Source of the DNA: Escherichia coli | Lineage (GTDB): Bacteria; Pseudomonadota; Gammaproteobacteria; Enterobacterales; Enterobacteriaceae | NCBI RefSeq assembly: GCF_022846255.1 | Contig: NZ_AP025682.1 | Length of the DNA stretch: 64,000 nt | Strand: one strand, 5' to 3' | Shown: positions 1 through 64,000 of the stretch, one piece after another | How positions within the stretch are numbered: position 1 is the stretch's first letter | How the letters are laid out: each line of letters opens with the position of its first letter | Translations under genes and position numbers: made by a program | The notes under the pieces: model-generated | Told to the model about the DNA's origin: nothing | The model's input: only the letters and a program-made list of their open reading frames with translations | The model's database searches: none

Positions 1-531
1 GTGAAATATGAATCAGATGGAGGCCCAGGCATCGCGCGGATCATGGCTTTTTTGATGGGGTCCTGCGAGGCGCTGAAAGATCGCTATGATTTTATGAAGT
101 TTCAGGTGTTCCAGTGGTTGATTGGCGCAACGGATGGCCATGCAAAAAACTTCTCCGTATTTATTCAGGCTGGCGGCAGTTATCGACTCACGCCATTTTA
201 CGACATCATTTCAGCATTTCCGGTATTGGGTGGCGCGGAAATACACATCAGCGATCTCAAACTGGCAATGGGGCTTAATGCATCCAAAGGCAAAAAAACG
301 GCAATCGATAAAATTTATCCGCGACATTTTCTGGCGACAGCAAAGGTGCTGAAATTTCCGCAAGTGCAGATGCATGAAATCCTGAGTGACTTTGCCAGAA
401 TGATTCCGGCAGCACTGGATAACGTGAAGACTTCATTACCGACAGATTTTCCGGAGAACGTGGTGACGGCAGTTGAAACCAATGTGTTGAGGTTGCACCG
501 TCGGTTAAGCCGAGAATACGGTATTAAGTAA
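1..531 (+). CDS. hipA: HipA serine/threonine kinase toxin, C-terminal 176 codons (gene starts upstream of the window)
   Basis: ORF translation matches the HipA C-terminal region (…GATDGHAKNFSVFIQAGGSYRLTPFYDIISAFPVLGG…LRLHRRLSREYGIK); truncated by the window edge, not a pseudogene. Confidence 0.9.
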   Translation: MKYESDGGPGIARIMAFLMGSCEALKDRYDFMKFQVFQWLIGATDGHAKNFSVFIQAGGSYRLTPFYDIISAFPVLGGAEIHISDLKLAMGLNASKGKKTAIDKIYPRHFLATAKVLKFPQVQMHEILSDFARMIPAALDNVKTSLPTDFPENVVTAVETNVLRLHRRLSREYGIK

Positions 532-811
532 GATATGGGGTGTGGCCGTTGTTAATGAGCAGGACAATCATGACCGCCAACGGCTGGATTCTCCCTTGGT
601 TTATGTTGGTGCGCATAATGTATATTATGTTAAATTGAATTTGAGTGATGCGAAGCGATTTTCCAGTCGTCGTTATTACTTCAGGGTTCCAGAACATAAA
701 GCCTCTCCTCTTTCATAATTGGCCTGTGCATACCGGATATAGGCTGGCTGGTATGCAGGTTTGCCGTTTGCCGCATCTTCCCTGCGTTGATGAGTCAGGC
801 TGGCAAACCGC

Positions 812-1066
812 GTGCAAATGAACACCCCCTCTTTCCATCAACATTTCAGACAGCTTGCGGGAATGAGTCCACTCCGGTATCGGAAATGGCTAAGCCTCAA
901 TGAAGCCAGGCGACTGATGCTGAATGAACATTACGATGTCACCACTGCAGCCTATGCTGTCGGTTACGAAAGCTTATCCCATTTCAGTCGGGAATATTCG
1001 CGGATGTTTGGAGAGTCACCTAAGAGAGATATTACCAGGTTAAGAAAGTCTGTCGGTCAGCTTTAA
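812..1066 (+). pseudogene. yneL: AraC-family regulator remnant (C-terminal helix-turn-helix only)
   Basis: 84-aa ORF is only the AraC-type C-terminal HTH (…LSHFSREYSRMFGESPKRD…); no N-terminal domain in frame upstream; position between hipA and the fimbrial operon as for K-12 yneL. Confidence 0.6.
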
Positions 1067-1292
1067 TAAACCCTACACTTATCTGTTTAGAGCAATTCCG
1101 TGTTAGTTACACCAGGCAAACATTAACTATGGCTAATGATTTATAGCCATATAAACCATTGGTCGCTCTTGACCTTTCCTGACACTTCCCTTGTTCGCAA
1201 TAATATTCTGTTTAGTCACGGTTTATAAATAACATGCATAATGAAATCGTCATGTTATTTAGCGACATAAAATGTCTTTGCAAATACTCTCT

Positions 1293-1320
1293 ACAACAAG
1301 TGCTGCAATAAACTTGTTGT
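1293..1320 (+). promoter_or_regulatory. Inverted repeat (acaacaag…cttgttgt) in the AT-rich leader upstream of the fimbrial major subunit
   Basis: 8-bp arms with 12-bp spacer read directly in sequence; function unknown. Confidence 0.3.
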
Positions 1321-1499
1321 GATTAGGTGTCCTTGTAATTTAAAGATATTATCGTTCTTCGTGAAATGTAATAACCCTGGAAACTATATTCTCAGGGCAA
1401 CTACCAATTAAGAATGATTCTTGTTTTATAAGCAATAACAGAATGACTTAATTGTTAACTCTCTTTATTCAGCTACTTAAATATAAATTTTGGAGAATT

Positions 1500-2063
1500 A
1501 TGAAACTCAAACATGTCGGTATGATTGTCGTTTCTGTATTGGCGATGTCGTCTGCTGCGGTAAGCGCAGCCGAGGGTGATGAATCAGTAACGACCACTGT
1601 TAATGGCGGTGTTATTCATTTTAAAGGTGAAGTGGTAAATGCCGCTTGTGCGATTGATTCAGAATCAATGAACCAAACGGTTGAGCTGGGTCAGGTCCGT
1701 TCTTCTCGTCTGGCTAAAGCGGGTGACCTCAGCTCCGCCGTTGGCTTCAATATCAAGCTGAATGATTGTGATACCAATGTTTCCAGTAATGCAGCTGTTG
1801 CATTCCTGGGTACTACTGTCACCAGTAATGACGATACATTAGCGCTGCAGAGTTTAGCGGCAGGCTCTGCCCAAAATGTTGGTATTCAAATTTTGGACCG
1901 TACGGGGGAGGTATTAATACTTGATGGTGCCACTTTTAGCGCTAAAACTGACTTGATTGATGGCACGAATATATTGCCGTTCCAGGCTCGATATATTGCT
2001 CTCGGGCAGTCAGTAGCTGGTACTGCAAACGCAGATGCGACCTTCAAAGTTCAATATCTATAA
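1500..2063 (+). CDS. F9/Yde-type fimbrial major subunit (FimA-like pilin)
   Basis: Signal peptide [23 protein letters not shown] followed by pilin-like sequence with conserved Cys pair; GGAG ribosome-binding site before ATG 1500; first gene of chaperone-usher operon. Confidence 0.85.
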
Positions 2064-2104
2064 TTCAATCTTAAGGTGGCTATACGTCATCTGAAATTGA
2101 AACA

Positions 2105-2133
2105 GGGTGTGTGTGGCATGGCTACGCACACCC
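2105..2133 (+). terminator. Intra-operon stem-loop after the major pilin gene (possible attenuator)
   Basis: gggtgtgtgt…acgcacaccc hairpin about 40 bp after the pilin stop; such hairpins after the major subunit gene are typical of chaperone-usher operons. Confidence 0.45.
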
Positions 2134-2415
2134 GAGCAATATACCTATGTTCATCTCATTTTTAATGAGGAATGGTTTTTATTTGGGAGCACTATGAAAA
2201 ATCACATAATATCTAAACGATCAATAAACAACAGTAGTTAAACTTGCTGTTATTTAAAATATTTACTTGGTAGCAAGGTTTTCCTATCAAAAGAGAACCA
2301 ACATTTATTACAAACGCATTAAGTCTGGAAACCCGGCGACTCGCCAATGTATTAGCAATATTTACCGATTGTCTGATGTAACGGTTTCCCCGCTTATCCT
2401 CTTAACACATGGAGA

Positions 2416-3135
2416 ATGCATCAGATGCAAACTACGCGTACCCCCTACTCTGTTTCCTTTATGGCGACAGTGTTACTTTTATTGCTCTTTGCTTGCCATA
2501 GCACCATTGCCAACGCAGCTGTCGCACTTGGTGCGACGCGGGTAATTTATCCGGCAAACCAGAAACAGGTTTTATTGCCTGTCACGAATAATGATCCTGC
2601 CAGTGTCTATCTCATTCAGTCATGGATAGAAAATGCGGGTGACCAGAAAGATACCCAGTTTGTCATTACCCCACCGCTTTTTTCCATGCAAGGTAAAAAA
2701 GAGAATACGCTTCGGATAATCAACGCCACTAATCATCAGTTACCAGGCGACCGTGAAAGCCTGTTCTGGGTTAATGTTAAAGCTATCCCTGCTATGGAAA
2801 AAGACCAGAAGAATGAGAATACATTACAGCTGGCAATTATTAGCCGCATAAAAATGTTTTATCGCCCCACGCATCTGGCAATGGCACCTGAAGAAGCGCC
2901 TGCAATGCTTCGGTTTCGTCGCAGCGGTAGCAAATTCACTCTTATTAATCCAACGCCCTACTTCATTACCGTAACGAATATGAAAGCAGGAAATAGCAAT
3001 CTCCCAAACACCATGGTGCCGCCAAAAGGTGAAGTATCGGTGGATATCCCGCATGCGGCAACCGGGGATATCAGTTTTCAGACAATCAATGATTACGGTG
3101 CATTAACTCCGCGTATTAAGGCAACCATGCAGTAA
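2416..3135 (+). CDS. Periplasmic fimbrial chaperone (PapD/FimC-like)
   Basis: N-terminal signal peptide (…LLLLLFACHSTIANA) and chaperone-like sequence; start codon uncertain (2416 to 2461). Confidence 0.8.
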   Translation: MHQMQTTRTPYSVSFMATVLLLLLFACHSTIANAAVALGATRVIYPANQKQVLLPVTNNDPASVYLIQSWIENAGDQKDTQFVITPPLFSMQGKKENTLRIINATNHQLPGDRESLFWVNVKAIPAMEKDQKNENTLQLAIISRIKMFYRPTHLAMAPEEAPAMLRFRRSGSKFTLINPTPYFITVTNMKAGNSNLPNTMVPPKGEVSVDIPHAATGDISFQTINDYGALTPRIKATMQ

Positions 3136-3176
3136 GCCAGTGACCTAATTAATAATAAACTCAATCGGGATTAAAA

Positions 3177-5828
3177 ATGACAGCCTTTCGTGCCGCATTT
3201 AAGGCATATCGTATGCATCAGGTGTTAATACTGCCTCGCTTTGCACGGCTTACCTTTGCCCTTGGCTTAGCAACTGCGGTTTTTCCCGTTGACGCAGAGT
3301 ATTATTTTAATCCACGGTTTTTAAGCAATGACCTTGCTGAATCTGTCGATTTATCTGCCTTTACTAAGGGACGCGAGGCCCCACCTGGTACATATCGGGT
3401 CGACATTTATTTGAACGACGAATTTATGGCTAGTCGGGATATTACTTTTATTGCAGATGATAATAACGCAGATCTCATCCCATGCCTGAGTACAGACCTT
3501 CTTGTCAGTCTTGGCATAAAAAAATCAGCATTATTAGACAACAAGGAACATTCGGCAGAAAAACATGTGCCGGACAACAGCGCATGCACACCACTTCAGG
3601 ATCGTTTGGCTGACGCATCATCTGAGTTTGATGTTGGTCAGCAACATCTGTCACTCTCCGTTCCGCAAATATATGTCGGCAGAATGGCTCGCGGCTATGT
3701 TTCTCCTGATCTGTGGGAAGAAGGAATAAATGCCGGGCTACTAAACTATAGTTTTAATGGTAATTCTATTAATAACCGTAGTAACCATAATGCAGGAAAA
3801 TCCAACTATGCATATTTGAATTTACAGAGTGGCATCAACATTGGTAGTTGGCGACTGCGCGATAACTCAACGTGGAGTTATAACAGTGGGAGTAGCAATT
3901 CATCTGACAGCAATAAATGGCAGCATATCAATACGTCGGCTGAACGTGACATTATTCCGTTACGCTCACGGTTAACAGTGGGTGATAGTTATACCGATGG
4001 CGATATTTTTGACAGTGTGAACTTTCGTGGCCTTAAAATAAATTCAACAGAAGCGATGTTGCCCGATAGCCAACATGGTTTCGCTCCGGTGATTCATGGT
4101 ATTGCTCGTGGCACCGCACAAGTGAGTGTAAAACAGAATGGATACGATGTTTATCAGACTACTGTCCCACCCGGCCCTTTTACTATTGATGATATCAACT
4201 CTGCGGCCAATGGTGGTGATCTGCAAGTAACCATAAAAGAGGCAGACGGCAGTATTCAGACATTATATGTTCCTTATTCGTCTGTTCCGGTTCTCCAACG
4301 TGCTGGATATACGCGTTATGCACTTGCCATGGGGGAATATCGTAGTGGAAATAACCTGCAAAGCACCCCCAAGTTCGTACAAGCAAGCTTGATGCATGGT
4401 CTGAAAGGAAACTGGACACCTTATGGCGGAATGCAAATTGCAGAAGATTATCAGGCCTTCAACCTTGGTATTGGTAAAGATTTAGGACTTTTTGGTGCCT
4501 TTTCTTTCGATATTACGCAGGCCAATACGACACTTGCAGATGACACCCGTCACAGCGGACAATCGGTTAAATCCGTCTACAGCAAATCCTTCTACCAGAC
4601 GGGAACCAATATCCAGGTCGCAGGATATCGCTATTCTACGCAAGGTTTTTATAACTTATCCGACAGTGCATACAGTCGAATGAGTGGTTACACCGTCAAG
4701 CCTCCTACCGGAGACACCAGTGAGCAGACACTATTTATTGATTATTTTAATCTGTTCTACAGTAAGCGTGATCAGGAACAAATAAGCATCTCTCAGCAGC
4801 TTGGAAATTACGGTACGACATTTTTCAGTGCCAGTCGCCAAAGTTACTGGAACACGTCACGCAGCGACCAGCAAATATCATTTGGATTAAATGTGCCGTT
4901 TGGTGATATTACGACTTCGCTGAATTACAGCTATTCCAATAATATATGGCAAAACGATCGGGATCATTTACTCGCTTTTACGCTTAATGTTCCCTTTAGT
5001 CATTGGATGCGTACAGACAGTCAGTCGGCATTTCATAATTCAAACGCCAGTTACAGTATGTCAAACGATTTGAAAGGCGGCATGACCAACCTATCAGGGG
5101 TTTATGGCACTCTGCTACCGGATAATAACCTGAATTATAGTGTTCAGGTCGGTAACACCCAAGGGGGTAATACATCGTCTGGCACCAGTGGTTACAGTTC
5201 TCTTAATTATCGTGGAGCTTACGGTAATACGAATGTCGGTTACAGTCGGAGTGGTGACAGCAGCCAGATTTATTACGGAATGAGTGGTGGGATTATTGCT
5301 CATGCTGATGGCATCACCTTTGGACAGCCGCTGGGCGACACAATGGTTCTGGTTAAGGCTCCTGGCGCTGATAATGTCAAAATAGAGAACCAGACCGGAA
5401 TTCATACCGACTGGCGTGGCTATGCCATATTACCATTTGCGACAGAATATAGAGAAAATCGTGTCGCTCTTAACGCGAATTCCCTTGCAGATAATGTTGA
5501 ACTGGATGAAACCGTAGTCACTGTCATCCCAACTCACGGTGCTATTGCCAGAGCAACATTTAATGCACAAATCGGCGGGAAAGTATTAATGACGTTGAAG
5601 TACGGTAATAAAAGCGTTCCATTCGGTGCAATTGTCACTCACGGAGAGAATAAAAATGGCAGCATTGTCGCGGAAAATGGTCAGGTTTATCTGACTGGAC
5701 TTCCACAGTCAGGGAAATTACAGGTTTCATGGGGCAATGATAAAAACTCAAACTGTATTGTCGATTACAAGCTTCCTGTAGTCTCTCCTGGAACCTTGCT
5801 GAACCAGCAGACAGCAATCTGTCGCTAA
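3177..5828 (+). CDS. ydeT: Fimbrial outer-membrane usher (FimD-like), full length
   Basis: 883-aa ORF with usher hallmarks (YFNPRFL…, GTYRVDIYLN…, C-terminal Cys pair); a pseudogene in K-12 but intact here; exact start uncertain. Confidence 0.85.
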   Translation: MTAFRAAFKAYRMHQVLILPRFARLTFALGLATAVFPVDAEYYFNPRFLSNDLAESVDLSAFTKGREAPPGTYRVDIYLNDEFMASRDITFIADDNNADLIPCLSTDLLVSLGIKKSALLDNKEHSAEKHVPDNSACTPLQDRLADASSEFDVGQQHLSLSVPQIYVGRMARGYVSPDLWEEGINAGLLNYSFNGNSINNRSNHNAGKSNYAYLNLQSGINIGSWRLRDNSTWSYNSGSSNSSDSNKWQHINTSAERDIIPLRSRLTVGDSYTDGDIFDSVNFRGLKINSTEAMLPDSQHGFAPVIHGIARGTAQVSVKQNGYDVYQTTVPPGPFTIDDINSAANGGDLQVTIKEADGSIQTLYVPYSSVPVLQRAGYTRYALAMGEYRSGNNLQSTPKFVQASLMHGLKGNWTPYGGMQIAEDYQAFNLGIGKDLGLFGAFSFDITQANTTLADDTRHSGQSVKSVYSKSFYQTGTNIQVAGYRYSTQGFYNLSDSAYSRMSGYTVKPPTGDTSEQTLFIDYFNLFYSKRDQEQISISQQLGNYGTTFFSASRQSYWNTSRSDQQISFGLNVPFGDITTSLNYSYSNNIWQNDRDHLLAFTLNVPFSHWMRTDSQSAFHNSNASYSMSNDLKGGMTNLSGVYGTLLPDNNLNYSVQVGNTQGGNTSSGTSGYSSLNYRGAYGNTNVGYSRSGDSSQIYYGMSGGIIAHADGITFGQPLGDTMVLVKAPGADNVKIENQTGIHTDWRGYAILPFATEYRENRVALNANSLADNVELDETVVTVIPTHGAIARATFNAQIGGKVLMTLKYGNKSVPFGAIVTHGENKNGSIVAENGQVYLTGLPQSGKLQVSWGNDKNSNCIVDYKLPVVSPGTLLNQQTAICR

Positions 5829-5841
5829 GGAACAATAGATT

Positions 5842-6372
5842 ATGAAATACAATAACATTATTTTCCTCGGTTTATGTCTGGGGTTAACCACCTATTCTGC
5901 TTTATCCGCAGATAGTGTTATTAAAATTAGCGGGCGCGTCCTCGATTATGGCTGCACAGTCTCATCGGATTCGCTTAATTTTACCGTAGATCTCCAAAAA
6001 AACAGTGCCAGACAATTTCCAACGACCGGTAGCACAAGTCCAGTCGTCCCTTTTCAGATTACATTAAGTGAATGCAGCAAAGGGACAACGGGAGTTCGGG
6101 TTGCATTTAACGGTATTGAGGATGCAGAAAATAATACTCTGTTGAAACTAGATGAAGGAAGCAATACGGCCTCCGGTTTGGGTATAGAAATACTGGACGG
6201 AAATATGCGTCCGGTGAAATTGAATGACCTTCATGCTGGGATGCAGTGGATCCCATTGGTACCAGAACAGAACAATATTTTGCCTTACTCCGCTCGTTTG
6301 AAGTCAACTCAGAAGTCCGTCAATCCAGGACTGGTGAGCGCTTCGGCAACCTTTACCCTTGAATTTAAATAA
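5842..6372 (+). CDS. ydeS: Fimbrial minor subunit (FimF-like)
   Basis: 176 aa with signal peptide; length and order match K-12 ydeS. Confidence 0.85.
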   Translation: MKYNNIIFLGLCLGLTTYSALSADSVIKISGRVLDYGCTVSSDSLNFTVDLQKNSARQFPTTGSTSPVVPFQITLSECSKGTTGVRVAFNGIEDAENNTLLKLDEGSNTASGLGIEILDGNMRPVKLNDLHAGMQWIPLVPEQNNILPYSARLKSTQKSVNPGLVSASATFTLEFK

Positions 6373-6384
6373 TCAGAGTCAGAT

Positions 6385-6888
6385 ATGAAAAGACTTCACA
6401 AGAGGTTCCTGTTAGCTACGTTTTGCACATTATTCACAGCAACTCTCCAGGCCGCCGATGTCACTATCACTGTTAATGGTCGGGTAGTCGCTAAACCATG
6501 CACTATTCAAACCAAAGAAGCTAACGTTAATCTCGGGGATCTTTATACACGCAATCTGCAACAACCTGGTTCTGCATCTGGCTGGCACAATATTACTTTG
6601 TCATTAACCGATTGTCCGATTGAAACAAGTGCAGTGACGGCAATCGTGACAGGTTCAACTGACAATACGGGTTATTACAAAAATGAAGGTACTGCCGAAA
6701 ATATTCAGATAGAGCTAAGGGATGACCAGGATGCGACGTTAAAAAATGGCGATAGCAAAACGGTTATTGTTGATGAGATCACTCGTAATGCACAGTTTCC
6801 ACTTAAGGCAAGAGCTATCACGGTGAATGGAAACGCAAGCCAGGGTACGATCGAGGCGCTAATCAATGTGATCTATACCTGGCAATAA
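6385..6888 (+). CDS. ydeR: Fimbrial minor subunit (FimG-like)
   Basis: 167 aa with signal peptide; length and order match K-12 ydeR. Confidence 0.85.
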   Translation: MKRLHKRFLLATFCTLFTATLQAADVTITVNGRVVAKPCTIQTKEANVNLGDLYTRNLQQPGSASGWHNITLSLTDCPIETSAVTAIVTGSTDNTGYYKNEGTAENIQIELRDDQDATLKNGDSKTVIVDEITRNAQFPLKARAITVNGNASQGTIEALINVIYTWQ

Positions 6889-6947
6889 CATCAATTTGAT
6901 TTTATTTTCCTCCTTTTTAAATCAATTTTTTAACCTTAGGATATATC

Positions 6948-7862
6948 ATGGGTAAAACATTCAGTATAAAGGTCCTGTTCGGTATTTATCTTCTATTAAT
7001 TGCAGGCAAAGTTTTTGCCTTCAGTTGTAATGTCGATGGCGGGTCAAGTATTGGAGCAGGTACAACCTCTGTTTATGTTAATCTCGATCCTGTAATACAA
7101 CCGGGCCAGAATCTGGTTGTAGACTTGTCTCAGCATATAAGTTGCTGGAATGATTACGGCGGCTGGTACGACACTGATCATATAAACCTGGTACAAGGAT
7201 CAGCTTTCGCAGGCTCCCTACAGTCATATAAAGGATCACTGTACTGGAATAATGTGACCTACCCTTTCCCGTTGACGACAAATACCAACGTATTGGATAT
7301 TGGTGATAAGACACCGATGCCATTACCGTTAAAACTCTATATTACCCCAGTCGGAGCGGCTGGTGGAGTTGTCATAAAAGCAGGGGAAGTTATTGCCCGT
7401 ATTCATATGTATAAAATTGCCACGTTAGGAAGCGGAAATCCGCGTAATTTTACGTGGAATATTATTTCAAATAACAGTGTTGTTATGCCAACAGGCGGTT
7501 GCACCGTTGATAGTCGTAATGTCACCGTGAATCTCCCGGACTTTCCTGGAAGCGCAGAAATACCCCTTGGTGTATATTGCTCTAGCGAACAAAAGCTCTC
7601 ATTTTATCTTTCGGGTGCCACCACTGACAGTGCCCGACAAGTGTTTGCTAACACAGCACCAGATGCAACAAAAGCATCGGGCGTGGGTGTCTCTCTGATG
7701 CGTAATGGAAAAACACTGGCAACAGGAGAAAATGTCTCCCTGGGGACAGTAAATAAAAGCAAAGTACCTCTGGGTTTAAGCGCAACCTATGGACAAACAG
7801 GAAACAAGGTTGCAGCCGGAGCCGTCCAGTCAGTCATTGGTGTCACTTTTATCTATGAATAA
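6948..7862 (+). CDS. ydeQ: Fimbrial tip adhesin (FimH-like two-domain adhesin)
   Basis: 304 aa with signal peptide; last gene of operon; length matches K-12 ydeQ. Confidence 0.85.
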
Positions 7863-7934
7863 TTGTGATTTTGACATTAGTCTATGCGCTCCATTCACGA
7901 AAATTGCGCGGATAATTATTTTGTGAAGGCTATT

Positions 7935-7952
7935 ATCCTACACTTGTAAGAA
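7935..7952 (+). promoter_or_regulatory. EvgA box upstream of ydeP
   Basis: aTCCTACA-CT-TGTAAGAA matches the EvgA inverted-repeat consensus TTCYTACA-N2-TGTRGAA. Confidence 0.6.
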
Positions 7953-8051
7953 AATCCGCGCACAATTGAAGCCAGAGTCTTATTTTTTATATTGAGAATT
8001 ATGTTAATTTAAACCCTATGAGAGATGATGCTTAACTTATCGTATTTATAC

Positions 8052-8110
8052 TACTCTATTATTTAACGATAATAGAGTAAAAATAGTAAGAGAGTAGTCC
8101 CCTACTCTTA
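8052..8110 (+). repeat. Perfect 11-bp inverted repeat (tactctattat-ttaacg-ataatagagta) plus further TACTCT/AGAGTA copies
   Basis: Read directly in the ydeQ-ydeP intergenic region; four copies of the hexamer in alternating orientation. Confidence 0.5.
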
Positions 8111-8200
8111 TATATCCATGTTGACGATAAACCCTATGTATATACTGTGCATCATCGCTATTACAAATCCTAATAATTCATTTCCACACAGGATAAGCAG

Positions 8201-10480
8201 ATGAAGAAAAAAATTGAATCCTACCAGGGAGCTGCCGGTGGTTGGGGTGCTGTTAAATCCGTAGCGAATGCAGTACGTAAGCAGATGGATATACGCCAGG
8301 ATGTTATTGCCATGTTTGACATGAATAAGCCAGAGGGCTTTGACTGTCCGGGATGTGCATGGCCAGATCCTAAGCACAGTGCGTCATTCGACATTTGTGA
8401 AAACGGCGCAAAAGCAATCGCCTGGGAAGCCACGGATAAGCAGGTAAATGCCTCTTTCTTTGCTGAGAATACGGTTCAATCATTACTTACCTGGGGAGAT
8501 CACGAGCTTGAGGCTGCGGGACGTCTCACTCAGCCTTTGAAATATGATGACGTCAGCGACTGTTACAAGCTATTAAGCTGGCAACAAGCTTTCGACGAAA
8601 TTGGCGAACGCCTTCAAAGCTATAGTGATCCCAATCAGGTTGAATTCTATACTTCGGGCCGCACTTCCAATGAAGCTGCCTTTCTTTATCAGCTTTTTGC
8701 CCGTGAATACGGGAGCAATAACTTCCCCGACTGCTCCAACATGTGCCATGAACCGACCAGTGTGGGTTTGGCAGCGAGTATCGGTGTAGGTAAAGGGACC
8801 GTGTTGCTGGAAGACTTTGAGAAATGCGATTTAGTCATTTGCATTGGGCATAACCCTGGTACAAACCACCCTCGCATGTTGACTTCGTTGCGCGCTTTAG
8901 TGAAACGGGGAGCGAAAATGATCGCCATCAATCCTCTACAGGAACGTGGCCTGGAGCGATTTACCGCACCGCAAAACCCGTTTGAAATGCTGACGAACTC
9001 TGAGACTCAGTTGGCCAGTGCCTACTACAACGTGCGCATTGGTGGTGATATGGCGTTGCTCAAGGGGATGATGCGCCTGTTAATTGAGCGCGATGATGCT
9101 GCAAGCGCCGCAGGTCGGCCCTCATTGCTGGATGACGAATTTATTCAAACGCATACCGTCGGCTTTGACGAGCTACGCCGTGACGTGCTCAATTCCGAGT
9201 GGAAAGATATCGAACGTATTTCTGGATTAAGTCAGACTCAAATCGCCGAACTGGCTGATGCATATGCCGCTGCCGAACGCACCATTATCTGTTACGGAAT
9301 GGGGATCACTCAGCACGAACATGGTACCCAGAATGTACAGCAACTGGTCAATCTGCTGTTGATGAAAGGTAACATTGGCAAGCCTGGTGCGGGTATCTGC
9401 CCACTACGAGGTCACTCTAATGTACAGGGCGACCGAACCGTCGGTATCACCGAGAAACCGTCTGCAGAGTTTCTGGCTCGCCTGGGTGAGCGCTATGGTT
9501 TCACCCCACCTCATGCACCTGGACATGCTGCAATTGCCAGCATGCAAGCAATATGTACGGGGCAGGCTCGCGCATTGATCTGCATGGGGGGCAACTTTGC
9601 ACTGGCAATGCCAGATCGGGAAGCGAGCGCTGTACCGTTAACGCAATTAGATCTGGCGGTACACGTTGCCACTAAGCTTAACCGCTCTCATCTGCTGACC
9701 GCACGGCATAGCTATATTCTGCCGGTTCTGGGACGTAGCGAGATTGACATGCAAAAAAGCGGTGCGCAGGCGGTAACCGTTGAAGATTCAATGTCGATGA
9801 TTCATGCCTCGCGTGGTGTGTTAAAACCCGCCGGTGTAATGCTGAAATCAGAGTGTGCAGTGGTCGCGGGAATCGCGCAAGCAGCACTACCCCAGAGCGT
9901 GGTAGCCTGGGAGTATCTGGTGGAAGATTATGATCGCATTCGCAATGACATTGAAGCTGTGCTGCCAGAGTTTGCCGACTATAACCAGCGCATCCGTCAT
10001 CCTGGTGGTTTTCACCTGATAAACGCAGCAGCTGAAAGGCGCTGGATGACGTCGTCAGGTAAGGCTAATTTCATTACCAGTAAAGGGCTGTTAGAAGATC
10101 CCTCTTCAGCGTTTAACAGTAAGCTGGTCATGGCGACAGTACGCAGTCACGATCAGTACAACACGACGATTTATGGTATGGATGATCGCTATCGAGGGGT
10201 ATTCGGTCAACGAGATGTGGTCTTTATGAGTGCTAAACAAGCTAAAATTTGCCGTGTAAAAAACGGCGAAAGAGTTAATCTTATTGCACTCACGCCAGAC
10301 GGTAAACGTAGCTCACGCCGCATGGATAGATTAAAAGTGGTCATTTACCCTATGGCTGACCGCTCACTGGTGACCTATTTTCCAGAATCGAATCACATGC
10401 TAACACTTGATAACCACGATCCATTAAGTGGCATTCCTGGCTATAAAAGTATTCCGGTTGAATTAGAACCATCAAATTAA
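8201..10480 (+). CDS. ydeP: Acid-resistance molybdopterin oxidoreductase (formate dehydrogenase-like, FdhF family)
   Basis: 759-aa ORF matching YdeP length and sequence; no in-frame TGA. Confidence 0.92.
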
Positions 10481-10598
10481 TTCGCCTCCTCATTTCTTCT
10501 GCTGTCATCCGCACAGCAGAAGAATTCCTCATTGACTATTATCGCGCAATTTGCTCACATGGATTAAATTAAACCACACACTATAAGATATAAACTTC

Positions 10599-10616
10599 TG
10601 CCTACAGCTGTAAGAA
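10599..10616 (+). promoter_or_regulatory. EvgA box upstream of safA-ydeO
   Basis: TGCCTACA-GC-TGTAAGAA matches the EvgA consensus. Confidence 0.6.
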
Positions 10617-10727
10617 ACTCCGCTCAGTACTGAAGTACCCGTCCTATTTCCTCTATTCTCCAGCCTGTTATATTAAGCATACTGATTAACGATGCTTAAC
10701 GTCATTCGTTTAATAAACACATTTGAA

Positions 10728-10925
10728 ATGCATGCGACCATAGTGAAAAATAAAATCACGCAAAGAGACAACTATAAAGGGATCATGTCTGTAATTGTGG
10801 TTGTCTTATTACTGACCCTTACATTGATAGCCATTTTTTCGGCAATTGATCAGCTGGGTATTTCAGAAATGGGTCGCATTGCAAGGGATCTTACACATTT
10901 CATTATCAATAGTTTGCAAGACTGA
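10728..10925 (+). CDS. safA: SafA, small membrane connector between the EvgS/EvgA and PhoQ/PhoP two-component systems
   Basis: 65-aa product MHATIVKNKITQRDNYKGIMS…THFIINSLQD with one TM segment; directly upstream of ydeO. Confidence 0.85.
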   Translation: MHATIVKNKITQRDNYKGIMSVIVVVLLLTLTLIAIFSAIDQLGISEMGRIARDLTHFIINSLQD

Positions 10926-11000
10926 AAAATAAACAGCAAATTATAAATATGAAATGTTAAAAAAGTATCGATAAAAACTTTATTGTTTTAAGGAGATAAA

Positions 11001-11762
11001 ATGTCGCTCGTTTGTTCTGTTATATTTATTCATCATGCCTTCAACGCTAACATTTTAGATAAAGATTACGCCTTCTCTGACGGCGAGATCCTGATGGTAG
11101 ATAACGCTGTTCGTACGCATTTTGAACCTTATGAGCGGCATTTTAAAGAAATCGGATTTAATGAAAATACCATTAAAAAATATCTACAATGCACTAACAT
11201 CCAGACAGTGACGGTGCCTGTTCCTGCGAAGTTTTTACGTGCTTCAAATGTACCGACTGGATTGCTTAATGAAATGATTGCTTATCTCAACTCGGAAGAA
11301 CGCAATCATCATAATTTTTCAGAACTTTTGCTTTTTTCTTGCCTGTCTATTTTTGCCGCATGCAAAGGTTTCATTACACTATTAACTAACGGTGTGCTAT
11401 CCGTTTCCGGGAAAGTGAGAAATATTGTCAACATGAAGCTGGCGCACCCATGGAAGCTGAAAGATATTTGTGACTGCCTGTACATCAGTGAAAGCCTGTT
11501 GAAGAAAAAACTAAAGCAAGAGCAAACGACATTCTCACAGATTCTTTTAGATGCCAGAATGCAGCACGCAAAAAATTTGATACGCGTAGAAGGTTCAGTC
11601 AATAAAATTGCCGAACAATGTGGTTATGCGAGTACATCTTATTTTATTTATGCGTTCCGCAAACATTTCGGCAACAGTCCAAAGAGAGTTTCTAAGGAGT
11701 ACCGTTGTCAAAGGCACACGGGTATGAACACGGATAACAAGATGAGTGCTTTAGCTATTTGA
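11001..11762 (+). CDS. ydeO: AraC-family acid-resistance regulator
   Basis: 253 aa with C-terminal AraC HTH; position after safA. Confidence 0.9.
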   Translation: MSLVCSVIFIHHAFNANILDKDYAFSDGEILMVDNAVRTHFEPYERHFKEIGFNENTIKKYLQCTNIQTVTVPVPAKFLRASNVPTGLLNEMIAYLNSEERNHHNFSELLLFSCLSIFAACKGFITLLTNGVLSVSGKVRNIVNMKLAHPWKLKDICDCLYISESLLKKKLKQEQTTFSQILLDARMQHAKNLIRVEGSVNKIAEQCGYASTSYFIYAFRKHFGNSPKRVSKEYRCQRHTGMNTDNKMSALAI

Positions 11763-11810
11763 TTATTTGCTAACGAGTAGTCAACCACACACGCTGCGTA
11801 AGAATTAAAT

Positions 11811-11842
11811 GGGGCAGCCATTCCCTGCCCCGCGTTGTTTTT
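11811..11842 (+). terminator. Rho-independent terminator after ydeO
   Basis: ggggcag-ccattc-cctgcccc hairpin followed by gcgttgttttt. Confidence 0.7.
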
Positions 11843-12163
11843 AGGTGATATATTTCTTGAAATAAATAAGTGACAGCCATCACATATTTATGCATTTGCA
11901 TAACCCGTTGCATGATTATTTATGATCTCAATTCGGTATTTTGTCGGTAAAATTCAATAATTTGTTAAATATCAATAGATTAGTTGTTTATCAACGAGAA
12001 TTTACTTAGTAGAACAGAAAGTAATGTCAACAGTTTATGGACTGTTATTTCTCTTTTTTTAGCTAAATCTGCTATCTATTTATGTGACTAACTTCACTTA
12101 CATTAACTTATTTCTCTTCGTAAAATTACTTTGGAATTAAGTACAATAAGAAGAGGAACATTT

Positions 12164-13846
12164 ATGAAGTCTGCATTAAAGAAAAGTGTCGTAAGTACCT
12201 CGATATCTTTGATACTGGCATCTGGTATGGCTGCATTTGCTGCTCATGCGGCAGATGATGTAAAGCTGAAAGCAACCAAAACAAACGTTGCTTTCTCAGA
12301 CTTTACGCCGACTGAATACAGTACCAAAGGAAAGCCAAATATTATCGTACTGACCATGGATGATCTTGGTTATGGACAACTTCCTTTTGATAAGGGATCT
12401 TTTGACCCAAAAACAATGGAAAATCGTGAAGTTGTCGATACCTACAAAATAGGGATAGATAAAGCCATTGAAGCTGCGCAAAAATCAACGCCGACGCTCC
12501 TTTCATTAATGGATGAAGGCGTACGTTTTACTAACGGCTATGTGGCGCACGGTGTTTCCGGCCCCTCCCGCGCCGCAATAATGACCGGTCGAGCGCCCGC
12601 CCGCTTTGGTGTCTATTCCAATACCGATGCTCAGGATGGTATTCCGCTAACAGAAACTTTCTTGCCTGAATTATTCCAGAATCATGGTTATTACACTGCA
12701 GCAGTAGGTAAATGGCACTTGTCAAAAATCAGTAATGTGCCGGTACCGGAAGATAAACAAACGCGTGACTATCATGACAACTTCACCACATTTTCTGCGG
12801 AAGAATGGCAACCTCAAAACCGTGGCTTTGATTACTTTATGGGATTCCACGCTGCAGGAACGGCATATTACAACTCCCCTTCACTGTTCAAAAACCGTGA
12901 ACGCGTCCCCGCAAAAGGTTATATCAGCGATCAGTTAACCGATGAGGCAATTGGCGTTGTTGATCGTGCCAAAACACTTGACCAGCCTTTTATGCTTTAC
13001 CTGGCTTATAATGCTCCGCACCTGCCAAATGATAATCCTGCACCGGAGCAATATCAGAAGCAATTTAATACCGGTAGTCAAACAGCAGATAACTACTACG
13101 CTTCCGTTTATTCTGTTGATCAGGGTGTAAAACGCATTCTCGAACAACTGAAGAAAAACGGACAGTATGACAATACTATTATTCTCTTTACCTCCGATAA
13201 TGGTGCGGTTATCGATGGTCCTCTGCCGCTGAACGGGGCGCAAAAAGGCTATAAGAGTCAGACCTATCCTGGCGGTACTCACACCCCAATGTTTATATGG
13301 TGGAAAGGAAAACTTCAACCCGGTAATTATGACAAGCTGATTTCCGCAATGGATTTCTACCCGACAGCTCTTGATGCAGCCGATATCAGCATTCCAAAAG
13401 ACCTTAAGCTGGATGGCGTATCCTTGCTGCCGTGGTTGCAAGATAAGAAACAAGGCGAGCCACATAAAAATCTGACCTGGATAACCTCTTATTCTCACTG
13501 GTTTGATGAAGAGAATATTCCCTTCTGGGATAATTACCACAAATTTGTCCGCCATCAGTCAGACGATTACCCGCATAACCCCAACACCGAGGACTTAAGC
13601 CAATTCTCTTATACGGTGAGAAATAACGATTATTCGCTTGTCTATACAGTAGAAAACAATCAGTTAGGTCTATACAAACTGACGGATCTACAGCAAAAAG
13701 ATAACATTGCCGCCGCCAATCCGCAGGTCGTTAAAGAGATGCAAGGCGTGGTAAGAGAGTTTATCGACAGCAGCCAACCACCACTTAGCGAGGTAAATCA
13801 GGAGAAGTTTAACAATATCAAGAAAGCACTAAGCGAAGCGAAATAA
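12164..13846 (+). CDS. ydeN: Ser-type sulfatase (periplasmic)
   Basis: 560 aa with signal peptide; sulfatase signature S-x-P-x-R seen as VSGPSRAAIMTGR. Confidence 0.9.
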   Translation: MKSALKKSVVSTSISLILASGMAAFAAHAADDVKLKATKTNVAFSDFTPTEYSTKGKPNIIVLTMDDLGYGQLPFDKGSFDPKTMENREVVDTYKIGIDKAIEAAQKSTPTLLSLMDEGVRFTNGYVAHGVSGPSRAAIMTGRAPARFGVYSNTDAQDGIPLTETFLPELFQNHGYYTAAVGKWHLSKISNVPVPEDKQTRDYHDNFTTFSAEEWQPQNRGFDYFMGFHAAGTAYYNSPSLFKNRERVPAKGYISDQLTDEAIGVVDRAKTLDQPFMLYLAYNAPHLPNDNPAPEQYQKQFNTGSQTADNYYASVYSVDQGVKRILEQLKKNGQYDNTIILFTSDNGAVIDGPLPLNGAQKGYKSQTYPGGTHTPMFIWWKGKLQPGNYDKLISAMDFYPTALDAADISIPKDLKLDGVSLLPWLQDKKQGEPHKNLTWITSYSHWFDEENIPFWDNYHKFVRHQSDDYPHNPNTEDLSQFSYTVRNNDYSLVYTVENNQLGLYKLTDLQQKDNIAAANPQVVKEMQGVVREFIDSSQPPLSEVNQEKFNNIKKALSEAK

Positions 13847-13858
13847 CTAAACCTTCAT

Positions 13859-13886
13859 GCGGCGGATTTTTCCGCCGCCTTATTGA
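13859..13886 (+). terminator. Stem-loop between ydeN and ydeM (terminator or attenuator)
   Basis: gcggcggatttttccgccgcc hairpin; weak T-tract. Confidence 0.45.
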
Positions 13887-13897
13887 GCGAGATAGCG

Positions 13898-15055
13898 ATG
13901 CACGTTACAGCCAAGCCCTCCAGTTTTCAATGTAATCTCAAATGTGATTACTGTTTTTACCTTGAAAAAGAGTCGCAGTTTACTCATGAAAAATGGATGG
14001 ATGACAGCACTCTGAAAGAGTTCATCAAACAATATATCGCAGCGTCTGGCAATCAGGTCTATTTTACCTGGCAAGGCGGTGAACCCACTCTGGCTGGCCT
14101 GGATTTTTTCCGTAAAGTTATTCACTATCAACAACGCTATGCAGGCCAAAAACGTATTTTTAATGCATTACAAACGAATGGCATTTTATTGAATAATGAA
14201 TGGTGTGCCTTTCTCAAAGAACATGAGTTTCTGGTTGGTATCTCGATCGATGGACCCCAAGAACTACATGACCGCTACAGACGCAGTAATTCAGGTAACG
14301 GTACTTTTGCAAAAGTGATAGCAGCCATCGAGCGTCTGAAATCATATCAAATAGAGTTTAATACGTTAACTGTCATTAATAACATTAATGTCCATTACCC
14401 TCTTGAGGTTTATCATTTTTTAAAATCTATCGGCAGTAAACATATGCAATTTATCGAATTGCTCGAAACCGGGACGCCGAATATTGATTTCAGTGGTCAT
14501 AGTGAGAACACATTCCGTATCATTGATTTTTCTGTGCCTCCCACGGCTTATGGCAAGTTTATGTCAACCATTTTTATGCGATGGGTTAAAAACGATGTGG
14601 GTGAAATTTTCATCCGTCAGTTTGAAAGCTTTGTCAGCCGTTTTTTGGGGAATGGGCATACCAGTTGTATTTTCCAGGAGTCCTGCAAGGATAATCTGGT
14701 TGTTGAAAGTAATGGAGACATTTACGAATGCGACCATTTTGTCTATCCACAGTACAAAATTGGAAACATTAATAAATCGGAACTCAAAACGATGAACAGT
14801 GTACAACTGACAGCGCAAAAAAAACGGATTTCAGCCAAATGTCAGCAATGTGTATATAAACCTATCTGCAATGGTGGTTGCCCTAAGCATCGTATTACTA
14901 AAGTAAACAATGAGACTGTTTCCTATTTTTGCGAAGGTTATAAAATCCTTTTTTCAACCATGGTACCTTATATGAACGCCATGGTGGAGTTAGCTAAGAA
15001 CAGAGTACCGCTTTACCACATTATGGATGTTGCAAAACAAATGGAGAATAATTAA
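13898..15055 (+). CDS. ydeM: Radical-SAM anaerobic sulfatase-maturating enzyme homologue
   Basis: CxxxCxxC radical-SAM motif ([10 protein letters not shown]) and C-terminal Cys clusters; ~385 aa. Confidence 0.9.
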
Positions 15056-15108
15056 TAACGCTCCCCCTTAGCTCCATTCTTAGCCTCCTTCTTATGACCT
15101 TAACAAGG

Positions 15109-15140
15109 CACCCGACATAAATTCCTGTCGGGTGTTTCGT
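15109..15140 (+). terminator. Rho-independent terminator after ydeM
   Basis: cacccgaca-taaattcc-tgtcgggtg followed by tttcg. Confidence 0.6.
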
Positions 15141-15345
15141 CTTCATCATCTTCCTTTGCGAAAATCCTGGCTTACGAGGTATGCGTCAGGGCATTAGCAA
15201 TACCCTTGATTATCAATAGTATAACCATAACCACTGAAAATTAAATATTTCTTTATATTTCATATTGTTAAATGATACTTAAATAAATTTCATCAGTATA
15301 TCATTGCCATAGATAATCATTGGGTGGCACAATCAATTTTCGCTA

Positions 15346-17031
15346 ATGATAACCATTCCCATTACGTTTTGTATGTTGATAGCAAAGTATCTCTGTCTGC
15401 TGAAGCCCTTTTGGCTGCGTAAGAATAATAAAACTTCAGTGTTGTTAATCATTATTATCCTCGCCATGATCCTTGGCGTGGTTAAAATTCAGGTCTGGTT
15501 AAACGACTGGAATAATGATTTTTTCAATGCGCTAAGCCAGAAAGAAACTGATAAGCTTTGGCAGCTTGTCCTTTGGTTCCCTGCCCTGCTGGGGATCTTT
15601 GTATTAATATCCGTAAACAAAACATGGTTAATTAAACTACTGACTATTCGCTGGCGCGAATGGTTAACAGATTACTACCTTAATCGCTGGTTTGCAGATA
15701 AAAACTACTACTTCACGCAGATCTACGGCGAGCATAAAAATACAGATAACCCTGACCAACGTATCGCTGAAGACATTCTCTTACTGATCAGCAAAACGCT
15801 CAGCCTTTCATTTGGCTTCATCCAGTCACTTAGCATGCTGATCACCTTTACCGTTATTCTTTGGCAAAGCGCGGGTACGCTCTCATTCACTGTTGGTGGA
15901 ACTGAATGGAGTATCCAGGGGTATATGGTCTATACCGTCGTGCTCATTGTGATCGGTGGAACTTTATTTACCCATAAGGTTGGTAAACGTATTCGTCCAC
16001 TTAATGTGGAAAAACAACGTAGCGAAGCGACATTTCGAACTAATCTTGTGCAGCATAATAAGCAGGCAGAACTGATTGCGCTAAGCAATGCTGAGTCTCT
16101 ACAACGCCAGGAGTTGAGCGAAAATTTTCATACCACTAAAGAGAACTGGCATCGTTTAATGAATCGTCAGCGGTGGCTTGATTACTGGCAGAATATTTAT
16201 TCGCGCTCGCTTAGCGTTCTTCCCTACTTTCTGTTATTGCCGCAGTTTATTAGCGGGCAGATCAATCTGGGCGGACTGATGAAATCGCGCCAGGCATTTA
16301 TGCTGGTATCGAACAATTTAAGCTGGTTTATTTATAAATATGATGAACTTGCTGAACTGGCTGCGGTTATCGATCGCTTGTATGAGTTCCATCAACTCAC
16401 CGAACAGCGCCCTACGAATAAGCCTAAAAATTGTCAACATGCGGTACAAGTGGCTGACGCGAGTATTCGTACTCCTGATAATAAGATCATATTAGAGAAC
16501 CTGAACTTTCATGTTTCGCCAGGCAAATGGCTATTGCTGAAAGGTTACTCTGGTGCGGGAAAAACCACACTGCTTAAAACATTATCCCACTGCTGGCCGT
16601 GGTTTAAAGGTGATATTTCTTCTCCTGCTGACAGTTGGTATGTGTCACAAACACCGTTAATCAAAACCGGCTTACTGAAAGAGATTATTTGTAAAGCACT
16701 TCCCCTGTCCGTAGACGATAAATCGTTGAGCGAAGTACTGCATCAGGTTGGTCTGGGGAAATTGGCTGCGCGTATTCATGATCACGATCGCTGGGGAGAT
16801 ATTCTTTCCAGCGGCGAAAAACAACGTATCGCCCTGGCTCGATTAATTTTACGACGTCCGAAATGGATATTTCTTGACGAAACTACCTCTCATCTTGAGG
16901 AACAAGAGGCAATCCGCTTACTGCGTTTAGTGCGAGAAAAACTCCCCACAAGCGGCGTCATTATGGTTACACATCAACCCGGTGTCTGGAACCTGGTCGA
17001 TGATATTTGTGACATTAGCGCGGTTATATAA
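15346..17031 (+). CDS. yddA: Fused ABC transporter permease/ATPase
   Basis: 561 aa; N-terminal TM domain, C-terminal Walker A (GYSGAGKTT) and ABC signature (LSSGEKQR). Confidence 0.9.
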   Translation: MITIPITFCMLIAKYLCLLKPFWLRKNNKTSVLLIIIILAMILGVVKIQVWLNDWNNDFFNALSQKETDKLWQLVLWFPALLGIFVLISVNKTWLIKLLTIRWREWLTDYYLNRWFADKNYYFTQIYGEHKNTDNPDQRIAEDILLLISKTLSLSFGFIQSLSMLITFTVILWQSAGTLSFTVGGTEWSIQGYMVYTVVLIVIGGTLFTHKVGKRIRPLNVEKQRSEATFRTNLVQHNKQAELIALSNAESLQRQELSENFHTTKENWHRLMNRQRWLDYWQNIYSRSLSVLPYFLLLPQFISGQINLGGLMKSRQAFMLVSNNLSWFIYKYDELAELAAVIDRLYEFHQLTEQRPTNKPKNCQHAVQVADASIRTPDNKIILENLNFHVSPGKWLLLKGYSGAGKTTLLKTLSHCWPWFKGDISSPADSWYVSQTPLIKTGLLKEIICKALPLSVDDKSLSEVLHQVGLGKLAARIHDHDRWGDILSSGEKQRIALARLILRRPKWIFLDETTSHLEEQEAIRLLRLVREKLPTSGVIMVTHQPGVWNLVDDICDISAVI

Positions 17032-17068
17032 AAACAATAAAAGCCCTGCTGTACGGAGATATAAATAA

Positions 17069-19441
17069 ATGAAGCGAGTTCTTATTCCTGGCGTCATTTT
17101 ATGTGGCGCTGATGTGGCGCAGGCCGTCGATGACAAAAATATGTACATGCATGTTTTTGAAGAGATGACGGTCTATGCTCCTGTCCCTGTACCCGTAAAC
17201 GGCAACACGCATTACACCAGTGAAAGCATCGAGCGTTTACCGACCGGGAATGGCAATATCAGCGATCTGCTGAGAACCAACCCTGCGGTACGCATGGATT
17301 CAACGCAAAGTACCTCATTGAACCAGGGAGATATTCGCCCGGAGAAAATCTCTATTCACGGTGCGTCGCCCTACCAGAATGCCTATTTGATTGACGGTAT
17401 TAGTGCAACGAATAACCTGAACCCAGCGAATGAGTCCGATGCCAGTAGTGCAACCAATATTAGCGGGATGTCACAGGGGTATTATCTTGATGTCAGCTTA
17501 CTGGACAATGTGACGCTTTATGACAGTTTTGTGCCAGTTGAATTCGGTCGCTTCAATGGCGGGGTAATTGATGCAAAGATCAAACGCTTCAACGCTGATG
17601 ATAGCAGCGTGAAACTGGGTTATCGCACTACGCGTTCGGACTGGTTAACATCGCATATCGATGAGAATAACAAGAGCGCATTTAATCAAGGTTCTTCAGG
17701 AAGTACTTATTACTCTCCAGATTTTAAAAAGAACTTTTATACCTTGTCGTTTAATCAGGAACTCGCTGATAACTTTGGCGTTACCGCTGGTTTATCGCGC
17801 CGCCAGTCTGATATCACCCGCGCGGATTATGTTTCGAATGACGGCATTGTCGCCGGCAGGGCACAGTATAAAAACGTTATCGATACTGCATTGAGCAAAT
17901 TTACCTGGTTTGCCAGCGACCGCTTTACCCACGATTTAACCTTAAAATATACCGGCTCCAGCCGTGATTATAATACCAGCACCTTCCCGGAGTCTGATCG
18001 CGAAATGGGTAATAAATCCTATGGTCTGGCATGGGATATGGATACCCAGCTCGCATGGGCCAAACTGCGTACCACCGTTGGTTGGGATCATATTAGTGAT
18101 TATACCCGTCACGATCATGACATCTGGTACACCGAACTTTCATGTACATATGGTGATATTTCAGGGCGTTGCACCCGTGGCGGATTAGGACACATTTCCC
18201 AGGCTGTAGATAATTACACCTTCAAAACACGCCTGGACTGGCAAAAATTCGCCGTGGGTAATGTTTCGCATCAACCCTACTTCGGCGCGGAATACATCTA
18301 TTCCGATGCATGGACTGAACGCCATAACCAGTCTGAATCCTATGTGATTAATGCTGCCGGAAAGAAAACTAACCATACAATTTACCATAAAGGTAAAGGT
18401 AGTCTGGGAATTGACAATTACACGCTGTATATGGCGGATCGCATTAGCTGGCGTAATGTGTCGTTAATGCCCGGCGTGCGGTATGACTATGATAACTATC
18501 TGTCAAACCACAATATCTCCCCGCGCTTTATGACGGAATGGGATATTTTTGCTGATCAAACCTCAATGATTACTGCAGGTTATAACCGTTACTATGGCGG
18601 GAATATTCTTGATATGGGATTACGTGATATCCGCAATAGCTGGACGGAATCGGTATCAGGCAATAAAACCCTGACGCGTTATCAGGATTTGAAAACGCCT
18701 TATAACGATGAACTGGCAATGGGATTGCAGCAGAAAATCGGTAAGAACGTTATTGCGCGTGCAAACTATGTTTACCGTGAAGCGCATGATCAAATCAGCA
18801 AAAGCAGTCGTACCGACAGCGCGACTAAAACCACCATTACTGAATATAACAACGATGGCAAAACCAAAACACATTCGTTTAACCTCAGTTTTGAACTGGC
18901 CGAACCCCTGCATATCAGCCAGGTAGATATTAACCCGCAAATTGTCTTTAGCTATATCAAGAGCAAGGGCAACTTGTCGTTAAACAATGGTTATGAGGAG
19001 AGCAATACCGGTGATAACCGGGTGGTTTATAACGGTAATCTGGTCTCTTACGATAGCGTTCCAGTGGCGGATTTTAATAATCCATTAAAGATCTCCTTAA
19101 ACATGGATTTCACGCATCAACCGAGCGGGTTGGTGTGGGCGAATACGCTGACCTGGCAAGAAGCGCGTAAAGCTCGCATTATCCTGGGTAAGACGAATGC
19201 GCAATACATCAGCGAATATTCAGATTACAAGCAGTATGTTGACGAGAAACTGGATAGCAGCCTGACCTGGGACACCCGCTTGTCCTGGACGCCACAATTT
19301 CTGAAACAACAAAACCTGACGATCAGTGCCGATATTCTCAATGTACTGGATAGCAAAACCGCTGTTGATACAACGAATACTGGCGTGGCGACCTACGCCA
19401 GTGGCCGTACTTTCTGGCTTGATGTCAGCATGAAATTTTAA
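17069..19441 (+). CDS. yddB: TonB-dependent-receptor-like outer membrane protein
   Basis: 790 aa, signal peptide, C-terminal aromatic residue (…DVSMKF). Confidence 0.9.
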   Translation: MKRVLIPGVILCGADVAQAVDDKNMYMHVFEEMTVYAPVPVPVNGNTHYTSESIERLPTGNGNISDLLRTNPAVRMDSTQSTSLNQGDIRPEKISIHGASPYQNAYLIDGISATNNLNPANESDASSATNISGMSQGYYLDVSLLDNVTLYDSFVPVEFGRFNGGVIDAKIKRFNADDSSVKLGYRTTRSDWLTSHIDENNKSAFNQGSSGSTYYSPDFKKNFYTLSFNQELADNFGVTAGLSRRQSDITRADYVSNDGIVAGRAQYKNVIDTALSKFTWFASDRFTHDLTLKYTGSSRDYNTSTFPESDREMGNKSYGLAWDMDTQLAWAKLRTTVGWDHISDYTRHDHDIWYTELSCTYGDISGRCTRGGLGHISQAVDNYTFKTRLDWQKFAVGNVSHQPYFGAEYIYSDAWTERHNQSESYVINAAGKKTNHTIYHKGKGSLGIDNYTLYMADRISWRNVSLMPGVRYDYDNYLSNHNISPRFMTEWDIFADQTSMITAGYNRYYGGNILDMGLRDIRNSWTESVSGNKTLTRYQDLKTPYNDELAMGLQQKIGKNVIARANYVYREAHDQISKSSRTDSATKTTITEYNNDGKTKTHSFNLSFELAEPLHISQVDINPQIVFSYIKSKGNLSLNNGYEESNTGDNRVVYNGNLVSYDSVPVADFNNPLKISLNMDFTHQPSGLVWANTLTWQEARKARIILGKTNAQYISEYSDYKQYVDEKLDSSLTWDTRLSWTPQFLKQQNLTISADILNVLDSKTAVDTTNTGVATYASGRTFWLDVSMKF

Positions 19442-19485
19442 TAGTTCGGATTTTACTTTACCGGGTAAATTCGCCCGGTTTTCGC

Positions 19486-22281
19486 ATGGAGATAATTATG
19501 AGAAACCTCTGTTTCTTACTGACGTTAGTGGCAACTCTGTTGCTCCCCGGGCGACTGATTGCCGCCGCCTTACCGCAGGATGAAAAGTTAATTACCGGGC
19601 AACTGGACAATGGCTTGCGATATATGATTTATCCGCATGCTCAACCAAAGGATCAGGTAAATTTATGGCTGCAAATTCATACCGGTTCATTGCAGGAAGA
19701 AGACAATGAGCGCGGCGTGGCTCATTTTGTAGAACATATGATGTTTAACGGCACAAAAACATGGCCGGGTAATAAAGTCATCGAAACATTTGAGTCAATG
19801 GGCCTGCGTTTTGGTCGCGATGTTAATGCCTATACCAGCTATGACGAAACAGTGTATCAGGTGAGTTTGCCGACTACGCAGAAACAAAATCTGCAACAAG
19901 TGATGGCAATCTTCAGTGAATGGAGTAATGCCGCAACCTTTGAAAAACTCGAAGTAGACGCTGAACGCGGCGTAATTACTGAGGAATGGCGTGCCCATCA
20001 GGATGCGAAATGGCGCACCTCTCAGGCGCGCCGCCCTTTCCTGCTGGCAAATACCCGTAATTTAGACCGTGAACCTATCGGCCTGATGGATACCGTCGCC
20101 ACGGTCACACCGGCACAATTGCGCCAATTTTATCAACGCTGGTATCAACCAAATAATATGACCTTTATTGTGGTCGGCGATATCGACAGTAAAGAAGCGC
20201 TGGCGCTGATAAAGGATAATTTAAGTAAGCTTCCGGCTAACAAAGCAGCTGAAAATCGCGTCTGGCCGACAAAAGCCGAAAACCACCTGCGCTTTAATAT
20301 CATCAATGATAAAGAAAACCGGGTGAACGGCATCGCACTCTATTATCGCCTGCCAATGGTACAAGTGAACGATGAGCAAAGCTTTATCGAACAAGCTGAA
20401 TGGAGCATGTTGGTTCAGCTGTTCAACCAACGTCTGCAGGAACGCATACAGTCGGGCGAGTTGAAGACTATTTCTGGCGGCACTGCGCGCAGCGTCAAAA
20501 TTGCACCCGATTATCAGTCGCTATTTTTCCGTGTAAATGCACGAGACGATAATATGCAGGATGCTGCGAATGCATTAATGGCAGAGTTGGCAACCATTGA
20601 TCAGCATGGTTTTTCTGCTGAAGAACTCGATGATGTTAAATCTACCCGCCTTACCTGGCTGAAAAATGCGGTTGATCAGCAAGCTGAGCGTGATTTACGT
20701 ATGCTGACCAGTCGCCTGGCATCCAGCTCATTAAATAATACGCCGTTCTTGTCGCCGGAAGAGACATATCAACTTTCGAAACGTCTGTGGCAGCAAATTA
20801 CCGTGCAAAGTCTGGCGGAAAAATGGCAGCAGTTAAGAAAGAACCAGGACGCATTTTGGGAGCAAATGGTAAACAATGAAGTTGCCGCCAAAAAAGCATT
20901 GTCTCCTGCGGCTATCCTGGCGCTGGAAAAAGAGTACGCCAACAAAAAGCTGGCGGCTTACATCTTCCCAGGCAGAAATTTATCGTTAACAGTAGACGCT
21001 GACCCACAGGCGGAAATTAGCAGCAAAGAAACGCTGGCTGAGAATCTGACATCATTAACACTTTCCAATGGTGCCAGGGTTATTCTGGCAAAATCCGCGG
21101 GTGAAGAGCAAAAGCTACAAATTATTGCCGTATCTAATAAAGGCGATTTAAGTTTCCCTGCGCAGCAAAAATCACTTATCGCGCTGGCTAATAAAGCAGT
21201 AAGCGGAAGCGGCGTTGGTGAACTCTCCTCTTCCAGCCTGAAACGCTGGAGTGCGGAAAACTCGGTAACCATGAGCAGTAAAGTCAGTGGCATGAATACG
21301 TTGCTCTCCGTTAGCGCGCGGACTAATAACCCTGAACCTGGTTTCCAGTTGATTAACCAGCGAATCACCCACAGCACGATTAACGACAATATTTGGGCAT
21401 CGCTGCAAAATGCTCAAATTCAGGCGTTGAAAACGCTCGACCAGCGTCCAGCGGAGAAATTCGCCCAGCAGATGTATGAGACGCGCTATGCTGATGACCG
21501 CACGAAATTACCGCAAGAAAATCAGATTGCACAGTTTACTGCCGCAGATGCACTGGCTGCCGATCGCCAGTTGTTTTCATCTCCAGCGGATATCACGTTT
21601 GTCATTGTCGGTAATGTCGCAGAAGACAAACTCGTGGCGTTAATTACGCGTTACTTAGGATCTATCAAACACTCTAATTCGCCATTAGCCGCAGGTAAAC
21701 CATTAACTCGCGCGACGGACAACGCATCGGTTACTGTAAAAGAACAAAATGAACCAGTGGCACAGGTTTCACAGTGGAAGCGTTATAATTCCCGGACTCC
21801 TGTTAATCTGGCGACGCGTATGGCGCTCGATGCTTTTAACGTCGCACTGGCAAAAGATCTACGCGTTAATATTCGTGAACAGGCATCTGGAGCATACAGC
21901 GTTTCTTCTCGCCTCTCGGTTGATCCTCAGGCCAAAGATATCAGTCATTTGCTGGCTTTTACTTGTCAACCAGAACGACATGATGAACTGTTAACGTTAG
22001 CGAATGAAGTGATGGTTAAGCGTCTGGCTAAAGGGATCAGTGAGCAAGAACTGAATGAATACCAGCAAAACGTTCAGCGCAGCCTCGATATCCAACAGCG
22101 TAGCGTTCAACAATTAGCGAACACCATTGTAAATAGTCTTATTCAATATGACGATCCTGCAGCATGGACTGAGCAGGAGCAATTATTGAAACAAATGACG
22201 GTAGAGAATGTTAACACTGCCGTTAAACAATATCTTTCTCATCCGGTGAATACCTATACCGGAGTATTATTGCCAAAATAA
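19486..22281 (+). CDS. pqqL: Periplasmic M16-family zinc metallopeptidase
   Basis: 931 aa; inverted zinc-binding motif HFVEH…E. Confidence 0.9.
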   Translation: MEIIMRNLCFLLTLVATLLLPGRLIAAALPQDEKLITGQLDNGLRYMIYPHAQPKDQVNLWLQIHTGSLQEEDNERGVAHFVEHMMFNGTKTWPGNKVIETFESMGLRFGRDVNAYTSYDETVYQVSLPTTQKQNLQQVMAIFSEWSNAATFEKLEVDAERGVITEEWRAHQDAKWRTSQARRPFLLANTRNLDREPIGLMDTVATVTPAQLRQFYQRWYQPNNMTFIVVGDIDSKEALALIKDNLSKLPANKAAENRVWPTKAENHLRFNIINDKENRVNGIALYYRLPMVQVNDEQSFIEQAEWSMLVQLFNQRLQERIQSGELKTISGGTARSVKIAPDYQSLFFRVNARDDNMQDAANALMAELATIDQHGFSAEELDDVKSTRLTWLKNAVDQQAERDLRMLTSRLASSSLNNTPFLSPEETYQLSKRLWQQITVQSLAEKWQQLRKNQDAFWEQMVNNEVAAKKALSPAAILALEKEYANKKLAAYIFPGRNLSLTVDADPQAEISSKETLAENLTSLTLSNGARVILAKSAGEEQKLQIIAVSNKGDLSFPAQQKSLIALANKAVSGSGVGELSSSSLKRWSAENSVTMSSKVSGMNTLLSVSARTNNPEPGFQLINQRITHSTINDNIWASLQNAQIQALKTLDQRPAEKFAQQMYETRYADDRTKLPQENQIAQFTAADALAADRQLFSSPADITFVIVGNVAEDKLVALITRYLGSIKHSNSPLAAGKPLTRATDNASVTVKEQNEPVAQVSQWKRYNSRTPVNLATRMALDAFNVALAKDLRVNIREQASGAYSVSSRLSVDPQAKDISHLLAFTCQPERHDELLTLANEVMVKRLAKGISEQELNEYQQNVQRSLDIQQRSVQQLANTIVNSLIQYDDPAAWTEQEQLLKQMTVENVNTAVKQYLSHPVNTYTGVLLPK

Positions 22282-22287
22282 TAACAG

Positions 22288-32551: not shown

Positions 32552-33574
32552 GTGACCTTCTGGAGTATTTTACGCCAACGCTGCTGGGGGCTGGTGCTCG
32601 TGGTGGCGGGCGTCTGTGTGATAACGTTTATTATCTCGCACCTGATCCCCGGCGATCCGGCGCGGTTACTGGCGGGTGACCGCGCCAGCGATGCTATCGT
32701 GGATAATATTCGCCAGCAACTGGGACTGGACCAGCCACTGTACGTACAGTTTTACCGCTACGTCAGCGACCTGTTTCAGGGTGACCTAGGAACATCCATT
32801 CGTACCGGGCGTCCGGTGCTGGAAGAGTTGCGCATATTTTTCCCGGCGACGCTGGAACTGGCTTTTTGTGCCCTGCTGCTGGCACTCCTGATTGGCATCC
32901 CGCTGGGCATACTCTCTGCAGTCTGGCGAAATCGCTGGCTGGATCATCTGGTGCGAATAATGGCCATTACCGGAATCTCCACACCTGCGTTCTGGCTTGG
33001 GCTGGGCGTCATTGTGCTGTTTTATGGTCATCTGCAAATTCTTCCCGGCGGCGGAAGGCTTGATGACTGGCTGGATCCACCAACGCACGTTACCGGCTTT
33101 TATCTGCTCGATGCGCTGCTTGAAGGTAACGGTGAAGTCTTCTTCAATGCGCTGCAACATCTCATCTTACCGGCATTAACGCTGGCGTTCGTTCACCTGG
33201 GAATTGTCGCTCGCCAGATCCGCTCAGCTATGCTGGAACAATTGAGTGAAGATTACATTCGTACCGCCCGGGCCAGCGGCTTGCCCGGCTGGTATATCGT
33301 TTTATGTTATGCGCTACCCAATGCGTTGATCCCCTCGATTACCGTATTGGGTCTGGCGCTGGGCGATTTGTTGTATGGCGCAGTGCTCACCGAAACCGTT
33401 TTTGCCTGGCCCGGAATGGGTGCATGGGTAGTAACATCAATACAGGCGCTCGACTTCCCGGCAGTGATGGGCTTTGCCGTCGTGGTTTCGTTTGCTTATG
33501 TGCTGGTGAACCTGGTGGTGGATTTGCTCTATTTGTGGATTGATCCGCGTATCGAACGTGGAGGTGGTGAATGA
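32552..33574 (+). CDS. ddpB: ABC transporter permease
   Basis: 340 aa, polytopic. Confidence 0.9.
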   Translation: MTFWSILRQRCWGLVLVVAGVCVITFIISHLIPGDPARLLAGDRASDAIVDNIRQQLGLDQPLYVQFYRYVSDLFQGDLGTSIRTGRPVLEELRIFFPATLELAFCALLLALLIGIPLGILSAVWRNRWLDHLVRIMAITGISTPAFWLGLGVIVLFYGHLQILPGGGRLDDWLDPPTHVTGFYLLDALLEGNGEVFFNALQHLILPALTLAFVHLGIVARQIRSAMLEQLSEDYIRTARASGLPGWYIVLCYALPNALIPSITVLGLALGDLLYGAVLTETVFAWPGMGAWVVTSIQALDFPAVMGFAVVVSFAYVLVNLVVDLLYLWIDPRIERGGGE

Positions 33575-34467
33575 TGCTAAGCGAGGAAACGTCAGCCGTG
33601 CGCCCACCAAAACAAACGCGATTTAACGGTGCAAAACTGGTATGGATGCTGAAAGGCAGCCCGCTTACCGTGACCGGCGCAGTCATCATTGTATTAATGC
33701 TACTGATGATGATTTTTTCACCGTGGCTGGCGACGCATGATCCCAACGCCATTGATTTAACCGCCCGCCTTTTGCCGCCTTCTGCGGCGCACTGGTTTGG
33801 CACCGATGAAGTGGGACGCGATCTGTTTAGCCGCGTACTGGTCGGCAGTCAGCAATCAATTCTCGCCGGATTAGTGGTGGTCGCCATTGCAGGTATGATG
33901 GGGTCGCTACTCGGGTGTCTATCCGGTGTGCTTGGCGGACGCGCAGACGCGATTATCATGCGCATCATGGACATTATGCTGTCGATTCCTTCGCTGGTGC
34001 TGACAATGGCACTGGCAGCCGCTCTCGGGCCGAGTTTGTTTAACGCCATGCTGGCGATTGCTATTGTGCGAATTCCCTTTTATGTGCGCCTGGCGCGGGG
34101 GCAAACATTAGTTGTCCGCCAGTACACTTACGTTCAGGCGGCGAAAACCTTTGGTGCGTCGCGTTGGCATCTGATCAACTGGCATATTTTACGTAACTCC
34201 CTGCCGCCGCTGATTGTGCAGGCATCGCTGGATATCGGTAGCGCGATTTTAATGGCCGCCACGTTGGGATTTATTGGCCTTGGTGCTCAACAACCGAGTG
34301 CTGAATGGGGGGCGATGGTGGCGAATGGTCGCAACTATGTGCTCGATCAATGGTGGTATTGCGCATTTCCGGGGGCAGCGATTTTGCTTACCGCCGTCGG
34401 GTTTAATCTCTTTGGCGATGGTATTCGCGATCTGCTTGACCCGAAAGCAGGAGGAAAGCAGTCATGA
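33571..34467 (+). CDS. ddpC: ABC transporter permease
   Basis: 298 aa; 4-bp overlap with ddpB. Confidence 0.9.
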   Translation: MMLSEETSAVRPPKQTRFNGAKLVWMLKGSPLTVTGAVIIVLMLLMMIFSPWLATHDPNAIDLTARLLPPSAAHWFGTDEVGRDLFSRVLVGSQQSILAGLVVVAIAGMMGSLLGCLSGVLGGRADAIIMRIMDIMLSIPSLVLTMALAAALGPSLFNAMLAIAIVRIPFYVRLARGQTLVVRQYTYVQAAKTFGASRWHLINWHILRNSLPPLIVQASLDIGSAILMAATLGFIGLGAQQPSAEWGAMVANGRNYVLDQWWYCAFPGAAILLTAVGFNLFGDGIRDLLDPKAGGKQS

Positions 34468-35450
34468 CCCAACCCGTTCTGGACATTCAACAGCTGCATT
34501 TGAGTTTCCCCGGTTTTAACGGCGACGTTCACGCGCTCAACAATGTGTCATTGAAAATCAACCGCGGTGAAATTGTCGGTCTGGTGGGAGAATCCGGCTC
34601 GGGTAAATCAGTCACTGCAATGTTGATTATGCGTCTGTTACCGACGGGCAGTTATTGCGTACATCGGGGGCAGATTTCACTGCTGGGAGAAGATGCTCTT
34701 AACGCTCGGGAAAAGCAGCTTCGTCAGTGGCGCGGCGCACGAGTGGCGATGATCTTTCAGGAACCGATGACCGCCCTTAATCCGACACGTCGAATAGGTC
34801 TTCAGATGATGGACGTGATCCGCCATCATCAACCAATAAGTCGTCGGGAAGCCAGAGCTAAAGCGATTGCCCTGCTGGAAGAGATGCAAATCCCGGATGC
34901 CGTGGAAGTTATGTCGCGCTATCCGTTTGAGCTTTCAGGTGGTATGCGCCAGCGGGTAATGATTGCGCTGGCATTCTCCTGCGAGCCGCAATTGATTATT
35001 GCCGACGAACCGACTACGGCGCTGGACGTCACGGTACAGTTGCAGGTACTGCGTCTGCTTAAACATAAAGCCCGCGCCAGTGGAACTGCGGTACTGTTCA
35101 TCAGCCATGATATGGCCGTGGTGTCGCAACTGTGCGATAGCGTTTACGTGATGTATGCCGGAAGCGTGATTGAAAGCGGCGTGACGGCAGACGTTATCCA
35201 TCATCCCCGGCATCCGTATACCATTGGTTTGCTGCAATGCGCACCGGAACATGGAATACCGCGCCAGCCATTACTCGCTATTCCGGGGACGGTACCAAAC
35301 CTCACCCATTTGCCTGACGGCTGCGCTTTTCGCGATCGTTGCTATGCGGCAGGTGCACAGTGTGAAAACGTCCCGGTGCTAACAGCGTATGGTGACAACA
35401 ACCACCGCTGCGCCTGTTGGTATCCGCAGCAGGAGGTCATTAGTGTCTGA
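34464..35450 (+). CDS. ddpD: ABC transporter ATP-binding protein
   Basis: 328 aa; Walker A GESGSGKS. Confidence 0.9.
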   Translation: MTQPVLDIQQLHLSFPGFNGDVHALNNVSLKINRGEIVGLVGESGSGKSVTAMLIMRLLPTGSYCVHRGQISLLGEDALNAREKQLRQWRGARVAMIFQEPMTALNPTRRIGLQMMDVIRHHQPISRREARAKAIALLEEMQIPDAVEVMSRYPFELSGGMRQRVMIALAFSCEPQLIIADEPTTALDVTVQLQVLRLLKHKARASGTAVLFISHDMAVVSQLCDSVYVMYAGSVIESGVTADVIHHPRHPYTIGLLQCAPEHGIPRQPLLAIPGTVPNLTHLPDGCAFRDRCYAAGAQCENVPVLTAYGDNNHRCACWYPQQEVISV

Positions 35451-36369
35451 TACATTATTAACGTTACGCGACGTCCATATCAATTTCCCTGCCCGAAAAA
35501 ACTGGCTTGGTAAAACTACGGAACATGTTCATGCCATCAATGGTATTGATTTACAGATCCGTCGTGGTGAAACCTTAGGGATCGTCGGTGAGTCAGGCTG
35601 CGGCAAAAGCACCCTCGCACAGCTTTTAATGGGTATGCTGCAACCGAGCCACGGGCAGTACATCCGTTCAGGATCACAACGCATTATGCAGATGGTGTTT
35701 CAGGACCCGCTCTCTTCGCTTAATCCGCGCTTACCGGTGTGGCGCATCATCACGGAACCGCTCTGGATTGCTAAGCGTAGTAGTGAACAACAGCGGCGAG
35801 CGTTGGCAGAGGAGCTGGCTGTGCAGGTGGGTATTCGTCCGGAGTATCTCGACCGCTTGCCTCATGCGTTTTCCGGCGGGCAGCGGCAACGTATCGCCAT
35901 TGCCAGAGCACTCTCTTCGCAGCCTGACGTGATTGTGCTTGATGAACCAACCTCGGCGCTGGATATCTCCGTGCAGGCGCAGATCCTCAATTTACTGGTA
36001 ACGCTACAGGAAAATCGCGAGCTGACTTATGTGCTGATTTCACACAATGTCTCCGTGATACGTCATATGAGCGATCGGGTGGCGGTGATGTATCTCGGAC
36101 AGATTGTGGAACTAGGAGACGCGCAACAGGTGCTGACAGCTCCGGCACATCCATACACCCGATTATTGCTGGATTCCCTCCCCGCCATTGATAAACCGCT
36201 GGAGGAAGAATGGGCATTACGTAAAACGGATCTGCCGGGAAACCGCACGTTTCCGCAAGGCTGTTTTTTCTACGAACGTTGCCCTCTGGCAACCCACGGA
36301 TGTGAAGTCCGACAATCATTAGCAATAAGGGAGGACGGACGTGAGCTCCGGTGCTGGCGGGCGCTGTAG
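35443..36369 (+). CDS. ddpF: ABC transporter ATP-binding protein
   Basis: 308 aa from GTG preceded by AGGAGG; Walker A GESGCGKST. Confidence 0.88.
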   Translation: MSDTLLTLRDVHINFPARKNWLGKTTEHVHAINGIDLQIRRGETLGIVGESGCGKSTLAQLLMGMLQPSHGQYIRSGSQRIMQMVFQDPLSSLNPRLPVWRIITEPLWIAKRSSEQQRRALAEELAVQVGIRPEYLDRLPHAFSGGQRQRIAIARALSSQPDVIVLDEPTSALDISVQAQILNLLVTLQENRELTYVLISHNVSVIRHMSDRVAVMYLGQIVELGDAQQVLTAPAHPYTRLLLDSLPAIDKPLEEEWALRKTDLPGNRTFPQGCFFYERCPLATHGCEVRQSLAIREDGRELRCWRAL

Positions 36370-36371
36370 AG

Positions 36372-36410
36372 ATGCTAACAACGCATCAGGCATTCACGCG
36401 CCTGACGCGT
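36372..36410. repeat. REP-like palindromic element between convergent ddpF and osmC
   Basis: gcatcaggc…gcctgacgcgtcatccggca resembles REP consensus. Confidence 0.4.
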
Positions 36411-36424
36411 CATCCGGCAATGCT

Positions 36425-36856
36425 TTACGATTTCAACTGGTAATCCAGCGTAATTTCCGCTTTCAGTACCTGAGAGACCGGGCATCCTGCTTTTGCTTTC
36501 TGGATAATGCCGTCAAAAGTAGAGGCATCAATACCCGGCACCGCAACTTCGCTCTTCAGTGCGATTTTAGTAATCGCAAAACCGGCATCCACTTTATCCA
36601 GCGAGACATCGGCGGTGGTATCAATCGATGTTGGCGTGAATCCCGCTTCCCCCAGCATTAATGAAAGCGCCATTGAGAAACATGCGGCATGCGCTGCGCC
36701 AATCAGTTCTTCAGGGTTGGTTCCTTTTTCGCCTTCAAAACGCGTGTTAAATCCATACGGCTGTTGGTTCAGCACGCCGCTCTCAGTAGATACTGTTCCC
36801 TTCCCGCGTTTGATATCGCCTTCCCAGTGTGCCTGACCTTTCTTATGGATTGTCAT
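36425..36856 (-). CDS. osmC: Osmotically inducible peroxiredoxin
   Basis: 143 aa, MTIHKKGQAHWEGD…. Confidence 0.95.
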   Translation of the reverse strand: MTIHKKGQAHWEGDIKRGKGTVSTESGVLNQQPYGFNTRFEGEKGTNPEELIGAAHAACFSMALSLMLGEAGFTPTSIDTTADVSLDKVDAGFAITKIALKSEVAVPGIDASTFDGIIQKAKAGCPVSQVLKAEITLDYQLKS

Positions 36857-37200
36857 TGTTGCTCTCCTGTGGGCTTAAAAAGGAAATTATAGACTACGTG
36901 AGAAACAGCACGAGGATAAGCAGGATAATCCGAATAAAATCCGGCGAAAATATAATTCCTGCACTTAAATTAAATTTCCACAATAGATAACCGGAAATAT
37001 ATAACTCAAGAGATATTGCATCAATATCAATCAACTCATCACAATAATAATACCTATCAATATCATGGAGTTAAAATATAAAAATCATCAACCAGGACTA
37101 ATCTTAACAACGAAGCGGCAAATATTTGCCATGCTGAATGTGCTTTATAAATCTGCGATCCGTAGCAGACACCATAAATACACAGACACGGAGAATCACT

Positions 37201-37416
37201 ATGTTTACTTATTATCAGGCAGAAAATTCAACAGCAGAACCCGCTCTGGTTAATGCCATTGAGCAAGGCCTTCGGGCAGAGCACGGTGTTGTCACTGAAG
37301 ATGACATTCTCATGGAGCTGACCAAATGGGTGGAAGCATCTGATAACGACATCCTCAGTGATATCTACCAGCAAACGATCAATTATGTGGTCAGTGGTCA
37401 GCACCCTACGCTTTAA
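37201..37416 (+). CDS. bdm: Biofilm-dependent modulation protein
   Basis: 71 aa, MFTYYQAENSTAEPALVNAIEQG…. Confidence 0.9.
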   Translation: MFTYYQAENSTAEPALVNAIEQGLRAEHGVVTEDDILMELTKWVEASDNDILSDIYQQTINYVVSGQHPTL

Positions 37417-37517
37417 GGTGCTATGCTTGATCGGCAACCTAATTTAGGGGTTTAGCACGTGTTTCTTCGCTACGGCGATGTTGTCCTTAAAACTAGCAAC
37501 AGGATTGAGGAGTTAAA

Positions 37518-37655
37518 ATGAAATCGAACCGTCAGGCACGTCATATTCTTGGACTGGACCATAAAATTTCTAACCAGCGCAAAATAGTTACCGAAGGTGA
37601 CAAATCCAGCGTGGTAAATAATCCCACCGGCAGAAAACGCCCCGCTGAAAAGTAA
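37518..37655 (+). CDS. sra: Stationary-phase-induced ribosome-associated protein (45 aa)
   Basis: [45 protein letters not shown]; below the 60-aa ORF-track cutoff, found by manual translation. Confidence 0.85.
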
Positions 37656-37686
37656 TTCATAACCATCAGTCCTCAATGACGATTAA

Positions 37687-37720
37687 ACACCATTGCCTGC
37701 GCAATGGTGTTTTTGTTTTT
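37687..37720 (+). terminator. Rho-independent terminator after sra
   Basis: acaccattgc-ctgc-gcaatggtgt followed by ttttgttttt. Confidence 0.8.
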
Positions 37721-37811
37721 ATCTGCTTTATACTTGGTACTTGACGCCCTGGCGGTAATGCAAAGACGATAAAAGCCCCCAGGGATGGATATTCAAAAAA
37801 GAGTGAGTGAC

Positions 37812-39509
37812 ATGGAACCAAAAACAAAAAAACAGCGTTCGCTTTATATCCCTTACGCTGGCCCTGTATTGCTGGAATTTCCGTTGTTGAATAAAGGCAG
37901 CGCCTTCAGCATGGAAGAACGCCGTAACTTCAACCTGCTGGGGTTACTGCCGGAAGTGGTCGAAACCATCGAAGAACAAGCGGAACGAGCATGGATCCAG
38001 TATCAGGGATTCAAAACCGAAATCGACAAACACATCTACCTGCGTAACATCCAGGACACTAACGAAACCCTCTTCTACCGTCTGGTAAACAATCATCTTG
38101 ATGAGATGATGCCAGTCATTTACACCCCAACCGTCGGCGCAGCCTGTGAGCGTTTTTCTGAGATCTACCGCCGTTCACGCGGTGTGTTTATCTCTTACCA
38201 GAACCGCCACAATATGGACGATATTCTGCAAAACGTACCAAACCATAATATCAAAGTGATTGTGGTGACTGACGGCGAACGTATTCTGGGGCTTGGTGAC
38301 CAGGGCATCGGCGGGATGGGCATTCCGATCGGTAAACTGTCGCTCTATACCGCCTGTGGCGGCATCAGTCCGGCCTATACCCTTCCGGTGGTGCTGGATG
38401 TCGGCACCAACAACCAACAGCTGCTTAACGATCCGCTGTATATGGGCTGGCGTAATCCGCGTATCACTGACGACGAATACTATGAATTCGTTGATGAATT
38501 TATCCAGGCTGTGAAACAACGCTGGCCGGACGTACTGTTGCAGTTTGAAGACTTCGCACAAAAAAATGCGATGCCGTTACTTAACCGCTATCGCAATGAA
38601 ATTTGTTCTTTTAACGATGACATTCAGGGCACCGCGGCGGTAACAGTCGGCACACTGATCGCAGCCAGCCGCGCGGCAGGCGGTCAGTTAAGCGAGAAAA
38701 AAATCGTCTTCCTTGGCGCAGGTTCAGCGGGATGCGGCATTGCCGAAATGATCATCGCCCAGACCCAGCGCGAAGGATTAAGCGAGGAAGCGGCGCGGCA
38801 GAAAGTCTTTATGGTCGATCGCTTTGGCCTGCTGACCGACAAGATGCCGAACCTGCTGCCTTTCCAGACCAAACTGGTGCAGAAGCGCGAAAACCTCATC
38901 GACTGGGATACCGACAGCGATGTGCTGTCACTGCTGGATGTGGTGCGCAATGTAAAACCAGATATTCTGATTGGCGTCTCAGGACAGACCGGACTGTTTA
39001 CGGAAGAGATCATCCGTGAGATGCATAAACACTGTCCGCGTCCGATCGTGATGCCGCTGTCTAACCCGACGTCACGCGTGGAAGCCACACCGCAGGACAT
39101 TATCGCCTGGACCGAAGGTAACGCGCTGGTCGCCACTGGCAGTCCATTTAATCCAGTGGTATGGAAAGATAAAATCTACCCTATCGCCCAGTGTAATAAC
39201 GCCTTTATTTTCCCGGGCATCGGGCTGGGTGTTATTGCTTCCGGCGCGTCACGTATCACCGATGAAATGCTGATGTCGGCAAGTGAAACGCTTGCTCAGT
39301 ATTCGCCGCTGGTCCTGAACGGCGAAGGTCTGGTACTGCCGGAACTGAAAGATATTCAGAAAGTATCCCGCGCAATTGCGTTTGCGGTTGGCAAAATGGC
39401 GCAGCAGCAAGGCGTGGCGGTGAAAACCTCCGCCGAAGCTCTGCAACAGGCCATTGATGATAATTTCTGGCAAGCCGAATACCGCGACTACCGCCGTACC
39501 TCCATCTAA
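37812..39509 (+). CDS. maeA: NAD-dependent malic enzyme
   Basis: 565 aa from [23 protein letters not shown]…. Confidence 0.95.
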
Positions 39510-39642
39510 GCCTGCGCCCGGTAGTGAAGGCTACCGGGCAATTTCCCTCTCCCTTTTTCAGATCTCATCCATACTGGGTAGTGGCGAATAAATCTCATTT
39601 GCCTCACCTGCTATGCAGAACATCATCCGAAAAGGAGGAACT

Positions 39643-40653
39643 ATGAAGGCTGCAGTTGTTACGAAGGATCATCATGTTGACGTTACGGATAAAACACTGC
39701 GCTCACTGAAACATGGCGAAGCCCTGCTGAAAATGGAGTGTTGTGGTGTATGTCATACCGATCTTCATGTTAAGAATGGCGATTTTGGTGACAAAACCGG
39801 CGTGATTCTGGGACACGAAGGTATTGGTGTGGTGGCAGAAGTTGGCCCTGGTGTTACTTCATTAAAACCAGGCGATCGTGCCAGCGTGGCGTGGTTCTAT
39901 GAAGGATGCGGTCATTGCGAATACTGTAACAGTGGTAACGAAACGCTCTGCCGTTCAGTTAAAAATGCCGGATACAGCGTTGATGGCGGGATGGCGGAAG
40001 AGTGCATCGTGGTCGCCGATTACGCGGTAAAAGTGCCAGATGGTCTGGACTCGGCGGCGGCCAGCAGCATTACCTGTGCGGGGGTCACTACCTACAAAGC
40101 CGTTAAGCTGTCAAAAATTCGTCCAGGACAGTGGATTGCTATCTACGGTCTTGGCGGTCTGGGTAACCTCGCCCTGCAATACGCGAAGAATGTCTTTAAC
40201 GCCAAAGTGATCGCCATTGATGTCAATGATGAACAGTTAAAACTGGCAACCGAAATGGGTGCAGATTTAGCGATTAACTCACGCACCGAAGACGCCGCCA
40301 GAATTGTGCAGGAGAAAGCCGGTGGCGCTCACGCAGCGGTGGTGACAGCGGTAGCTAAAGCTGCGTTTAACTCGGCGGTGGATGCTGTCCGTGCAGGTGG
40401 TCGTGTCGTGGCTGTCGGTCTGCCGCCGGAGTCTATGAGCCTGGACATCCCACGGCTGGTGCTGGATGGTATTGAAGTGGTCGGTTCGCTGGTCGGCACG
40501 CGTCAGGATCTCACCGAAGCCTTCCAGTTTGCCGCCGAAGGCAAAGTGGTGCCGAAAGTCGCCCTGCGTCCGTTAGCGGACATCAACACCATCTTTACCG
40601 AGATGGAAGAAGGCAAAATCCGTGGCCGTATGGTGATTGATTTCCGTCGCTAA
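39643..40653 (+). CDS. adhP: Zn-dependent alcohol dehydrogenase, propanol-preferring
   Basis: 336 aa from [12 protein letters not shown]…; Zn-ADH motifs (GHEGIG, GxGxxG). Confidence 0.95.
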
Positions 40654-40798
40654 GAGGTCTTTGCTGCGACTGCCATGTTCGGGTCGCAGCATCGCACACT
40701 CTCCAACATGAAATGGCTAAATGGATTATTGTTGCGTAGGAAGGAACAATAATGATAGTGTTCCTGGTGAAGGAACGCTACTGAGAGTAAAGACACTG

Positions 40799-41083
40799 AT
40801 GAAAATGGCCAATCCTCCCCGCCCGGGAGACATTATTCAGGAATCACTGGACGAACTTAATGTCAGCCTGCGCGAGTTTGCCAGAGCAATGGAAATTGCT
40901 CCCTCAACGGCAAGCCGATTGCTGACCGGAAAAGCAGCTTTGACGCCAGAAATGGCAATTAAACTTTCCGTGGTGATCGGCAGTTCGCCGCAAATGTGGC
41001 TGAATCTGCAAAACGCCTGGAGCCTGGCAGAGGCTGAAAAAACGGTGGATGTGTCGCGACTGCGCCGTCTGGTTACGCAATAA
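40799..41083 (+). CDS. yddM: XRE-family HTH protein (HigA-like antitoxin-type regulator)
   Basis: 94 aa from [21 protein letters not shown]…. Confidence 0.85.
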
Positions 41084-41112
41084 AAAAATGGCGCTTCTTA
41101 AAGCGCCATTTT
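41084..41112. terminator. Bidirectional terminator between convergent yddM and fdnI
   Basis: aaaaaatggcgctt-ctta-aagcgccatttt, A/T tracts on both sides. Confidence 0.75.
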
Positions 41113-41133
41113 CAGCTTAAAGTTCAAAAGAGA

Positions 41134-41787
41134 TTATATCCCTTCTTCACTCTCTTTTTTCGCTTCTGCCTTCTCGATTTCACGATACCAGCGCGGATGG
41201 TGTTTCTTCGCCCAGCGACGGCTCACCTTCCCTTCGATCATCCCTTTAATCGATCCTTTCACCCAGAATGCCATATACATATGGATCAGGATGGCGTGGA
41301 TCAGGATGATACCCGCAGCCGCGTGAATCAGCAGGCTATAACGGACAACCTGTATCGGGAAGTACTGCGCAAAGTACGGACGCCAGATAATCACCCCGGT
41401 CACCAGCAGCACGAAAATCATGCTCATGATCGACCAGAACATCATCTTTTGCCCGGCGTTGTACTTACCGACATCCGCCACTTTATGCTCATTGCCTTTC
41501 AATACTTCGACAATGTTCAACAGCCACGGAATATCTTTCTTATCCGGGATGTTGTGATGCACAAAACGCACAAACATAAACATCAGTGCGACGAAAATCG
41601 CAATGCCGAAGAACGGGTGCAAAATGCGTCCCATCTGCGGCGTACCGAAGGTTTGCGTCAGCCATTGCAGCGTCGGGAAGAAGAACGAAATCCCGGACAG
41701 CGCCACCAGGAAGAAGCAAATCACCACGGTCCAGTGACAGGCGCGATCAATAAACTTGGTGCGCACAATCATTTTCGACTTACTCAT
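41134..41787 (-). CDS. fdnI: Formate dehydrogenase-N gamma subunit (cytochrome b556)
   Basis: 217 aa from [22 protein letters not shown]…. Confidence 0.95.
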
Positions 41788-42664
41788 GATGCTCCTCCTC
41801 GTCATCGTCCACTTCCTTATTCGGGCCAATACCGATGTAGTGGAAAATCAACCCGGCAAAAGTGGCGATAAAGCCAGCCGCTGCCAGCGGTTTCAACGCG
41901 CCTTTCCACAAGTTCACCGATGTGTCGATCTTCGGATCTTTCGGCAGACCGTGATACAGCTCCGGCTGATCGGCGTGATGCAACACGTACATGACGTGCG
42001 TACCACCGACCCCTTCCGGGTTGTAGACGCCAGCATGTTCGTAACCACGCGCTTTCAGTTTCGCCACGCGCTGTTCCGCCAGCTCCATCATCTCCTTCTT
42101 GGTGCCGAAGTGGATAGCCCCGGTCGGACAGGTTTTCACACAAGCCGGTTCCTGGCCGACGCTGACGCGATCGACGCAGAGCGTGCATTTATATACCCGG
42201 TTATCCTCTTTGTTGAGGCGCGGAATATTAAACGGACACCCGGCAATGCAGTAACCACAGCCGATGCAGTTTTCCGACTGGAAATCGACAATCCCGTTAG
42301 CGTACTGAATGATTGCACCAGCAGACGGGCACGCCTTCAGGCAGCCCGGATCTTCACAGTGCATACAGCCGTCTTTACGGATCAGCCACTCCAGCTTGCC
42401 GTTCTGTTCGGTTTCGCTAAAGCGCATCACCGTCCAGGACTTGGCGCTCAGATCGGCGGGGTTATCGTAAACCCCGACGCAGTGCCCCACTTCATCACGG
42501 ATGTCGTTCCACTCCGAACACGCCACCTGACAGGCTTTACAGCCGATACAGGTGGAAACGTCGATAAGTTTTGCGACTTCTGCTTTGTAATCACGCACCT
42601 GAGAAGGCGGCGTGATGGAGTTAGTTGCGGACCTTTTGATAATGTCCTGCGTTTCCATAGCCAT
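41780..42664 (-). CDS. fdnH: Formate dehydrogenase-N beta subunit (4x[4Fe-4S])
   Basis: 294 aa with four ferredoxin-type Cys clusters and C-terminal TM anchor. Confidence 0.95.
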
Positions 42665-42676
42665 CTGTTCGCCCCC

Positions 42677-45600
42677 TTACGCCTTCTCGATGTTGACTAA
42701 GAACGCTTTATATTCCGGCGTTTGCGAGTTTGCATCACCGACATTCGGCGTCAGAGTGTTAGCGATATAACCTTTACGCGCGACACCCTCAAAGCCCCAG
42801 TGGATCGGAATACCCACCGTTTCAACCTGCTGACCGTTTACATTCAGCGGTTTCAGACGGCGCGTTACCACCGCCACCGCGCGGATAAAGCCACGCTTGC
42901 TTGAGACAGTGACACGATCGCCATTATTAATGCCTTTCGCCGCCGCCAGCGTTTCGCTGATTTCCACAAACTGTTCCGGCTGAGCAATTGCGTTGAGCAA
43001 CGCGTGCTTGGTCCAGGTGTGGAAGTGCTCGGTCAGACGATAGGTCGTACCCACATACGGGAACTGCTCTTTTTTACCCATCCGCAGCGCGTCTTGTTCA
43101 TACAGACGAACGACCGGGTTAGACACCACGTTCGGATGCAGCGGGTTAGTGCCCAGCGGCGTTTCAATCGGCTCGTAGTGTTCCGGGAACGGACCTTCCG
43201 CCATTTTGTTGATGGCAAACAGGCGTCCCATCCCTTCCGGCTGCATGATAAACGGTCCGGTTGGTGTACCTGGCGCGGCATTGCCGAAGTCCGGAATATC
43301 GTTACCCGTCCACTTGCTGCCGTTCCACTGAATCAGCATCCGTTTCGGATCCCACGGTTTACCGTTGATATCCGCCGAAGCACGGTTGTAGAGTACGCGA
43401 CGGTTGAGCGGCCACGCCCAGGCCCATCCCAGCGTATTCCCCAGACCAGATGGGTCAGAGTTATCGCGGTTAGCCATCTGGTTGCCCTGCTCTGTCCAGC
43501 TACCGGTGTAGATCCAGCAAGACGATGCGGTTGTACCGTCATCACGCAGATGCGCAAAGCTACTCAGCAACTGACCTTTCTTCGCAATCAGCACGCCATT
43601 GGCATCATAGAGATCTTCCAGCGCGTAGCCGTTGTTCTCTTTCGCTACTTCGTCAGATTGCGGTTCGTGCGGCTGCTTGTAGTTCCAGCTCATCTTCATC
43701 AGCGGTTCTACGCCTTTACCACCCTCGGCCTGGTACAGCTCGCGCAGATGATGGTAGATACCCGCCAGAATTTCGCCGTCGTTACGTGCTTCGCCCGGCG
43801 CGTCCTGACCTTTCCAGTGCCACTGCAACCAGCGACCGGAGTTAGCGATAGAACCATCTTCTTCAGCAAAGCAGGTCGAAGGCAGACGGAATACTTCAGT
43901 CTGAATAGATGCCGGATCGACATCGTTCGACTCGCCGTGGTTCTGCCAGAAGGTAGAGGTTTCAGTCACCAGCGGATCGATAACCACCATGTACTTCAGT
44001 TTGCTCAGGCAGCTCACCACTTTGTTTTTGTCCGGGAAGGACGCAACCGGGTTAAAGCCCTGGCAGAAATAACCGGTGACTTTGCCTTCGTCCATCATGT
44101 TGAAATACTTGATGACGTCGTAGGTCTGGTCCCACTTCGGCAGCCAGTCGTAGCCCCAGTTGTTCTCTTTCTGCGCGGCATCGCCGTAGAAAGATTTCAT
44201 CAGGCTAACGAAAAACTTCGGATAGTTGCTCCAGTAGTTCACCTGATCAGCCAGCGTCGCTTTCGGCGTGTTCGCTTCCAGATACGACTGCAAATCAACC
44301 TGTTTTTCTGACGGCAGCGTCAGATAACCTGGCAGGCTGGTAGAGAGCAGGCCTAAGTCAGTCAGGCCCTGAATGTTGGAGTGACCACGCAATGCGTTCA
44401 CGCCGCCACCGGCCATACCCATGTTACCGAGCAGCAACTGGATCATCGCCATCGTACGGATGTTCTGCGCACCCACGGTGTGCTGCGTCCAGCCCAGCGC
44501 GTACAGGAAGGTGGTTGTGCGATCCGGTGCGCTGGTGGAGGCCAGCACTTCACACACTTTCAGGAAGTCGGCTTTTGGCGTACCGCAAATGTTTTCTACT
44601 ACGTCCGGCGTGTAGCGGGAAACGTGCGCTTTCAGCAGATTCCATACACAGCGCGGATGAGTCAGCGTGTCATCGCGTTTCGCATAGCCGTTTTCATCGA
44701 ACTGATAGTTCCAGGACGACTTATCGTATTGACGTTTTTCAGCGTCGTAGCCGCTGAACAGACCGTCTTCGAAAGCAAAATCATCACGCACCAGCAGGCT
44801 GGCGTTGGTGTAATGCTTAACGTATTCGGCGTTGATTTTGTTGTTTTCGATCAGGTAGCGCAAAACGCCAGACAGGAACGTAATGTCCGTACCGGAACGA
44901 ATAGGTGCGTAAATATCCGCCACAGAAGCGGTACGCGTAAAACGGGGATCGACAACGATCAAGGTTGCATCGTTGTTGTTTTTCGCTTCCATCGCCCAGC
45001 GGAAACCGACGGGATGCGCTTCAGCAGCGTTACCGCCCATCACCATTACGACGTTAGCGTTTTTGATATCCACCCAGTGGTTGGTCATCGCACCGCGACC
45101 AAATGTTGGAGCAAGACTTGCTACCGTTGGTCCGTGTCAGACGCGCGCCTGGTTGTCTACCGCCAGCATCCCGAGGGAGCGGGCAAATTTTTGAGTCAGC
45201 ATCCCGGTTTCGTTGCTGGCACCGGAAGCACACAGCATACCGGTAGAAAGCCAACGGTTTACCGTTACGCCCTGCTCGTTCTTTTCAATAAAGTTAGCGT
45301 CACGGTCGGCTTTCATCAGCTTCGCAATACGGGAGAATGCTTCTTCCCAGCTAATGCGCTGCCATTTGTCAGAACCTGGCGCACGATATTCCGGGTAGCG
45401 CAGACGGTTTTCGCTGTTGACGTAATCCAGCAAACCGGCCCCTTTCGGGCACAGCGCACCACGGCTTACCGGATGATCCGGGTCACCTTCAATGTGATAA
45501 ATCGCTTCTCTGGCGTTTTTCGCGCCATCACCCAGGCTATACATCAATAGCCCGCAACCTACGGAACAGTATGTGCAGGTGTTACGGATCTCTTTCGCGC

Positions 45601-45724
45601 GTAATAATTTGTAGTTTCGCGCCTGAGCCAGTGCTTGCTTCGGGGCAAAGCCCAATGCTGCTACTGTTGTTCCCGCCATACCGCCCGCGCAGATTTTAAA
45701 AAATTGTCTGCGACTGACGTCCAT
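42677..45724 (-). CDS. fdnG: Formate dehydrogenase-N alpha subunit, selenocysteine-containing (TGA at 45137..45139 read as Sec)
   Basis: Two ORF-track pieces (195 aa and 803 aa) are in one frame separated only by TGA; context …VDNQARV-U-HGPTVASLAPTFGRGAMTNHW…; Tat signal MDVSRRQFFKICAGG at N-terminus. Confidence 0.95.
45090..45139 (-). other. Selenocysteine UGA codon plus downstream SECIS stem-loop region in fdnG mRNA
   Basis: In-frame TGA at 45137..45139 (minus strand) inside an otherwise uninterrupted 1016-codon frame; bacterial SECIS lies immediately 3' of the UGA. Confidence 0.85.
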
Positions 45725-45788
45725 TGCTTTCCTCTTTTTTCAGGGGTATTACTGCGCGAGGAAACTAACAGTAAAATTCTGAATCTTT

Positions 45789-45802
45789 TTGCGCGAAATC
45801 AA
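45789..45802 (-). promoter_or_regulatory. Putative FNR half-site pair in fdnG promoter
   Basis: TTGCG-CGAA-ATCAA, partial match to TTGAT-N4-ATCAA; position relative to the transcription start not determinable here. Confidence 0.4.
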
Positions 45803-45849
45803 AAAGAACACGTGTTTGCCACAAAATAATCCTCCTGCGCAAATTGACC

Positions 45850-45865
45850 TACCTCAATAGCGGTA
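45850..45865 (-). promoter_or_regulatory. NarL 7-2-7 heptamer pair upstream of fdnG
   Basis: TACCTCA-AT-AGCGGTA, inverted TACYYMT heptamers with 2-bp spacer, ~130 bp upstream of the fdnG start codon. Confidence 0.6.
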
Positions 45866-45956
45866 GAAAAACGCACCACTGCCTGACAGGCCAGTTAAAA
45901 AAAATGCTATAAAATTCAGCTTAATTTTTAACGGCAAGAGAGACAAAACAGCGAGC

Positions 45957-46838
45957 ATGACACGACAAAAAGCAACGCTCATAGGGCTAATAGCGATCGT
46001 CCTGTGGAGCACGATGGTAGGATTGATTCGCGGTGTCAGTGAGGGACTCGGCCCGGTCGGCGGCGCAGCTGCTATCTATTCATTAAGCGGGCTGCTGTTA
46101 ATCTTCACGGTTGGATTTCCGCGTATTCGGCAGATCCCGAAAGGCTATTTACTCGCCGGGAGTCTGTTATTCGTCAGCTATGAAATCTGTCTGGCGCTTT
46201 CCTTAGGGTATGCGGCGACCCGTCATCAGGCGATTGAAGTGGGGATGGTGAACTATCTGTGGCCCAGCCTGACAATTCTCTTTGCCATTCTGTTTAATGG
46301 TCAGAAAACCAACTGGCTGATTGTACCAGGATTATTATTAGCCCTGGTCGGCGTCTGCTGGGTGTTAGGCGGTGACAATGGGTTACATTATGATCAAATT
46401 ATTAATAATATCACCACCAGCCCATTGAGTTATTTCCTGGCGTTCATTGGGGCGTTTATCTGGGCAGCCTACTGCACAGTAACGAATAAATACGCACGCG
46501 GATTTAACGGAATTACCGTTTTTGTCCTGCTAACGGGAGCAAGTCTGTGGGTTTACTATTTTCTTACGCCACAACCAGAAATGGTATTTAGCACGCCCGT
46601 CATGATTAAACTCATCTCTGCGGCATTTACCTTAGGATTTGCTTATGCTGCATGGAATGTCGGTATATTACATGGCAACGTCACCATAATGGCGGTAGGT
46701 TCGTATTTTACGCCCGTCCTTTCCTCAGCGCTTGCAGCCGTGCTGCTCAGCGCCCCGCTGTCGTTCTCGTTCTGGCAAGGCGCGCTAATGGTCTGCGGCG
46801 GTTCCCTGCTCTGCTGGCTGGCGACACGTCGTGGCTAA
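45957..46838 (+). CDS. yddG: Aromatic amino acid exporter (DMT family)
   Basis: 293 aa, ten predicted TM segments. Confidence 0.92.
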   Translation: MTRQKATLIGLIAIVLWSTMVGLIRGVSEGLGPVGGAAAIYSLSGLLLIFTVGFPRIRQIPKGYLLAGSLLFVSYEICLALSLGYAATRHQAIEVGMVNYLWPSLTILFAILFNGQKTNWLIVPGLLLALVGVCWVLGGDNGLHYDQIINNITTSPLSYFLAFIGAFIWAAYCTVTNKYARGFNGITVFVLLTGASLWVYYFLTPQPEMVFSTPVMIKLISAAFTLGFAYAAWNVGILHGNVTIMAVGSYFTPVLSSALAAVLLSAPLSFSFWQGALMVCGGSLLCWLATRRG

Positions 46839-47110
46839 AATAATTGTCGGGTCTACGGCCCGGCAGTTAATCAGATAAATTCTGACAATATTAAAAAATA
46901 AATTTCAAATACCAGAAAGTCATTTTAGTTACATTTAGTAACACATATCTGTCTGTTTATTCCACATTCTGCCCCCGCAGTTACGCTTTCTTATCTATTC
47001 TTCTAATCAGCACTTCACCTGATTCATCCTTAATTCTAATAACTGGCTATTGCGCCTTACCTCCTGTTTTGTCTTTTTTTCATTACCAATGTGTGCATGT
47101 GAGGAACAAT

Positions 47111-48499
47111 ATGGCACTGCAAAATGAGAAAAATAGTCGTTATCTTTTACGCGACTGGAAACCAGAAAATCCGGCCTTCTGGGAAAATAAAGGAAAGCAT
47201 ATTGCACGAAGAAACCTCTGGATATCAGTCAGTTGCCTACTTCTTGCCTTCTGTGTCTGGATGCTATTTAGCGCAGTTACTGTTAATCTCAATAAAATCG
47301 GTTTTAATTTCACTACCGATCAACTCTTTTTATTAACCGCATTACCCTCCGTTTCTGGCGCATTATTGCGTGTCCCCTACTCCTTTATGGTGCCTATATT
47401 CGGTGGACGCCGATGGACGGTTTTTAGTACTGCAATCCTGATTATTCCTTGCGTCTGGCTCGGAATTGCCGTGCAAAATCCGAATACCCCTTTTGGGATA
47501 TTTATCGTTATCGCTTTGCTATGCGGTTTTGCAGGTGCGAACTTTGCTTCGAGCATGGGCAATATCAGTTTCTTCTTTCCAAAAGCCAAACAAGGGAGCG
47601 CTCTTGGGATTAATGGCGGATTAGGAAACTTAGGTGTAAGTGTGATGCAGCTGGTTGCACCGCTGGTCATTTTTGTCCCCGTATTTGCCTTTCTCGGCGT
47701 CAATGGCGTACCGCAGGCCGACGGTTCGGTGATGTCGCTGGCGAATGCCGCATGGATTTGGGTGCCATTACTGGCGATTGCCACGATCGCCGCCTGGTCA
47801 GGGATGAATGATATCGCCAGTTCACGCGCCTCAATTGCCGACCAGCTCCCTGTCTTGCAACGCCTGCATCTCTGGCTGCTGAGCCTGCTTTATCTTGCCA
47901 CCTTCGGTTCGTTTATCGGTTTTTCTGCGGGTTTTGCCATGCTGGCAAAAACCCAGTTCCCGGATGTGAATATTCTGCGCCTGGCGTTCTTTGGCCCATT
48001 TATCGGTGCCATCGCGCGATCGGTTGGTGGTGCTATTTCCGATAAATTCGGCGGCGTGCGGGTGACGTTGATCAACTTCATTTTTATGGCGATTTTCAGC
48101 GCCCTGCTGTTCCTTACCTTACCGGGCACAGGCTCCGGTAATTTCATCGCATTTTACGCCGTATTTATGGGGCTGTTTCTGACCGCGGGTCTGGGAAGTG
48201 GTTCTACTTTCCAGATGATCGCCGTCATCTTTCGCCAGATAACAATTTATCGGGTGAAGATGAAAGGCGGTAGTGATGAGCAAGCTCAAAGAGAAGCCGT
48301 CACCGAAACGGCAGCCGCTCTGGGCTTTATCTCAGCCATTGGCGCAGTGGGCGGCTTTTTTATTCCGCAGGCGTTTGGCATGTCGCTCAATATGACCGGC
48401 TCTCCGGTGGGCGCGATGAAAGTGTTTTTAATCTTCTACATCGTTTGTGTGCTACTGACCTGGCTGGTTTATGGTCGGCGGAAGTTCAGCCAAAAATAA
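47111..48499 (+). CDS. narU: Nitrate/nitrite transporter (MFS)
   Basis: 462 aa from MALQNEKNSRYLLRDWKPENPAFWE…. Confidence 0.93.
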   Translation: MALQNEKNSRYLLRDWKPENPAFWENKGKHIARRNLWISVSCLLLAFCVWMLFSAVTVNLNKIGFNFTTDQLFLLTALPSVSGALLRVPYSFMVPIFGGRRWTVFSTAILIIPCVWLGIAVQNPNTPFGIFIVIALLCGFAGANFASSMGNISFFFPKAKQGSALGINGGLGNLGVSVMQLVAPLVIFVPVFAFLGVNGVPQADGSVMSLANAAWIWVPLLAIATIAAWSGMNDIASSRASIADQLPVLQRLHLWLLSLLYLATFGSFIGFSAGFAMLAKTQFPDVNILRLAFFGPFIGAIARSVGGAISDKFGGVRVTLINFIFMAIFSALLFLTLPGTGSGNFIAFYAVFMGLFLTAGLGSGSTFQMIAVIFRQITIYRVKMKGGSDEQAQREAVTETAAALGFISAIGAVGGFFIPQAFGMSLNMTGSPVGAMKVFLIFYIVCVLLTWLVYGRRKFSQK

Positions 48500-48504
48500 G
48501 AGAT

Positions 48505-48560
48505 CGATGCCTGACACGTCTTATCAGGCTACAACCGTGTCTCATCCGACAAGGCATCAG
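48505..48560. repeat. REP-like element between narU and narZ
   Basis: gatgcctgacacgtcttatcaggctac resembles REP half-site. Confidence 0.45.
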
Positions 48561-48593
48561 ATCCCAATTCATTCCTGGAGCAGGAGTTATGTC

Positions 48594-51500
48594 ATGAGTA
48601 AACTTTTGGATCGCTTTCGCTACTTCAAACAAAAGGGCGAAACCTTTGCCGATGGTCACGGACAGGTGATGCATAGCAACCGCGACTGGGAGGACAGCTA
48701 TCGCCAGCGTTGGCAGTTCGACAAAATCGTGCGTTCCACCCACGGTGTTAACTGTACAGGCTCCTGCAGCTGGAAAATCTACGTTAAAAATGGTCTGGTG
48801 ACCTGGGAAATCCAACAGACCGACTACCCGCGCACTCGCCCTGACCTGCCAAATCATGAACCTCGCGGCTGCCCGCGTGGCGCAAGTTACTCCTGGTATC
48901 TCTACAGCGCTAACCGCCTGAAATACCCGCTCATTCGTAAACGACTGATTGAACTGTGGCGCGAAGCCCTCAAACAACACAGCGATCCGGTACTGGCGTG
49001 GGCATCGATTATGAACGATCCGCAAAAGAGCCTGAGCTACAAACAAGTGCGTGGACGCGGTGGCTTTATCCGCTCCAACTGGCAGGAGCTAAATCAGCTG
49101 ATTGCCGCCGCTAACGTCTGGACCATCAAAACTTACGGCCCGGATCGCGTTGCCGGTTTCTCGCCGATTCCGGCGATGTCGATGGTTTCTTACGCCGCCG
49201 GAACACGCTATCTGTCGTTGTTAGGTGGCACCTGTTTAAGCTTCTACGACTGGTATTGCGACCTGCCGCCCGCCTCGCCGATGACCTGGGGCGAGCAAAC
49301 CGACGTACCGGAATCTGCCGACTGGTATAACTCCAGTTACATCATCGCCTGGGGGTCTAACGTACCGCAGACACGTACGCCGGACGCCCATTTCTTTACC
49401 GAAGTACGCTACAAAGGCACTAAAACCATCGCCATTACCCCTGACTACTCTGAAGTGGCCAAATTGTGCGACCAGTGGCTGGCACCGAAACAAGGCACTG
49501 ATAGTGCCCTGGCAATGGCAATGGGCCATGTCATTTTAAAAGAGTTTCATCTCGATAATCCCAGCGATTATTTTATCAACTACTGCCGCCGCTACAGCGA
49601 CATGCCGATGCTGGTAATGCTGGAACCTCGCGACGACGGCAGCTACGTTCCCGGGCGCATGGTCCGCGCATCTGACCTGGTGGATGGACTGGGCGAAAGC
49701 AATAATCCGCAGTGGAAAACCGTGGCAGTTAATACCGCAGGTGAATTGGTAGTGCCGAACGGTTCGATTGGTTTTCGCTGGGGAGAAAAAGGCAAATGGA
49801 ACCTGGAATCCATTGCCGCCGGTACGGAAACCGAATTGTCGTTAACCCTGCTCGGTCAACATGACGCCGTTGCAGGCGTGGCCTTCCCCTACTTTGGCGG
49901 CATTGAAAATCCACATTTTCGCAGCGTAAAACACAATCCTGTCCTGGTGCGCCAATTGCCCGTTAAAAACCTGACATTAGCCGATGGTAGCACCTGTCCG
50001 GTGGTCAGCGTTTATGATTTGGTACTGGCGAATTACGGCCTCGATCGCGGGCTGGAAGATGAAAACAGCGCGAAAGATTACGCTGAAATCAAACCTTATA
50101 CCCCTGCCTGGGGCGAGCAAATTACCGGCGTTCCGCGCCAGTATATTGAAACCATCGCCCGTGAATTTGCCGATACCGCCCATAAAACGCATGGGCGCTC
50201 GATGATTATTCTCGGCGCAGGTGTTAACCACTGGTATCACATGGACATGAACTACCGCGGGATGATCAATATGCTGATCTTCTGCGGTTGTGTCGGGCAA
50301 AGCGGTGGCGGCTGGGCACACTATGTCGGTCAGGAAAAACTGCGCCCGCAAACCGGCTGGCTGCCTCTGGCCTTTGCGCTCGACTGGAACCGACCACCGC
50401 GCCAGATGAACAGCACCTCGTTTTTCTACAATCACTCCAGCCAGTGGCGCTATGAAAAAGTCACCGCGCAGGAATTGCTCTCACCGCTCGCCGATGCCAG
50501 TAAATACAGCGGTCACCTGATTGATTTCAACGTTCGCGCCGAACGTATGGGCTGGCTACCTTCTGCGCCGCAGCTGGGGCGTAACCCGCTCTCCCTGAAA
50601 GCCGAAGCCGACAAGGCCGGATTGTCACCCGCCGAATTTACCGTCCAGGCACTGAAGTCAGGCGAATTACGCATGGCCTGCGAACAGCCGGACAACGGCA
50701 GCAACCATCCGCGTAACCTGTTTGTCTGGCGTTCAAACCTGCTTGGCTCTTCCGGCAAGGGCCACGAGTATATGCAGAAGTATCTGCTGGGTACGAAAAG
50801 TGGCATTCAGGGGGAAGAACTTGGACCGACGGAGGGAATCCAACCAGAAGAAGTCGAGTGGCAAACTGCGGCGATTGAAGGCAAGCTCGACCTGCTGGTG
50901 ACGCTCGACTTCCGCATGTCCAGTACCTGCCTGTTCTCCGATATCGTTCTGCCCACCGCCACCTGGTACGAAAAAGACGATATGAATACCTCGGATATGC
51001 ATCCATTTATTCATCCGCTTTCTGCGGCGGTCGATCCGGCGTGGGAATCACGCAGCGACTGGGAAATCTACAAAGGTATCGCTAAAGCCTTTTCGCAAGT
51101 GTGCATAGGGCATCTCGGCAAAGAAACCGACGTGGTATTACAACCACTGCTGCATGACTCCCCGGCAGAGCTTTCACAGCCGTGTGAAGTGCTCGACTGG
51201 CGCAAAGGTGAATGCGATCTGATTCCAGGCAAAACCGCGCCGAATATTGTGGCGGTGGAGCGCGACTACCCTGCTACCTATGAACGCTTTACCTCACTCG
51301 GGCCATTGATGGACAAACTTGGCAACGGCGGTAAAGGGATTTCGTGGAATACCCAGGATGAAATTGATTTCCTCGGTAAACTCAATTACACCAAGCGTGA
51401 TGGCCCGGCAAAGGGGCGTCCGCTGATTGACACCGCCATTGACGCATCAGAAGTGATTCTGGCACTGGCACCGGAAACCAACGGCCATGTTGCAGTCAAA

Positions 51501-52334
51501 GCGTGGCAAGCGCTGGGCGAGATCACCGGACGCGAACATACCCATCTGGCGCTGCACAAAGAGGACGAGAAGATTCGCTTTCGCGATATTCAGGCGCAGC
51601 CGCGTAAAATTATCTCCAGCCCCACATGGTCTGGTCTGGAAAGCGATCACGTTTCCTATAACGCGGGATACACCAACGTTCATGAGTTAATTCCGTGGCG
51701 CACGCTGTCAGGACGCCAGCAACTCTATCAGGATCATCCGTGGATGCGTGCTTTTGGTGAAAGTCTGGTGGCTTATCGCCCGCCTATCGACACCCGTAGC
51801 GTCAGTGAAATGCGCCAGATACCGCCAAACGGCTTCCCGGAGAAAGCCCTTAACTTCCTGACGCCGCACCAGAAATGGGGCATTCACTCAACCTACAGTG
51901 AAAACCTGCTAATGCTGACGCTCTCTCGCGGTGGACCGATTGTCTGGCTCAGCGAAACCGATGCCCGTGAACTGACCATTGTCGATAACGACTGGGTGGA
52001 AGTGTTTAACGCCAATGGCGCGCTGACTGCCCGCGCGGTGGTCAGCCAGCGTGTACCGCCGGGCATGACCATGATGTATCACGCTCAGGAACGCATTATG
52101 AATATTCCTGGTTCGGAAGTAACTGGCATGCGCGGCGGCATTCATAACTCGGTCACCCGCGTTTGTCCGAAACCAACGCATATGATTGGCGGTTACGCGC
52201 AGCTGGCCTGGGGCTTTAACTACTACGGCACCGTCGGCTCAAACCGCGACGAATTCATCATGATCCGCAAGATGAAGAACGTTAACTGGCTGGATGATGA
52301 AGGTCGCGATCAGGTACAGGAGGCGAAAAAATGA
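48594..52334 (+). CDS. narZ: Respiratory nitrate reductase Z alpha subunit
   Basis: 1246 aa from MSKLLDRFRYFKQKGETFADGHGQ…. Confidence 0.95.
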   Translation: MSKLLDRFRYFKQKGETFADGHGQVMHSNRDWEDSYRQRWQFDKIVRSTHGVNCTGSCSWKIYVKNGLVTWEIQQTDYPRTRPDLPNHEPRGCPRGASYSWYLYSANRLKYPLIRKRLIELWREALKQHSDPVLAWASIMNDPQKSLSYKQVRGRGGFIRSNWQELNQLIAAANVWTIKTYGPDRVAGFSPIPAMSMVSYAAGTRYLSLLGGTCLSFYDWYCDLPPASPMTWGEQTDVPESADWYNSSYIIAWGSNVPQTRTPDAHFFTEVRYKGTKTIAITPDYSEVAKLCDQWLAPKQGTDSALAMAMGHVILKEFHLDNPSDYFINYCRRYSDMPMLVMLEPRDDGSYVPGRMVRASDLVDGLGESNNPQWKTVAVNTAGELVVPNGSIGFRWGEKGKWNLESIAAGTETELSLTLLGQHDAVAGVAFPYFGGIENPHFRSVKHNPVLVRQLPVKNLTLADGSTCPVVSVYDLVLANYGLDRGLEDENSAKDYAEIKPYTPAWGEQITGVPRQYIETIAREFADTAHKTHGRSMIILGAGVNHWYHMDMNYRGMINMLIFCGCVGQSGGGWAHYVGQEKLRPQTGWLPLAFALDWNRPPRQMNSTSFFYNHSSQWRYEKVTAQELLSPLADASKYSGHLIDFNVRAERMGWLPSAPQLGRNPLSLKAEADKAGLSPAEFTVQALKSGELRMACEQPDNGSNHPRNLFVWRSNLLGSSGKGHEYMQKYLLGTKSGIQGEELGPTEGIQPEEVEWQTAAIEGKLDLLVTLDFRMSSTCLFSDIVLPTATWYEKDDMNTSDMHPFIHPLSAAVDPAWESRSDWEIYKGIAKAFSQVCIGHLGKETDVVLQPLLHDSPAELSQPCEVLDWRKGECDLIPGKTAPNIVAVERDYPATYERFTSLGPLMDKLGNGGKGISWNTQDEIDFLGKLNYTKRDGPAKGRPLIDTAIDASEVILALAPETNGHVAVKAWQALGEITGREHTHLALHKEDEKIRFRDIQAQPRKIISSPTWSGLESDHVSYNAGYTNVHELIPWRTLSGRQQLYQDHPWMRAFGESLVAYRPPIDTRSVSEMRQIPPNGFPEKALNFLTPHQKWGIHSTYSENLLMLTLSRGGPIVWLSETDARELTIVDNDWVEVFNANGALTARAVVSQRVPPGMTMMYHAQERIMNIPGSEVTGMRGGIHNSVTRVCPKPTHMIGGYAQLAWGFNYYGTVGSNRDEFIMIRKMKNVNWLDDEGRDQVQEAKK

Positions 52335-53875
52335 AAATACGTTCGCAAGTCGGCATGGTGCTTAACCTCGATAAATGTATCGGCTGCCATACCTGTTCGG
52401 TGACCTGTAAAAACGTCTGGACCGGACGCGAAGGCATGGAGTACGCATGGTTTAACAACGTCGAAACCAAACCGGGCATTGGTTATCCGAAAAACTGGGA
52501 AGATCAGGAAGAGTGGCAAGGCGGCTGGGTGCGTGATGTGAATGGCAAGATCCGCCCGCGTCTGGGCAGCAAGATGGGCGTAATAACCAAAATCTTCGCC
52601 AACCCGGTGGTGCCGCAGATTGATGATTACTACGAACCTTTCACCTTCGACTACGAACATTTGCATAGCGCACCGGAAGGCAAACATATCCCTACTGCTC
52701 GCCCGCGTTCACTGATTGACGGCAAACGGATGGACAAAGTGATCTGGGGGCCAAACTGGGAAGAATTGTTGGGCGGCGAATTCGAAAAACGCGCCCGTGA
52801 CCGCAACTTCGAGGCCATGCAAAAGGAGATGTACGGGCAGTTTGAAAACACCTTCATGATGTACCTGCCGCGCTTGTGCGAACACTGCCTCAATCCCAGT
52901 TGCGTGGCGACCTGCCCAAGCGGCGCTATCTACAAACGCGAAGAAGACGGCATTGTGCTGATCGATCAGGATAAATGCCGTGGCTGGCGTTTGTGCATTA
53001 GCGGTTGTCCGTACAAAAAAATCTACTTCAACTGGAAAAGCGGCAAGTCAGAAAAATGTATCTTCTGTTACCCACGAATTGAGTCAGGCCAACCCACCGT
53101 GTGCTCAGAAACCTGCGTGGGTCGCATCCGGTATCTGGGCGTGCTGCTTTACGACGCCGACCGCATCGAGGAAGCGGCGAGCACCGAGCGCGAAGTTGAC
53201 CTCTATGAACGCCAGTGCGAAGTGTTCCTCGATCCGCACGATCCCTCAGTGATCGAAGAAGCCCTGAAACAAGGTATTCCACAAAACGTGATTGACGCTG
53301 CCCAGCGTTCGCCAGTCTACAAAATGGCAATGGACTGGAAACTGGCGCTACCGCTGCACCCTGAATACCGCACCCTGCCGATGGTCTGGTACGTTCCGCC
53401 GCTGTCACCGATTCAGTCCTACGCTGATGCGGGAGGTTTGCCGAAAAGCGAAGGCGTGCTGCCCGCCATCGAAAGCCTGCGTATTCCGGTGCAATATCTC
53501 GCCAATATGTTGAGTGCCGGTGATACCGGTCCGGTACTGCGGGCGCTGAAACGGATGATGGCGATGCGCCACTATATGCGTTCACAAACCGTGGAAGGCG
53601 TTACTGATACTCGTGCCATCGACGAAGTAGGTCTGAGCGTCGCCCAGGTCGAAGAGATGTATCGTTACCTCGCCATTGCCAACTATGAAGACCGTTTTGT
53701 CATCCCGACAAGCCATCGGGAAATGGCGGGCGATGCCTTCGCAGAACGCAACGGCTGCGGTTTTACCTTTGGCGACGGTTGCCACGGCTCGGACAGCAAA
53801 TTCAACCTGTTCAACAGTAGCCGTATCGATGCCATCAACATCACCGAAGTGCGCGACAAAGCGGAGGGCGAATAA
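52331..53875 (+). CDS. narY: Nitrate reductase Z beta subunit (Fe-S)
   Basis: 514 aa with Cys clusters; 4-bp overlap with narZ. Confidence 0.95.
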   Translation: MKIRSQVGMVLNLDKCIGCHTCSVTCKNVWTGREGMEYAWFNNVETKPGIGYPKNWEDQEEWQGGWVRDVNGKIRPRLGSKMGVITKIFANPVVPQIDDYYEPFTFDYEHLHSAPEGKHIPTARPRSLIDGKRMDKVIWGPNWEELLGGEFEKRARDRNFEAMQKEMYGQFENTFMMYLPRLCEHCLNPSCVATCPSGAIYKREEDGIVLIDQDKCRGWRLCISGCPYKKIYFNWKSGKSEKCIFCYPRIESGQPTVCSETCVGRIRYLGVLLYDADRIEEAASTEREVDLYERQCEVFLDPHDPSVIEEALKQGIPQNVIDAAQRSPVYKMAMDWKLALPLHPEYRTLPMVWYVPPLSPIQSYADAGGLPKSEGVLPAIESLRIPVQYLANMLSAGDTGPVLRALKRMMAMRHYMRSQTVEGVTDTRAIDEVGLSVAQVEEMYRYLAIANYEDRFVIPTSHREMAGDAFAERNGCGFTFGDGCHGSDSKFNLFNSSRIDAINITEVRDKAEGE

Positions 53876-54570
53876 TGCAGATCCTCAAAGTGATCGGCCT
53901 GTTGATGGAGTATCCGGACGAGCTGTTATGGGAATGTAAGGAGGACGCGCTGGCGTTGATCCGCCGCGACGCACCGATGCTTACGGATTTTACCCGCAAC
54001 CTGCTTAACGCGCCGCTGCTGGATAAACAGGCCGAATGGTGCGAAGTGTTTGACCGTGGACGTACCACATCGCTGCTGCTGTTCGAACATGTTCATGCCG
54101 AGTCCCGCGATCGCGGCCAGGCAATGGTGGACCTGCTGGCGGAGTATGAAAAGGTCGGTCTGCAACTGAATTGTAGGGAACTGCCCGATTATCTACCGCT
54201 GTATCTGGAGTATTTAAGCGTACTTCCGGACGATCAGTCGAAAGAAGGATTACTCAACGTTGCGCCGATCCTCGCCCTGCTTGGCGGACGCTTAAAACAA
54301 CGCGAGGCACCGTGGTACGCGTTATTTGACGCCCTGTTGCAACTGGCAGGAAGCCCTCTGTCAAGTGACAGCGTCACAAAACAGATTCGCAGTGAAGAGC
54401 GTGACGACACCCGCCAGGCGCTGGATGCCGTGTGGGAAGAAGAACAGGTGAAGTTTATTGAAGATAACGCCACGGCGTGTGACAGCTCGCCGCTTAATCA
54501 ATATCAGCGACGCTTTAGCCAGGATGTCGCGCCGCAGTATGTCGACATCAGTGCGGGAGGTGGGAAATGA
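53875..54570 (+). CDS. narW: Nitrate reductase Z assembly chaperone (NarJ paralogue)
   Basis: 231 aa. Confidence 0.93.
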
Positions 54571-55247
54571 TTCAGTATCTGAACGTCTTTTTTTACGATA
54601 TCTACCCGTACTTGTGTGGCACGGTTTTTATCCTTGGAAGCTGGCTGCGCTACGATTACGGGCAGTATACCTGGCGTGCCGCCTCCAGCCAGATGCTGGA
54701 TAAACGCGGGATGGTGCTATGGTCGAACTTGTTCCATATCGGCATTCTGGGGATCTTCTTCGGTCATCTGTTCGGCATGTTAACGCCGCACTGGATGTAC
54801 GCGTGGTTTCTGCCGGTGGCGGTAAAACAGCAGATGGCGATGATCCTCGGCGGAATATGCGGGGTATTGACGCTGATTGGCGGTGCGGGGCTACTGGTGC
54901 GTCGTTTAACAAATCCGCGTATCAGGGTGACGTCTTCTGGTGCGGATATCCTGATCCTCGCCATTTTGTTAATTCAGTGCATTCTTGGGTTAACCACCAT
55001 TCCTTTTTCAGCACAACATCCGGACGGCAGTGAAATGATGAAGCTGGTGGGCTGGGCGCAAAGCATTGTCACTTTCCAGGGCGGTGCATCTACGCATCTT
55101 GATGGTGTCGCCTTTATATTCCGCGTTCATCTGGTGCTTGGAATGACCATCTTCCTGCTCTTCCCGTTCACCCGACTGGTGCATGTCTGGAGCGCGCCGT
55201 TTGAGTACTTTACTCGTCGGTATCAGATTGTGCGTTCGCGGCGTTAA
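54567..55247 (+). CDS. narV: Nitrate reductase Z gamma subunit (cytochrome b)
   Basis: 226 aa, polytopic. Confidence 0.93.
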
Positions 55248-55326
55248 TTCTCACGCGGGCCGGATAGCCCTTCGCTCTCCGGCCACTTGCAGGCTATGAT
55301 AGTTCTCCAGCCACAGGAGAACATTA

Positions 55327-56220
55327 ATGAAACCGCAGGTTTACCACGTCGATGCTTTTACCTCTCAACCGTTTCGCGGCAATTCTGCCGGTGTTGTTTT
55401 CCCCGCCGATAATCTCAGTGAAGCGCAAATGCAGCTTATCGCCCGCGAGTTAGGTCATTCGGAAACTGCTTTTCTGCTGCACAGAGACGACAGCGATGTG
55501 CGCATCCGCTACTTTACGCCAACGGTTGAAGTTCCGATTTGTGGTCACGCGACAGTAGCTGCGCACTATGTACGTGCAAAGGTGTTAGGTTTAGGAAATT
55601 GCACGGTCTGGCAAACATCGCTGGCAGGAAAACATCGCGTGACTATCGAAAAGCACAACGATGATTATCGTATTTCGCTGGAACAAGGTACGCCGGGCTT
55701 TGAGCCACCGCTGGAAGGTGAAACACGTGCGGCGATTATCAACGCGCTTCATCTCACTGAAGACGATATTCTGCCAGGCTTGCCAATTCAGGTGGCAACC
55801 ACAGGACACTCAAAAGTGATGATCCCACTGAAACCGGAAGTGGATATCGACGCCCTTTCGCCTGACCTTAATGCGCTGACCGCTATCAGCAAACAGATTG
55901 GCTGCAATGGTTTCTTCCCGTTCCAGATCCGCCCAGACAAAAACGAAACCGACGGTCGTATGTTCTCGCCTGCCATTGGTATTGTGGAAGATCCGGTGAC
56001 TGGCAATGCCAATGGCCCGATGGGTGCATGGTTAGTACATCACAACGTATTGCCCCACGATGGCAACGTGTTGCGTGTTAAAGGCCATCAGGGGCGCGCA
56101 TTAGGGCGTGACGGCGTGATTGAAGTGACGGTGACAATTCGTGATAACCAACCGGAGAAAGTCACCATTTCTGGCGTGGCGGTGATTTTGTTTCATGCCG
56201 AATGGGCAATTGAACTCTGA
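55327..56220 (+). CDS. yddE: PhzF-family isomerase-like protein
   Basis: 297 aa. Confidence 0.9.
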   Translation: MKPQVYHVDAFTSQPFRGNSAGVVFPADNLSEAQMQLIARELGHSETAFLLHRDDSDVRIRYFTPTVEVPICGHATVAAHYVRAKVLGLGNCTVWQTSLAGKHRVTIEKHNDDYRISLEQGTPGFEPPLEGETRAAIINALHLTEDDILPGLPIQVATTGHSKVMIPLKPEVDIDALSPDLNALTAISKQIGCNGFFPFQIRPDKNETDGRMFSPAIGIVEDPVTGNANGPMGAWLVHHNVLPHDGNVLRVKGHQGRALGRDGVIEVTVTIRDNQPEKVTISGVAVILFHAEWAIEL

Positions 56221-56227
56221 AACCGTT

Positions 56228-56303
56228 GCCTGATGCGCTTCGCTTATCAGGTCTACAACCGGGCTAATGTAGGCCGGATAAGGCGTTTACGCCACATCCG
56301 GCA
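56228..56303. repeat. REP (repetitive extragenic palindromic) element pair between yddE and nhoA
   Basis: gcctgatgcgcttcgcttatcaggtctac and tgtaggccggataaggcgtttacgccacatccggca match REP consensus. Confidence 0.75.
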
Positions 56304-56315
56304 ACCTGACATAAA

Positions 56316-57161
56316 TTATTTTCCCGCCTCCGGGTGCGTATCAAACGCCGCCATCACCAGCGCTAACTCATCCACAGTAAAGCCATGTTTCGCATCATCT
56401 ACGCCCAGACCAAACTGTTCCTGCATCACGGCATATAACGACGCCACATCTGGTAGATTTCGCTGCTCAACTGCGTGCCCATTTTCATAATGGGTAAAAT
56501 GAAAATTGGTCAGCGTTAGCTTGCCACCGTCCGGCAAATGGCGACACATCAGCAAATGATGGCGAAAATGCGACTGCGGCCAGTGCGCCGACCAGAAATT
56601 GCCCATCACATAATCGCTTTGTTGCTGCTCGCAGAGATCAAAACGGTACATCGACTGCCAGTGCTGATGATGATTAAACTGCAACACCCAATCATCACCC
56701 TCCTGCAACAACCGATACTCTCCGTGTGGCGTGGTTTGCATGATATCCGGCATTAAACGAATCGGCGCGGTTAGCGTCTGCCCACCGAAACCGACATCAG
56801 CAATCCATTTTTCCCCTTCCAGTTCCACCAACAGCAAACGATGGGTGCGCGGCGGTAATGCTGGCGGATTTGATAACACTACGCGCCCTAACAAGCTGCG
56901 AACGTTAAACCCCAGCTCGCGTAACACCCGCTCAAACACGCCATTCTGCTCAAAACAGTAACCACCACGACGGGCTATCACCAGTTTCTCTTCCAGCGAT
57001 TGATCATCAAGCTGTATTTCCCTCGGCAGCAAAACGTCGAGATTTTCAAACGGAATGGTGCAATTGTGTTTCAGGTGCAATGCACGCAGCGTATCAATAT
57101 TGGCCGCAGCAGCTCCCAACCAGTTAATACGGGCAAAATAATGATTCAGAATGGGCGTCAT
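56316..57161 (-). CDS. nhoA: Arylamine N-acetyltransferase (N-hydroxyarylamine O-acetyltransferase)
   Basis: 281 aa, MTPILNHYFARINW…; catalytic Cys context GGYCFEQN. Confidence 0.93.
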   Translation of the reverse strand: MTPILNHYFARINWLGAAAANIDTLRALHLKHNCTIPFENLDVLLPREIQLDDQSLEEKLVIARRGGYCFEQNGVFERVLRELGFNVRSLLGRVVLSNPPALPPRTHRLLLVELEGEKWIADVGFGGQTLTAPIRLMPDIMQTTPHGEYRLLQEGDDWVLQFNHHQHWQSMYRFDLCEQQQSDYVMGNFWSAHWPQSHFRHHLLMCRHLPDGGKLTLTNFHFTHYENGHAVEQRNLPDVASLYAVMQEQFGLGVDDAKHGFTVDELALVMAAFDTHPEAGK

Positions 57162-57335
57162 CAGGCGTTTCCCTTAGTGGTTTTCTCAACTTATAACCTG
57201 GAATAGACGCCGCACTGGCTATTTTGTGCGATCGCGGACATGCATCACGTTCGCAAATCGCCAATCCCGTTAATTTCGTTACTTATTGCGTTACGAGCTA
57301 CGCTTTTAAAACACCCTTCATAGCGAGGCGATATC

Positions 57336-57905
57336 GTGAGCCGATTCATCCCTGTCGAATTACACCATGCCAGCCGTCTGTTAAATCATGGCCCAACTGT
57401 CTTGATCACCAGTTTCGATGAGCAATCCCAGCGGCGTAACATTATGGCAGCAGCCTGGTCAATGCCGGTGGAGTTTGAACCGCCACGCGTGGCGATTGTG
57501 GTAGATAAATCGACATGGACCAGGGAGTTGATTGAACGTAACGGTAAGTTTGGCATCGTTATCCCGGGCGTTGCGGCGACTAACTGGACGTGGGCGGTGG
57601 GAAGTGTGTCGGGGCGTGATGAAGATAAGTTTAATTGCTATGGTATTCCGGTTGTGAAAGGTCCGGTGCTTGGTTTGCCGCTGGTCGAGGAAAAATGTCT
57701 GGCGTGGATGGAGTGTCGCCTGCTACCTGCAACTTCCGCGCAAGAAAAATACGATACGCTATTTGGCGAAGTGGTATCTGCAGCGGCAGACGCACGAGTA
57801 TTTGTCGAAGGCCGCTGGCAGTTTGATGATGACAAACTCAATACGTTGCATCATTTAGGTGCTGGCACGTTTGTTACCAGCGGCAAGCGTGTTACGGCAG
57901 GTTAA
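57336..57905 (+). CDS. yddH: Flavin-reductase-like domain protein
   Basis: 189 aa. Confidence 0.88.
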   Translation: MSRFIPVELHHASRLLNHGPTVLITSFDEQSQRRNIMAAAWSMPVEFEPPRVAIVVDKSTWTRELIERNGKFGIVIPGVAATNWTWAVGSVSGRDEDKFNCYGIPVVKGPVLGLPLVEEKCLAWMECRLLPATSAQEKYDTLFGEVVSAAADARVFVEGRWQFDDDKLNTLHHLGAGTFVTSGKRVTAG

Positions 57906-57908
57906 GCA

Positions 57909-58136
57909 TTACATGCTGTAACCGGGTTTCTTTATCAAAGCCTCCATTTGGGGCTCGACTTCGGCATCCCAGATAGCTTGCCAAGATTCTGGTTGAATCT
58001 GCTGTAGAGAAATGCTTATCGAGCTATCTTTACTGTTCAGATGGCGAATAATAACGTCGGTAATATCTGCAGCAAGTGCTGCTTTTTGTTGTTCGTCCAG
58101 TTCACGCGGAAAACATTTAATGTCTATGTGCGGCAT
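57909..58136 (-). CDS. pptA: Tautomerase (4-oxalocrotonate tautomerase family)
   Basis: 75 aa from [18 protein letters not shown]… with N-terminal Pro after Met. Confidence 0.88.
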
Positions 58137-58441
58137 GATTGTGCTCCTTTTGAAAGATGTCAGTAAAATTAACACACGTTGTGAATGTCGTGTGTCCGGT
58201 AATGCGTTTTTACGGCAATAATGCCTACTTGAAATTGTACATATTTGTACTACACACTTTTAAATAAAGCGCCAATGAAAACGTTAACTTGCAGAATATA
58301 TTCTTCGCCAACATGCCATTAAGAAAACATCAAGTTCCCGGCTTGCCAATTTGTTAACGCCCATTATAGTTATTCTTGCCCTCACTAAAAATTTTCATCC
58401 GTAATTACCCCCAATAAAAATCCATTCTGGAGACGCTTAAG

Positions 58442-60418
58442 ATGCAGCTTAATCATATCGTTAAAAGTCTGCTAATAACGGGATTATTCACCACCAGTTC
58501 TTTACCTCTCCTCGCGGCGGAAGCTCCTAAAGACGCCACCGCAGCCACGCAACAAGCAAACAATTTACTCTACAACCAGTTGCCGTTTGCCGATAACACT
58601 GACTTTACTGATGCCCATAAAGGTTTTATTGCCCCTATCCCTCAAGACGTGATTAAGGGCGAACAAGGGAATGTTATCTGGGATCCACAACATTACGCTT
58701 TTATCAAAGAAGGCGATAAAGCCCCTGATACGGTGAATCCGAGTTTATGGCGTCAGGCGCAACTGATAAATATCAGCGGGTTATTCGAAGTAACTGAAGG
58801 TGTCTATCAGATTCGCAATCTCGATCTATCAAATATGACCATCATTGAAGGCAAAGAGGGTATTACCGTCGTTGATCCCCTTGTTTCAGCAGAAACAGCC
58901 AAAGTGGGTATGGATCTCTATTACAAAAATCGCGGCAAAAAACCGGTAGTGGCGGTTATCTATACACACAGTCATGTCGATCACTACGGTGGTGTTCGTG
59001 GCGTAATTGATGAAGCTGACGTTAAATCAGGCAAAGTTAAAATCTATGCGCCAGCCGGATTTTTGGAGGAAGCCGTTTCCGAAAACATCATGGCTGGCAA
59101 TGTTATGAGCCGACGAGCCAGTTATATGTATGGCAACTTATTGAAACCTGATGTTAAAGGCCAGGTGGGGGCTGGACTGGGAACGACTACTTCAGCAGGA
59201 ACAGTCACGTTGATTGCTCCTACTAACTACATCACCAAAACCGGACAAATAGAAACTATTGACGGGTTGACTTATGATTTCCTGATGGCGCCAGGTTCTG
59301 AAGCGCCTTCTGAAATGCTGTGGTTTATTGAAGAAAAGAAACTGATCGAAACCGCTGAAGATGTCACGCACACCCTTCATAACACCTATTCGCTGCGTGG
59401 GGCTAAAATTCGCCAACCGCTGCCGTGGTCAAAATATATTAATGAAGCTCTCAATTTGTGGGGTGATAAAGCCGAGATTATTCTCGCTCAACATCACTGG
59501 CCAACCTGGGGCAACGATAACGTGGTCAAACTGCTTAAAAGCCAGCGTGATTTGTATCGTTACATCAATGATCAAACTCTGCGCATGGCTAATCAAGGGA
59601 TGACCCGTGATGAAATTGCCGCAAACTTTAAACTGCCCTCTTCACTGGCTAACACCTGGGCGAATCGCGGCTATTACGGTTCGGTAAGTCATGACGTGAA
59701 AGCAACTTACGTGCTTTATCTCGGCTGGTTTGATGGTAACCCCGCGACGCTTGATGAACTGCCGCCAGAAGAAGGCGCAAAAAAATTCGTCGAGTATATG
59801 GGCGGTGCTGATGCCATTTTACAGAAAGCCAAACAGGATTATGACCAGGGTAATTTCCGCTGGGTTGCCCAAGTTGTTAGTAAGGTGGTGTTTGCCGATC
59901 CAAACAACCAGGCAGCGAGAGATCTGGAAGCTGATGCGCTTGAGCAGTTAGGCTATCAGGCTGAATCTGGGCCGTGGCGTAATTTCTATCTCACTGGTGC
60001 ACAGGAATTGCGTAATGGCGTACAAAAATTACCAACACCAAATACTGCCAGCCCAGACACCGTGCGTGCGATGACGCCGGAGATGTTCTTTGATTATCTT
60101 GCCGTCCATATTAATGGTGAGAAAGCGGCAGATGCCAAAACCGTGTTGAATTTCGATTTTGGTGAAGATGGCGGCACCTATAAAGTGGAGCTTGAAAATG
60201 GTGTTCTCAATCATACCGCTGGTGTAGAGGCTTCGGATGCTGATGCCACTATCACTCTGTCTCGTGATGTATTGAACAAAATTGTACTGAAAGAAGAGAC
60301 GCTGAAAGAAGCCACGGCCAAAGGAGATGTCAAAATTACTGGCAATGCGGAAAAACTCAACGAGCTGTTAGGTTATATGGATAATTTTGAATTTTGGTTC
60401 AATATAGTGACACCATAA
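58442..60418 (+). CDS. Secreted alkyl/aryl-sulfatase of the metallo-beta-lactamase fold (SdsA1/YjcS-like)
   Basis: 658 aa; signal peptide (…TTSSLPLLAAEAP); MBL zinc motif THSHVDHYGG; not at this position in K-12 as far as I recall. Confidence 0.8.
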   Translation: MQLNHIVKSLLITGLFTTSSLPLLAAEAPKDATAATQQANNLLYNQLPFADNTDFTDAHKGFIAPIPQDVIKGEQGNVIWDPQHYAFIKEGDKAPDTVNPSLWRQAQLINISGLFEVTEGVYQIRNLDLSNMTIIEGKEGITVVDPLVSAETAKVGMDLYYKNRGKKPVVAVIYTHSHVDHYGGVRGVIDEADVKSGKVKIYAPAGFLEEAVSENIMAGNVMSRRASYMYGNLLKPDVKGQVGAGLGTTTSAGTVTLIAPTNYITKTGQIETIDGLTYDFLMAPGSEAPSEMLWFIEEKKLIETAEDVTHTLHNTYSLRGAKIRQPLPWSKYINEALNLWGDKAEIILAQHHWPTWGNDNVVKLLKSQRDLYRYINDQTLRMANQGMTRDEIAANFKLPSSLANTWANRGYYGSVSHDVKATYVLYLGWFDGNPATLDELPPEEGAKKFVEYMGGADAILQKAKQDYDQGNFRWVAQVVSKVVFADPNNQAARDLEADALEQLGYQAESGPWRNFYLTGAQELRNGVQKLPTPNTASPDTVRAMTPEMFFDYLAVHINGEKAADAKTVLNFDFGEDGGTYKVELENGVLNHTAGVEASDADATITLSRDVLNKIVLKEETLKEATAKGDVKITGNAEKLNELLGYMDNFEFWFNIVTP

Positions 60419-60432
60419 ATTTACTGCATACC

Positions 60433-60456
60433 GGGCAGGTATCCTGCCCTTTTTTG
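60433..60456 (+). terminator. Rho-independent terminator after the alkylsulfatase gene
   Basis: gggcagg-tat-cctgccc followed by tttttt. Confidence 0.75.
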
Positions 60457-60464
60457 GTTAAAAA

Positions 60465-61562
60465 ATGGCTGAACGAAGAAAAACGCATCACTCATGGAAA
60501 ACCCGCCGCGATATGGTTATTCGCGGCATGACGATTAGTTTGCCATGGTTTGCTTTTATCAATGTCAGTTTTGCATTGATAATTTTGCTGCGCCGTGTTC
60601 TGTTTAATGACCTTACTCCACCCTGGTTAAATGAAAAAAGCCTTATACATTCTATTGATATATCTGCAACGGGTATTCTGCTGATTTGCAGTGGTTTACT
60701 ACTCATCCCTCGGCAAAAAACATTACCTATCCAGGTGCTATTAGTTGCCCTGAGCCTGCTATGGTCATGGTGTAGTTATCACTTTATTGCGTACTGGACG
60801 CTGCAGTTTGCTTATCCACTATGTGTATTATTAATGCTTAGTGGCGTTGTCGCACTTTATTTCCATACCCCATCATTGCTCGCATTTGTCATTCCCTTAT
60901 GGTTCACCACTCCAATAGCGAGTCTTATGCTTAATCAACAGATCAATATTCATTTTGCTGTTGTATGGTGTATTTTTTCACTGGCGCTATATGGTGGGCG
61001 ACTCATTTTGTTACGTTGGTTTGAAGAAGCATGGGTACAAAACAGTTATAACAACCAGTTAATTAATCGCCTTGATGCATTAGCACATCGCGATCCTTTA
61101 ACTGGGATAGCAAACCGACGTGCAATGAACAGTATCTTACACGACGCGATGGATAACGGCGGGTCATTTGCTCTTATTATGCTGGATGTCGATTTTTTTA
61201 AACGTTACAACGACACTTACGGGCATCCTGCTGGGGATCGTTGTCTAATACAAGTTGCCGACGCTCTACAGCGTTCAACTCGCCAGTCGGAGGATGTTGT
61301 TGTCCGTTATGGTGGCGAAGAGTTTGCCATCATACTTTTTAATGCAACATTGCCGGAAGCAGAGACGGTAGCAGCCAGAGTGAAGCAAGAACTTAAACTG
61401 GCAGCTATCCCACATCAGGCATCTGCTGTTAATGCATTCGTTACGGTTAGTCAGGGGATTACCTGTTCTGCTCCCGCAAAAACGGCTGAACAAATTATTT
61501 CAGATGCCGACGCTGCGTTATACCGGGCGAAAGAAAGTGGGCGAAATCGATGGGCTTTATAA
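60465..61562 (+). CDS. Membrane-anchored diguanylate cyclase (multi-TM N-terminal domain + GGDEF domain)
   Basis: ~200 aa hydrophobic N-terminus with 5-6 TM segments, then GGDEF hallmarks: DPLTGIANRR, RYGGEEF, ADAALYRAKESGRNR; AT-rich; start codon uncertain. Confidence 0.8.
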   Translation: MAERRKTHHSWKTRRDMVIRGMTISLPWFAFINVSFALIILLRRVLFNDLTPPWLNEKSLIHSIDISATGILLICSGLLLIPRQKTLPIQVLLVALSLLWSWCSYHFIAYWTLQFAYPLCVLLMLSGVVALYFHTPSLLAFVIPLWFTTPIASLMLNQQINIHFAVVWCIFSLALYGGRLILLRWFEEAWVQNSYNNQLINRLDALAHRDPLTGIANRRAMNSILHDAMDNGGSFALIMLDVDFFKRYNDTYGHPAGDRCLIQVADALQRSTRQSEDVVVRYGGEEFAIILFNATLPEAETVAARVKQELKLAAIPHQASAVNAFVTVSQGITCSAPAKTAEQIISDADAALYRAKESGRNRWAL

Positions 61563-61635
61563 GCATTAGGGGACTGGACAGATTACGTCTCTCCTCGCTT
61601 AACAAGGGCTGACGGAGGGTAATAATTGTCTATAG

Positions 61636-62187
61636 CTATCTTCTTAGCGATGTCTTTCTGGTATCACATTGGATCGGTGCAATTATTTTTCCTTTAATAC
61701 CCATTATGTTAAGAAATTCAGAACCAGCTGTAATCTCATTGTTTTTTTCATTCGTCTTGATCTTCCAAGGAATCTGACTGTGCATTATTGAGAACACACT
61801 AATAACGTGAATCGCTCCCTTGCGACGACTCTTGTCATAAGAGTACCGGAGCGTTTTTCCATCAATTGCAATGACGTCTTTATCATCTGAAGAATGGCAG
61901 TCAAGCATCCAGTTAATAAAGCACTCATGAAATTTTTCAGGACTGATACAGGATACAACTCTGGCAATGGTATCGTGAACAGGAATACCATTATCAAAAT
62001 CACCATATTGCTTCAAAAAATCGAGATGTGTTTCCCCAAAATCCTCTATATCTTCCCAGCCTTCTGCACCCGAAATAACGACACAAATAGTCAACAGTAG
62101 AATATCCGATAATTTATGCTCCACTTTCCAGGCTTGTCTGTAATCGGGGATAATAGAAATATGTTCCATCAATTTTTTAAGTTCCAT
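61636..62187 (-). mobile_element. ISAs1-family (H-repeat, YdcC/YhhI-like) transposase, 5' fragment only (about codons 1-190, frameshifted near its end)
   Basis: [63 protein letters not shown]… is the H-repeat protein N-terminus as I recall it; frame breaks after …IKGKII and similarity ends about 75 bp before the DGC stop. Confidence 0.8.
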
Positions 62188-62360
62188 TTTGTTCTCCTTA
62201 ATTATGTAAAGAGTATTTGATCATGTATAAGCAATAAAAAACAGCTTTAGGTAATGAGGAATATCTCAATTTTTAAACATAAAATGCGAATTATTTAGTA
62301 CAAAAAAGCAGCGTTACGTGATCTTTCCATGGAAAAGAGAGTAATACACTGATTTTTAAC

Positions 62361-62395
62361 GCAGATTGCCAGTGCTACCAACACTGACAATCTGC
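62361..62395 (+). promoter_or_regulatory. 14-bp imperfect inverted repeat upstream of the symE-like gene (candidate operator)
   Basis: gcagattgccagtg-N7-cactgacaatctgc, one mismatch, about 35 bp upstream of ATG 62428. Confidence 0.35.
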
Positions 62396-62427
62396 TCACC
62401 ACAAGCAACTAACAGAGGTAGTTAATC

Positions 62428-62747
62428 ATGGCTGAACACGATATTACGCCAGAAGTCGCCATTTCCAAAACACAGCGCCGCTATAAAGTCGGCTATGTCA
62501 GAGCCCGCCACATAAACAGCAAACCACGTACTACTCACGACACCCCAGCCTGAACCTTAAGGGCGACTGGCTGAAAGAGGCCGGATTTGATACCGGACGG
62601 GGTGTCACGGTGAAGATTTCGGAGGGGTGCCTGACCATCATCGCTGACAGTGACGAGGTGCAGGAACTGCGGGAGGAACTTTATCAGGTTAAACAGGTGG
62701 TTAAGGGGATGCGGAACGGGATGTTTAGTGTGCTGAACGAGAATTAA
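62428..62747 (+). pseudogene. SymE-family (type I toxin-like, AbrB-fold) gene with an apparent -1 frameshift
   Basis: Frame A gives MAEHDITPEVAISKTQRRYKVGYVRARHINSKPRTTHDTPA then TGA at 62551; frame -1 continues LNLKGDWLKEAGFDTGRGVTVKISEGCLTII…, resembling the SymE core (ITLKGQWLEAAGF…EGC) as I recall it. Confidence 0.6.
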
Positions 62748-62797
62748 ATAATAAAAAAGCCGGGGAGATTTAAAATCTTCCCGGCTTTCTTTATCAT

Positions 62798-63100
62798 CTA
62801 AAAAGGTAATAATCCTCTAATAGGAGAAAATTTTGTAATATCAATACCTTGTAATTTAAAGTAATTAAAAGCATCTTCTATATTGGAAAACGCACTAATT
62901 TCTTCAGTTGCATAATCTTCGAACACTTCCATTTTATTTTCTGGTATTTTGAAAAAATAGGTATTGTATTTTTCATCCTGTTTTTTAATGGCATATTGGA
63001 AAAAATAACTTTCACCATTTATTTCCTTTATCTCATCAAAACCTCTAACCTTACCATTCTCTATAGCAACAATTAATTTTTCAATAGACAAATCAACCAT
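62798..63100 (-). CDS. Small acidic protein, candidate immunity protein
   Basis: 100 aa, D/E-rich; start overlaps the stop of the upstream basic ORF by 8 bp; AT-rich codon usage. Confidence 0.5.
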   Translation of the reverse strand: MVDLSIEKLIVAIENGKVRGFDEIKEINGESYFFQYAIKKQDEKYNTYFFKIPENKMEVFEDYATEEISAFSNIEDAFNYFKLQGIDITKFSPIRGLLPF

Positions 63101-63440
63101 CTATATCTATCCTCACCATTGTCCCATCAGAACGTTTAATATTTATATGAGGCAAAGAACCATGCCCTGTGCCTTTATGGTCATCATGACCATATACACG
63201 ACCAGTATTAGAATCAATAGGGTAATCTTTCCTATAACGGACAGTACCATCTCTTTTCTTAAATTGTTCCATCTTATGTTTTTTTCTAATACCGGCGGCA
63301 TCCTGCGAACTGATCCCTCTTACTTTTTGAGCATCAGGAAAGGCCTCCATCAATAAATCATGGGCTTCCTGTTTTGATTTAACTGTGACAACGGTTCCTT
63401 GAGGCCCCAGGGCAAGATTACGAAAGCCCGCTCCCCGCAA
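63093..63440 (-). CDS. Small basic His-rich protein, candidate orphan toxin domain (possibly HNH/EndoVII-type nuclease tip)
   Basis: 115 aa, K/R-rich with [21 protein letters not shown]; no Rhs DPxGL or CdiA VENN junction visible; its start overlaps the ISAs1 transposase stop, so the N-terminal part may not be genuine. Confidence 0.45.
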
Positions 63441-64000
63441 GGACTGACGCCAGATAGTTTCTGTCCATGGCTGCTTTTCGCATCTTACGTCTTAACCCTG
63501 CCTTGAATACCTTATCATTCGTCAAAATATTAATAGCGATGTGCCGTATCCCTGAAAATAATTCTGCTGCATTTCCTCTTCTTATTTTGCAGTCGTCTTC
63601 ATTCATTACCACGTCCAGACGCCAGTGCAGCTTATTCTCCACGTGCCAGTGGTTTCGGATTGCTGTGGCGAACTTCTCTGCGGTTAAATCAGCAGAACTG
63701 ATATAATATCTGACCGTCATTTCTGGCTATTTCTTTTGTTCTGCTATTATGGACCGAAAGGAGACTGCCACGCATAATTTCTTCAGTCCTTTCCATTCAA
63801 ACGTGAAATCAATAAGTTCATCAGGGACATCGCAAACAATATGAAGACGGATTTCTTCTCTGCCGTGACTTTTTTCACTAATTGCGTAACTGTCATGCTC
63901 TGGATTATTCAATTCTTTCAGCGGAAATTTTTCCTCGAAGGCTTTATTTAGCCGCCCCTGGTTTCCTTTTACAGCGAATAAATAATCACCTCCCTGTTTT
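63418..64000 (-). mobile_element. ISAs1-family (H-repeat) transposase, 3' portion, interrupted by an in-frame TAG; continues beyond the window
   Basis: Reverse-strand translation from the window edge reads [43 protein letters not shown]…AEQKK-(TAG at 63727..63729)[45 protein letters not shown]…. Confidence 0.8.

Follow-up and report, generated by a model that had tools for sequence, protein, structure and literature searches.

Adjacent (one-ended) deletions mediated by insertion sequences (IS) have been described for IS1, IS903 and Tn5/Tn10-type elements, and IS copies commonly recombine through RecA. The H-repeats of the E. coli Rhs loci belong to the ISAs1 family, and their ydcC element is labelled 'ISEc5 family' in RefSeq. 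To date, transposition of an H-repeat in E. coli has not been observed experimentally (PMC3032704). As for the genes that accompany such an element here, DgcX of EAEC/O104:H4 is found at the lambda attB site or beside prophages and has an eight-helix sensor of ~270 aa that is related to YcdT/YeaI (PMC4287979). The type III alkyl sulfatases include SdsA1 of P. aeruginosa, PSdsA and E. coli YjcS. Besides DgcX, further accessory E. coli cyclases were reportedly named by Povolotsky and Hengge in 2016.

The window (the whole stretch of 64,000 nucleotides of E. coli DNA that was analysed) carries an alkyl sulfatase gene and a diguanylate cyclase gene next to pptA, followed by half of an ISAs1-type transposase (Table 1). 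K-12 has an intact ydcC next to pptA, as the first-pass annotation had stated; the gene (378 aa) starts 100 bp from pptA. With a probability of roughly 0.75, this presence/absence polymorphism results from loss and not from gain, and involves an old IS relic, a younger intact H-repeat and a deletion from the end of the latter.

Table 1. Features between pptA and the end of the window, in window coordinates
Feature	Position	Strand	Basis
pptA (tautomerase), conserved left flank common to K-12	57909..58136	-	ORF list; MEI003 annotation 4610..4837; K-12 homology throughout
Left breakpoint relative to K-12	58225..58226	.	Junction alignment: window ...CAATAATGCC/TACTTGAAATTG; K-12 ...CAATAATGCC/CAGGGCAAGATTACG
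DNA missing from K-12 (3411 bp): sulfatase promoter region, sulfatase, cyclase, 74 bp past the cyclase stop	58226..61636	.	BLASTN against DH1
Best sigma-70-like match, TTGCCA-16-TATAGT, 10/12	58343..58370	+	Consensus scan; number of sites not above shuffle expectation
MBL-fold (type III) alkyl/aryl sulfatase, predicted periplasmic, 658 aa	58442..60418	+	Pfam Lactamase_B, Alkyl_sulf_dimr and Alkyl_sulf_C
Terminator-like hairpin GGGCAGG-TAT-CCTGCCC with T-run, between sulfatase and cyclase	60433..60449	+	Sequence scan
MASE5-GGDEF diguanylate cyclase, 365 aa	60465..61562	+	Pfam MASE5 and GGDEF
Probable diverged 3'-terminal IS remnant	61574..61636	-	MAFFT; colinear with H-repeat positions 1-64, CTGGACAGATTACG... 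versus CAGGGCAAGATTACG...
Relic internal deletion junction, IS ~64 joined to 596	61636..61637	.	Alignments; the abrupt stop of the first-pass annotation
ISAs1/H-repeat relic, 5' part, IS positions 596-1291, frameshifted N-terminal transposase ORF	61637..62331	-	BLASTN, alignment, Pfam
symE/symR-like type I toxin-antitoxin module and isrA-like sRNA, directly outside the relic 5' end	62358..62757	.	Rfam, MEI003 annotation
Second ydcC-type H-repeat (copy B), IS positions 1-593, YdcC residues 186-378, running off the end of the window	63408..64000	-	97.6% identity to K-12 ydcC

Both genes look intact in the window. The first is predicted to encode a periplasmic esterase of alkyl sulfates, the second a c-di-GMP synthase with a membrane sensor. 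The sulfatase has a signal-peptide-like N-terminus and the metal motif HSHVDH (HxHxDH). It shares this motif and all three domains with the type III enzymes named above, which it matches end to end, and its relatives in the PDB are 7tl5, 4nur (PSdsA), 4pdx (YjcS) and 2cfu (SdsA1). With 699 bits to YjcS and 1192 bits to 7tl5, it is a paralogue and not the orthologue of K-12 YjcS. For the cyclase, the start chosen by RefSeq (60513) yields 349 aa, and both start versions are present in databases. Its GGDEF domain is recognized by Pfam at 1.4e-48 and contains the active-site motif GGEEF within RYGGEEF. The optional RxxD I-site, five residues upstream of GG(D/E)EF, is absent: the sequence there is RQSED (RQSEDVVVRYGGEEF), with the arginine one residue out of register. 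Like DgcX, the enzyme is a membrane-sensor GGDEF protein of some E. coli that is missing from K-12. Unlike DgcX, it contains MASE5 and is ancestral instead of phage-borne; its identification as DgcX was rejected, given the pptA locus and MASE5 on the one hand and the attB/prophage site and YcdT/YeaI-type sensor on the other. The two genes appear to be transcribed separately, with the hairpin terminator between them. The candidate sigma-70-like site lies upstream of the sulfatase, inside the DNA that is gone from K-12.

The first-pass annotation had placed the left edge of a ~3.3-kb segment at 58137, the base that immediately precedes the pptA start codon. Alignment with K-12 moves this edge to a breakpoint 89 bp upstream of pptA and sets the absent DNA at the slightly larger size given in Table 1. 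The GC content of this DNA is 0.444, versus 0.514 in the narV-pptA flank. At the K-12 junction, CAGGGCAAGATTACG belongs to the ydcC H-repeat and constitutes its outer 3' terminus. The junction reads ...AATGCC/CAGGGCAAG, so that the pptA flank is joined straight to the IS terminus CAGGG. The K-12 deletion thus stops exactly at the outer end of the IS, which is itself kept intact. The junction alignment, a comparison that the first-pass annotation had proposed, has 0 bp of microhomology and no target-site duplication. The same K-12-type junction occurs in 2382 of the 5426 complete E. coli genomes (~44%), and continuity across 58225/58226 is kept in 686 of them. Because they carry the deletion junction, K-12 and ~44% of the complete E. 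coli genomes are without both genes at this locus.

On the other side of the genes, similarity to the ydcC H-repeat sets in abruptly at 61637, which is IS position 596 of 1291 (BLASTN against K-12 DH1). The gap to the end of the cyclase ORF is 74 bp, in good agreement with the stop near 61640, about 75 bp from the cyclase stop, that had been noticed before. The BLAST match extends to 62306, or to 62331 once the terminal inverted repeat is counted. Compared with the 1291-bp K-12 element, the relic has positions 596-1291 at 91% identity and positions 1-64 at ~65-70%, and positions 65-595 are absent. Within the 5' part, identity is 72-88% at positions 600-800 and 93-98% at positions 800-1266. The minus-strand ORF 61636-62187 corresponds to YdcC residues 1-170 of 378 (85% identity). 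It contains a complete DDE_Tnp_1_assoc domain (1.3e-33) and only a fragment of DDE_Tnp_1, which covers positions 3-73 of the 200-position profile and scores below the Pfam cut-off. The RefSeq annotation of MEI003 describes the same transposase gene as 'frameshifted; incomplete; missing C-terminus'. As the catalytic half is deleted, this is the relic of an ISAs1 member and not a functional one. The relic and copy B resemble the known H-repeats in their Pfam domains, as far as these are preserved, in termini of the CAGGG type, which are altered in the relic, and in their position on the border of RhsE (b1455-b1461). Unlike intact H-repeats, the relic is without ~530 bp of interior, is frameshifted and has a strongly diverged 3' stub and one altered terminal repeat: its 5' end reads ...GATCTTTCCATG, where CCATG differs by one mismatch from the CCCTG of intact copies. 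The putative 3' end is CTGGAC in the alignment, versus CAGGGC in intact copies.

The age of the segment was derived from outgroups and from IS-free strains. In E. albertii, window positions 54001-60466 are matched at 86% nucleotide identity straight across 58225/58226, with pptA and the sulfatase colinear. The two E. whittamii-type genomes (L092 and L093) match 54001-61671 at 92.7%, with the order pptA-sulfatase-cyclase and the relic junction included, and Escherichia sp. E1V33 has the same order and the same junction. Three E. coli without IS and Rhs (EC332, SCPM-O-B-8794 and E69) carry pptA-sulfatase-cyclase-yncG. In these genomes, the cyclase TAA abuts the yncG stop, with zero spacer DNA in between. 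Two Citrobacter species contain a 64%-identical MASE5-GGDEF gene in the block narV-yddE-nhoA-yddH...yncG-ansP; the matches to the cyclase did not include the representative genomes of E. fergusonii, E. marmotae and Salmonella. Judged by sequence comparison with this handful of outgroup genomes, without a phylogeny, the segment is ancestral at the Escherichia pptA locus and older than the IS. The identical relic junction is present in single copy in 346 of the 5426 complete E. coli genomes, in 342 of them at >=99% identity. The half-transposase is accordingly an independent, ancient IS relic that was truncated in an event of its own within the IS. The first-pass annotation had proposed that the segment replaced the 3' half of the transposase together with the intergenic region, a proposal at odds with a segment that is colinear in outgroups and older than the IS. 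The occurrence of the identically truncated transposase in so many relatives refutes this replacement; the junction itself is real.

The other option that the first-pass annotation had offered, a loss from K-12, is supported by two strains that appear to preserve the pre-deletion type of allele. The backbones of OkiPb01695 and 2018-05-2CC are ~98% identical to that of K-12 (98.1% for OkiPb01695), and both strains have a ydcC-type element in place with decayed pieces of the two genes to its left. To the right of pptA they keep window positions 58226-58369, 60297-60545 and 61277-61622, beyond which comes the intact IS terminus. These remnants derive from the sulfatase (upstream region and 3' end) and from the two ends of the cyclase, and the two internal deletions have overlaps of 2 bp and 9 bp. 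The element of OkiPb01695 is complete (1291 bp, 97.4% identical to the K-12 ydcC element), and in 2018-05-2CC its 3' terminus is followed by a truncated transposase. In OkiPb01695 a spacer stub precedes the complete IS, which calls for an extra step of nested insertion and recombination. A composite allele is found in PM06121, where both genes are intact, the relic junction is present and a full ydcC element is located at relic position ~727. The history is therefore more tangled than a single linear series.

The opposite direction of change, in which a K-12-like ancestor gained the ~3.3-kb segment horizontally and thereby had the ydcC 3' half and the pptA-ydcC intergenic DNA overwritten, could draw on the lower GC content of the segment, on the IS terminus that bounds the K-12 side and the broken IS on the other, and on left-breakpoint continuity in so few genomes. 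It is nevertheless highly improbable: E. albertii, the E. whittamii-type genomes, E1V33 and the IS-free E. coli all have the segment colinear with pptA, and in Citrobacter the cyclase is syntenic. The decayed remnants beside ydcC on K-12-like backbones and the coexistence of both genes with an intact ydcC in PM06121 also speak against it, as does the DNA before 61637, which aligns to the IS's own terminus and places the break within the IS. If the segment was lost, homologous recombination of two direct H-repeats, one at 58225/58226 and one past the cyclase, would yield the same flush junction without target duplication, and no one-ended deletion would be needed. H-repeats are indeed multicopy (median of 5 places per genome), tandem and nested arrays exist at this locus, and H-repeat transposase activity was never shown in E. 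coli. However, the junction that such a second copy predicts, IS 5' end to sulfatase upstream region, was found in none of the 5426 genomes (>=80% coverage). In alleles of the OkiPb01695 type, the ydcC element is already present on the right-hand side of the remnants, and the deletion requires no second insertion. Recombination between two copies is thus an unlikely route.

A further alternative concerns only the relic and takes it for an IS with a simple 3' truncation: the 74 bp that follow the cyclase stop would then be island or filler DNA without relation to the IS, and the deletion would have taken the original flank along with the IS 3' half. The alignment between spacer and IS is weak enough to leave room for this: its score of 30 (shuffles: 23.2 +/- 2.8) is reached by 9 of 300 shuffles, and its identity of ~65-70% is modest. 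The spacer is also confined to the pptA locus (one place per genome), and in OkiPb01695 most of it lies outside the complete IS. Yet when the spacer is compared with the whole IS on both strands, the best local alignment is exactly IS 7-64, in the right orientation, and stops at the junction. Moreover, 23 alignment columns, including AGATTACG and AAGG.CTGACG, are invariant in three spacer versions and two IS termini, and in the IS-free genomes the stops of the cyclase and of yncG follow each other directly. The E. whittamii-type L092 contains a mini-relic that couples the 3' piece to the canonical 5' terminal repeat within ~150 bp. With these 63 bp before 61637 aligned to the 3' terminus of the IS itself, the break would fall inside the IS. 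A simple truncation is hence doubtful, and the comparison suggests that the relic is an IS minus ~530 bp of interior (approximately positions 65-595). If a full-length ISAs1 member had ...TAATAATTGTCTATAGC at positions 575-595, the relic would be a simple 3' truncation after all, with another history.

Under the preferred reading of loss, the ancestral order, as revealed by the comparison, was yddH-pptA-alkyl sulfatase-MASE5-GGDEF cyclase, followed by yncG (on the other strand) and ansP. An ISAs1-family H-repeat would then have inserted a few bases past the cyclase stop. This insertion edge is also the current edge of the variable Rhs/VgrG effector island. Subsequently, the interior of the old element (~65-595), including the C-terminal 51% of the transposase, was presumably lost, leaving the relic 61574-62331. 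As its junction is common to E. coli, E1V33 and E. whittamii-type genomes, this loss would be no younger than the diversification of Escherichia. In a different lineage, a more recent ydcC-type H-repeat, itself intact, probably came to lie inside the terminal stub of the relic, the arrangement that is seen in OkiPb01695. Finally, the ancestor of the K-12-type strains would have deleted everything between the outer terminus of the intact element and the point 89 bp upstream of pptA. The likeliest cause is an IS-end-mediated adjacent deletion, in which one IS end transposes intramolecularly. This mechanism is preferred because the deletion stops precisely at the IS terminus, without microhomology or target-site duplication.

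In these respects, and in the IS that stays intact, the K-12 deletion resembles the adjacent deletions of IS1, IS903 and Tn5/Tn10-type elements. It differs from those cases in that adjacent deletion was never demonstrated for ISAs1/H-repeats and that recombination of two IS gives the same product. Given that H-repeat transposition is unobserved, a role of the transposase is deduced from the geometry of the junction only. Direct repeats are missing around the relic, around the ydcC element of K-12 and around the copies in PM06121 and OkiPb01695; with no target-site duplication at any H-repeat copy examined, normal insertion products are not seen at this locus. More speculatively, H-repeats might be truly active in Escherichia, preferring older H-repeat relics as targets and then erasing their neighbours by one-ended deletion. 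Three cases of an H-repeat in or next to another agree with such a preference (OkiPb01695 at relic position ~43, PM06121 at ~727 and the ydcC/yncI tandem of K-12), and we consider this idea improbable as it stands. If it were true, the locus would offer natural before, intermediate and after alleles for showing H-repeat transposase activity. As a sub-case, the ~150-bp relic with two termini of the E. whittamii-type genomes may be a mobilisable miniature element.

The locus is a case of ordinary IS-driven gene loss, as part of the turnover of the accessory genome at RhsE, a known hot spot of rearrangement. It provides an example of an IS-flush deletion with surviving intermediates, in an IS family never shown active in E. 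coli. K-12 would represent the derived, gene-poor state here, the Escherichia ancestor having had a predicted alkyl sulfatase and a MASE5-type c-di-GMP synthase. This is relevant wherever c-di-GMP signalling or the scavenging of sulfur esters is studied with K-12 as the reference set.

Two features beyond the relic complete the right side of the window. Copy B was considered as the missing 3' half of the relic and rejected: the relic is 72-88% identical to ydcC near its junction and copy B 97.6%, so that they are different, separate elements. Copy B is absent from MEI003 and from every other genome that shares the relic, and its terminus is set in an orphan Rhs-tip ORF (63093-63440). In the symE/symR module, Rfam recognizes symR with 48 bits (below gathering) and isrA with 96 bits, and symE is broken in the window by a 10-bp deletion at 62522/62523. 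Together, symE/symR and isrA are the cargo that comes first in the Rhs-associated island.

The window was compared with K-12 DH1 by BLASTN, which gave three blocks. The first (54001-58225, 93.4% identity) ends 89 bp upstream of pptA. The second (61637-62306, 91.2%) matches positions 596-1266 of the 1291-bp K-12 ydcC element, and the third (63408-64000, 97.6%) matches positions 1-593. As the first-pass annotation had noticed, the transposase similarity ends abruptly, at 61637 and 74 bp past the cyclase stop, and K-12 carries an intact ydcC (378 aa) beside pptA. The right edge proposed there for the sulfatase/cyclase segment is recovered in the alignment, while the left edge is displaced from 58137 to 58225/58226. 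Overall, K-12 lacks 3411 bp of the window (58226-61636). Most of the window is about 97% identical to K-12, with lower values toward the breakpoint: 94.8% (50-52 kb), 91.2% (54-56 kb) and 95.5% (56-58 kb). This drop suggests long-diverged haplotypes or recombination imports tied to the presence/absence polymorphism.

The neighborhood of the region is the E. coli order narV-yddE-nhoA-yddH-pptA. The sulfatase has end-to-end matches to PDB 7tl5, 4nur, 4pdx (YjcS) and 2cfu (SdsA1), an HSHVDH motif and an N-terminus resembling a signal peptide. It is an SdsA1/YjcS-type paralogue, and the cyclase is an accessory MASE5-GGDEF member; both are of known kinds. Because a strong hairpin terminator lies between them, the two genes probably do not form one operon. 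The I-site of the cyclase is out of register (RQSED instead of RxxD, region 61290-61330), so that product feedback inhibition may be absent. Identity with DgcX was considered and is ruled out by the attB or prophage-adjoining location of DgcX and its different sensor domain (PMC4287979). A literature search on DgcY and MASE5 returned no relevant match. Further right, the symE-like toxin gene has an antisense symR-like match (48 bits, under gathering) and an isrA match (96 bits, above gathering); symE itself is frameshifted by a 10-bp deletion at 62522/62523, compared to the intact 109-aa gene of MEI003.

Features at the pptA site in the window
Feature	Position	Strand	Remarks
pptA	57909-58136	minus	
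MBL-fold alkyl/aryl sulfatase	58442-60418		658 aa; Pfam Lactamase_B, Alkyl_sulf_dimr, Alkyl_sulf_C
Hairpin and T-run	60433-60449		between sulfatase and cyclase
MASE5-GGDEF cyclase	60465 (or 60513)-61562		GGEEF motif
Spacer			74 bp, after the cyclase stop
5' part of ISAs1/H-repeat element (relic)	from 61637	minus	5' terminal repeat ends 62331
symE/symR-like module and isrA-like sRNA	62358-62757		directly outside the relic
Orphan Rhs tip and immunity-sized ORF	beyond 62331		before the second H-repeat
Second H-repeat (copy B)	from 63408		runs past the window end

The ancestral state was approached by a scan in which the cyclase protein was searched against one genome per species, followed by gene mapping. 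Three types of context were found. An IS-free and Rhs-free order, narV-yddE-nhoA-yddH-pptA-sulfatase-cyclase-yncG-ansP-yncE, occurs in SCPM-O-B-8794 and E69 (divergent 'E. coli' representatives) and in EC332. Escherichia sp. E1V33 has, after pptA, a partial sulfatase, the cyclase and finally a relic. Two Citrobacter species carry a 64%-identical MASE5-GGDEF gene in the same block, in the order yddH-cyclase-pptA-yncG-ansP; here the cyclase precedes pptA, the reverse of the Escherichia order, and the block contains no sulfatase (L009, L010). Sulfatases at least 90% identical to that of the window are present in C. sedlakii and C. amalonaticus, and the exact sulfatase cluster takes in proteins from E. 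albertii, E. whittamii and Citrobacter. Between narZ and the cyclase start, a stretch that spans the K-12 breakpoint, an E. albertii contig is colinear with the window at 86% nucleotide identity; for two E. whittamii-type contigs, colinearity extends to 61671 (92.7%). Given this distribution, and with the E. albertii copy diverged to an outgroup level, the two-gene segment can be regarded as ancestral to E. coli at the pptA site. The first-pass proposal that the segment had overwritten one half of the IS is thereby left unsupported. The locus has decayed independently elsewhere: the sulfatase is split into two reading frames in SCPM-O-B-8794 and 5'-deleted in E1V33, the E. albertii contig lacks the cyclase, and pptA of EC332 has an internal stop.

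The other option of the first-pass annotation, a loss in K-12, is supported by decayed remnants on K-12-like backbones. In OkiPb01695 and 2018-05-2CC, the narZ-pptA region is K-12-like (98.1% identical to K-12 in OkiPb01695). Past the K-12 breakpoint, both keep 58226-58369, followed by 60297-60545 (sulfatase 3' end and cyclase 5' end) and 61277-61622 (cyclase 3' end and most of the spacer), and then reach the H-repeat terminus CAGGGCAAG..., which in OkiPb01695 belongs to a complete element 97.4% identical to that of K-12. The two internal deletions between these remnants have overlaps of 2 bp and 9 bp, and such short overlaps are typical of slippage or illegitimate recombination. The K-12 allele corresponds to the OkiPb-type allele after loss of another 720 bp, with the deletion stopping exactly at the IS end. 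This reconstruction with surviving intermediates places K-12 in the derived state.

The junctions were counted in 5426 complete RefSeq E. coli genomes, a set that does not include the source genome of the window. The K-12 junction (pptA flank plus IS terminus) is found in 2382 of these and continuity across 58225/6 in 686, while 353 hold 80% or more of window 57300-62800 at a single place. The cyclase-spacer-relic junction occurs as a single copy in 346 (342 at ≥99% identity), and the cyclase 3' end adjoins an H-repeat terminus in 3.

The K-12 junction reads ...CAATAATGCC followed directly by CAGGGCAAGATTACG..., where the window instead runs on with TACTTG..., and OkiPb01695 reads ...GACTGACGG before its IS. 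The check for a target-site duplication or microhomology, suggested in the first-pass annotation, was run at the K-12 junction and neither was seen: the join shares no base, its right end coincides exactly with the IS terminus, and no duplication was found around the K-12 element. An IS-end-directed event is the best explanation of the loss, since a random deletion would rarely end on the exact IS-terminal base. A one-ended (adjacent) deletion from the terminus of the resident IS would have removed the segment in the K-12-type lineage; this route is favored, given that the IS is already resident in the OkiPb-type allele. The same product would result if a second IS had inserted at 58225/6 and IS-IS recombination had then removed the segment. 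However, the two-IS intermediate predicted by this route, with the hypothetical junction of an IS 5' end and sulfatase upstream DNA, is absent (0/5426), and the route is considered improbable. As a caveat to the mechanism, H-repeat transposition has not been observed experimentally (PMC3032704). A deletion flush with an IS at an Rhs hot spot is an expected kind of event.

The truncated transposase has a separate history. The relic is a member of the known ISAs1/H-repeat kind, and its ORF corresponds to YdcC residues 1-170 (85% identity); the MEI003 counterpart is labeled in RefSeq as frameshifted and without C-terminus. In EC332 and SCPM-O-B-8794, the complement of the yncG stop follows directly after the cyclase TAA with zero intergenic DNA, while most of yncG is deleted in E69. 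Because the two stops abut in IS-free genomes, all DNA right of 61562 in the window can be taken as inserted material. A global relic-IS alignment with cheap gap extension scattered the spacer into meaningless 2-14-bp blocks and was replaced by local alignment with shuffles and by MAFFT. In the MAFFT alignment, 61574-61636 and its E1V33 and OkiPb01695 equivalents are colinear with H-repeat positions 1-64, and 23 columns are invariant, among them those of AGATTACG and AAGG.CTGACG. In local alignment against the whole IS on both strands, the spacer fits best at positions 7-64 and its match ends at the junction, scoring 30 against 23.2 +/- 2.8 for shuffles, 9 of 300 of which reach 30. The E. whittamii-type relic is reduced to about 150 bp (L092 11120-11260), in which the diverged 3' stub is joined to some 36 bp that start at IS position 596 and to a canonical 5' terminal repeat ...CTTTCCCTG. 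Its layout is MITE-like; two uncharacterized genes come next, and another IS 5' fragment is found 1.8 kb farther along.

Taken together, the alignment of the spacer to the IS terminus, this mini-relic and the abutting stops point to an old H-repeat that lost about 530 bp of its interior (positions 65-595), a reading to which we assign a probability of roughly 0.7. That the relic is a plain 3' truncation and the spacer unrelated filler DNA seems unlikely by comparison. Under either reading, the break is confined to the IS and unrelated to the sulfatase/cyclase segment, and it is older than much of Escherichia diversification. The relic is a mosaic with respect to ydcC (72-88% identity over positions 600-800, 93-98% over 800-1266), which suggests that its 5' part was later gene-converted by younger copies.

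Copy B is cut at IS position 593 by the window end, and the relic starts at 596, only 2-3 bp away, so that the two resemble complementary halves of one element. A single split element (relic 596-1291, copy B 1-593) was rejected: next to the break the relic is 72-88% identical to ydcC, versus 97.6% for copy B, and 346 genomes as well as other Escherichia species with the relic junction lack copy B. An assembly break at a repeat is likewise not convincing for the window end, as near-identity of the relic to ydcC-type copies begins only at about 800, not at 596. At its other end, the window opens at an arbitrary point within a gene.

H-repeats are recurrently nested or adjoining at the edge of the RhsE region (b1455-b1461), never with target duplications; in K-12, ydcC is in tandem with the yncI H-repeat pseudogene. 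PM06121 has both genes intact and the relic junction, followed by a complete ydcC-type element at relic position ~727, around which no target duplication was found. After this element (L088 7321-14000), a PAAR/VgrG/M35-peptidase T6SS effector island takes the place of Rhs, and a 156-bp IS 5'-end fragment lies about 230 bp from yncG. PM06121 was rejected as a simple common ancestor, given that it already has the relic junction and carries its full IS inside the relic. The complete element of OkiPb01695 comes after relic position ~43; at the extreme 5' end of this element the sequence is relic-type, not K-12-type, a hint of a recombinant IS. The last ~25 bp of this ydcC element are interrupted by a group II intron with a frameshifted ltrA (L086 8330-9750).

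Other alleles were also encountered. In some genomes an ISEc1-type ydcC adjoins yddH and pptA is missing, and in strain M3 symE and the Rhs core directly follow pptA with no H-repeat. In Rosetta2-DE3 (a BL21 derivative of the B lineage; L005 5882-10881), a 399-bp ISAs1 fragment comes after pptA, and behind it lie LPS-core genes, namely a truncated glycosyltransferase, rfaY and an O-antigen ligase family gene. Here an H-repeat fragment marks the junction of a large rearrangement.

Follow-up and report, generated by a model that had tools for sequence, protein, structure and literature searches.

Class III sulfatases carry Glu in place of the His/Cys ligands of true beta-lactamases (PMC4207315, PMC5426288), and their metal site has been described both as the motif THxHxDHxGG-102-E-18-E-44-H (PMC4207315) and by the ligands of the SdsAP structure (PMC5426288); the mechanism of the class has likewise been set out (PMC3920027). 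SDS is hydrolysed by SdsAP, SdsA1, YjcS and YraS (PMC6107682, PMC5426288, PMC4207315), the activity of YjcS being reported in PMC6107682, which cites Liang et al. 2014. In SdsAP, residues Y246 and G263 are needed for SDS hydrolysis, and Pisa1 has Ser and Phe at these positions (PMC5426288). YraS of Y. ruckeri degrades the detergent, yet it does not enable growth on SDS and does not make cells resistant to it (PMC4207315).

Within the 64,000-nucleotide stretch of E. coli DNA analysed here (the window), an open reading frame on the plus strand (58442-60418) begins with ATG, is preceded by GGAG 9 nt upstream, and encodes a protein of 658 residues, which RefSeq already names alkyl/aryl-sulfatase. 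Judged by its sequence, this gene is a real, intact, zinc-dependent alkylsulfatase of the well-known SdsA1/SdsAP/Pisa1/YjcS class. The protein has the three-domain architecture of class III, consisting of (i) Lactamase_B (PF00753, E 4e-19); (ii) the alkylsulfatase dimerisation domain Alkyl_sulf_dimr at residues 388-526 (PF14863, E 5e-63; 59603-60019, plus strand); and (iii) the SCP2-like C-terminal domain Alkyl_sulf_C at residues 534-658 (PF14864, E 1e-44; SCP2, E 4e-7; 60041-60415, plus strand), all three Pfam scores lying far above the gathering cut-offs. The same Pfam scan gave no match to PF00884, the formylglycine-type Sulfatase domain, and an NCBIfam scan returned no specific model but just weak, sub-threshold MBL matches. 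Full-length matches (residues 26-658, E = 0 to 1e-189) were obtained to the structures 7TL5, 4NUR, 4PDX, 2YHE and 2CFU, and comparison with other Escherichia alleles gave a dN/dS of 0.05-0.07, indicating purifying selection. The enzyme itself is an ordinary one, a further member of a class already known from crystal structures and biochemical work.

The first-pass annotation of the window had singled out an HxHxDH motif and had made its family call depend on the MBL metal ligands. The motif is present as HSHVDH at residues 176-181 (58967-58984, plus strand; H176, H178, D180 and H181), and alignment to the ligands listed for SdsAP (PMC5426288) showed that all seven are retained (H176, H178, D180, H181, E287, E306 and H351). 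The longer class motif was also matched with exact spacing (T175-G184, E287, E306, H351). Of the two zinc ions, one is assigned to H176/H178/E287/E306 and the other to D180/H181/E306/H351. By analogy with Pisa1 and SdsA1, they would activate a water molecule that attacks an alkyl sulfate at its ester carbon, giving an alcohol and inorganic sulfate; room for the alkyl chain would be provided by the dimerisation domain together with the SCP2-like C-terminal domain.

The N-terminus, MQLNHIVKSLLITGLFTTSSLPLLA followed by AEAP, has the features of a Sec signal peptide (residues 1-25; 58442-58516, plus strand): an n-region whose single basic residue is K8, then a hydrophobic stretch (residues 9-24) and a small residue in position -1, with predicted cleavage after LLA and before AE. 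Although this call was made heuristically, by eye and by alignment, the alignment to the crystallised mature SdsAP construct begins at residue 26 and the mature constructs of the homologues align from residues 26-29 onward, so that we infer export to the periplasm by Sec. The initial description of the product as a secreted, 658-residue alkylsulfatase with the MBL fold, akin to SdsA1 and YjcS, therefore agrees with the Pfam domains, the zinc ligands and the predicted export signal.

On its left, the locus is anchored by the tautomerase gene pptA (57909-58136, minus strand; Pfam Tautomerase, and so annotated by RefSeq in locus L001, which is 99.9% identical), which diverges from the sulfatase gene. 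The intergenic region between them (58137-58441) contains a candidate sigma-70-like promoter at 58343-58370 (TTGCCA-16-TATAGT, a consensus match only) and the GGAG at 58429-58432. Downstream of the stop codon, the terminator that had been noted for the gene was found at 60433-60457 (plus strand) as an intrinsic-terminator-like hairpin of 7 bp, 6 of them GC (GGGCAGG-TAT-CCTGCCC), followed by TTTTTT; the spacer containing it folds at about -13.9 kcal/mol, and the other genera also have a GC-rich hairpin here, though with another sequence. Next to it lies a gene for a MASE5-GGDEF diguanylate cyclase (60465-61562, plus strand), and the distance from the terminator to the start of this gene is too short for a separate promoter. 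We consider the two genes to be putatively co-transcribed. In this strain the right edge of the module is a truncated ISAs1 (H-repeat) copy (61637-62328, minus strand), of which only the N-terminal half is left (Pfam DDE_Tnp_1_assoc; alignment to intact ISAs1 copies), and the 3' part of a second copy, also found by alignment, runs from 63407 to 64000 (minus strand) and continues past the end of the window. The neighbours are thus those originally described: pptA, a GGDEF cyclase and an ISAs1 fragment.

The first-pass annotation had further remarked that two different sulfatase chemistries sit within 50 kb. The window does contain ydeN (12131-13846), a Ser-type sulfatase with a Sulfatase domain and the sequence S-G-P-S-R, and the adjoining ydeM (13883-15055; Radical_SAM and SPASM). 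This proximity has no demonstrated significance: ydeN and ydeM are core genes of the K-12 type at a distance of 44 kb, and a core sulfatase of the MBL type, YjcS, is present in E. coli in any case; a functional link of ydeN/ydeM to the alkylsulfatase was rejected on account of the distance, the unrelated chemistry and maturation, and the core status of ydeN/ydeM.

The cyclase comprises 365 residues when read from the ATG at 60465 rather than from the RefSeq start at 60513, and the N-terminal extension thus gained is conserved. It matches PF17178 (MASE5) at 5e-44 and PF00990 (GGDEF) at 1e-48, and its A-site, GGEEF, is intact at residue 283; the sequence in this region, RQSEDVVVRYGGEEF, shows no canonical RxxD I-site five residues before the A-site. 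Such a site marks cyclases under product inhibition, and belonging to the family does not depend on it. We know of no signal established for MASE5. The protein may be the one called DgcY in the nomenclature of Hengge; searching the literature for DgcY and for MASE5 turned up unrelated papers only. An assignment of MASE5 as the sensor of K-12 DgcF (YneF) was dropped because BLASTP aligned the GGDEF domains only, at 28% identity. Identity with DgcX of EAEC/O104:H4 was rejected as well: both are accessory E. coli GGDEF cyclases with an N-terminal membrane sensor domain, but DgcX has MASE4 and is encoded beside lambdoid prophages, at attB or elsewhere (PMC4287979, PMC10459773), whereas the cyclase of the window has MASE5 and lies at pptA-yncG.

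Among 5,426 complete E. coli genomes, the sulfatase was found in 439, the cyclase in 436, and both in about 438, the pair being nearly always chromosomal and in single copy. The sulfatase is therefore accessory, being carried by about 8% of the complete genomes, and not a core gene syntenic throughout the species, and the co-occurrence with the cyclase that the first-pass annotation had suggested examining proved to be the more interesting part of its proposal. Its description of the gene as extra and inserted, however, probably has the direction backwards.

On a reading of that kind, the sulfatase and cyclase would be a recent horizontal acquisition beside pptA, perhaps brought by the ISAs1/Rhs element. 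The low frequency of the pair is in keeping with this, as are the ISAs1 and Rhs sequences that adjoin it in this strain and its G+C content (about 0.41-0.49 in the two genes versus 0.51-0.55 in the flanks), although the latter also fits a foreign origin at some earlier time. The boundaries of ISAs1 next to the locus tell otherwise, falling at four or more distinct breakpoints across genomes. In window-equivalent positions, these are 58225 in K-12 and in L004, and 58369 in L003, both inside the pptA-sulfatase intergenic region, L003 also keeping a piece of the 3' part of the sulfatase reading frame (60297-60363, 67 nt); 58511 in L002, where the first 23 sulfatase codons remain; and 61459 in L006, where ISAs1 lies inside the cyclase gene and truncates it. 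In a further 88 genomes the sulfatase reading frame is reduced to its first 62-70 nt. Some sites without the pair thus retain sulfatase fragments, from the 5' or the 3' end, beside ISAs1, while strain WP2-W18-ESBL-08 has the order pptA-sulfatase-DGC-yncG without any mobile DNA. The neighbourhood is moreover shared with other species: in Citrobacter spp. the order is nhoA-yddH-sulfatase-pptA, E. whittamii is arranged like E. coli, and a metagenomic Escherichia-like contig has yddH-DGC-yncG. Integrase, tRNA and direct repeats are all absent from the flanks of the pair, and the dS of 0.08-0.18 among sulfatase alleles is what is expected of old, vertically inherited DNA. With reading frame fragments at empty sites, an occupied site free of IS sequences, and synteny to Citrobacter and E. 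whittamii, the locus does not look like a horizontally inserted islet; the scars already largely refute a recent insertion, which we regard as very unlikely. Scars and synteny together instead suggest an ancestral module that was repeatedly lost, the sulfatase and cyclase probably being old residents of the pptA-yncG interval that most E. coli have lost. The RhsE/ISAs1 element would have entered this interval and deletions would have spread outward from it, removing the module in most E. coli. The locus would then be a clear example of RhsE/ISAs1 eroding neighbouring genes, with a breakpoint series graded across E. coli lineages that corrects the intuitive reading as an island insertion.

As to what the enzyme acts on, residues Y230 and G247 align to Y246 and G263 of SdsAP, and since this pair is conserved, primary medium- or long-chain alkyl sulfates, e.g., SDS, are the likeliest substrates; for the E. 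coli protein the argument consists of these two residues and 69% identity to SdsAP. Cleavage of an SDS-like substrate would supply the cell with assimilable sulfate and yield a fatty alcohol besides. A natural substrate of another kind is conceivable but rather unlikely; candidates are secondary alkyl sulfates, which Pisa1 cleaves, aryl sulfates, and sulfated lipids, steroids or bile acids of host or plant origin encountered in the gut. It would suit the RefSeq name alkyl/aryl-sulfatase, the existence of a sec-alkyl enzyme in the family (PMC3920027), the fact that the carriers of the gene are gut Enterobacteriaceae, and the man-made nature of SDS, with which YraS brings no fitness benefit (PMC4207315); yet the Tyr/Gly pair is of the primary type found in SdsAP and SdsA1, not the Ser/Phe of Pisa1 (PMC5426288), and SdsAP, the nearest assayed relative, cleaves SDS. 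Because YraS provides neither growth on SDS nor resistance to it, the physiological role of the sulfatase must be considered uncertain. A cyclase of this cluster adjoins the sulfatase in 13 of 77 fetched sulfatase loci, these being the best-scoring relatives rather than a random sample, and all five of the cyclases scanned from the 13 paired loci are MASE5-GGDEF proteins. The pairing extends over at least seven genera, four gene orientations and several flanking contexts. The two genes stand in tandem in Escherichia, Atlantibacter, Enterobacter, Lelliottia, Leclercia and Pseudenterobacter, and in reversed tandem order in Pantoea rodasii and an Enterobacter sp.; they converge in Serratia proteamaculans and diverge in Salmonella enterica (context taken from protein P0080).

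This recurrence hints at functional coupling between the two gene products. In its strongest form, the sulfatase and the MASE5-GGDEF cyclase would be one functional unit, an enterobacterial 'sense and respond' pair in which the membrane domain MASE5 detects, at the membrane or in the periplasm, an alkyl sulfate or its fatty-alcohol product and raises c-di-GMP. Besides the varied arrangements of the pair, the near-perfect co-occurrence in E. coli and the lack of space for a promoter of the cyclase's own speak for such a unit, and P. aeruginosa offers a precedent, as its cells respond to SDS by c-di-GMP-mediated aggregation that depends on SiaD (PMC4768041, PMC6107682). However, the pairing is not obligatory, as the sulfatase occurs alone in Citrobacter and in Leclercia L051 and L053 (which have the same tynA-feaB context) and the cyclase alone in Hafnia paralvei and Pantoea agglomerans; a terminator lies between the two genes; and part of the adjacency is explained by shared ancestry. 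A literature search on alkyl sulfatase and diguanylate cyclase found no paper linking the two. We consider a dedicated unit of this kind unlikely, but were it real, exposure to detergents or alkyl sulfates would lead to aggregation and biofilm formation, an enterobacterial counterpart of the SDS-induced, SiaD-dependent aggregation of Pseudomonas, and surfactant exposure might thereby be connected with biofilm signalling in Enterobacteriaceae. The pairing in any case offers a concrete and cheaply testable candidate signal for MASE5, namely alkyl sulfates or fatty alcohols. Taken as a whole, the explanation that we hold with good, though not complete, confidence is that of a periplasmic, binuclear-zinc alkylsulfatase, encoded by a paralogue of yjcS that has long occupied the pptA-yncG interval together with the cyclase and has been lost from most E. 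coli.

Comparison with the known enzymes places the protein as follows. E. coli YjcS (PDB 4PDX) shares its class III architecture and ligands, but the identity is just 49.2%. As we take yjcS to be a core E. coli gene at a different locus, whereas the present gene lies at pptA-yncG, by narZYWV, the window sulfatase is a paralogue of yjcS and not an allele or an ortholog of it. SdsA1 of P. aeruginosa (PDB 2CFU) and Pisa1 (PDB 2YHE), the founding structures of the class, are also matched over their full length (E 1e-189 to 1e-192) and have the same metal site, but both are more distant, and Pisa1 favours secondary alkyl sulfates (PMC5426288). The highest identity, 79.8%, is to PDB 7TL5, a 'Lactamase_B domain-containing protein' of the enterobacterial paralogue group B with the same fold and motifs, for which we found no published function; it belongs to a sister group (Enterobacter/Klebsiella/Kluyvera type), whose genes adjoin a CRP-like winged-helix regulator and a FadL/TodX outer-membrane channel but no cyclase. 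SdsAP (PSdsA) of Pseudomonas sp. S9 (PDB 4NUR) differs in host and genomic context, a cyclase partner being described for the E. coli locus and none for SdsAP, but it resembles the E. coli protein in its three domains, seven zinc ligands and Tyr/Gly pair, with 69.4% identity over the whole mature protein, and export is common to both (PMC5426288), as a prediction in the case of the E. coli enzyme.

The sulfatase gene occupies positions 58442-60418 (+ strand), where an ATG-initiated ORF of 658 codons is preceded by GGAG 9 nt 5' of the start codon. The first-pass annotation had described a secreted 658-aa protein of the SdsA1/YjcS alkylsulfatase type with an HxHxDH motif, followed by its own terminator and lying between pptA and an ISAs1 remnant beside a GGDEF gene, and each of these elements was recovered. 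Residues 176-181 read HSHVDH; Pfam detects Lactamase_B (E 4e-19), Alkyl_sulf_dimr (E 5e-63) and the SCP2-like Alkyl_sulf_C (E 1e-44), the domain trio that defines MBL-fold alkylsulfatases; and the N-terminus (MQLNHIVKSLLITGLFTTSSLPLLA, followed by AEAPKD) resembles a Sec signal in its charge, its hydrophobic core and the small residue at -1, the mature crystallised form of SdsAP aligning from residue 26 onward. A terminator-like hairpin (60433-60457; 7 bp, 6 of them GC pairs, then TTTTTT) begins 14 nt past the stop codon. Upstream, pptA (57909-58136, - strand) is divergently transcribed; downstream, the GGDEF gene is followed by a truncated ISAs1 copy. Purifying selection on the gene is strong, with a dN/dS of 0.05-0.07 against three other Escherichia alleles. 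All sequence-level tests for class III alkylsulfatases were passed. We predict with high confidence that it encodes a functional, exported member of this class, and with moderate confidence that primary alkyl sulfates are its substrate.

Among 5,426 complete E. coli genomes, surveyed at a threshold of at least 80% coverage, the sulfatase query was found in 439, the cyclase query in 436, and a 3.5-kb query spanning both genes in 438. Matches are single-copy and chromosomal, except at one place on a record classed as 'plasmid'. Sulfatase and cyclase thus form a tightly linked accessory pair, present in about 8% of complete E. coli genomes, and the sulfatase is not core to the species. In strain MSB1_4I (genome match H51, NZ_LR898874.1, 2484268-2486625), the sulfatase gene is interrupted by IS1A, an additional and independent route of inactivation.

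The annotation had further held that the sulfatase was inserted, and the G+C of the sulfatase and cyclase, which is below that of the flanks, would fit a recent insertion of the pair next to pptA. Lower G+C could, however, stem from older transfer or family composition and does not rescue recent insertion, and genomes lacking the pair favour the opposite: some of them keep fragments of the sulfatase ORF beside ISAs1, which insertion into a previously empty site does not account for. In strain WP2-W18-ESBL-08, pptA, sulfatase, cyclase, yncG and ansP are consecutive and free of mobile DNA; in K-12, the pptA-yncG interval is occupied by ydcC (ISAs1), yncI', ydcD, rhsE' and yncH. Moreover, ISAs1 ends at differing positions among genomes without an intact pair. 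The breakpoint at window-equivalent 58225 in K-12 and EC11 leaves only the upstream region, that at 58369 in F9792 spares the upstream region and also 67 nt from the 3' end of the sulfatase gene (60297-60363), that at 58511 in IMT16316 leaves the first 23 sulfatase codons, and that at 61459 in L1PEag1 leaves the sulfatase whole with the cyclase cut short; in 88 further genomes, nothing but the opening 62-70 nt of the sulfatase ORF is left. In the window strain, the ISAs1 copy adjoining the cyclase is itself truncated (61637-62328), and homology to the IS-free arrangement ends at 61554, 8 nt 5' of the cyclase stop codon. Gene order outside E. coli agrees, with nhoA-yddH-sulfatase-pptA found in six Citrobacter species and the E. 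coli order in E. whittamii.

The evidence therefore favours a pair that was left over rather than inserted. In the most economical history, the pair would already have been in place before the RhsE/ISAs1 element arrived, and deletions beginning at ISAs1 would then have taken it away to varying extents. We thus correct the insertion account to that of a relic eroded by ISAs1/Rhs, a favoured reading that draws on scars and synteny rather than phylogenetic mapping. Metagenomic Escherichia-like contigs (L089-L091, carrying protein P0008) show the locus in a third state: narZYWV-nhoA-yddH is followed directly by a MASE5-GGDEF gene of 65% identity and then by yncG, pptA and the sulfatase both being missing. 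Comparison of window 58442-61553 with 7266-10378 of the WP2-W18-ESBL-08 locus (L005) gave a dS of 0.083 for the sulfatase and 0.008 for the adjoining cyclase, which points to a recombination breakpoint within the two-gene module. Two further features were observed nearby: 82 nt (61555-61636) match neither the IS-free locus nor the truncated ISAs1, and two small overlapping ORFs (62798-63440, - strand; 100 and 115 aa), without a Pfam match, lie between two ISAs1 pieces and may represent an orphan Rhs toxin tip with the matching immunity gene.

The partner cyclase joins a MASE5 membrane domain to a GGDEF domain whose GGEEF motif is intact; a canonical RxxD I-site is absent from its sequence. It is not DgcX, which is a prophage-linked MASE4 protein (PMC4287979, PMC10459773), and beyond the GGDEF domain no relation to K-12 DgcF was detectable. 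RefSeq places its start at ATG 60513 (349 aa), but an alternative ATG at 60465 adds 16 codons encoding an (S/T)W..R..MV motif; since this motif is conserved in Lelliottia, Pantoea and Atlantibacter orthologues, ATG 60465 is probably the true start. Because it sits 8 nt past the T-run of the sulfatase terminator, and the 1.2 kb 5' of it showed no sigma-70-like site on the + strand, the cyclase probably relies for its expression on transcripts that start at the sulfatase promoter and read through.

A genome-collection scan of species-representative genomes returned 346 relatives, of which the best-scoring 80, rather than a random sample, yielded 77 distinct loci. In 13 of these 77, a cyclase of the same cluster directly adjoins the sulfatase, and all five of the neighbouring cyclases scanned with Pfam are MASE5-GGDEF proteins; two look-ups from the cyclase side added Leclercia adecarboxylata and Salmonella enterica. 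The pair is tandem with the sulfatase first in Escherichia, Atlantibacter, Enterobacter, Lelliottia, Leclercia and Pseudenterobacter, tandem with the cyclase first in Pantoea rodasii and Enterobacter sp. CC120223-11, convergent in Serratia proteamaculans and divergent in S. enterica. Its surroundings also vary: pptA and yncG in Escherichia, a usp/SMR pair and ttcA-dbpA in Salmonella, and tynA and feaB in the Enterobacter group. In eight loci of Enterobacter, Lelliottia, Leclercia and Pseudenterobacter the sulfatase, whether paired with the cyclase or alone, has the amine oxidase gene tynA on one side and the phenylethylamine-pathway genes feaB/feaR on the other. A GC-rich hairpin directly follows the sulfatase stop codon in all tandem loci, with stem sequences that vary by genus and T-runs of varying quality, and appears to be a positionally conserved terminator or attenuator. 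In the sulfatase tree, genes with a linked cyclase are dispersed within the group containing the E. coli gene; Citrobacter and two Leclercia loci in the tynA-feaB context (L051, L053) have the sulfatase without the cyclase, and Hafnia paralvei and Pantoea agglomerans the reverse. By informal judgement the adjacency is far above random gene placement, and shared ancestry accounts for part of it. A search of one literature library found no paper connecting the alkylsulfatase and cyclase genes; SDS-induced, SiaD-dependent aggregation in P. aeruginosa is a precedent for surfactant-to-c-di-GMP signalling (PMC4768041, PMC6107682). The recurrent pairing offers a lead that is modest yet open to testing, the enzyme itself being ordinary.

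The annotation had also pointed to ydeN and its radical-SAM partner ydeM, which were located at 12131-15055. YdeN has a Sulfatase domain with the Ser-type formylglycine motif S-G-P-S-R, and YdeM, encoded directly 3', has Radical_SAM and SPASM domains. That two sulfatase chemistries lie within 50 kb is true, but nothing indicates that this is meaningful; both are already in the E. coli core genome. YdeN and the alkylsulfatase are unrelated proteins.

The PDB matches span the full mature length. An unnamed 'Lactamase_B domain-containing protein' (PDB 7TL5, 79.8% identity) belongs to a sister group (L032, L064-L077 and similar loci) whose members, likewise enterobacterial alkylsulfatases, are about 79% identical to ours. 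Sister-group genes are regularly flanked not by a cyclase but by a CRP-like winged-helix regulator (HTH_46), and also by a small lipoprotein-like ORF and a FadL/TodX-family outer-membrane channel for hydrophobic compounds, a neighbourhood that supports periplasmic action on hydrophobic substrates. SdsAP of Pseudomonas sp. S9 (PDB 4NUR) is 69.4% identical and E. coli YjcS (PDB 4PDX) 49.2%, the latter a paralogue rather than an orthologue; SdsA1 (PDB 2CFU) matches at E about 1e-189 and Pisa1 (PDB 2YHE / 4AV7) at E about 1e-190 to 1e-192. Transferred through alignment (chain numbering +25), the SdsAP zinc ligands His192, His194, Asp196, His197, Glu303, Glu322 and His367 (PMC5426288) are all kept, as H176, H178, D180, H181, E287, E306 and H351, as are Tyr246 and Gly263, which SdsAP requires for SDS hydrolysis (PMC5426288), as Y230 and G247. 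Their spacing is exactly that of THxHxDHxGG-102-E-18-(A)E-44-H, the motif published for the class (PMC4207315). In Pisa1, a binuclear zinc centre activates water for attack on the ester carbon with C-O cleavage, the departing sulfate being protonated by a histidine (PMC3920027). Activity on SDS or on primary alkyl sulfates has been measured for SdsA, SdsA1, SdsAP, YjcS and YraS among others, and secondary alkyl sulfates are the preferred substrates of Pisa1 (PMC6107682, PMC3920027). The sulfatase is an uncharacterised member of this known enzyme class, and its RefSeq label is already correct.

Follow-up and report, generated by a model that had tools for sequence, protein, structure and literature searches.

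The open reading frame at 60465..61562 (plus strand, ATG to TAA, 365 aa) of the window, the 64,000-nucleotide stretch of Escherichia coli DNA analysed here, matches dgcY, a pan-genome gene predicted to encode a diguanylate cyclase (DGC) with a MASE5 membrane domain and a GGDEF catalytic domain. Our overall explanation, to which we assign a probability of roughly 85%, is that this frame is dgcY, that its product works by the mechanism of its family, that it occupies an old chromosomal site at which an Rhs/ISAs1 element inserted, and that deletions removed it from K-12 and other strains.

Correspondence to dgcY

The protein and WP_000236738.1, a GGDEF protein of strain SMS-3-5, are identical at 344 of 349 positions (98.6%), and tblastn with the longer frame against SMS-3-5 gave 99.2% identity over 363 residues. 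The gene for WP_000236738.1 directly follows an alkyl sulfatase gene, in the order pptA-sulfatase-GGDEF-yncG. The two loci share this upstream sulfatase, the pptA-yddH-nhoA flank and the MASE5-GGDEF architecture, whereas the protein of the window ends in AL rather than EK and its gene is followed by an ISAs1 fragment rather than by yncG. The abstract of a 2016 survey by Povolotsky and Hengge reportedly names 'two membrane-associated DGCs (DgcX and DgcY)'. A passage of the SalmoNet2 preprint (10.1101/2021.12.20.473597), citing Povolotsky & Hengge 2016, describes dgcY in SMS-3-5 and CE10 together with the alkyl-sulfatase EcSMS35_1714. It is on this secondary citation and the match of the locus that we use the name, and by sequence and locus the frame corresponds to dgcY, an already named accessory c-di-GMP synthase of non-K-12 E. 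coli. Literature searches on DgcY and on MASE5 brought up no work on the enzymatic activity, expression or phenotype of DgcY. NCBIfam holds no model specific to the product; the generic GGDEF domain model alone scored above its cut-off, and scores against the named DGC equivalogs fell far below theirs.

The choice of start codon is ambiguous. The RefSeq annotation uses an internal ATG at 60513 in the same frame, giving 349 aa. The N-terminal extension is conserved in homologues from Citrobacter, Enterobacter, Lelliottia, Salmonella and Hafnia, and in those from Leclercia and genome L094 only the equivalent of M17 is usable as a start.

The gene is present in 443 of 5426 complete E. coli genomes (about 8%), one copy each. 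Sensitive blastn recovered the same 443 genomes as megablast and no divergent alleles within E. coli.

Predicted architecture, catalytic site and mechanism

Both Pfam profiles were matched significantly and in the order MASE5 then GGDEF. The MASE5 domain spans residues 25–206 (60537..61082, plus strand; PF17178, E = 7.5e-44) and is also supported by hydropathy, with six hydrophobic segments of about 19 residues each between residues 24 and 183, and by an AlphaFold2 model (mean pLDDT 86) containing helices 14–41, 55–80, 86–109, 116–131, 135–157 and 162–207. In the model, the periplasmic loops are very short and TM6 is predicted to form one continuous helix, 162–207, that reaches into the cytoplasm. 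The residues W28, W100, L123, Y132, P144, G178, L182, W185, F186 and A189 of this domain are invariant among 74 homologues. The GGDEF domain follows at residues 207–362 (61083..61550, plus strand; PF00990, E = 1.9e-48) and is supported by sequence and fold matches in the PDB, the sequence matches being ImcA, WspR, SiaD, PleD and DgcZ. Thus the accessory, membrane-bound GGDEF protein with a multi-TM N-terminus anticipated in the preliminary description is borne out, with MASE5 and its six TM helices as the type of the N-terminal sensor.

The GGEEF motif, which that description had also read as intact, lies at residues 283–287 (61311..61325, plus strand; read directly) and is invariant in the 74 homologues, as are D241, D243, N249, D250, H254, D258, R281, K356 and R360. 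The GGDEF domain aligns without gaps to WspR and ImcA, such that the metal- and GTP-binding residues D241, D243, N249, D250, D258, K356 and R360 coincide with theirs. With its A-site and metal/GTP residues intact, DgcY has the sequence hallmarks of a catalytically competent DGC. The inhibitory-site position is non-canonical. The sequence reads R273-Q-S-E-D277-VVVRY-GGEEF, so the canonical RxxD five residues before GG(D/E)EF is absent; by alignment with WspR, whose RSSD pairs without a gap with QSED of DgcY, this position (61281..61295, plus strand) holds RxxxD. R273 and D277 are invariant across the MASE5-GGDEF family, and the family-wide presence of RxxxD instead of RxxD appears to be a modest new point.

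ImcA (PA1851) of Pseudomonas aeruginosa is the best match to DgcY among solved structures in both sequence and fold, and aligns over its full length (PDB 8WCN; Foldseek with the DgcY model, E 1e-13, TM-score 0.41, full-length match). Its six TM helices lead, as in DgcY, into a GGDEF domain, although overall identity is 23–24% and only DgcY is assigned a MASE5 domain. ImcA has DGC activity, for which it depends on its TM region (PMC10904736). It is controlled by a partner protein, IsmP, whereas no such partner is seen adjoining dgcY. Closer relatives are EL-703 of E. ludwigii, DGC3134 of Pantoea YR343 and the Salmonella protein 'YreP', which have the same Pfam architecture at 48–53% identity (PMC7232144, PMC8294551) and the same invariant residues, RxxxD included. 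The E. ludwigii, Pantoea and Salmonella genes lie at loci other than that of dgcY and often lack a neighbouring sulfatase.

From this family we infer how DgcY would work. It would sit in the inner membrane with its basic N-terminus in the cytoplasm, and because the periplasmic loops are almost nil any signal is probably sensed inside the bilayer or at the membrane surface. TM6 would extend as one long helix into the cytoplasmic GGDEF domain, and this stalk would set the register of the two GGDEF domains which, each loaded with GTP-Mg2+ and joined by dimerisation, would form c-di-GMP in the manner of other diguanylate cyclases. Given the family-wide replacement of RxxD by RxxxD, feedback through a classical I-site may be missing or changed. 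The product would join the c-di-GMP pool, with matrix production raised and motility lowered.

Pairing with an alkyl sulfatase

Upstream of dgcY, at 58442..60418 (plus strand), lies a gene for an alkyl/aryl-sulfatase of the SdsA1/YjcS type, periplasmic in character (658 aa, with an N-terminal signal-like sequence; Pfam Lactamase_B, Alkyl_sulf_dimr and Alkyl_sulf_C). It is 98.5% identical to its SMS-3-5 counterpart and 85% identical to those of Salmonella and L094, and is full-length in 439 of the 5426 E. coli genomes. A peptide-pattern scan of species-representative genomes yielded few enterobacterial relatives of DgcY and many unrelated GGDEF proteins, and the context of the relatives was taken from exact-protein look-ups, genus by genus. 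The sulfatase/MASE5-GGDEF pair was found in five genera, in which it occupies three different loci. The sulfatase precedes the cyclase in tandem at the pptA locus of Escherichia and at the tynA-feaB locus of Lelliottia, Leclercia and L094; genome L099 retains a 50-aa sulfatase remnant before its DGC, and in Salmonella, at the ttcA locus, the two genes are divergently arranged. This recurrent pairing is a modest new point.

One explanation of the pairing is that sulfatase and DgcY form a single functional module, in which MASE5 would respond to alkyl sulfates, their fatty-alcohol products or membrane perturbation and so couple surfactant to c-di-GMP-driven aggregation. The recurrence of the pair would fit this, as would the conservation of a hairpin between the two genes (see below) and the fact that the genes remain adjacent while the sulfatases are 85% conserved and the DGCs only 48–51% identical. 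There is also a precedent in the SDS-induced, SiaD-dependent aggregation of P. aeruginosa (PMC4768041). However, many members of the family lack a sulfatase neighbour, including those of Citrobacter, Hafnia, Pantoea, Aeromonas and most Enterobacter, and adjacency may merely mirror the shared ancestry of close genera. We hold the module as a tentative and rather unlikely reading. Its most specific form would be a conserved two-gene sensory module of Enterobacteriaceae, in which the loop-less MASE5 domain detects alkyl-sulfate surfactants, their alcohol products or membrane perturbation, c-di-GMP made free of RxxD feedback drives aggregation, and the conserved hairpin sets the expression ratio of the two genes; this version is less likely still.

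Expression of dgcY

A candidate sigma-70-like promoter, the best match upstream of the sulfatase gene (TTGCCA-16-TATAGT, 10 of 12 consensus positions), is located at 58343..58370 (plus strand), from which the sulfatase, and perhaps dgcY with it, might be transcribed. Because promoter-like sites are no more frequent in this region than shuffles would predict, the candidate is weak. In the spacer that separates the sulfatase gene from dgcY is a GC-rich hairpin, GGGCAGG-TAT-CCTGCCC (60433..60449, plus strand), followed by TTTTTT. Its centroid energy of -13.5 kcal/mol is not significant against shuffles (z = -1.1). Hairpins of differing sequence occur at the equivalent position in SMS-3-5, in the Escherichia genomes L003 and L005, and in Lelliottia, Leclercia and L094, and by its shape, its T-run and this positional conservation the element looks like a terminator or attenuator. 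No convincing dedicated promoter for dgcY was found in the 46-nt spacer and the hairpin ends 15 nt before the start codon, so expression of dgcY may be low or dependent on read-through.

Some GGDEF proteins act as c-di-GMP-independent scaffolds. It could be argued that dgcY is likewise non-enzymatic or that, although intact, it is silent behind the sulfatase terminator; the hairpin with its T-run and the lack of a convincing promoter would suit the latter, the last two codons have been changed by the junction with the Rhs element, and repeated losses within E. coli show the gene to be dispensable. Against this, the catalytic residues are all invariant, 439 genomes carry the gene at 99% identity or above, and it is full-length in 436. 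The two C-terminal residues vary naturally within the family, and a MASE5-GGEEF gene of Pantoea has a promoter that works in biofilm and on roots (PMC8294551). A silent or non-enzymatic DgcY is improbable.

An old site and its loss from K-12

The window at 56000–58225 and 63406–64000 is contiguous in K-12 (L002 10964|10965; blastn of the window), such that the interval 58226..63405, with the sulfatase gene, dgcY, an ISAs1 fragment, a symE-like gene and small Rhs-associated ORFs, is absent from MG1655. The gene order there is ydcC(ISAs1)-pptA-yddH-nhoA, with a gap of 100 bp between ydcC and pptA, and blastn found no K-12 counterpart of 58226–61636. Homology to SMS-3-5 stops 8 nt before the dgcY stop codon, at 61554..61555, which is the left junction of the Rhs/ISAs1 insertion and the point at which the final residues change. 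The 5' fragment of an ISAs1-family element that follows (61637..62306, minus strand) shares 91% identity with the 5' portion of K-12 ydcC; its transposase ORF (61636–62187, N-terminal 183 aa; NCBIfam NF033564, E 3.4e-47) lies 74 nt past the dgcY stop. This fragment is part of the Rhs element inserted downstream of dgcY. The 3' part of a second ISAs1 copy, the ydcC orthologue, occupies 63406..64000 (minus strand) and runs out of the window. It is 97.6% identical to the 3' half of K-12 ydcC, the ORF at 63418–63720 is 99% identical to the YdcC C-terminus, and its 3' end is the K-12 deletion breakpoint.

The preliminary description had correctly noted the lack of a K-12 counterpart beside pptA, the abutting truncated ISAs1 and the AT-richness of the gene, moderate as this is (43.7% GC, GC3 37%, against 47.9% GC in the whole window), and had taken the last two as signs of horizontal acquisition, a conclusion that the evidence fails to support. 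A recent islet, with sulfatase and dgcY brought in with or by the adjacent ISAs1/Rhs element, would be consistent with a GC content of 43.7–45.9%, with an ISAs1 fragment so close downstream, with the restriction of dgcY to 8% of complete E. coli genomes, and with the location of the sulfatase/DGC pair elsewhere in the genomes of Salmonella and the Lelliottia/Leclercia group, from which it follows that the pair has moved at some time. Yet SMS-3-5 and another Escherichia species (L003) carry pptA-sulfatase-dgcY-yncG without any mobile element, and blastn of the window against K-12 revealed no IS on the pptA side. The site is common to four Escherichia lineages, in two of which (L004 and L005) dgcY adjoins rearranged downstream DNA, and in Citrobacter the stretch from yddH to yncG contains a homologue (yddH-DGC-pptA-yncG in two genomes). 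Accordingly, dgcY does not carry the marks of IS-borne or genomic-island cargo, namely absence from the syntenic site in relatives and mobile ends on both sides. The arrangements in which the IS stands alone are those without the two genes, and there are two distinct breakpoints, each flush with ydcC. The first is the K-12-type junction, found in 2371 genomes, and K-12 lost sulfatase and dgcY by this deletion flush with the ISAs1 end; the second, an independent ISAs1-adjacent deletion, leaves 62–70 nt of the sulfatase gene beside ydcC in about 88 genomes. Among genomes that retain dgcY, the form with the ISAs1-side junction is commoner (344) than the mobile-element-free form with the yncG junction (87).

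Within the gene, GC is 40.6% in the MASE5 half and 47.7% in the GGDEF half, and low GC is common to all the Escherichia lineages examined, with a GC3 of 0.37 in Escherichia dgcY versus 0.69 in the Citrobacter homologue at the corresponding site; in other genera the GC of the homologue fits that of its host. The AT-richness points at most to an old event and not to a recent arrival, and it is conceivable that a foreign allele replaced the gene long ago in the Escherichia ancestor. A recent import is highly improbable because the site, between pptA/yddH and yncG, is an old, conserved chromosomal slot, and because the K-12 loss is an IS-linked deletion. In the history that we favour, the Rhs/ISAs1 element entered the very 3' end of dgcY, and later ISAs1-adjacent deletions took sulfatase and dgcY from K-12 and many other strains.

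Distinction from DgcX

The preliminary description was right to suggest a strain-specific cyclase of non-K-12 E. coli, the match being to dgcY, but not in its suggestion of a DgcX-type enzyme. DgcX, reported in more than 1150 Escherichia strains (PMC10459773), is known from EAEC/O104:H4, always adjoins lambdoid prophage DNA, keeps the RxxD I-site intact, and carries at its N-terminus a MASE4 domain of about 270 aa, with eight predicted TM helices, which it shares with DgcT and CdgI (PMC4287979, PMC10459773). DgcX and DgcY are alike as accessory, membrane-anchored GGEEF cyclases without a K-12 copy (PMC4287979), but an identity of the two has next to no probability and we reject it on domain type (Pfam gives MASE5, with six TM helices in about 185 aa), I-site (RQSED), context (pptA and sulfatase on one side and yncG or the Rhs element on the other, with no prophage neighbour) and the absence of nucleotide similarity, sensitive blastn of dgcY against the 5426 genomes giving one locus only and no weaker class of match.

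Implications

Only two extra diguanylate cyclases are on record for the E. coli pan-genome. DgcY is one of them, and its correct placement guards against confusion with the virulence-associated DgcX. K-12, the reference for c-di-GMP work, represents the derived state at this locus, while about 8% of sequenced E. coli are predicted to keep an additional c-di-GMP input. The dosC cyclase gene of the strain studied here is internally deleted; with dgcY present, its complement of cyclases therefore differs from that of K-12 in both directions. The alkyl sulfatase found repeatedly beside such cyclases offers a lead to the signal sensed by MASE5. If the sulfatase and DgcY do form a module, MASE5 would have its first signal, and the module would constitute an enterobacterial counterpart of the SDS-induced, SiaD-dependent aggregation of Pseudomonas.

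Identity and domain architecture of the cyclase

The open reading frame at 60465–61562 (+ strand) is uninterrupted and encodes a 365 aa protein, for which RefSeq places the start at an internal ATG in the same frame (60513), giving 349 aa. Pfam places MASE5, a membrane-associated sensor domain, at residues 25–206 (E = 7.5e-44) and GGDEF directly after it at residues 207–362 (E = 1.9e-48). Six hydrophobic segments appear in the hydropathy profile within residues 24–183; the loops are very short and the N-terminal tail is strongly basic (7 K/R among the first 24 residues). An AlphaFold2 model built from an alignment of 74 homologues (mean pLDDT 86) likewise contains six helices, the last of which (162–207) is unbroken from the membrane to the GGDEF domain. 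The multi-TM N-terminus and intact GGEEF motif (residues 283–287; 61311–61325) of the preliminary description are therefore both present, and the sensor type is MASE5. Either start codon may be the one used: the open frame of the 16-residue N-terminal extension is kept in several genera, with a common Trp and basic residues, and in Leclercia and L094 (a compared MASE5-GGDEF locus) a start is possible only at the M17 equivalent.

We identify this gene as dgcY, a name which rests on a secondary citation together with a locus match. The SalmoNet2 preprint (10.1101/2021.12.20.473597), citing Povolotsky & Hengge 2016, reports E. coli dgcY from SMS-3-5 and CE10 alongside the alkyl-sulfatase EcSMS35_1714. 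The SMS-3-5 locus order is nhoA-yddH-pptA-alkyl sulfatase-GGDEF-yncG-ansP, and its GGDEF protein matches the window protein at 344/349 residues (99.2% across 363 residues for the longer frame by tblastn). The upstream gene (58442–60418; Pfam domains Lactamase_B, Alkyl_sulf_dimr and Alkyl_sulf_C) is the same alkyl sulfatase as in SMS-3-5, at 98.5% identity. The preliminary description was thus right to propose an accessory cyclase reported outside K-12, but not in suggesting a DgcX-type enzyme. DgcX combines GGDEF with MASE4, an N-terminal domain of ~270 aa common to DgcT and CdgI, retains an intact RxxD I-site and always adjoins lambdoid prophage DNA (PMC4287979, PMC10459773), whereas all three features are missing here. 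As dgcY, the gene has been named before; the exact protein occurs on >1000 contigs in public data, under no more specific annotation than 'GGDEF domain-containing protein' or 'diguanylate cyclase'.

Catalytic site and I-site

Residues D241, D243, N249, D250, H254, D258, R281, the GGEEF motif, K356 and R360 are invariant in 74 family members and correspond to metal, GTP or phosphate binders in characterised cyclases. Alignment of the GGDEF domain with WspR and ImcA needs no gaps. Among solved structures, the top full-length fold match is also ImcA (8WCN, P. aeruginosa); like the predicted DgcY architecture it is a six-TM GGDEF cyclase, active in vitro and requiring its TM region (PMC10904736). 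The canonical RxxD I-site is missing in DgcY, with RSSD of WspR aligning to QSED. The arginine instead lies one residue further upstream (R273-x-x-x-D277), a spacing which differs from that of DgcX and is invariant across the MASE5-GGDEF family. A MASE5-GGEEF protein of Pantoea YR343 carries no RxxD flag in a published listing (PMC8294551).

Origin of dgcY

The preliminary description noted AT-richness and a truncated ISAs1 neighbour and read them as signs of horizontal acquisition. Both observations hold. At 43.7% GC (GC3 37%) the gene falls below the window value of 47.9%, mainly through its TM-coding half (40.6% vs 47.7% for the GGDEF half), and an N-terminal ISAs1 transposase fragment of 183 aa is encoded on the minus strand, 74 nt past the stop codon. 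Recent acquisition is nevertheless unsupported, given a conserved site in other Escherichia and Citrobacter and low GC throughout Escherichia. The order nhoA-yddH-pptA-(sulfatase)-dgcY recurs in representatives of three other Escherichia species (92%, 96% and 79% protein identity), one ending in EK with yncG next to it and another ending in AL ahead of the ISAs1 junction, and two Citrobacter genomes have nhoA-yddH-DGC-pptA-yncG with the cyclase at 64%. This synteny indicates that dgcY has long resided between yddH and yncG, and that the neighbouring ISAs1 did not bring it in but reflects damage done to the locus afterwards.

The ancestor of Escherichia may have undergone an ancient allele replacement, as all Escherichia copies are low in GC (0.43–0.44) while the composition of homologues in Citrobacter, Salmonella, Enterobacter, Hafnia and Pantoea follows that of their hosts. 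Divergence within Escherichia is faster in the sensor half than in the catalytic half (71% vs 91% in one lineage). In L005, another Escherichia species, the cyclase (8001–9092) is 79% identical to window DgcY and the sulfatase, nhoA and yddH are 95–96% identical; a related allele, P0004, has its divergence concentrated in the MASE5 half. This pattern points to rapid or diversifying evolution of the sensor domain, or to an exchange of alleles.

Locus states and loss from K-12

Single copies of dgcY are carried by 443 of 5426 complete E. coli genomes, 439 of them at ≥99% identity, and full-length sulfatase is found in 439; a sensitive blastn search of the same genomes for a divergent dgcY class added none. 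The gene abuts yncG directly, without mobile DNA, in 87 genomes (SMS-3-5 type) and is followed by the ISAs1 fragment in 344 (window type). In 2371 genomes pptA adjoins ydcC with neither sulfatase nor dgcY (K-12 type), while in about 88, including MS1718, the first 62–70 nt of the sulfatase adjoin ydcC. In MG1655 the ISAs1 gene ydcC lies 100 bp from pptA, and there is no cyclase at that position, as the preliminary description had stated.

Homology between the window and SMS-3-5 stops at 61554, 8 nt ahead of the dgcY stop codon, and the last two residues change from EK (SMS-3-5) to AL (window); an Rhs/ISAs1 element was therefore inserted at the extreme end of dgcY. K-12 aligns to window 56000–58225 and then directly to 63406–64000, which holds the 3' half of a second, ydcC-orthologous ISAs1 copy, so K-12 corresponds to the window arrangement minus 58226–63405. 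This deletion is flush with the ISAs1 end. The MS1718-type stub (L095 5001–5062) ends at another breakpoint, which is likewise flush with ydcC. The locus has thus been deleted next to ISAs1 at least twice independently, and dgcY was lost from K-12 rather than gained by this strain.

The region 3' of dgcY (61555–64000) holds the ISAs1 5' fragment, a symE-like toxin region (~62421–62785), two small ORFs (62798–63100 and 63093–63440) and the second ISAs1 copy. This whole 2.4-kb stretch is contiguous in 0/5426 complete genomes; its best matches cover positions 1–1854 of the stretch and then run on into an Rhs core gene. Insertion of the second ISAs1 into the Rhs tip, exactly at the start of the K-12 deletion, seems to have followed.

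Pairing with the alkyl sulfatase

Co-occurrence of the sulfatase and dgcY in E. coli is already described in the literature (10.1101/2021.12.20.473597). At the pptA locus of Escherichia the two genes stand in tandem, as they do between tynA and feaB in Lelliottia jeotgali, Leclercia adecarboxylata and L094; a further locus, L099, has a 50-aa sulfatase remnant ahead of the cyclase. Between paired genera the sulfatase is 85% conserved and the cyclase only 48–51% identical. The pair is missing in Citrobacter, most Enterobacter, Hafnia, Pantoea and Aeromonas. In Salmonella it is divergent and located at ttcA (L085/L086 3736–7128, between uspF-side genes and ttcA), the position that the Rac prophage occupies in E. 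coli K-12. Enrichment of the Salmonella pair in typhoidal and invasive serovars is reported in a preprint.

The sulfatase stop and the dgcY start are separated by a GC-rich hairpin with a T-run (60433–60449), and no convincing dgcY promoter was found in the 46-nt spacer. Hairpins of differing sequence occupy the same position in other Escherichia, Lelliottia, Leclercia and a related genome. Together, these features suggest co-transcription with attenuated read-through. The position is kept across four genera (L096 3940–3980, L097 3972–3998, L094 5045–5066), with a clear T-run only in Escherichia. Folding energy was not significant against shuffled sequences.

SDS-induced, SiaD-dependent aggregation of P. 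aeruginosa (PMC4768041) provides a precedent for surfactant signalling through c-di-GMP. By this analogy, a specific surfactant-sensing role for DgcY and the sulfatase is conceivable, though we consider it unlikely.

Other features of the window

The dosC gene is internally deleted (27480–27724; deletion point about 27517–27560), 43 bp replacing ~1.26 kb of an O169:H41 genome, with only a short stub of the 5' end and a GGDEF remnant of 72 C-terminal aa left, so the strain lacks DosC and has DgcY. The adjacent dosP is intact (27725–30148; 807 aa). At 46915–46925, ~4.1 kb of the O169:H41 comparison genome is missing; there, this stretch carries leucine-rich-repeat genes and an ompC-like porin, flanked by yddG and narU. 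ORFs of 176, 203, 239 and 883 aa occupy 1–5828, the first 5.3 kb of which lies upstream of the compared segment; the 883-aa ORF is probably a fimbrial usher of a ydeQRST-type cluster.

Proposed mechanism

We propose that DgcY acts as a dimeric inner-membrane cyclase in which the loop-less MASE5 bundle would sense a signal inside or at the membrane, relayed to the GGDEF pair through the conserved juxtamembrane G178-R-x-x-L-x-x-W-F-x-x-A-W190 and the stalk helix. Classical product inhibition may be absent or altered, and the output would feed a c-di-GMP pool favouring matrix production over motility. For a gene already named, the analysis adds a corrected identity for the window ORF, a reconstruction of the K-12 deletion, a family-wide RxxxD variant and a conserved pairing with the sulfatase.

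Follow-up and report, generated by a model that had tools for sequence, protein, structure and literature searches.

Two ISAs1-family elements, apparently of different age, at the eroded distal end of an Escherichia coli Rhs locus

The distal end of an Rhs/T6SS effector locus in Escherichia coli, the rhsE site beside pptA, has very probably been eroded by two independent insertion elements of the ISAs1 family (H-repeats) that differ in age. H-repeats of the ISAs1/ISEc1 family are well-known insertion sequences (ISs) of E. coli and are associated with Rhs loci. In the 64-kb stretch of DNA analyzed here (64,000 nucleotides, hereafter the window), one of these elements is reduced to a relic of its 5′ part, and the other runs in from the window edge and ends, at an intact terminus, on the C-terminal tip of an Rhs toxin whose core is gone. 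This is the ordinary decay of a toxin locus and not a new system: both types of IS, their link to Rhs tips and decay of this kind are known already. The only novelty is a rare allele, the product of an insertion or a deletion, in which an uncharacterized Rhs toxin has been decapitated.

The last 8 kb of the window contain, in order, yddE, nhoA, yddH, pptA, an alkyl-sulfatase gene and a GGDEF gene, followed by the region studied (Table 1). Going down the minus strand from the window edge, this region consists of a transposase frame (63999..63418), a 115-codon ORF (63440..63093), a 100-codon ORF (63100..62798) and a 183-codon ORF for an ISAs1 N-terminus (62187..61636), and the symE-like ORFs lie between the last two on the plus strand. 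Only two ISAs1 matches are found in the window, the relic and the second copy, both on the minus strand. The alignments of both to the IS have E-values of 0, which excludes a chance origin.

Table 1. Features at the distal end of the Rhs locus, in window coordinates.
Feature	Coordinates	Strand	Details
Relic, 5′ part of an apparently old ISAs1-family (H-repeat) element	61637..62331	-	IS positions 1-695
symR-like antisense RNA	62358..62433	-	RF01809, 48.3 bits, below gathering score 61; E 1.8e-7
symE-like putative type I toxin gene, pseudogene	62428..62747	+	Split into ORFs 62428..62553 and 62610..62747
isrA-family Hfq-binding sRNA	62499..62617	-	RF01385, 96.4 bits, gathering score 51
G+C-rich hairpin, terminator-like	62756..62788		Between the convergent symE-like and immunity genes
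Putative immunity gene	62798..63100	-	Intact, 100 aa, no known family
Decapitated Rhs C-terminal toxin tip	63093..63407	-	Last 104 of the 116 residues that follow the DPLGL motif in relatives
Second copy, 3′ part of an apparently young ISEc1	63408..64000	-	IS positions 698-1291; runs off the window edge

The original prediction placed a 5′ fragment of an H-repeat transposase at 61636..62187, frameshifted and missing its 3′ half, and such a fragment is indeed found. Its ORF matches positions 1–142 of the 314 in the NCBIfam ISAs1 transposase model NF033564 (E = 3.5e-47), and a single 1-nt deletion at IS position 653 (window position ~61679), 42 nt ahead of the point of truncation, puts the ORF out of frame. 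At the DNA level, the piece is larger than was first described, since it covers 62331..61637 and includes a 143-nt leader and a degenerate left terminus. This left end reads CATGGAAAGATCA, compared to CAGGGAAAGATCA, with CATGG where the consensus has CAGGG. The stretch from 62328 to 61637 is 90.8% identical to ISEc1 positions 3–695; there the homology ends, 74 nt from the stop codon of the GGDEF gene, and no right end is present.

The relic is found in the same context, at 95% identity or more, in 347 complete E. coli records, all of which lack the second copy. The series of GGDEF gene, relic, symE-like gene, immunity gene and toxin gene also occurs in strains 104 and MEI003, where PGAP annotates the relic as a partial ISAs1 transposase (“frameshifted; incomplete; missing C-terminus”). 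Among 5,426 complete genomes, no full-length copy more than 93% identical to the relic was found. The old element, located at the boundary between the Rhs array and the sulfatase/GGDEF gene pair, has very probably lost everything beyond position 695, with the remainder probably passed on vertically in many E. coli lineages.

The second copy aligns from 64000 to 63406 with ISEc1 positions 698–1292 at 99.0% identity and with no gaps, and it matches positions 158–314 of the same transposase model (E = 5.6e-49; 167 bits, cutoff 70). Its right terminus, ...CTTGCCCTG, is intact and ends in CCCTG; the terminal ...CGTAATCTTGCCCTG is identical to that of 11 other copies. The transposase frame reaches its proper stop at 63420–63418, and within it is the in-frame TAG that had been noted for the 3′ piece (63418..64000), at 63729–63727 (E279*), so that the ORF is not intact. 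Four reference copies (K-12, ST540, strain Z1322HEC0003 and contig L005) have GAG at this site, and TAG is found only in the window. The TAG is therefore a single G→T substitution, either a private point mutation or possibly a sequencing error. The piece had also been called a separate 3′ portion of a transposase. The 3′ sequence is present, but its separateness comes from the window edge: nothing shows that the copy is truncated, and its 5′ part is missing only because the window stops there. A lookup with the 100-aa C-terminal ORF returned unrelated ISEc1 contexts only.

The ends of ISEc1 were defined by comparing 12 copies in different contexts, which gave an element of 1291 bp bounded by CAGGG...CCCTG. 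A 1292-nt copy from strain Z1322HEC0003 served as the ruler for the alignments. Alignment to the intact element, as had been suggested, showed that the two pieces do not belong to one contiguous element. When compared to eight full copies, the relic is 89.8–92.2% identical, whereas the full copies share 93.8–97.7% identity with one another over that half. With 96.6–99.0% identity to the eight copies, the second piece falls inside their mutual range. Judging by this divergence, the two are separate elements of different age, of which the relic appears to be the older and the second copy much the younger. An ISEc1 copy in an O-antigen cluster is flanked by a perfect 10-bp target duplication (CCTTATATAG), and ISEc1 has thus transposed in nature. 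H-rpt transposition had not been observed (PMC3032704).

What lies next to the second copy encodes the end of an Rhs protein. The toxin is in frame with an Rhs PxxxxDPxGL motif and core in its relatives L001, L002 and P0004–P0010, and in L001 and L002 the toxin frame runs upstream into Rhs sequence. It is such a continuation in strains 104 and MEI003 that identifies the “toxin” as an Rhs C-terminal tip. A complete Rhs core, located behind vgrG and a DcrB-like gene, precedes the tip in strain 104, with the annotated core out of frame at GLAGG, whereas the tip in MEI003 is an orphan that retains a degenerate core stub. In the window, the Rhs core and the first 12 residues of the toxin (through ...SLRE) are replaced by the IS end, and the motif is absent. 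The toxin has 20 homologues among 5.8 billion proteins, several of them with Rhs core stubs. Neither the toxin nor the immunity protein has a match in Pfam or NCBIfam, and the AlphaFold model of the toxin (pLDDT 57) is too weak to use. A protein search with the Rhs-linker peptide for other IS-truncated Rhs proteins yielded short unrelated fragments only.

The ATG of the putative immunity gene overlaps the stop codon of the toxin (ATGGTTGA) and is preceded by GAGGA 10 nt upstream. Joined 12 codons past the DPLGL self-cleavage motif, ISEc1 cuts the tip, the immunity gene and the symE-like gene off from the Rhs core that would deliver the toxin. The immunity gene is presumably kept intact because it protects against neighbors that fire the same toxin.

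The symE-like gene is split by a 10-nt deletion (AACCTACATG) after 62522, which is shared by sequences L005–L008. The intact orthologue in relatives is 109 aa long and matches the NCBIfam SymE model NF010128 with an E-value of 1.2e-13 and 50.9 bits, below the cutoff of 132. The symR-like RNA overlaps the 5′ end of the gene, and the isrA-family sRNA lies antisense inside it, so that the 10-nt deletion falls within the sRNA as well. Other work has placed SymE genes within CDI clusters and orphan effector clusters (PMC11278526, PMC3942780).

The boundary between the second copy and the cassette of toxin, immunity and symE-like genes coincides with the intact terminal ...CCCTG of the copy. Homology to complete E. 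coli genomes, and to strains 104 and MEI003, runs out at 63408, and that to ISEc1 sets in at 63406–63409. None of 5,426 complete E. coli genomes has the junction, and scans with junction patterns showed it to be absent from GTDB representatives and JGI metagenomes as well. Three contigs nevertheless carry it with 100% identity: L005, an ENA metagenome contig, and L006 and L007, two Logan contigs that stem from different runs. All three share the symE deletion of the window. The junction is thus both real and rare.

The join may have been formed by transposition of ISEc1 into the rhs gene. Alternatively, it may have been formed by an IS-anchored deletion, either through intramolecular transposition or through an insertion and subsequent recombination with an upstream copy already resident there. 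A simple, recent insertion would imply that the Rhs core continues on the left flank of the IS and that a 10-bp duplication, GGGGCCTCAA, is found there. Since the left end of the second copy and its flank are beyond the window, insertion, adjacent deletion and IS–IS recombination are indistinguishable from the junction. The decay would have continued afterwards with the TAG in the transposase, the 10-nt deletion in the symE-like gene and a toxin beyond delivery.

Comparison with the rhsE-ydcD-yncI-ydcC locus of K-12, another check that had been suggested, showed that ydcC is an ISEc1 at the same site with a different right flank. It is a full copy in the same orientation, and its right end abuts the equivalent of window position 58225, just upstream of pptA. 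K-12 therefore corresponds to the window without 58226..63407, and one of the breakpoints coincides precisely with the IS terminus. At the left flank of the K-12 element, a candidate remnant of symE came to a 10-nt match only, without BLAST support, and was rejected. Strain E302 also has a full ISEc1, with its right end at the equivalent of 57965, so that part of pptA is lost, and with a left flank that lies upstream of the place of rhsE in K-12. The pptA–sulfatase junction is kept in 684 genomes, and most others break at 58225. A further class, exemplified by Ec-042-T20-ESBL, breaks at 58186 and has an ISEc1 truncated at position 916.

The presence at one site of ISEc1 with intact termini, several different flanks and no target duplications fits repeated IS-anchored deletions, the junction in the window included. 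It may be, although this is put forward tentatively, that the window is an intermediate in a series of ISEc1-anchored deletions that have shaped the rhsE–pptA region across E. coli, represented by the junctions at 63407, 58225 and 57965 with their intact right ends. If true, this would be natural evidence that the H-repeat actively decapitates Rhs toxins and erodes their loci, while the immunity genes survive.

Another reading, which appears rather unlikely, equates the second copy with the resident element that K-12 has as ydcC. The copy would then be old, not recent, the window would be the least-deleted state, and the loci of the K-12 and E302 types would derive from a window-like ancestor by successive deletions at the right end of the IS. 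The relationship between K-12 and the window, with one deletion end at the IS terminus, agrees with this, as does E302, where the same terminus is joined further in. The core flank in the window is at most 98.0% identical to any of the 5,426 genomes and could thus come from a rare deep lineage. However, the left flank of ydcC in K-12 (yncI/ydcD/rhsE) has no trace of the linker sequence of the toxin, the corresponding flank of the window copy lies beyond the window edge, and the window copy has a higher identity to other ISEc1 copies (99.0%) than it has to ydcC (97.6%). Independent insertions followed by IS–IS recombination would give an identical pattern.

It is very improbable that the two pieces are the halves of a single element, either split by the cassette or circularly permuted, for example, from a circle of IS and cassette that was opened in the middle of the IS. 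The pieces are nearly exactly complementary (positions 1–695 and 698–1291), and an end-like sequence with a CAGGG motif, CAGGGAGGTGATTA, lies at about position 700. However, position 698 is merely where the window ends, and the order of the pieces is wrong for an insertion: both are on the minus strand, as had been pointed out, with the 3′ piece upstream of the 5′ piece. Moreover, the relic diverges from ISEc1 by 9% and the second piece by 1%, and the relic is found without the other piece in 347 records. Other partial copies, from about 20 fetched loci, break at 380, 671, 912, 916, 935 and 950, and none near 695–700. The idea that CAGGGAGGTGATTA caused the breakpoint of the relic, and with it the complementarity, was dropped because no other partial copy breaks there. 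The complementarity is treated as a probable coincidence, with a chance of roughly 0.5%. The original argument from the order of the fragments, that there must be at least two decayed copies, is borne out by the order, by the divergence and by the records that have the relic alone.

An assembly artefact at a repeated IS is an equally poor explanation for the junction. ISEc1 is multicopy, and the short-read contigs L006 and L007 contain only about 30 nt of the IS before they end. Contig L005 crosses the element and contains a full-length IS, but it looks chimeric further in. It disagrees with the window at 11 of the 272 IS positions between 63729 and the window edge, and it joins the IS to the vgrG of T6SS-1, which in the collinear strain 2014C-3338 is 1.3 Mb away in the same orientation. 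L005 is probably a chimeric assembly across IS copies, and the mismatches and the distant vgrG led to its rejection as a guide to what lies beyond 64000. Against an artefact, the identical junction is found in three separate assemblies from two read sets (ERR2349758 and DRR322657) in addition to the window, and the join is located exactly at the IS terminus, as that of a real IS boundary would be.

Least credible of all is that the two IS copies are a composite transposon that captured and mobilized the cassette: they are directly oriented around 1.1 kb of DNA, but the relic has no right end, and the pair is therefore unable to act in this way. Both transposases are dead, the cassette is at the same chromosomal place, in frame with or beside an Rhs core, in genomes that lack the second copy, and its matches in E. 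coli genomes are nearly all chromosomal, with plasmids accounting for 27 of 26,251 places. The suggestion of IS-mediated rearrangement or capture thus holds in one half only. Rearrangement is plausible from the junction at the IS terminus and the differing flanks in K-12 and E302, but the cassette was not captured: it consists of the Rhs C-terminal tip native to this site, the immunity gene of the tip and a symE-like gene. The second IS would have come later or been joined to the cassette by a deletion.

Beyond annotation, the significance of this is small. The “cassette” turns out to be an Rhs toxin tip left stranded, together with an immunity gene that has survived, and the two IS pieces stem from unrelated events and are not a mobile unit. 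Compared across E. coli lineages, the site documents the loss of T6SS/Rhs weaponry to ISs in nature, and it gives a hint of past mobility of H-repeat elements.

The closest known counterpart of the second copy is K-12 ydcC, which shares its CAGGG...CCCTG termini and likewise sits, in the same orientation, where the Rhs array ends beside pptA. The two differ in that the right end of ydcC is at the promoter region of pptA, whereas that of the window copy is at the toxin tip, 5.2 kb further out, and in that ydcC is intact, whereas the window copy has its private TAG. K-12 also has a second H-repeat in the same locus, yncI, a decayed ISAs1-family pseudogene. With yncI decayed beside ydcC, K-12 likewise has one good and one decayed copy. 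However, yncI is only 67–70% identical to either piece in the window and is unrelated to both, and an assignment of the relic as its orthologue was rejected at this level of identity.

Deletions adjacent to or between IS copies provide a parallel for the junction, with a breakpoint exactly at an intact IS terminus, no target duplication and nested variants at one locus; for ISEc1, this mechanism is a proposed one. H-rpt elements are known to accompany Rhs C-terminal tips (PMC3032704). Like other such tips and orphan toxin–immunity modules, the toxin here follows a PxxxxDPxGL motif in its relatives and is overlapped by a downstream immunity gene. Unlike orphan modules, the tip in the window has no core stub at all and begins at the IS end, 12 codons into the toxin, and therefore it is beyond re-arming by recombination with an rhs core. 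The symE-like gene, finally, may be related to the symE/symR type I toxin–antitoxin system and Salmonella isrA, as a putative SymE-family ORF accompanied by antisense symR-like and isrA-family RNAs, but in the lineage of the window, the gene is frameshifted by the 10-nt deletion.

The two IS pieces, both from H-repeat elements of the ISAs1 family, are almost exactly complementary. The relic ends at ISEc1 position 695 (window 61637), and the edge of the window at 64000 corresponds to position 698; an end-like CAGGGAGGTGATTA is present at ISEc1 position ~700. The complementarity would be significant if 64000 were truly a contig end, but it has been treated here as a coincidence, with about a 0.5% chance of occurring.

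ISEc1 is also found in other settings. In E. coli strain 2014C-3338 (L011, 500-1850), the copy adjoining yafV sits between remnants of another copy, 25 nt of the left end and ~27 nt of the right end, which suggests either insertion of the IS into an older copy that had already eroded or recombination between the two. Within an O-antigen cluster (L012/L015, 9024-11609), ISEc1 is flanked by a perfect 10-bp target duplication (CCTTATATAG), and a second ISAs1-family copy with 89% identity to ISEc1 follows after ~40 nt. On the probably chimeric metagenome contig L005, the left end of ISEc1 abuts codon ~106 of the T6SS-1 vgrG gene (2716/2717). This junction is present in none of the complete genomes, which suggests another recent case of ISEc1 acting against T6SS genes.

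Neither the Rhs toxin tip nor the immunity protein encoded between the two IS pieces has a family match in Pfam or NCBIfam. Homologues of the toxin tip are rare, numbering only 20 among 5.8 billion proteins (from E. coli, metagenomes and one Pseudomonas), and share a conserved core that starts with GSQDAxGIRKK. The AlphaFold model of the toxin is poor (pLDDT 57). In protein P0003, an Rhs core repeat (ending EFGRAVEKEG) is joined directly onto the PQGTVV sequence of the window’s toxin. In protein P0013, which has 73 member sequences, a related toxin end and its immunity protein are fused in a single ORF. In strain 104 (L001), the annotated Rhs core leaves the frame of its own toxin at ~9940-9990, owing to either a true frameshift or an error in sequencing. 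As a result, the annotation lists the toxin separately, as an 85-aa hypothetical protein.

Two RNA matches lie antisense to the symE-like gene (see table), and that to the isrA family contains a lineage-specific 10-nt deletion at 62522. The SECIS element is presumably the ordinary one, expected for the selenocysteine of formate dehydrogenase-N (fdnG).

Coordinates of RNA elements and cassette genes in the window
Feature	Position	Strand	Remarks
symR-like RNA	62358-62433	-	Rfam, below threshold
isrA-family Hfq-binding sRNA	62499-62617	-	Rfam, above threshold
SECIS element	45084-45142	-	
Immunity gene	62798-63100		
Rhs toxin tip	63093-63407		

The window seems to come from a sparsely sampled lineage of Escherichia. 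Across 5,426 complete E. coli genomes, identity to the core genes at 38000-61600 (fdn, the narZ operon, yddE-pptA and the sulfatase) never exceeds 98.0%, compared to 99.0-99.2% for the cassette; with K-12 the core genes share 95.8% identity.

Follow-up and report, generated by a model that had tools for sequence, protein, structure and literature searches.

What does an inverted repeat of two 14-nt arms do directly upstream of a symE-like toxin gene? The repeat lies in a 64,000-nucleotide stretch of Escherichia coli DNA (hereafter the window; contig NZ_AP025682.1 of assembly GCF_022846255.1), and it could act as DNA, bound by a regulator, or as RNA, in a transcript of either strand. The K-12 symE gene is controlled by LexA (Kawano 2007, PMC1891008), and a sequence-only reading of the window had proposed that the repeat, which does not resemble a LexA box, is either an operator for a different regulator or a structure in an antisense RNA.

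Here, we compute homology to SymR, a two-hairpin architecture, heavy covariation, selection on the minus strand and a conserved −10 hexamer for the element that contains the repeat, and conclude that the repeat very likely encodes the 3’ stem-loop of a SymR-family antisense RNA, cis-encoded and serving as antitoxin in a type I toxin-antitoxin pair.

The inverted repeat and the gene downstream

The repeat had been described as 14 bp long with an N7 spacer. It is present, with arms GCAGATTGCCAGTG (62361–62374) and CACTGACAATCTGC (62382–62395) and a spacer of 7 nt, and the arms are complementary at 13 of 14 positions rather than perfectly. The single mismatch is C·A on the plus strand, which is G·U on the minus strand. 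From the end of the right arm to the symE-like ATG (62428) we measured 32 nt, consistent with the distance of about 35 bp that had been claimed. We scanned the whole window for arms of 14 nt with at most one mismatch and a spacer of 3–12 nt, using 100 dinucleotide-preserving shuffles as the control, and found four distinct repeats of such quality where the shuffles gave a mean of 0.19 and a maximum of 2. The only other repeats of comparable quality in the window lie at 27200–27234 (GTAACAAGCCGGTG-N7-CACTGGCTTGTTAC) and 10492–10526 (ATTTCTTCTGCTGT-N7-ACAGCAGAAGAATT), and the SymR model described below matched neither of them.

The downstream gene does belong to the SymE family, as had been read from the sequence. 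The intact allele matches PF08845 (E 2.5e-19) and carries the PGAP annotation ‘SymE family type I addiction module toxin’, and the window copy is a pseudogene:

62428–62747, plus strand: symE-like pseudogene, SymE toxin family (aligned to the intact 109-aa allele of strain MEI003; PF08845)

Homology to SymR

The Rfam symR model (RF01809) aligned over its full length (positions 1–77) to the minus strand at 62358–62433 with 48.3 bits (E 1.8e-7), and the repeat coincided exactly with the second helix of the model, as it likewise did in the related loci L001 and L002. This score represents significant homology and falls short of the curated gathering cut-off of 61 bits, so that an Rfam-based annotation would miss the RNA. 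A covariance model of our own, R1, built from 10 sequences of the subfamily, scored 69 bits on the window, where this was its sole match, and found a full-length element in each positive locus. Wherever a start codon could be located, the detected element was antisense to the gene with its 5’ end 6 nt inside the ORF. R1 also recovered the K-12-type SymR of the mcrB-symE-hsdS locus (39–43 bits, E ~1e-8), and the homology is therefore reciprocal. The parts of the element and its target are as follows:

62358–62433, minus strand: whole SymR-like RNA, about 76 nt (Rfam RF01809, own model R1, fold)
62398–62432, minus strand: 5’ stem-loop of the SymR-like RNA (Rfam alignment, fold, covariation)
62361–62395, minus strand: the inverted repeat, as 3’ stem-loop of the SymR-like RNA (covariation, strand asymmetry, fold)
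62415–62430, plus strand: symE-like translation start, the antisense target, with the Shine-Dalgarno (SD) sequence GAGG at 62415–62418 and the ATG at 62428–62430 (sequence)

We infer the RNA ends, 62433 and 62358, from homology to K-12-type SymR. Folding of the minus strand yielded two hairpins (−35.3 kcal/mol, z −5.86), the same two as in the Rfam alignment. The 3’ stem-loop reads GCAGAUUGUCAGUG-UUGGUAG-CACUGGCAAUCUGC, with every stem position paired and one G·U pair among them. The 5’ stem-loop carries an anti-Shine-Dalgarno sequence in its loop (CCUCUG, complementary to the symE-like SD), and the RNA 5’ end, AGCCAU, is complementary to the symE-like start codon. A minus-strand RNA spanning 62358–62433 covers both the SD and the ATG of the symE-like gene, as the SymR family requires.

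Covariation and the strand under selection

The comparison drew on a species-level genome collection (77 SymE-family loci), on E. coli loci that have intact relatives, on the K-12-type mcrB-symE-hsdS locus, and on 24 metagenome contigs carrying the conserved spacer. Scanning viral contigs for the same spacer gave 15 matches, none of them with a SymR-like element, and these are chance matches.

Across 37 distinct sequences representing 30 hairpin alleles, the arm sequences are almost unrelated and pairing is kept in 95.7% of cells. Compensatory double changes occur in 12 of the 13 pairs of the repeat helix among the 30 alleles, and covariation supports both helices of the RNA. None of 500 shuffles reached the observed covariation and slid registers fell to 30–42% paired, with the proviso that model-fitted alignments of related sequences make the shuffle statistics overstate independence. 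The same pattern, pairing without sequence conservation, was seen by eye in the raw sequences. A YUNR U-turn motif fits the UUGG loops of the window and the K-12-type loci but not those of many other alleles.

Between E. coli alleles (the window versus L002 and L085), the arms differ at 8–10 of 14 positions (57–71%), and four-fold degenerate sites differ at 17–19% (Fisher p 0.013 and 0.0003). The 32 nt from hairpin to ATG hold 2 differences between the same alleles, and almost no differences separate the alleles in the half of the RNA that covers the SD. In these comparisons the stem changes much faster than neighbouring neutral sites yet remains paired.

These observations bear on the idea that the repeat is a palindromic operator for a dimeric regulator, for instance the Cro/C1 helix-turn-helix (HTH) protein that intact relatives encode immediately upstream. 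A near-perfect palindrome in front of a toxin gene invites that reading, and an operator for a different regulator was one of the two alternatives that had been put forward. However, arms that diverge this far beside nearly identical flanks, and that are unrelated among the 30 alleles, preserve only their complementarity. The alleles of A36 and no107 have near-same hairpins beside HTH proteins that are only 36% identical, the repeat sits downstream of the HTH stop codon rather than at a promoter, and loci without an HTH gene, among them the K-12-type ones, have the element as well. The mismatch between hairpin allele and HTH protein, the unrelated arms and the HTH-less loci together indicate that the repeat is not the operator of the HTH protein, and we regard a dimeric-regulator operator of any kind as extremely unlikely.

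The distribution of non-canonical pairs identifies the strand on which selection acts. In the repeat helix we counted 379 Watson-Crick cells, 51 cells with G·U on the SymR (minus) strand, and 4 with A·C, equivalent to G·U in the mRNA. In 20 of 20 alleles the SymR strand gave the more stable hairpin (mean −20.7 versus −15.0 kcal/mol), and the same holds for every further metagenome allele. Close relatives among the alleles are separated by single transitions, with a minus-strand G·U as the intermediate (for instance, on the plus strand, A-T to A·C to G-C). The 51 to 4 bias argues that a minus-strand RNA is the selected form. G·U and A·C are meaningless distinctions for double-stranded DNA, and an operator would show no bias between them, whereas a structure in the sense mRNA would show the opposite bias. 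Of the two alternatives originally offered for the repeat, a structure in an antisense RNA is thus strongly supported, as the 3’ hairpin of a minus-strand SymR homologue, and the RNA-type strand bias adds to the evidence against the other.

The bias also weighs on the reading in which the repeat acts in the sense transcript, as a hairpin in the symE-like 5’ UTR (or in the HTH-symE spacer, if the two genes are co-transcribed) that stabilises, processes or attenuates the mRNA or modulates its translation. A plus-strand hairpin can form (−17 kcal/mol), the 106-nt leader folds with a z of −2.7, and a loop-loop contact with SymR would need such a hairpin. Yet the plus-strand hairpin is the weaker one in every allele, and no U-tract follows it on that strand. 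We consider this reading distinctly unlikely; a sense-strand role may be secondary, and not the main target of selection.

Promoter and 3’ end

Putative promoter hexamers of the SymR-like RNA lie within the symE-like coding sequence:

62441–62446, minus strand: putative −10 hexamer TAATAT, inside symE-like codons 5–7 and 7 nt upstream of the RNA 5’ end (conserved in 21 loci)
62463–62468, minus strand: putative −35 hexamer TTGGAA, with a 16-nt spacer to the −10 (read from the sequence)

In 21 of 21 related loci, exactly 7 nt separate a −10-like hexamer from the AGCCAU/AGUCAU 5’ end downstream of it, the variants of the hexamer being TAGAAT, TACAAT, TATGAT, TACTAT and TAATAT. The K-12-type loci have TAGAAT at the position of the window −10, and mutation of that hexamer (CATTCT to CACTCC on the symE strand) abolished K-12 SymR (Kawano 2007, PMC1891008). 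A generic sigma-70 scan did not report the window promoter, which matches 8 of 12 consensus positions and lies below its threshold. The predicted SymR-like promoter would thus be embedded in the symE-like ORF, as is characteristic of the family. Judged from its sequence, the element would belong to the SymR family by position, structure and promoter alike, falling short only of the curated score cut-off.

Beyond the hairpin, neither strand has a U-tract (tails: GUUAAAAAUCA, minus strand; UCACCACAAGC, plus strand), and a terminator scan called none at 62361–62395; the hairpin is therefore not a classical intrinsic terminator. The K-12-type SymR hairpin likewise has no U-tract (tail GCGCUAAAUACC).

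The native module and the LexA question

Intact close relatives (81–86% protein identity) reveal the native setting of this subfamily. In these loci a primase gene is divergent from a Cro/C1 HTH gene and the SymE-like gene, and small toxin/immunity-type ORFs and an integrase lie nearby. The arrangement is the ‘cHTH-SymE-Prim-Hel’ neighbourhood drawn by Kawano 2007 (PMC1891008). The SymR-like element fills the spacer of about 75 nt between the HTH stop and the symE-like start in every module locus of the intact relatives, and the same-strand layout suggests that HTH and symE would be co-transcribed there.

In E. coli no107 (L132, between pptA and ansP, 11000–35200), a full-length Rhs/VgrG cluster is followed by integrase/XerC, primase, HTH and SymE-like modules in tandem, with orphan genes for Rhs C-terminal toxins and immunity interspersed among them. 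This locus holds two SymR-like copies, identical to each other. Such an organisation would suggest that Rhs toxin tips and integrase-primase modules move together.

The earlier observation that the repeat itself is no LexA box (CTGT-N8-ACAG) was correct, and searching the 170 nt upstream of the window locus for that box with at most one mismatch returned none. The missing box is explained by the native layout, in which genes of the subfamily have no SOS promoter of their own and are directly preceded, on the same strand, by a Cro/C1-type HTH gene. One candidate SOS box, CTG-N10-CAG (62349–62364), was considered and rejected, as comparison with the intact relatives resolves it into the TGA stop of the HTH gene and the start of the stem. 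This motif overlaps the first 4 nt of the left arm and had looked like a LexA candidate owing to the motif ACTGAT, which K-12-type loci share. Neither the T of CTGT nor the A of ACAG is present in it, CAG is replaced by CGG in the allele of strain A36, and by our count only 10 of the 20 positions of the 20-mer agree with the LexA consensus. The genuine LexA box of the K-12-type loci (L080, L081) lies 7 nt upstream of their hairpin.

Stand-alone symER loci of Citrobacter, Enterobacter and Kluyvera (L045, L057, L062 and relatives) are also without a LexA box. They present a TTGACA-type −35 followed by two copies of a 10–11-bp motif about 35 bp apart, at a site some 30–85 nt upstream of the SymR-like 3’ end. 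The motif differs between loci and matches within a locus (GTACGTACCT/AGGTACGTAC, GGTAGGTACCA/TGGTACCTACC, and AGGCCACCTA twice), and the pairs are predicted to be operator-like sites.

A decayed copy of the module

Around the antisense RNA gene, the window retains only parts of the module:

62333–62352, plus strand: remnant of the Cro/C1 HTH gene, its last ~6 codons with the TGA stop at 62350–62352 (versus the HTH-symE spacers of L085–L092 and L002)
61636–62332, minus strand: ISAs1-family (H-repeat) transposase fragment and end (Pfam DDE_Tnp_1_assoc, BLAST, PGAP in L001)
62753–62791, no strand assigned: terminator-like hairpin with 19-nt arms, flanked by A-runs and T-runs, between the symE-like stop and a convergent 100-aa ORF (62798–63100)

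Relative to the 98%-identical MEI003 locus, a 10-bp deletion between 62522 and 62523 shifts the symE-like reading frame into a stop at 62551–62553. The ISAs1 fragment stands in place of the HTH gene and its promoter, and in over 5000 E. coli genomes, BLAST alignments with ISAs1 ends stop at about 62332. Neither the antisense RNA gene nor its putative promoter is damaged in the window. The RNA gene is the surviving part of a decaying module whose toxin is dead and whose HTH partner is lost, and with a pseudogene as its target the RNA may be without current function. The terminator-like hairpin downstream of the symE-like stop could serve both strands.

ISAs1 variants abut the SymR-like hairpin at three positions across loci. 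The end lies 25 nt upstream of the hairpin in the window and inside the left arm in L123 (~45–121). In L114, L120, L124 and L126 the left arm is deleted and the end lies within the loop. An adjacent ISAs1 transposase ORF was confirmed in L120 and L124 only, the hairpins of L114, L123 and L126 being too near a contig end. ISAs1 may have a target preference for the spacer or hairpin, or repeated deletions may have arisen from one insertion.

The presence of ISAs1 ends near or inside the hairpin in several loci allows the repeat to be read as a by-product of the ISAs1 end, much as LexA control of K-12 symE and the CTG-N10-CAG overlapping the left arm allow it to be read as a LexA or other SOS operator, and its hairpin as a classical intrinsic terminator. 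Against these stand hairpins in loci without any ISAs1, the resolution of CTG-N10-CAG into HTH stop and stem together with its CGG variant in A36, and the absence of a terminator call and of a U-tract on either strand. We judge this group of explanations very unlikely, and an antisense RNA of the SymR family is the reading that we develop below.

Proposed mechanism

A minus-strand promoter in codons 5–14 of the symE-like ORF would start the SymR-like RNA at about 62433, a position 6 nt within that ORF, and the RNA would end at about 62358, just past the hairpin. Its 5’ half would pair with the symE-like SD and start codon and thereby block translation of the toxin. The 3’ hairpin, that is, the repeat, would most likely fix and protect the 3’ end and give the RNA a long life, and its loop may aid first contact with the complementary loop of the mRNA.

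K-12 SymR is constitutive, in about 10-fold excess over symE mRNA, and very stable (Kawano 2007, PMC1891008). Its stability has been credited to ‘two strong hairpins’, and it represses SymE mainly at translation, without RNase III or Hfq (PMC1891008). By analogy with this homologue, the window RNA would repress translation, be highly stable, and act independently of RNase III and Hfq. We infer that the window copy is transcribed with the exact ends given above, and that the hairpin has a stabilising or terminating role.

The fast divergence of the arms and the ISAs1 ends abutting the hairpin at three positions prompted a further idea, namely that the stem is a fast-evolving specificity element that limits cross-reaction between SymR/symE pairs and, relatedly, that the hairpin DNA is a preferred landing site of ISAs1. 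We think this unlikely. Against the specificity role, one multi-copy genome, E. coli no107, carries two identical hairpins, and the half of the RNA that covers the SD hardly varies between alleles. The stricter version, that co-resident copies always carry different stems, was set aside; one multi-copy genome with two identical copies is unsupportive of it, though not conclusive.

Significance

The window element would be a divergent, previously unannotated SymR homologue in a decayed copy of its locus. The repeat is fully explained, and no new regulator need be sought. More broadly, SymR is not confined to the SOS-controlled K-12 locus and accompanies SymE paralogues of integrase-primase-HTH-SymE modules at Rhs toxin loci. 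The copies at Rhs loci lie under the Rfam cut-off and are unannotated, which suggests widening the symR model.

Kawano 2007 (PMC1891008) proposed that SymE genes lacking a transcription factor gene next to them are controlled by a small RNA, and took those with such a neighbour to be controlled only at the level of transcription. HTH-SymE modules probably combine two control layers, one of protein and one of RNA, a modest extension of the known system. Among the papers searched, none described SymR-like RNAs for the Rhs-associated paralogues; one takes their existence for granted.

Comparison with known systems

The closest known relative is K-12 SymR (RyjC; RF01809; PMC1891008). Both RNAs are cis-antisense to the 5’ end of a SymE-family gene, with their own 5’ end 6 nt inside the ORF. 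They share a length of about 76–77 nt, a first hairpin with an anti-SD and a second with a long G+C-rich stem and a UUGG-type loop. In each the promoter is embedded in the ORF with its −10 at the same codons, no U-tract follows the hairpin, and the covariance model of either detects the other. Unlike K-12 SymR, the window RNA lies below the Rfam cut-off, its stem sequence is unrelated, and there is no LexA box. The partner protein of the window RNA is about 40% identical to SymE of the K-12-type locus. The K-12 gene stands alone between hsdS and mcrB, whereas the native setting of the window element is an integrase-primase-HTH-SymE module at Rhs loci, in which, in the window, the toxin gene is frameshifted and the HTH gene replaced by ISAs1. 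The K-12-type symER locus was reached with the Rfam consensus; BLAST of the Enterobacter symER locus (L045) against E. coli gave no match.

A second comparison concerns Salmonella Typhimurium IsrA (RF01385), a cis-antisense RNA that overlaps STM0294.1n and is expressed inversely to it (Padalon-Brauch 2008, PMC2330248). The Rfam isrA model matches the window at 62499–62617 on the minus strand with 96 bits, above its cut-off of 51, and it matched above the cut-off, antisense to the coding region, in every SymE-like gene examined (96–141 bits). Matches in relatives, each antisense to a SymE-like gene (RF01385), include:

L001, 4310–4438
L002, 4106–4234
L082, 2599–2727

STM0294.1n is probably a SymE-family gene, judging from these matches. 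The isrA segment differs from the SymR-like RNA in place: it falls within the coding region, on the strand of the SymR-like RNA and 66 nt upstream of that RNA’s 5’ end, and excludes the repeat. That strand may carry another, longer antisense transcript upstream of the SymR-like one. The possibility that IsrA ends at the present hairpin was rejected, given that Salmonella enterica L082 has no SymR-like region; L082 lacks the element because the 5’ end of its SymE-family gene has been replaced.

The Rfam model of Ssr1 (Shigella small RNA 1) gave a partial match at 62458–63044 on the minus strand, with 113 bits against a cut-off of 820, far too low to pass. Where it aligns well, the match runs antisense to the symE-like coding sequence, which suggests that Ssr1 may overlap a SymE-family gene of Shigella.

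Beyond this family, the antisense RNAs of Sok/hok, CopA/CopT and RNAI/RNAII are small, structured and fully complementary to their targets, with covarying stems and with loops believed to initiate the pairing. The window RNA resembles them as a small structured antisense RNA with a covarying stem, and a role of its loop in contact with the mRNA is putative. Sok is unstable and acts with RNase III, in contrast to K-12 SymR, which is very stable and independent of both RNase III and Hfq.

What the first reader, a model, noticed from the sequence alone, without database searches (positions are those of the whole stretch)
62428..62747. Frameshifted symE-like gene convergent with the toxin/immunity pair
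The N-terminal 41 codons and the C-terminal 65 codons are each SymE-like but sit in frames offset by one base (TGA at 62551). SymE is an SOS-induced type I toxin in K-12 with an antisense RNA over its 5' end. Here either the gene is decaying, or there is a sequencing error, or less likely translation requires a frameshift.
Basis: partly seen in the sequence, partly recalled or inferred. Interest (0 to 1): 0.5.

Follow-up and report, generated by a model that had tools for sequence, protein, structure and literature searches.

The report
symE-like toxin gene broken by deletion
This is an ordinary, recently inactivated copy of a known small toxin gene (SymE family) in an E. coli-type chromosome: a 10-base deletion splits it into two reading frames, while the antisense RNA gene that normally silences it is still intact.

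Summary
62428..62747 (+) is a SymE-family gene split over two frames, with a TGA at 62551. The cause is a 10-bp deletion between 62522 and 62523. Apart from that gap, 470 nt around the gene are identical to an intact 330-nt, 109-aa E. coli orthologue (WP_000807556.1) at the same locus, next to an orphan Rhs toxin/immunity pair. The deletion hits codons 33-35, upstream of the AbrB/MazE-like core, so the 41-aa product is a null.

It is not a sequencing error. The same junction, with identical DNA, occurs in at least three independent datasets. The window has only one other indel in 22 kb against an E. coli reference.

It is not programmed frameshifting. Intact relatives use one frame, and no standard slippery heptamer is present.

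The allele is rare. It is absent from 5,426 complete E. coli genomes, 100,044 species-representative genomes and JGI metagenomes.

A SymR-like antisense RNA gene (62433..62358, -) overlaps the ribosome-binding site and start codon. It keeps its two hairpins, which covariation supports, and its promoter inside the ORF. SOS (LexA) control is unproven.

Broken copies are common in this subfamily. Verdict: a known kind of gene, recently pseudogenised, and of low interest.

The parts
62428..62553 (+). 5' part of the broken symE-like ORF. Codons 1-32 are authentic (MAEHDITPEVAISKTQRRYKVGYVRARHINSK), followed by 9 out-of-frame codons and TGA at 62551.
62522..62523 (.). Junction of the 10-bp deletion (AACCTACATG / ACCTACATGA missing; placement is ambiguous by 1 nt, with 1-nt microhomology). 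It removes part of codons 33-35 (T-Y-M) and shifts the frame.
62523..62747 (+). 3' part of the symE-like ORF in the -1 frame (residues 36-109 of the intact protein plus TAA). It encodes the whole AbrB/MazE-like core and the C-terminal helix. The first start codon in this frame is GTG 62610, inside the core.
62415..62418 (+). Shine-Dalgarno GAGG, 9 nt upstream of ATG 62428.
   Evidence: read directly from the sequence; conserved in relatives
62358..62433 (-). SymR-like cis-antisense RNA with two hairpins, complementary to the 5' UTR, SD and first 6 nt of the ORF.
   Evidence: Rfam symR 48.3 bits, E 1.8e-7, below gathering 61. Fold -35.3 kcal/mol, z -5.9. 92.5% of cells paired and 14 compensatory pairs in 14 sequences, against 32-53% when slid.
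62441..62468 (-). Candidate SymR-like promoter inside the symE-like ORF: -35 TTGGAA (62468..62463), 16-nt spacer, -10 TAATAT (62446..62441), 7 nt to +1 A at 62433.
   Evidence: The TAnnAT hexamer is invariant in 18 relatives including K-12 symR, at the same distance from +1. Sequence. It scores 8/12, below the promoter scanner's threshold.
62347..62366 (+). CTG-N10-CAG motif (CACTGATTTTTAACGCAGAT), a possible weak LexA box that overlaps the foot of the SymR-like 3' hairpin.
   Evidence: not at the position of the K-12 box and not conserved in relatives, so inconclusive
62756..62788 (.). 15-bp hairpin with an A-run on one side and a T-run on the other. It is a likely bidirectional terminator shared by the symE-like gene and the convergent immunity/toxin pair.
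62499..62617 (-). Rfam isrA (RF01385) match on the antisense strand of codons 24-63. The 10-bp deletion lies inside it.
   Evidence: 96.4 bits here against 118.8 in the intact orthologue; no covariation support
62798..63440 (-). Context: orphan Rhs-type toxin C-terminal ORF (63093..63440) and immunity-like ORF (62798..63100), convergent with the symE-like gene.
   Evidence: no Pfam or NCBIfam match
61636..62187 (-). Context: ISAs1-family transposase fragment upstream of the symE-like gene. A second ISAs1 copy starts near 63409.

Best explanation
The locus is a SymE/SymR-type module: a small AbrB/MazE-fold toxin gene with a cis-antisense RNA over its ribosome-binding site. It belongs to the subfamily that sits beside Rhs toxin/immunity cassettes in an E. 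coli-type chromosome. In this lineage a 10-bp deletion at 62522/62523 shifted the frame after codon 32. Translation from ATG 62428 therefore ends at TGA 62551 and gives a 41-residue peptide with no AbrB-like domain, so the toxin gene is a null pseudogene. The event is recent: the gene, its 5' region and its 3' flank carry no other difference from intact orthologues. The SymR-like antisense RNA gene and its promoter, which lie 45-90 nt upstream of the deletion, are untouched and presumably still transcribed. Shown here: the deletion, its derived state, its presence in independent datasets, family membership, and the conserved structure and position of the antisense RNA. Inferred: loss of function, continued SymR-like expression, and that the intact protein acts like K-12 SymE (growth inhibition by nucleoid condensation).
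For: Apart from the 10-nt gap, the window is identical over 470 nt to the intact 330-nt genes of E. coli strains 104 and 14EC020, both annotated as 'SymE family type I addiction module toxin', in the same pptA / alkyl-sulfatase / GGDEF / ISAs1 / symE / orphan-toxin context. The intact form is ancestral: the KTYMTTYYSRHPSL segment is shared with Kosakonia, Citrobacter and other homologues. The window has only two indels against E. coli 14EC020 in 22.3 kb with 395 substitutions, and the other is 1 nt and intergenic. The exact 41-aa product is deposited as GDA53876.1. The same junction with 100% identical DNA is in GCA_005387665.1, in Logan assemblies of DRR322657 and ERR2349758, and in an ENA assembly. 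Pfam SymE_toxin matches the intact orthologue at 2.5e-20. In the AlphaFold model, all core strands and helices except strand 22-29 lie after residue 36. The SymR-like RNA is supported. Broken copies are common in relatives: by a crude ORF test only 12 of 43 copies at >=55% identity are simple intact ORFs, and L019, L021 and L045 carry independent 1-nt frameshifts.
Against: No reads, transcripts or protein data were available. Loss of function is inferred from the missing domain, not measured. The three or four datasets with the allele also share the neighbouring ISAs1 junction, so they are one lineage rather than recurrent events. The SymR-like match is below Rfam's gathering score.
Confidence: 0.9

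Rival explanations
1. Sequencing or assembly error: the true genome has the intact 330-nt gene.
For: The junction is absent from 5,426 complete E. coli genomes, from 100,044 species-representative genomes and from JGI metagenome contigs. It therefore looked private to this record at first.
Against: The identical junction and identical flanks occur in a deposited draft genome, in two Logan re-assemblies of different runs and in an ENA metagenome assembly. A 10-bp loss outside any homopolymer or tandem repeat is not a typical platform error. The window has only one other indel in 22 kb against a reference.
Confidence: 0.03
2. Programmed or leaky -1 ribosomal frameshifting restores a functional SymE-like protein, for example P-site slippage on C CCA just before the TGA (62544..62553), giving ...HDTPSLNLKGDWL...
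For: A -1 slip anywhere in 62487..62551 would join the two frames. C-CCA-G followed one codon later by a stop is a conceivable P-site slip context (read from the sequence).
Against: There is no X XXY YYZ heptamer in the overlap. Intact orthologues and all homologues are single-frame. The two-frame arrangement is a derived, rare allele, so there has been no time for selection of a recoding signal. Any slip product would lack the invariant Y39 and nearly invariant S40.
Confidence: 0.015
3. The functional unit here is not the protein gene but antisense RNAs (an IsrA-like RNA across the ORF plus the SymR-like RNA), and the deletion alters an sRNA rather than killing a toxin.
For: The Rfam isrA match is above gathering on the antisense strand and the deletion lies inside it. 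Salmonella IsrA was detected as a 423-nt transcript that overlaps STM0294.1n in antisense, with inverse expression (PMC2330248).
Against: The isrA match falls on codons 24-66 of every symE-like ORF tested. The alignment shows no compensatory pairs (6 predicted pairs, 0 covarying), so conservation of the coding strand explains it. No promoter-like site was found upstream of 62617 on the minus strand. The ORF is intact and under protein-level conservation in many species.
Confidence: 0.05

Closest known systems
E. coli K-12 symE/symR (b4347/b4625), type I toxin-antitoxin-like pair (Kawano et al. 2007, PMC1891008)
   Same: The protein is a small AbrB/MazE-like protein with the LKGxWLxxAGF core. 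A ~77-nt antisense RNA with two hairpins starts 6 nt inside the ORF and covers the SD and start codon. The antisense -10 element is embedded in the ORF at the same distance from +1.
   Different: Protein identity is only 42% over 72 residues, and the score is 53.6 bits against an equivalog cut-off of 132. The linker is 8 residues longer and the C-terminal tail differs. The K-12 LexA box is not conserved in position. The genomic context is an Rhs orphan cassette, not the hsd/mcr island. Here the ORF is broken.
WP_000807556.1, 'SymE family type I addiction module toxin' at the pptA-proximal Rhs locus of E. coli strains 104, 14EC020 and others
   Same: It is the same locus, and the DNA is identical over 470 nt including the 5' UTR, the SymR-like gene and the terminator.
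   Different: The window lacks 10 bp (AACCTACATG). The product is therefore 41 aa instead of 109 aa.
Rfam isrA (RF01385), Salmonella island-encoded sRNA IsrA (Padalon-Brauch et al. 2008, PMC2330248)
   Same: The sequence match is above the gathering score on the strand antisense to the symE-like ORF.
   Different: In 12 relatives the match shows no covariation. Ten model positions are deleted here. Whether any such transcript is made in this organism is unknown.

Membership tests
SymE protein family (Pfam PF08845 SymE_toxin) | Significant match to the SymE_toxin domain | tested here: met
   The intact orthologue, identical in sequence except for the deletion, matches PF08845 at E 2.5e-20 over residues 16-75. 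The window's frame-3 half matches NCBIfam SymE at E 2e-12. All 120 listed homologues carry PF08845.
SymE protein family (Pfam PF08845 SymE_toxin) | One uninterrupted ORF of about 95-115 codons | tested here: not met
   The 10-bp deletion splits the gene into 41 codons (frame 1) and 74 codons (frame 3). It is a pseudogene of the family, not a functional member.
SymE protein family (Pfam PF08845 SymE_toxin) | AbrB/MazE-like swapped-hairpin fold | tested here: inconclusive
   The AlphaFold2 model of the intact orthologue has pLDDT 79.6. The top Foldseek PDB hits are MazE 1mvf_D (prob 0.84, E 0.41), VapB1, EcMazE, AbrB and SpoVT, but none reaches E 0.001. A profile search found no sequence-level PDB match.
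K-12 SymE orthologue (NCBIfam NF010128 equivalog) | Score at or above the curated cut-off of 132 bits | tested here: not met
   The repaired protein scores 53.6 bits and is 42% identical to K-12 SymE. It is a paralogous subfamily.
SymE/SymR type I toxin-antitoxin system | Cis-encoded antisense RNA that overlaps the toxin's SD and start codon | tested here: met
   A symR-like match lies at 62358..62433 (-), E 1.8e-7. It folds stably into two hairpins, z -5.9. In 14 sequences, 92.5% of cells are paired and 14 pairs show compensatory change, against 32-53% for slid controls. Invariant G-U pairs fit the minus strand only.
SymE/SymR type I toxin-antitoxin system | Rfam symR (RF01809) gathering score of 61 bits | tested here: not met
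   The window scores 48.3 bits. K-12 scores 95.3. None of 17 related loci reached gathering for symR, although they share the structure.
SymE/SymR type I toxin-antitoxin system | Antisense promoter embedded in the toxin ORF | tested here: met
   The TAnnAT hexamer is invariant 7 nt upstream of +1 in 18 sequences, despite different codons on the other strand. TTGGAA lies 16 nt upstream of it. This is sequence evidence only; transcription was not measured.
SymE/SymR type I toxin-antitoxin system | LexA box in the toxin promoter (SOS induction) | tested here: inconclusive
   One CTG-N10-CAG lies at 62349-62364. It matches the 20-nt consensus, recalled from my own knowledge, at 10 of 20 positions, against 15 of 20 for K-12. 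It is 13 nt away from the position of the K-12 box and is absent from 11 of 12 relatives.
SymE/SymR type I toxin-antitoxin system | Toxicity of the protein on overexpression, repression by the RNA, and Lon degradation | not testable with these tools
   Experimental properties reported for K-12 only (PMC1891008; PMC11894785).
Programmed ribosomal frameshift genes | Slippery site, with the two-frame arrangement conserved in orthologues | tested here: not met
   No X XXY YYZ heptamer lies in 62487..62551. Orthologues and homologues are single-frame. The two-frame form is a rare derived allele.
Rfam isrA (RF01385) | Score above gathering, with a conserved secondary structure | tested here: inconclusive
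   The score criterion is met: 96.4 bits against 51. The structure criterion is not supported: 6 predicted pairs and 0 compensatory in 12 homologous segments.

The most novel reading that the evidence does not exclude
The SymR-like RNA gene is fully intact after the death of its cis toxin. It may be kept because it acts in trans on paralogous symE-like mRNAs elsewhere in the genome. Most E. coli paralogues share only the last ~47 nt of this 5' region (from 62394 through the start codon) and lack the 3' hairpin of their own SymR. One complete SymR-like gene could therefore serve as a shared antitoxin for several Rhs-linked copies.
Probability: 0.08. Interest if true: 0.35.

Novelty: already known. 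Interest (0 to 1): 0.1.

Why it matters
It matters little beyond correct annotation. The feature should be labelled as a frameshifted SymE-family pseudogene with an intact SymR-like antisense RNA gene, not as two hypothetical ORFs. It adds one more example to a visible pattern: Rhs-linked symE-like toxin genes are often truncated or frameshifted while their 5' regulatory region persists. The 10-bp deletion is also a usable lineage marker. It is absent from 5,426 complete E. coli genomes but present in a few drafts and metagenomes.

Tried and rejected
1. Sequencing error. It was first favoured by the absence of the junction from three large collections. It was then rejected when the exact 41-aa product and identical DNA were found in independent datasets.

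2. Programmed frameshift. I looked by eye for slippery heptamers in the 65-nt overlap and found none. Orthologues are single-frame.

3. LexA control. The CTG-N10-CAG search gave 20 sites in the window against 11.9 +/- 3.7 expected. The one upstream of the gene is not homologous in position to the K-12 box and is not conserved. This is left open.

4. Sense promoter. The consensus scan found no plus-strand promoter in 62150..62428, and I could not place one by homology.

5. isrA as a structured RNA. There is no covariation.

6. Ssr1 (RF02627). The match of 113.5 bits against a gathering score of 820 is only a partial antisense overlap, so it is not a member.

7. A solved structure of a relative. 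None was found by sequence, and the fold search was only suggestive.

8. Source organism. The best identity to complete E. coli genomes is 98.5-98.8% and it is not a GTDB representative. The 45-aa C-terminal ORF is deposited for E. coli TRECRb50, but its DNA could not be fetched.

9. One literature search was wasted, because the word-start match 'isra' retrieved 'Israel'.

Full report
**What is in the sequence**

From ATG 62428 the plus strand reads 41 codons, MAEHDITPEVAISKTQRRYKVGYVRARHINSKPRTTHDTPA, and stops at TGA 62551. The frame offset by -1/+2 is open from 62487 to TAA 62745. It reads ...TTYYSRHPSLNLKGDWLKEAGFDTGRGVTVKISEGCLTIIADSDEVQELREELYQVKQVVKGMRNGMFSVLNEN. A GAGG Shine-Dalgarno sits 9 nt before the ATG. 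A 15-bp hairpin flanked by A and T runs (62756..62788) follows the stop. It faces the convergent minus-strand ORFs 62798..63100 and 63093..63440.

**Where the window comes from**

The window is an E. coli-type chromosome. It is 98.5% identical to E. coli over 11.4 kb and colinear with narZ-narI, yddE, nhoA, yddH, pptA, an alkyl sulfatase, a GGDEF protein and an ISAs1 fragment. In E. coli strains 104, MEI003 and 14EC020 the next gene at this position is a 330-nt, 109-aa gene annotated 'SymE family type I addiction module toxin' (WP_000807556.1). It is followed, convergently, by two small hypothetical genes and a full-length Rhs gene with DcrB-like and VgrG genes.

**The lesion**

A DNA alignment over 470 nt shows the window is identical to strain 104 at every position except a 10-nt gap. 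AACCTACATG is missing between 62522 and 62523. A 22.3-kb comparison with strain 14EC020 gives 395 substitutions and only two indels: this one and a single intergenic base at 45897. There is no substitution between 62252 and 63225.

The deleted bases encode part of K32-T-Y-M35. This is a variable linker just before the invariant Y39, P43 and the LKGxWLxxAGF core. The same KTYMTTYYSRHPSL segment occurs in Kosakonia and Citrobacter homologues. The 109-aa form is therefore ancestral and the window carries a derived deletion.

**Real mutation or artefact**

The junction sequence is absent from three collections:
- 5,426 complete E. coli genomes, where the best match is 91.4%, that is, the intact allele.
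- 100,044 species-representative genomes.
- JGI metagenome contigs.

However, the exact 41-aa product is in the protein collection as GDA53876.1 from E. coli HmCmsJML164. Contigs encoding it were retrieved from four sources:
- GCA_005387665.1.
- A Logan assembly of run DRR322657.
- A Logan assembly of run ERR2349758.
- An ENA assembly of the ERR2349758 metagenome.

All carry the same junction. Three of them are 100% identical to the window over 494-1139 nt. The deletion is outside any homopolymer or repeat, and the window is otherwise nearly indel-free. A sequencing or assembly error is therefore very unlikely. These contigs also run into the same ISAs1 junction near 63409, so they represent one lineage and not recurrent events.

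**Frameshifting**

The two-frame arrangement is a rare derived allele, and all intact homologues are single-frame. The 65-nt overlap contains no X XXY YYZ heptamer. The only conceivable slip, C CCA before the stop, would give a protein without the invariant Y39. I put this below 2%.

**Family**

The intact orthologue matches Pfam SymE_toxin at E 2.5e-20. The window's C-terminal half matches NCBIfam 'endoribonuclease SymE' at E 2e-12, and the repaired protein matches at 1.8e-14. Its 53.6 bits is far below the equivalog cut-off of 132. Identity to K-12 SymE is 42% over 72 residues. It is therefore a paralogous subfamily of the SymE family.

An AlphaFold2 model of the intact protein (pLDDT 79.6) has strands at 22-29, 36-44, 63-68 and 71-76, a short helix at 50-54 and a long C-terminal helix at 79-108. 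The best PDB fold matches are MazE, VapB1, AbrB and SpoVT. None is statistically significant, but they agree with the published assignment of SymE to the AbrB superfamily (PMC1891008). The 41-aa product keeps only the disordered N-terminus and the first strand. The first start codon in the downstream frame (GTG 62610) lies inside the core. The allele is best read as a null.

K-12 SymE was first described as an SOS-induced toxin that promotes RNA cleavage (PMC1891008). It is now described as a non-specific DNA-binding protein that condenses the nucleoid (PMC11894785, citing Thompson et al. 2022; the RefSeq product name agrees). The link between SymE-family genes and RHS genes was already noted in 2007 (PMC1891008, section 13).

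**The antisense RNA**

Rfam symR matches 62358..62433 on the minus strand with 48.3 bits and E 1.8e-7. This is below the gathering score of 61. The RNA would start 6 nt inside the ORF and cover the start codon and SD, as in K-12. It folds into two hairpins at -35.3 kcal/mol, z -5.9.

I aligned it with K-12 SymR and 12 homologous regions from other Enterobacterales found by a genome scan. The consensus has the same two hairpins, and 14 of 24 pairs show compensatory change. In this alignment 92.5% of cells are paired, against 32-53% when the partners are slid, and no shuffle reaches the observed values. Invariant G-U pairs in the 5' hairpin would be A-C mismatches on the other strand, which favours the minus-strand RNA.

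Upstream of +1, inside the ORF, a TAnnAT hexamer (TAATAT, 62446..62441) is invariant in 18 sequences although the codons opposite differ. TTGGAA lies 16 nt further up. This matches the published arrangement in which the symR promoter is embedded in symE (PMC1891008). The deletion lies 45 nt beyond this promoter and leaves it untouched.

**SOS control**

SOS control is not established. One CTG-N10-CAG lies at 62349..62364. It is offset by 13 nt from the K-12 LexA box in the alignment. It matches the LexA consensus less well than the K-12 box does. It is absent from nearly all relatives. No plus-strand promoter was detected.

**Context in the family**

Only 73 E. coli genomes carry the complete 5' region. 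Other E. coli paralogues share only the last ~47 nt, from 62394.

Broken copies are frequent among relatives in species-representative genomes. By a crude ORF test, only 12 of 43 copies with at least 55% identity have a simple intact ORF. L019 and L021 have a 1-nt loss in an AAA run at codon 20, and L045 has a 1-nt insertion. Decay of these genes is thus the rule rather than an oddity.

**Side observations**

- The Rfam isrA family (RF01385) matches the antisense strand of codons 24-66 of every symE-like gene tested: 118.8 bits in the intact orthologue and 96.4 here, because the deletion removes ten model positions. An alignment of 12 such segments gives 6 predicted pairs and no compensatory change. 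Conservation of the coding strand is enough to explain the match. Salmonella IsrA itself was detected experimentally as a 423-nt RNA antisense to STM0294.1n (PMC2330248).
- The Ssr1 match (113.5 bits against a gathering score of 820) is a partial overlap only.

**Verdict**

This is a known kind of gene, a SymE-family toxin with a SymR-like antisense RNA beside an Rhs orphan cassette. It was recently inactivated by a real 10-bp deletion in one rare E. coli lineage. It is correctly called a pseudogene and is of low interest.

Noticed in passing
window 62499..62617 (-); L001 6248..6376 (-); ten further loci: Rfam isrA (RF01385) always matches the antisense strand of codons 24-66 of symE-like ORFs. 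It shows no covariation in 12 homologous segments. The family model may mostly capture conservation of the coding strand.
   Followed up: partly
window 62458..63044 (-): There is a partial match to Rfam Ssr1 (Shigella small RNA 1), 113.5 bits against a gathering score of 820. Only model positions ~400-654 align well, and they are antisense to the symE-like gene. This suggests Ssr1 overlaps a symE-like paralogue in Shigella.
   Followed up: no
window 62798..63440 (-) and 63409..64000: The orphan toxin-like ORF (115 aa) and immunity-like ORF (100 aa) match no Pfam or NCBIfam family. In E. coli 14EC020 a full 4.4-kb Rhs gene with DcrB-like and VgrG genes lies directly upstream of them. In the window the homology stops at 63408 and an ISAs1 element follows.
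   Followed up: partly
window 58000..63408 versus 49500..58000: The accessory block from the alkyl sulfatase to the orphan toxin is only ~0.3% divergent from E. coli 14EC020. The adjacent core genes (narZ region to pptA) reach 2-9% per 500 nt. This is a sharp change in divergence, consistent with recent horizontal sharing of the block.
   Followed up: no
window 62394..62440; E. coli paralogues: Most E. coli symE-like paralogues share only the last ~47 nt of the 5' region and lack the 3' hairpin of the SymR-like RNA. Only 73 of 5,426 genomes carry the complete 5' region.
   Followed up: partly
L019 3001..3123, L021 3001..3123, L045 3001..3125: There are independent 1-nt frameshifts near codons 18-20 of symE-like genes in three other genera. 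Two are in the same AAA run. This could be a mutational hotspot, or errors in draft or MAG assemblies.
   Followed up: partly
L021, L028, L031, L034, L050 upstream of position 3001: In several relatives an upstream plus-strand ORF ends a few bases before the SymR-like terminator hairpin. This may be the HTH partner gene that Kawano et al. describe for some SymE neighbourhoods. It was not analysed.
   Followed up: no
L041 1323..1413: A tRNA-Sec gene lies about 1.6 kb upstream of a symE-like gene in Enterobacter sp. ENT03. This fits location in an island at a tRNA integration site.
   Followed up: no
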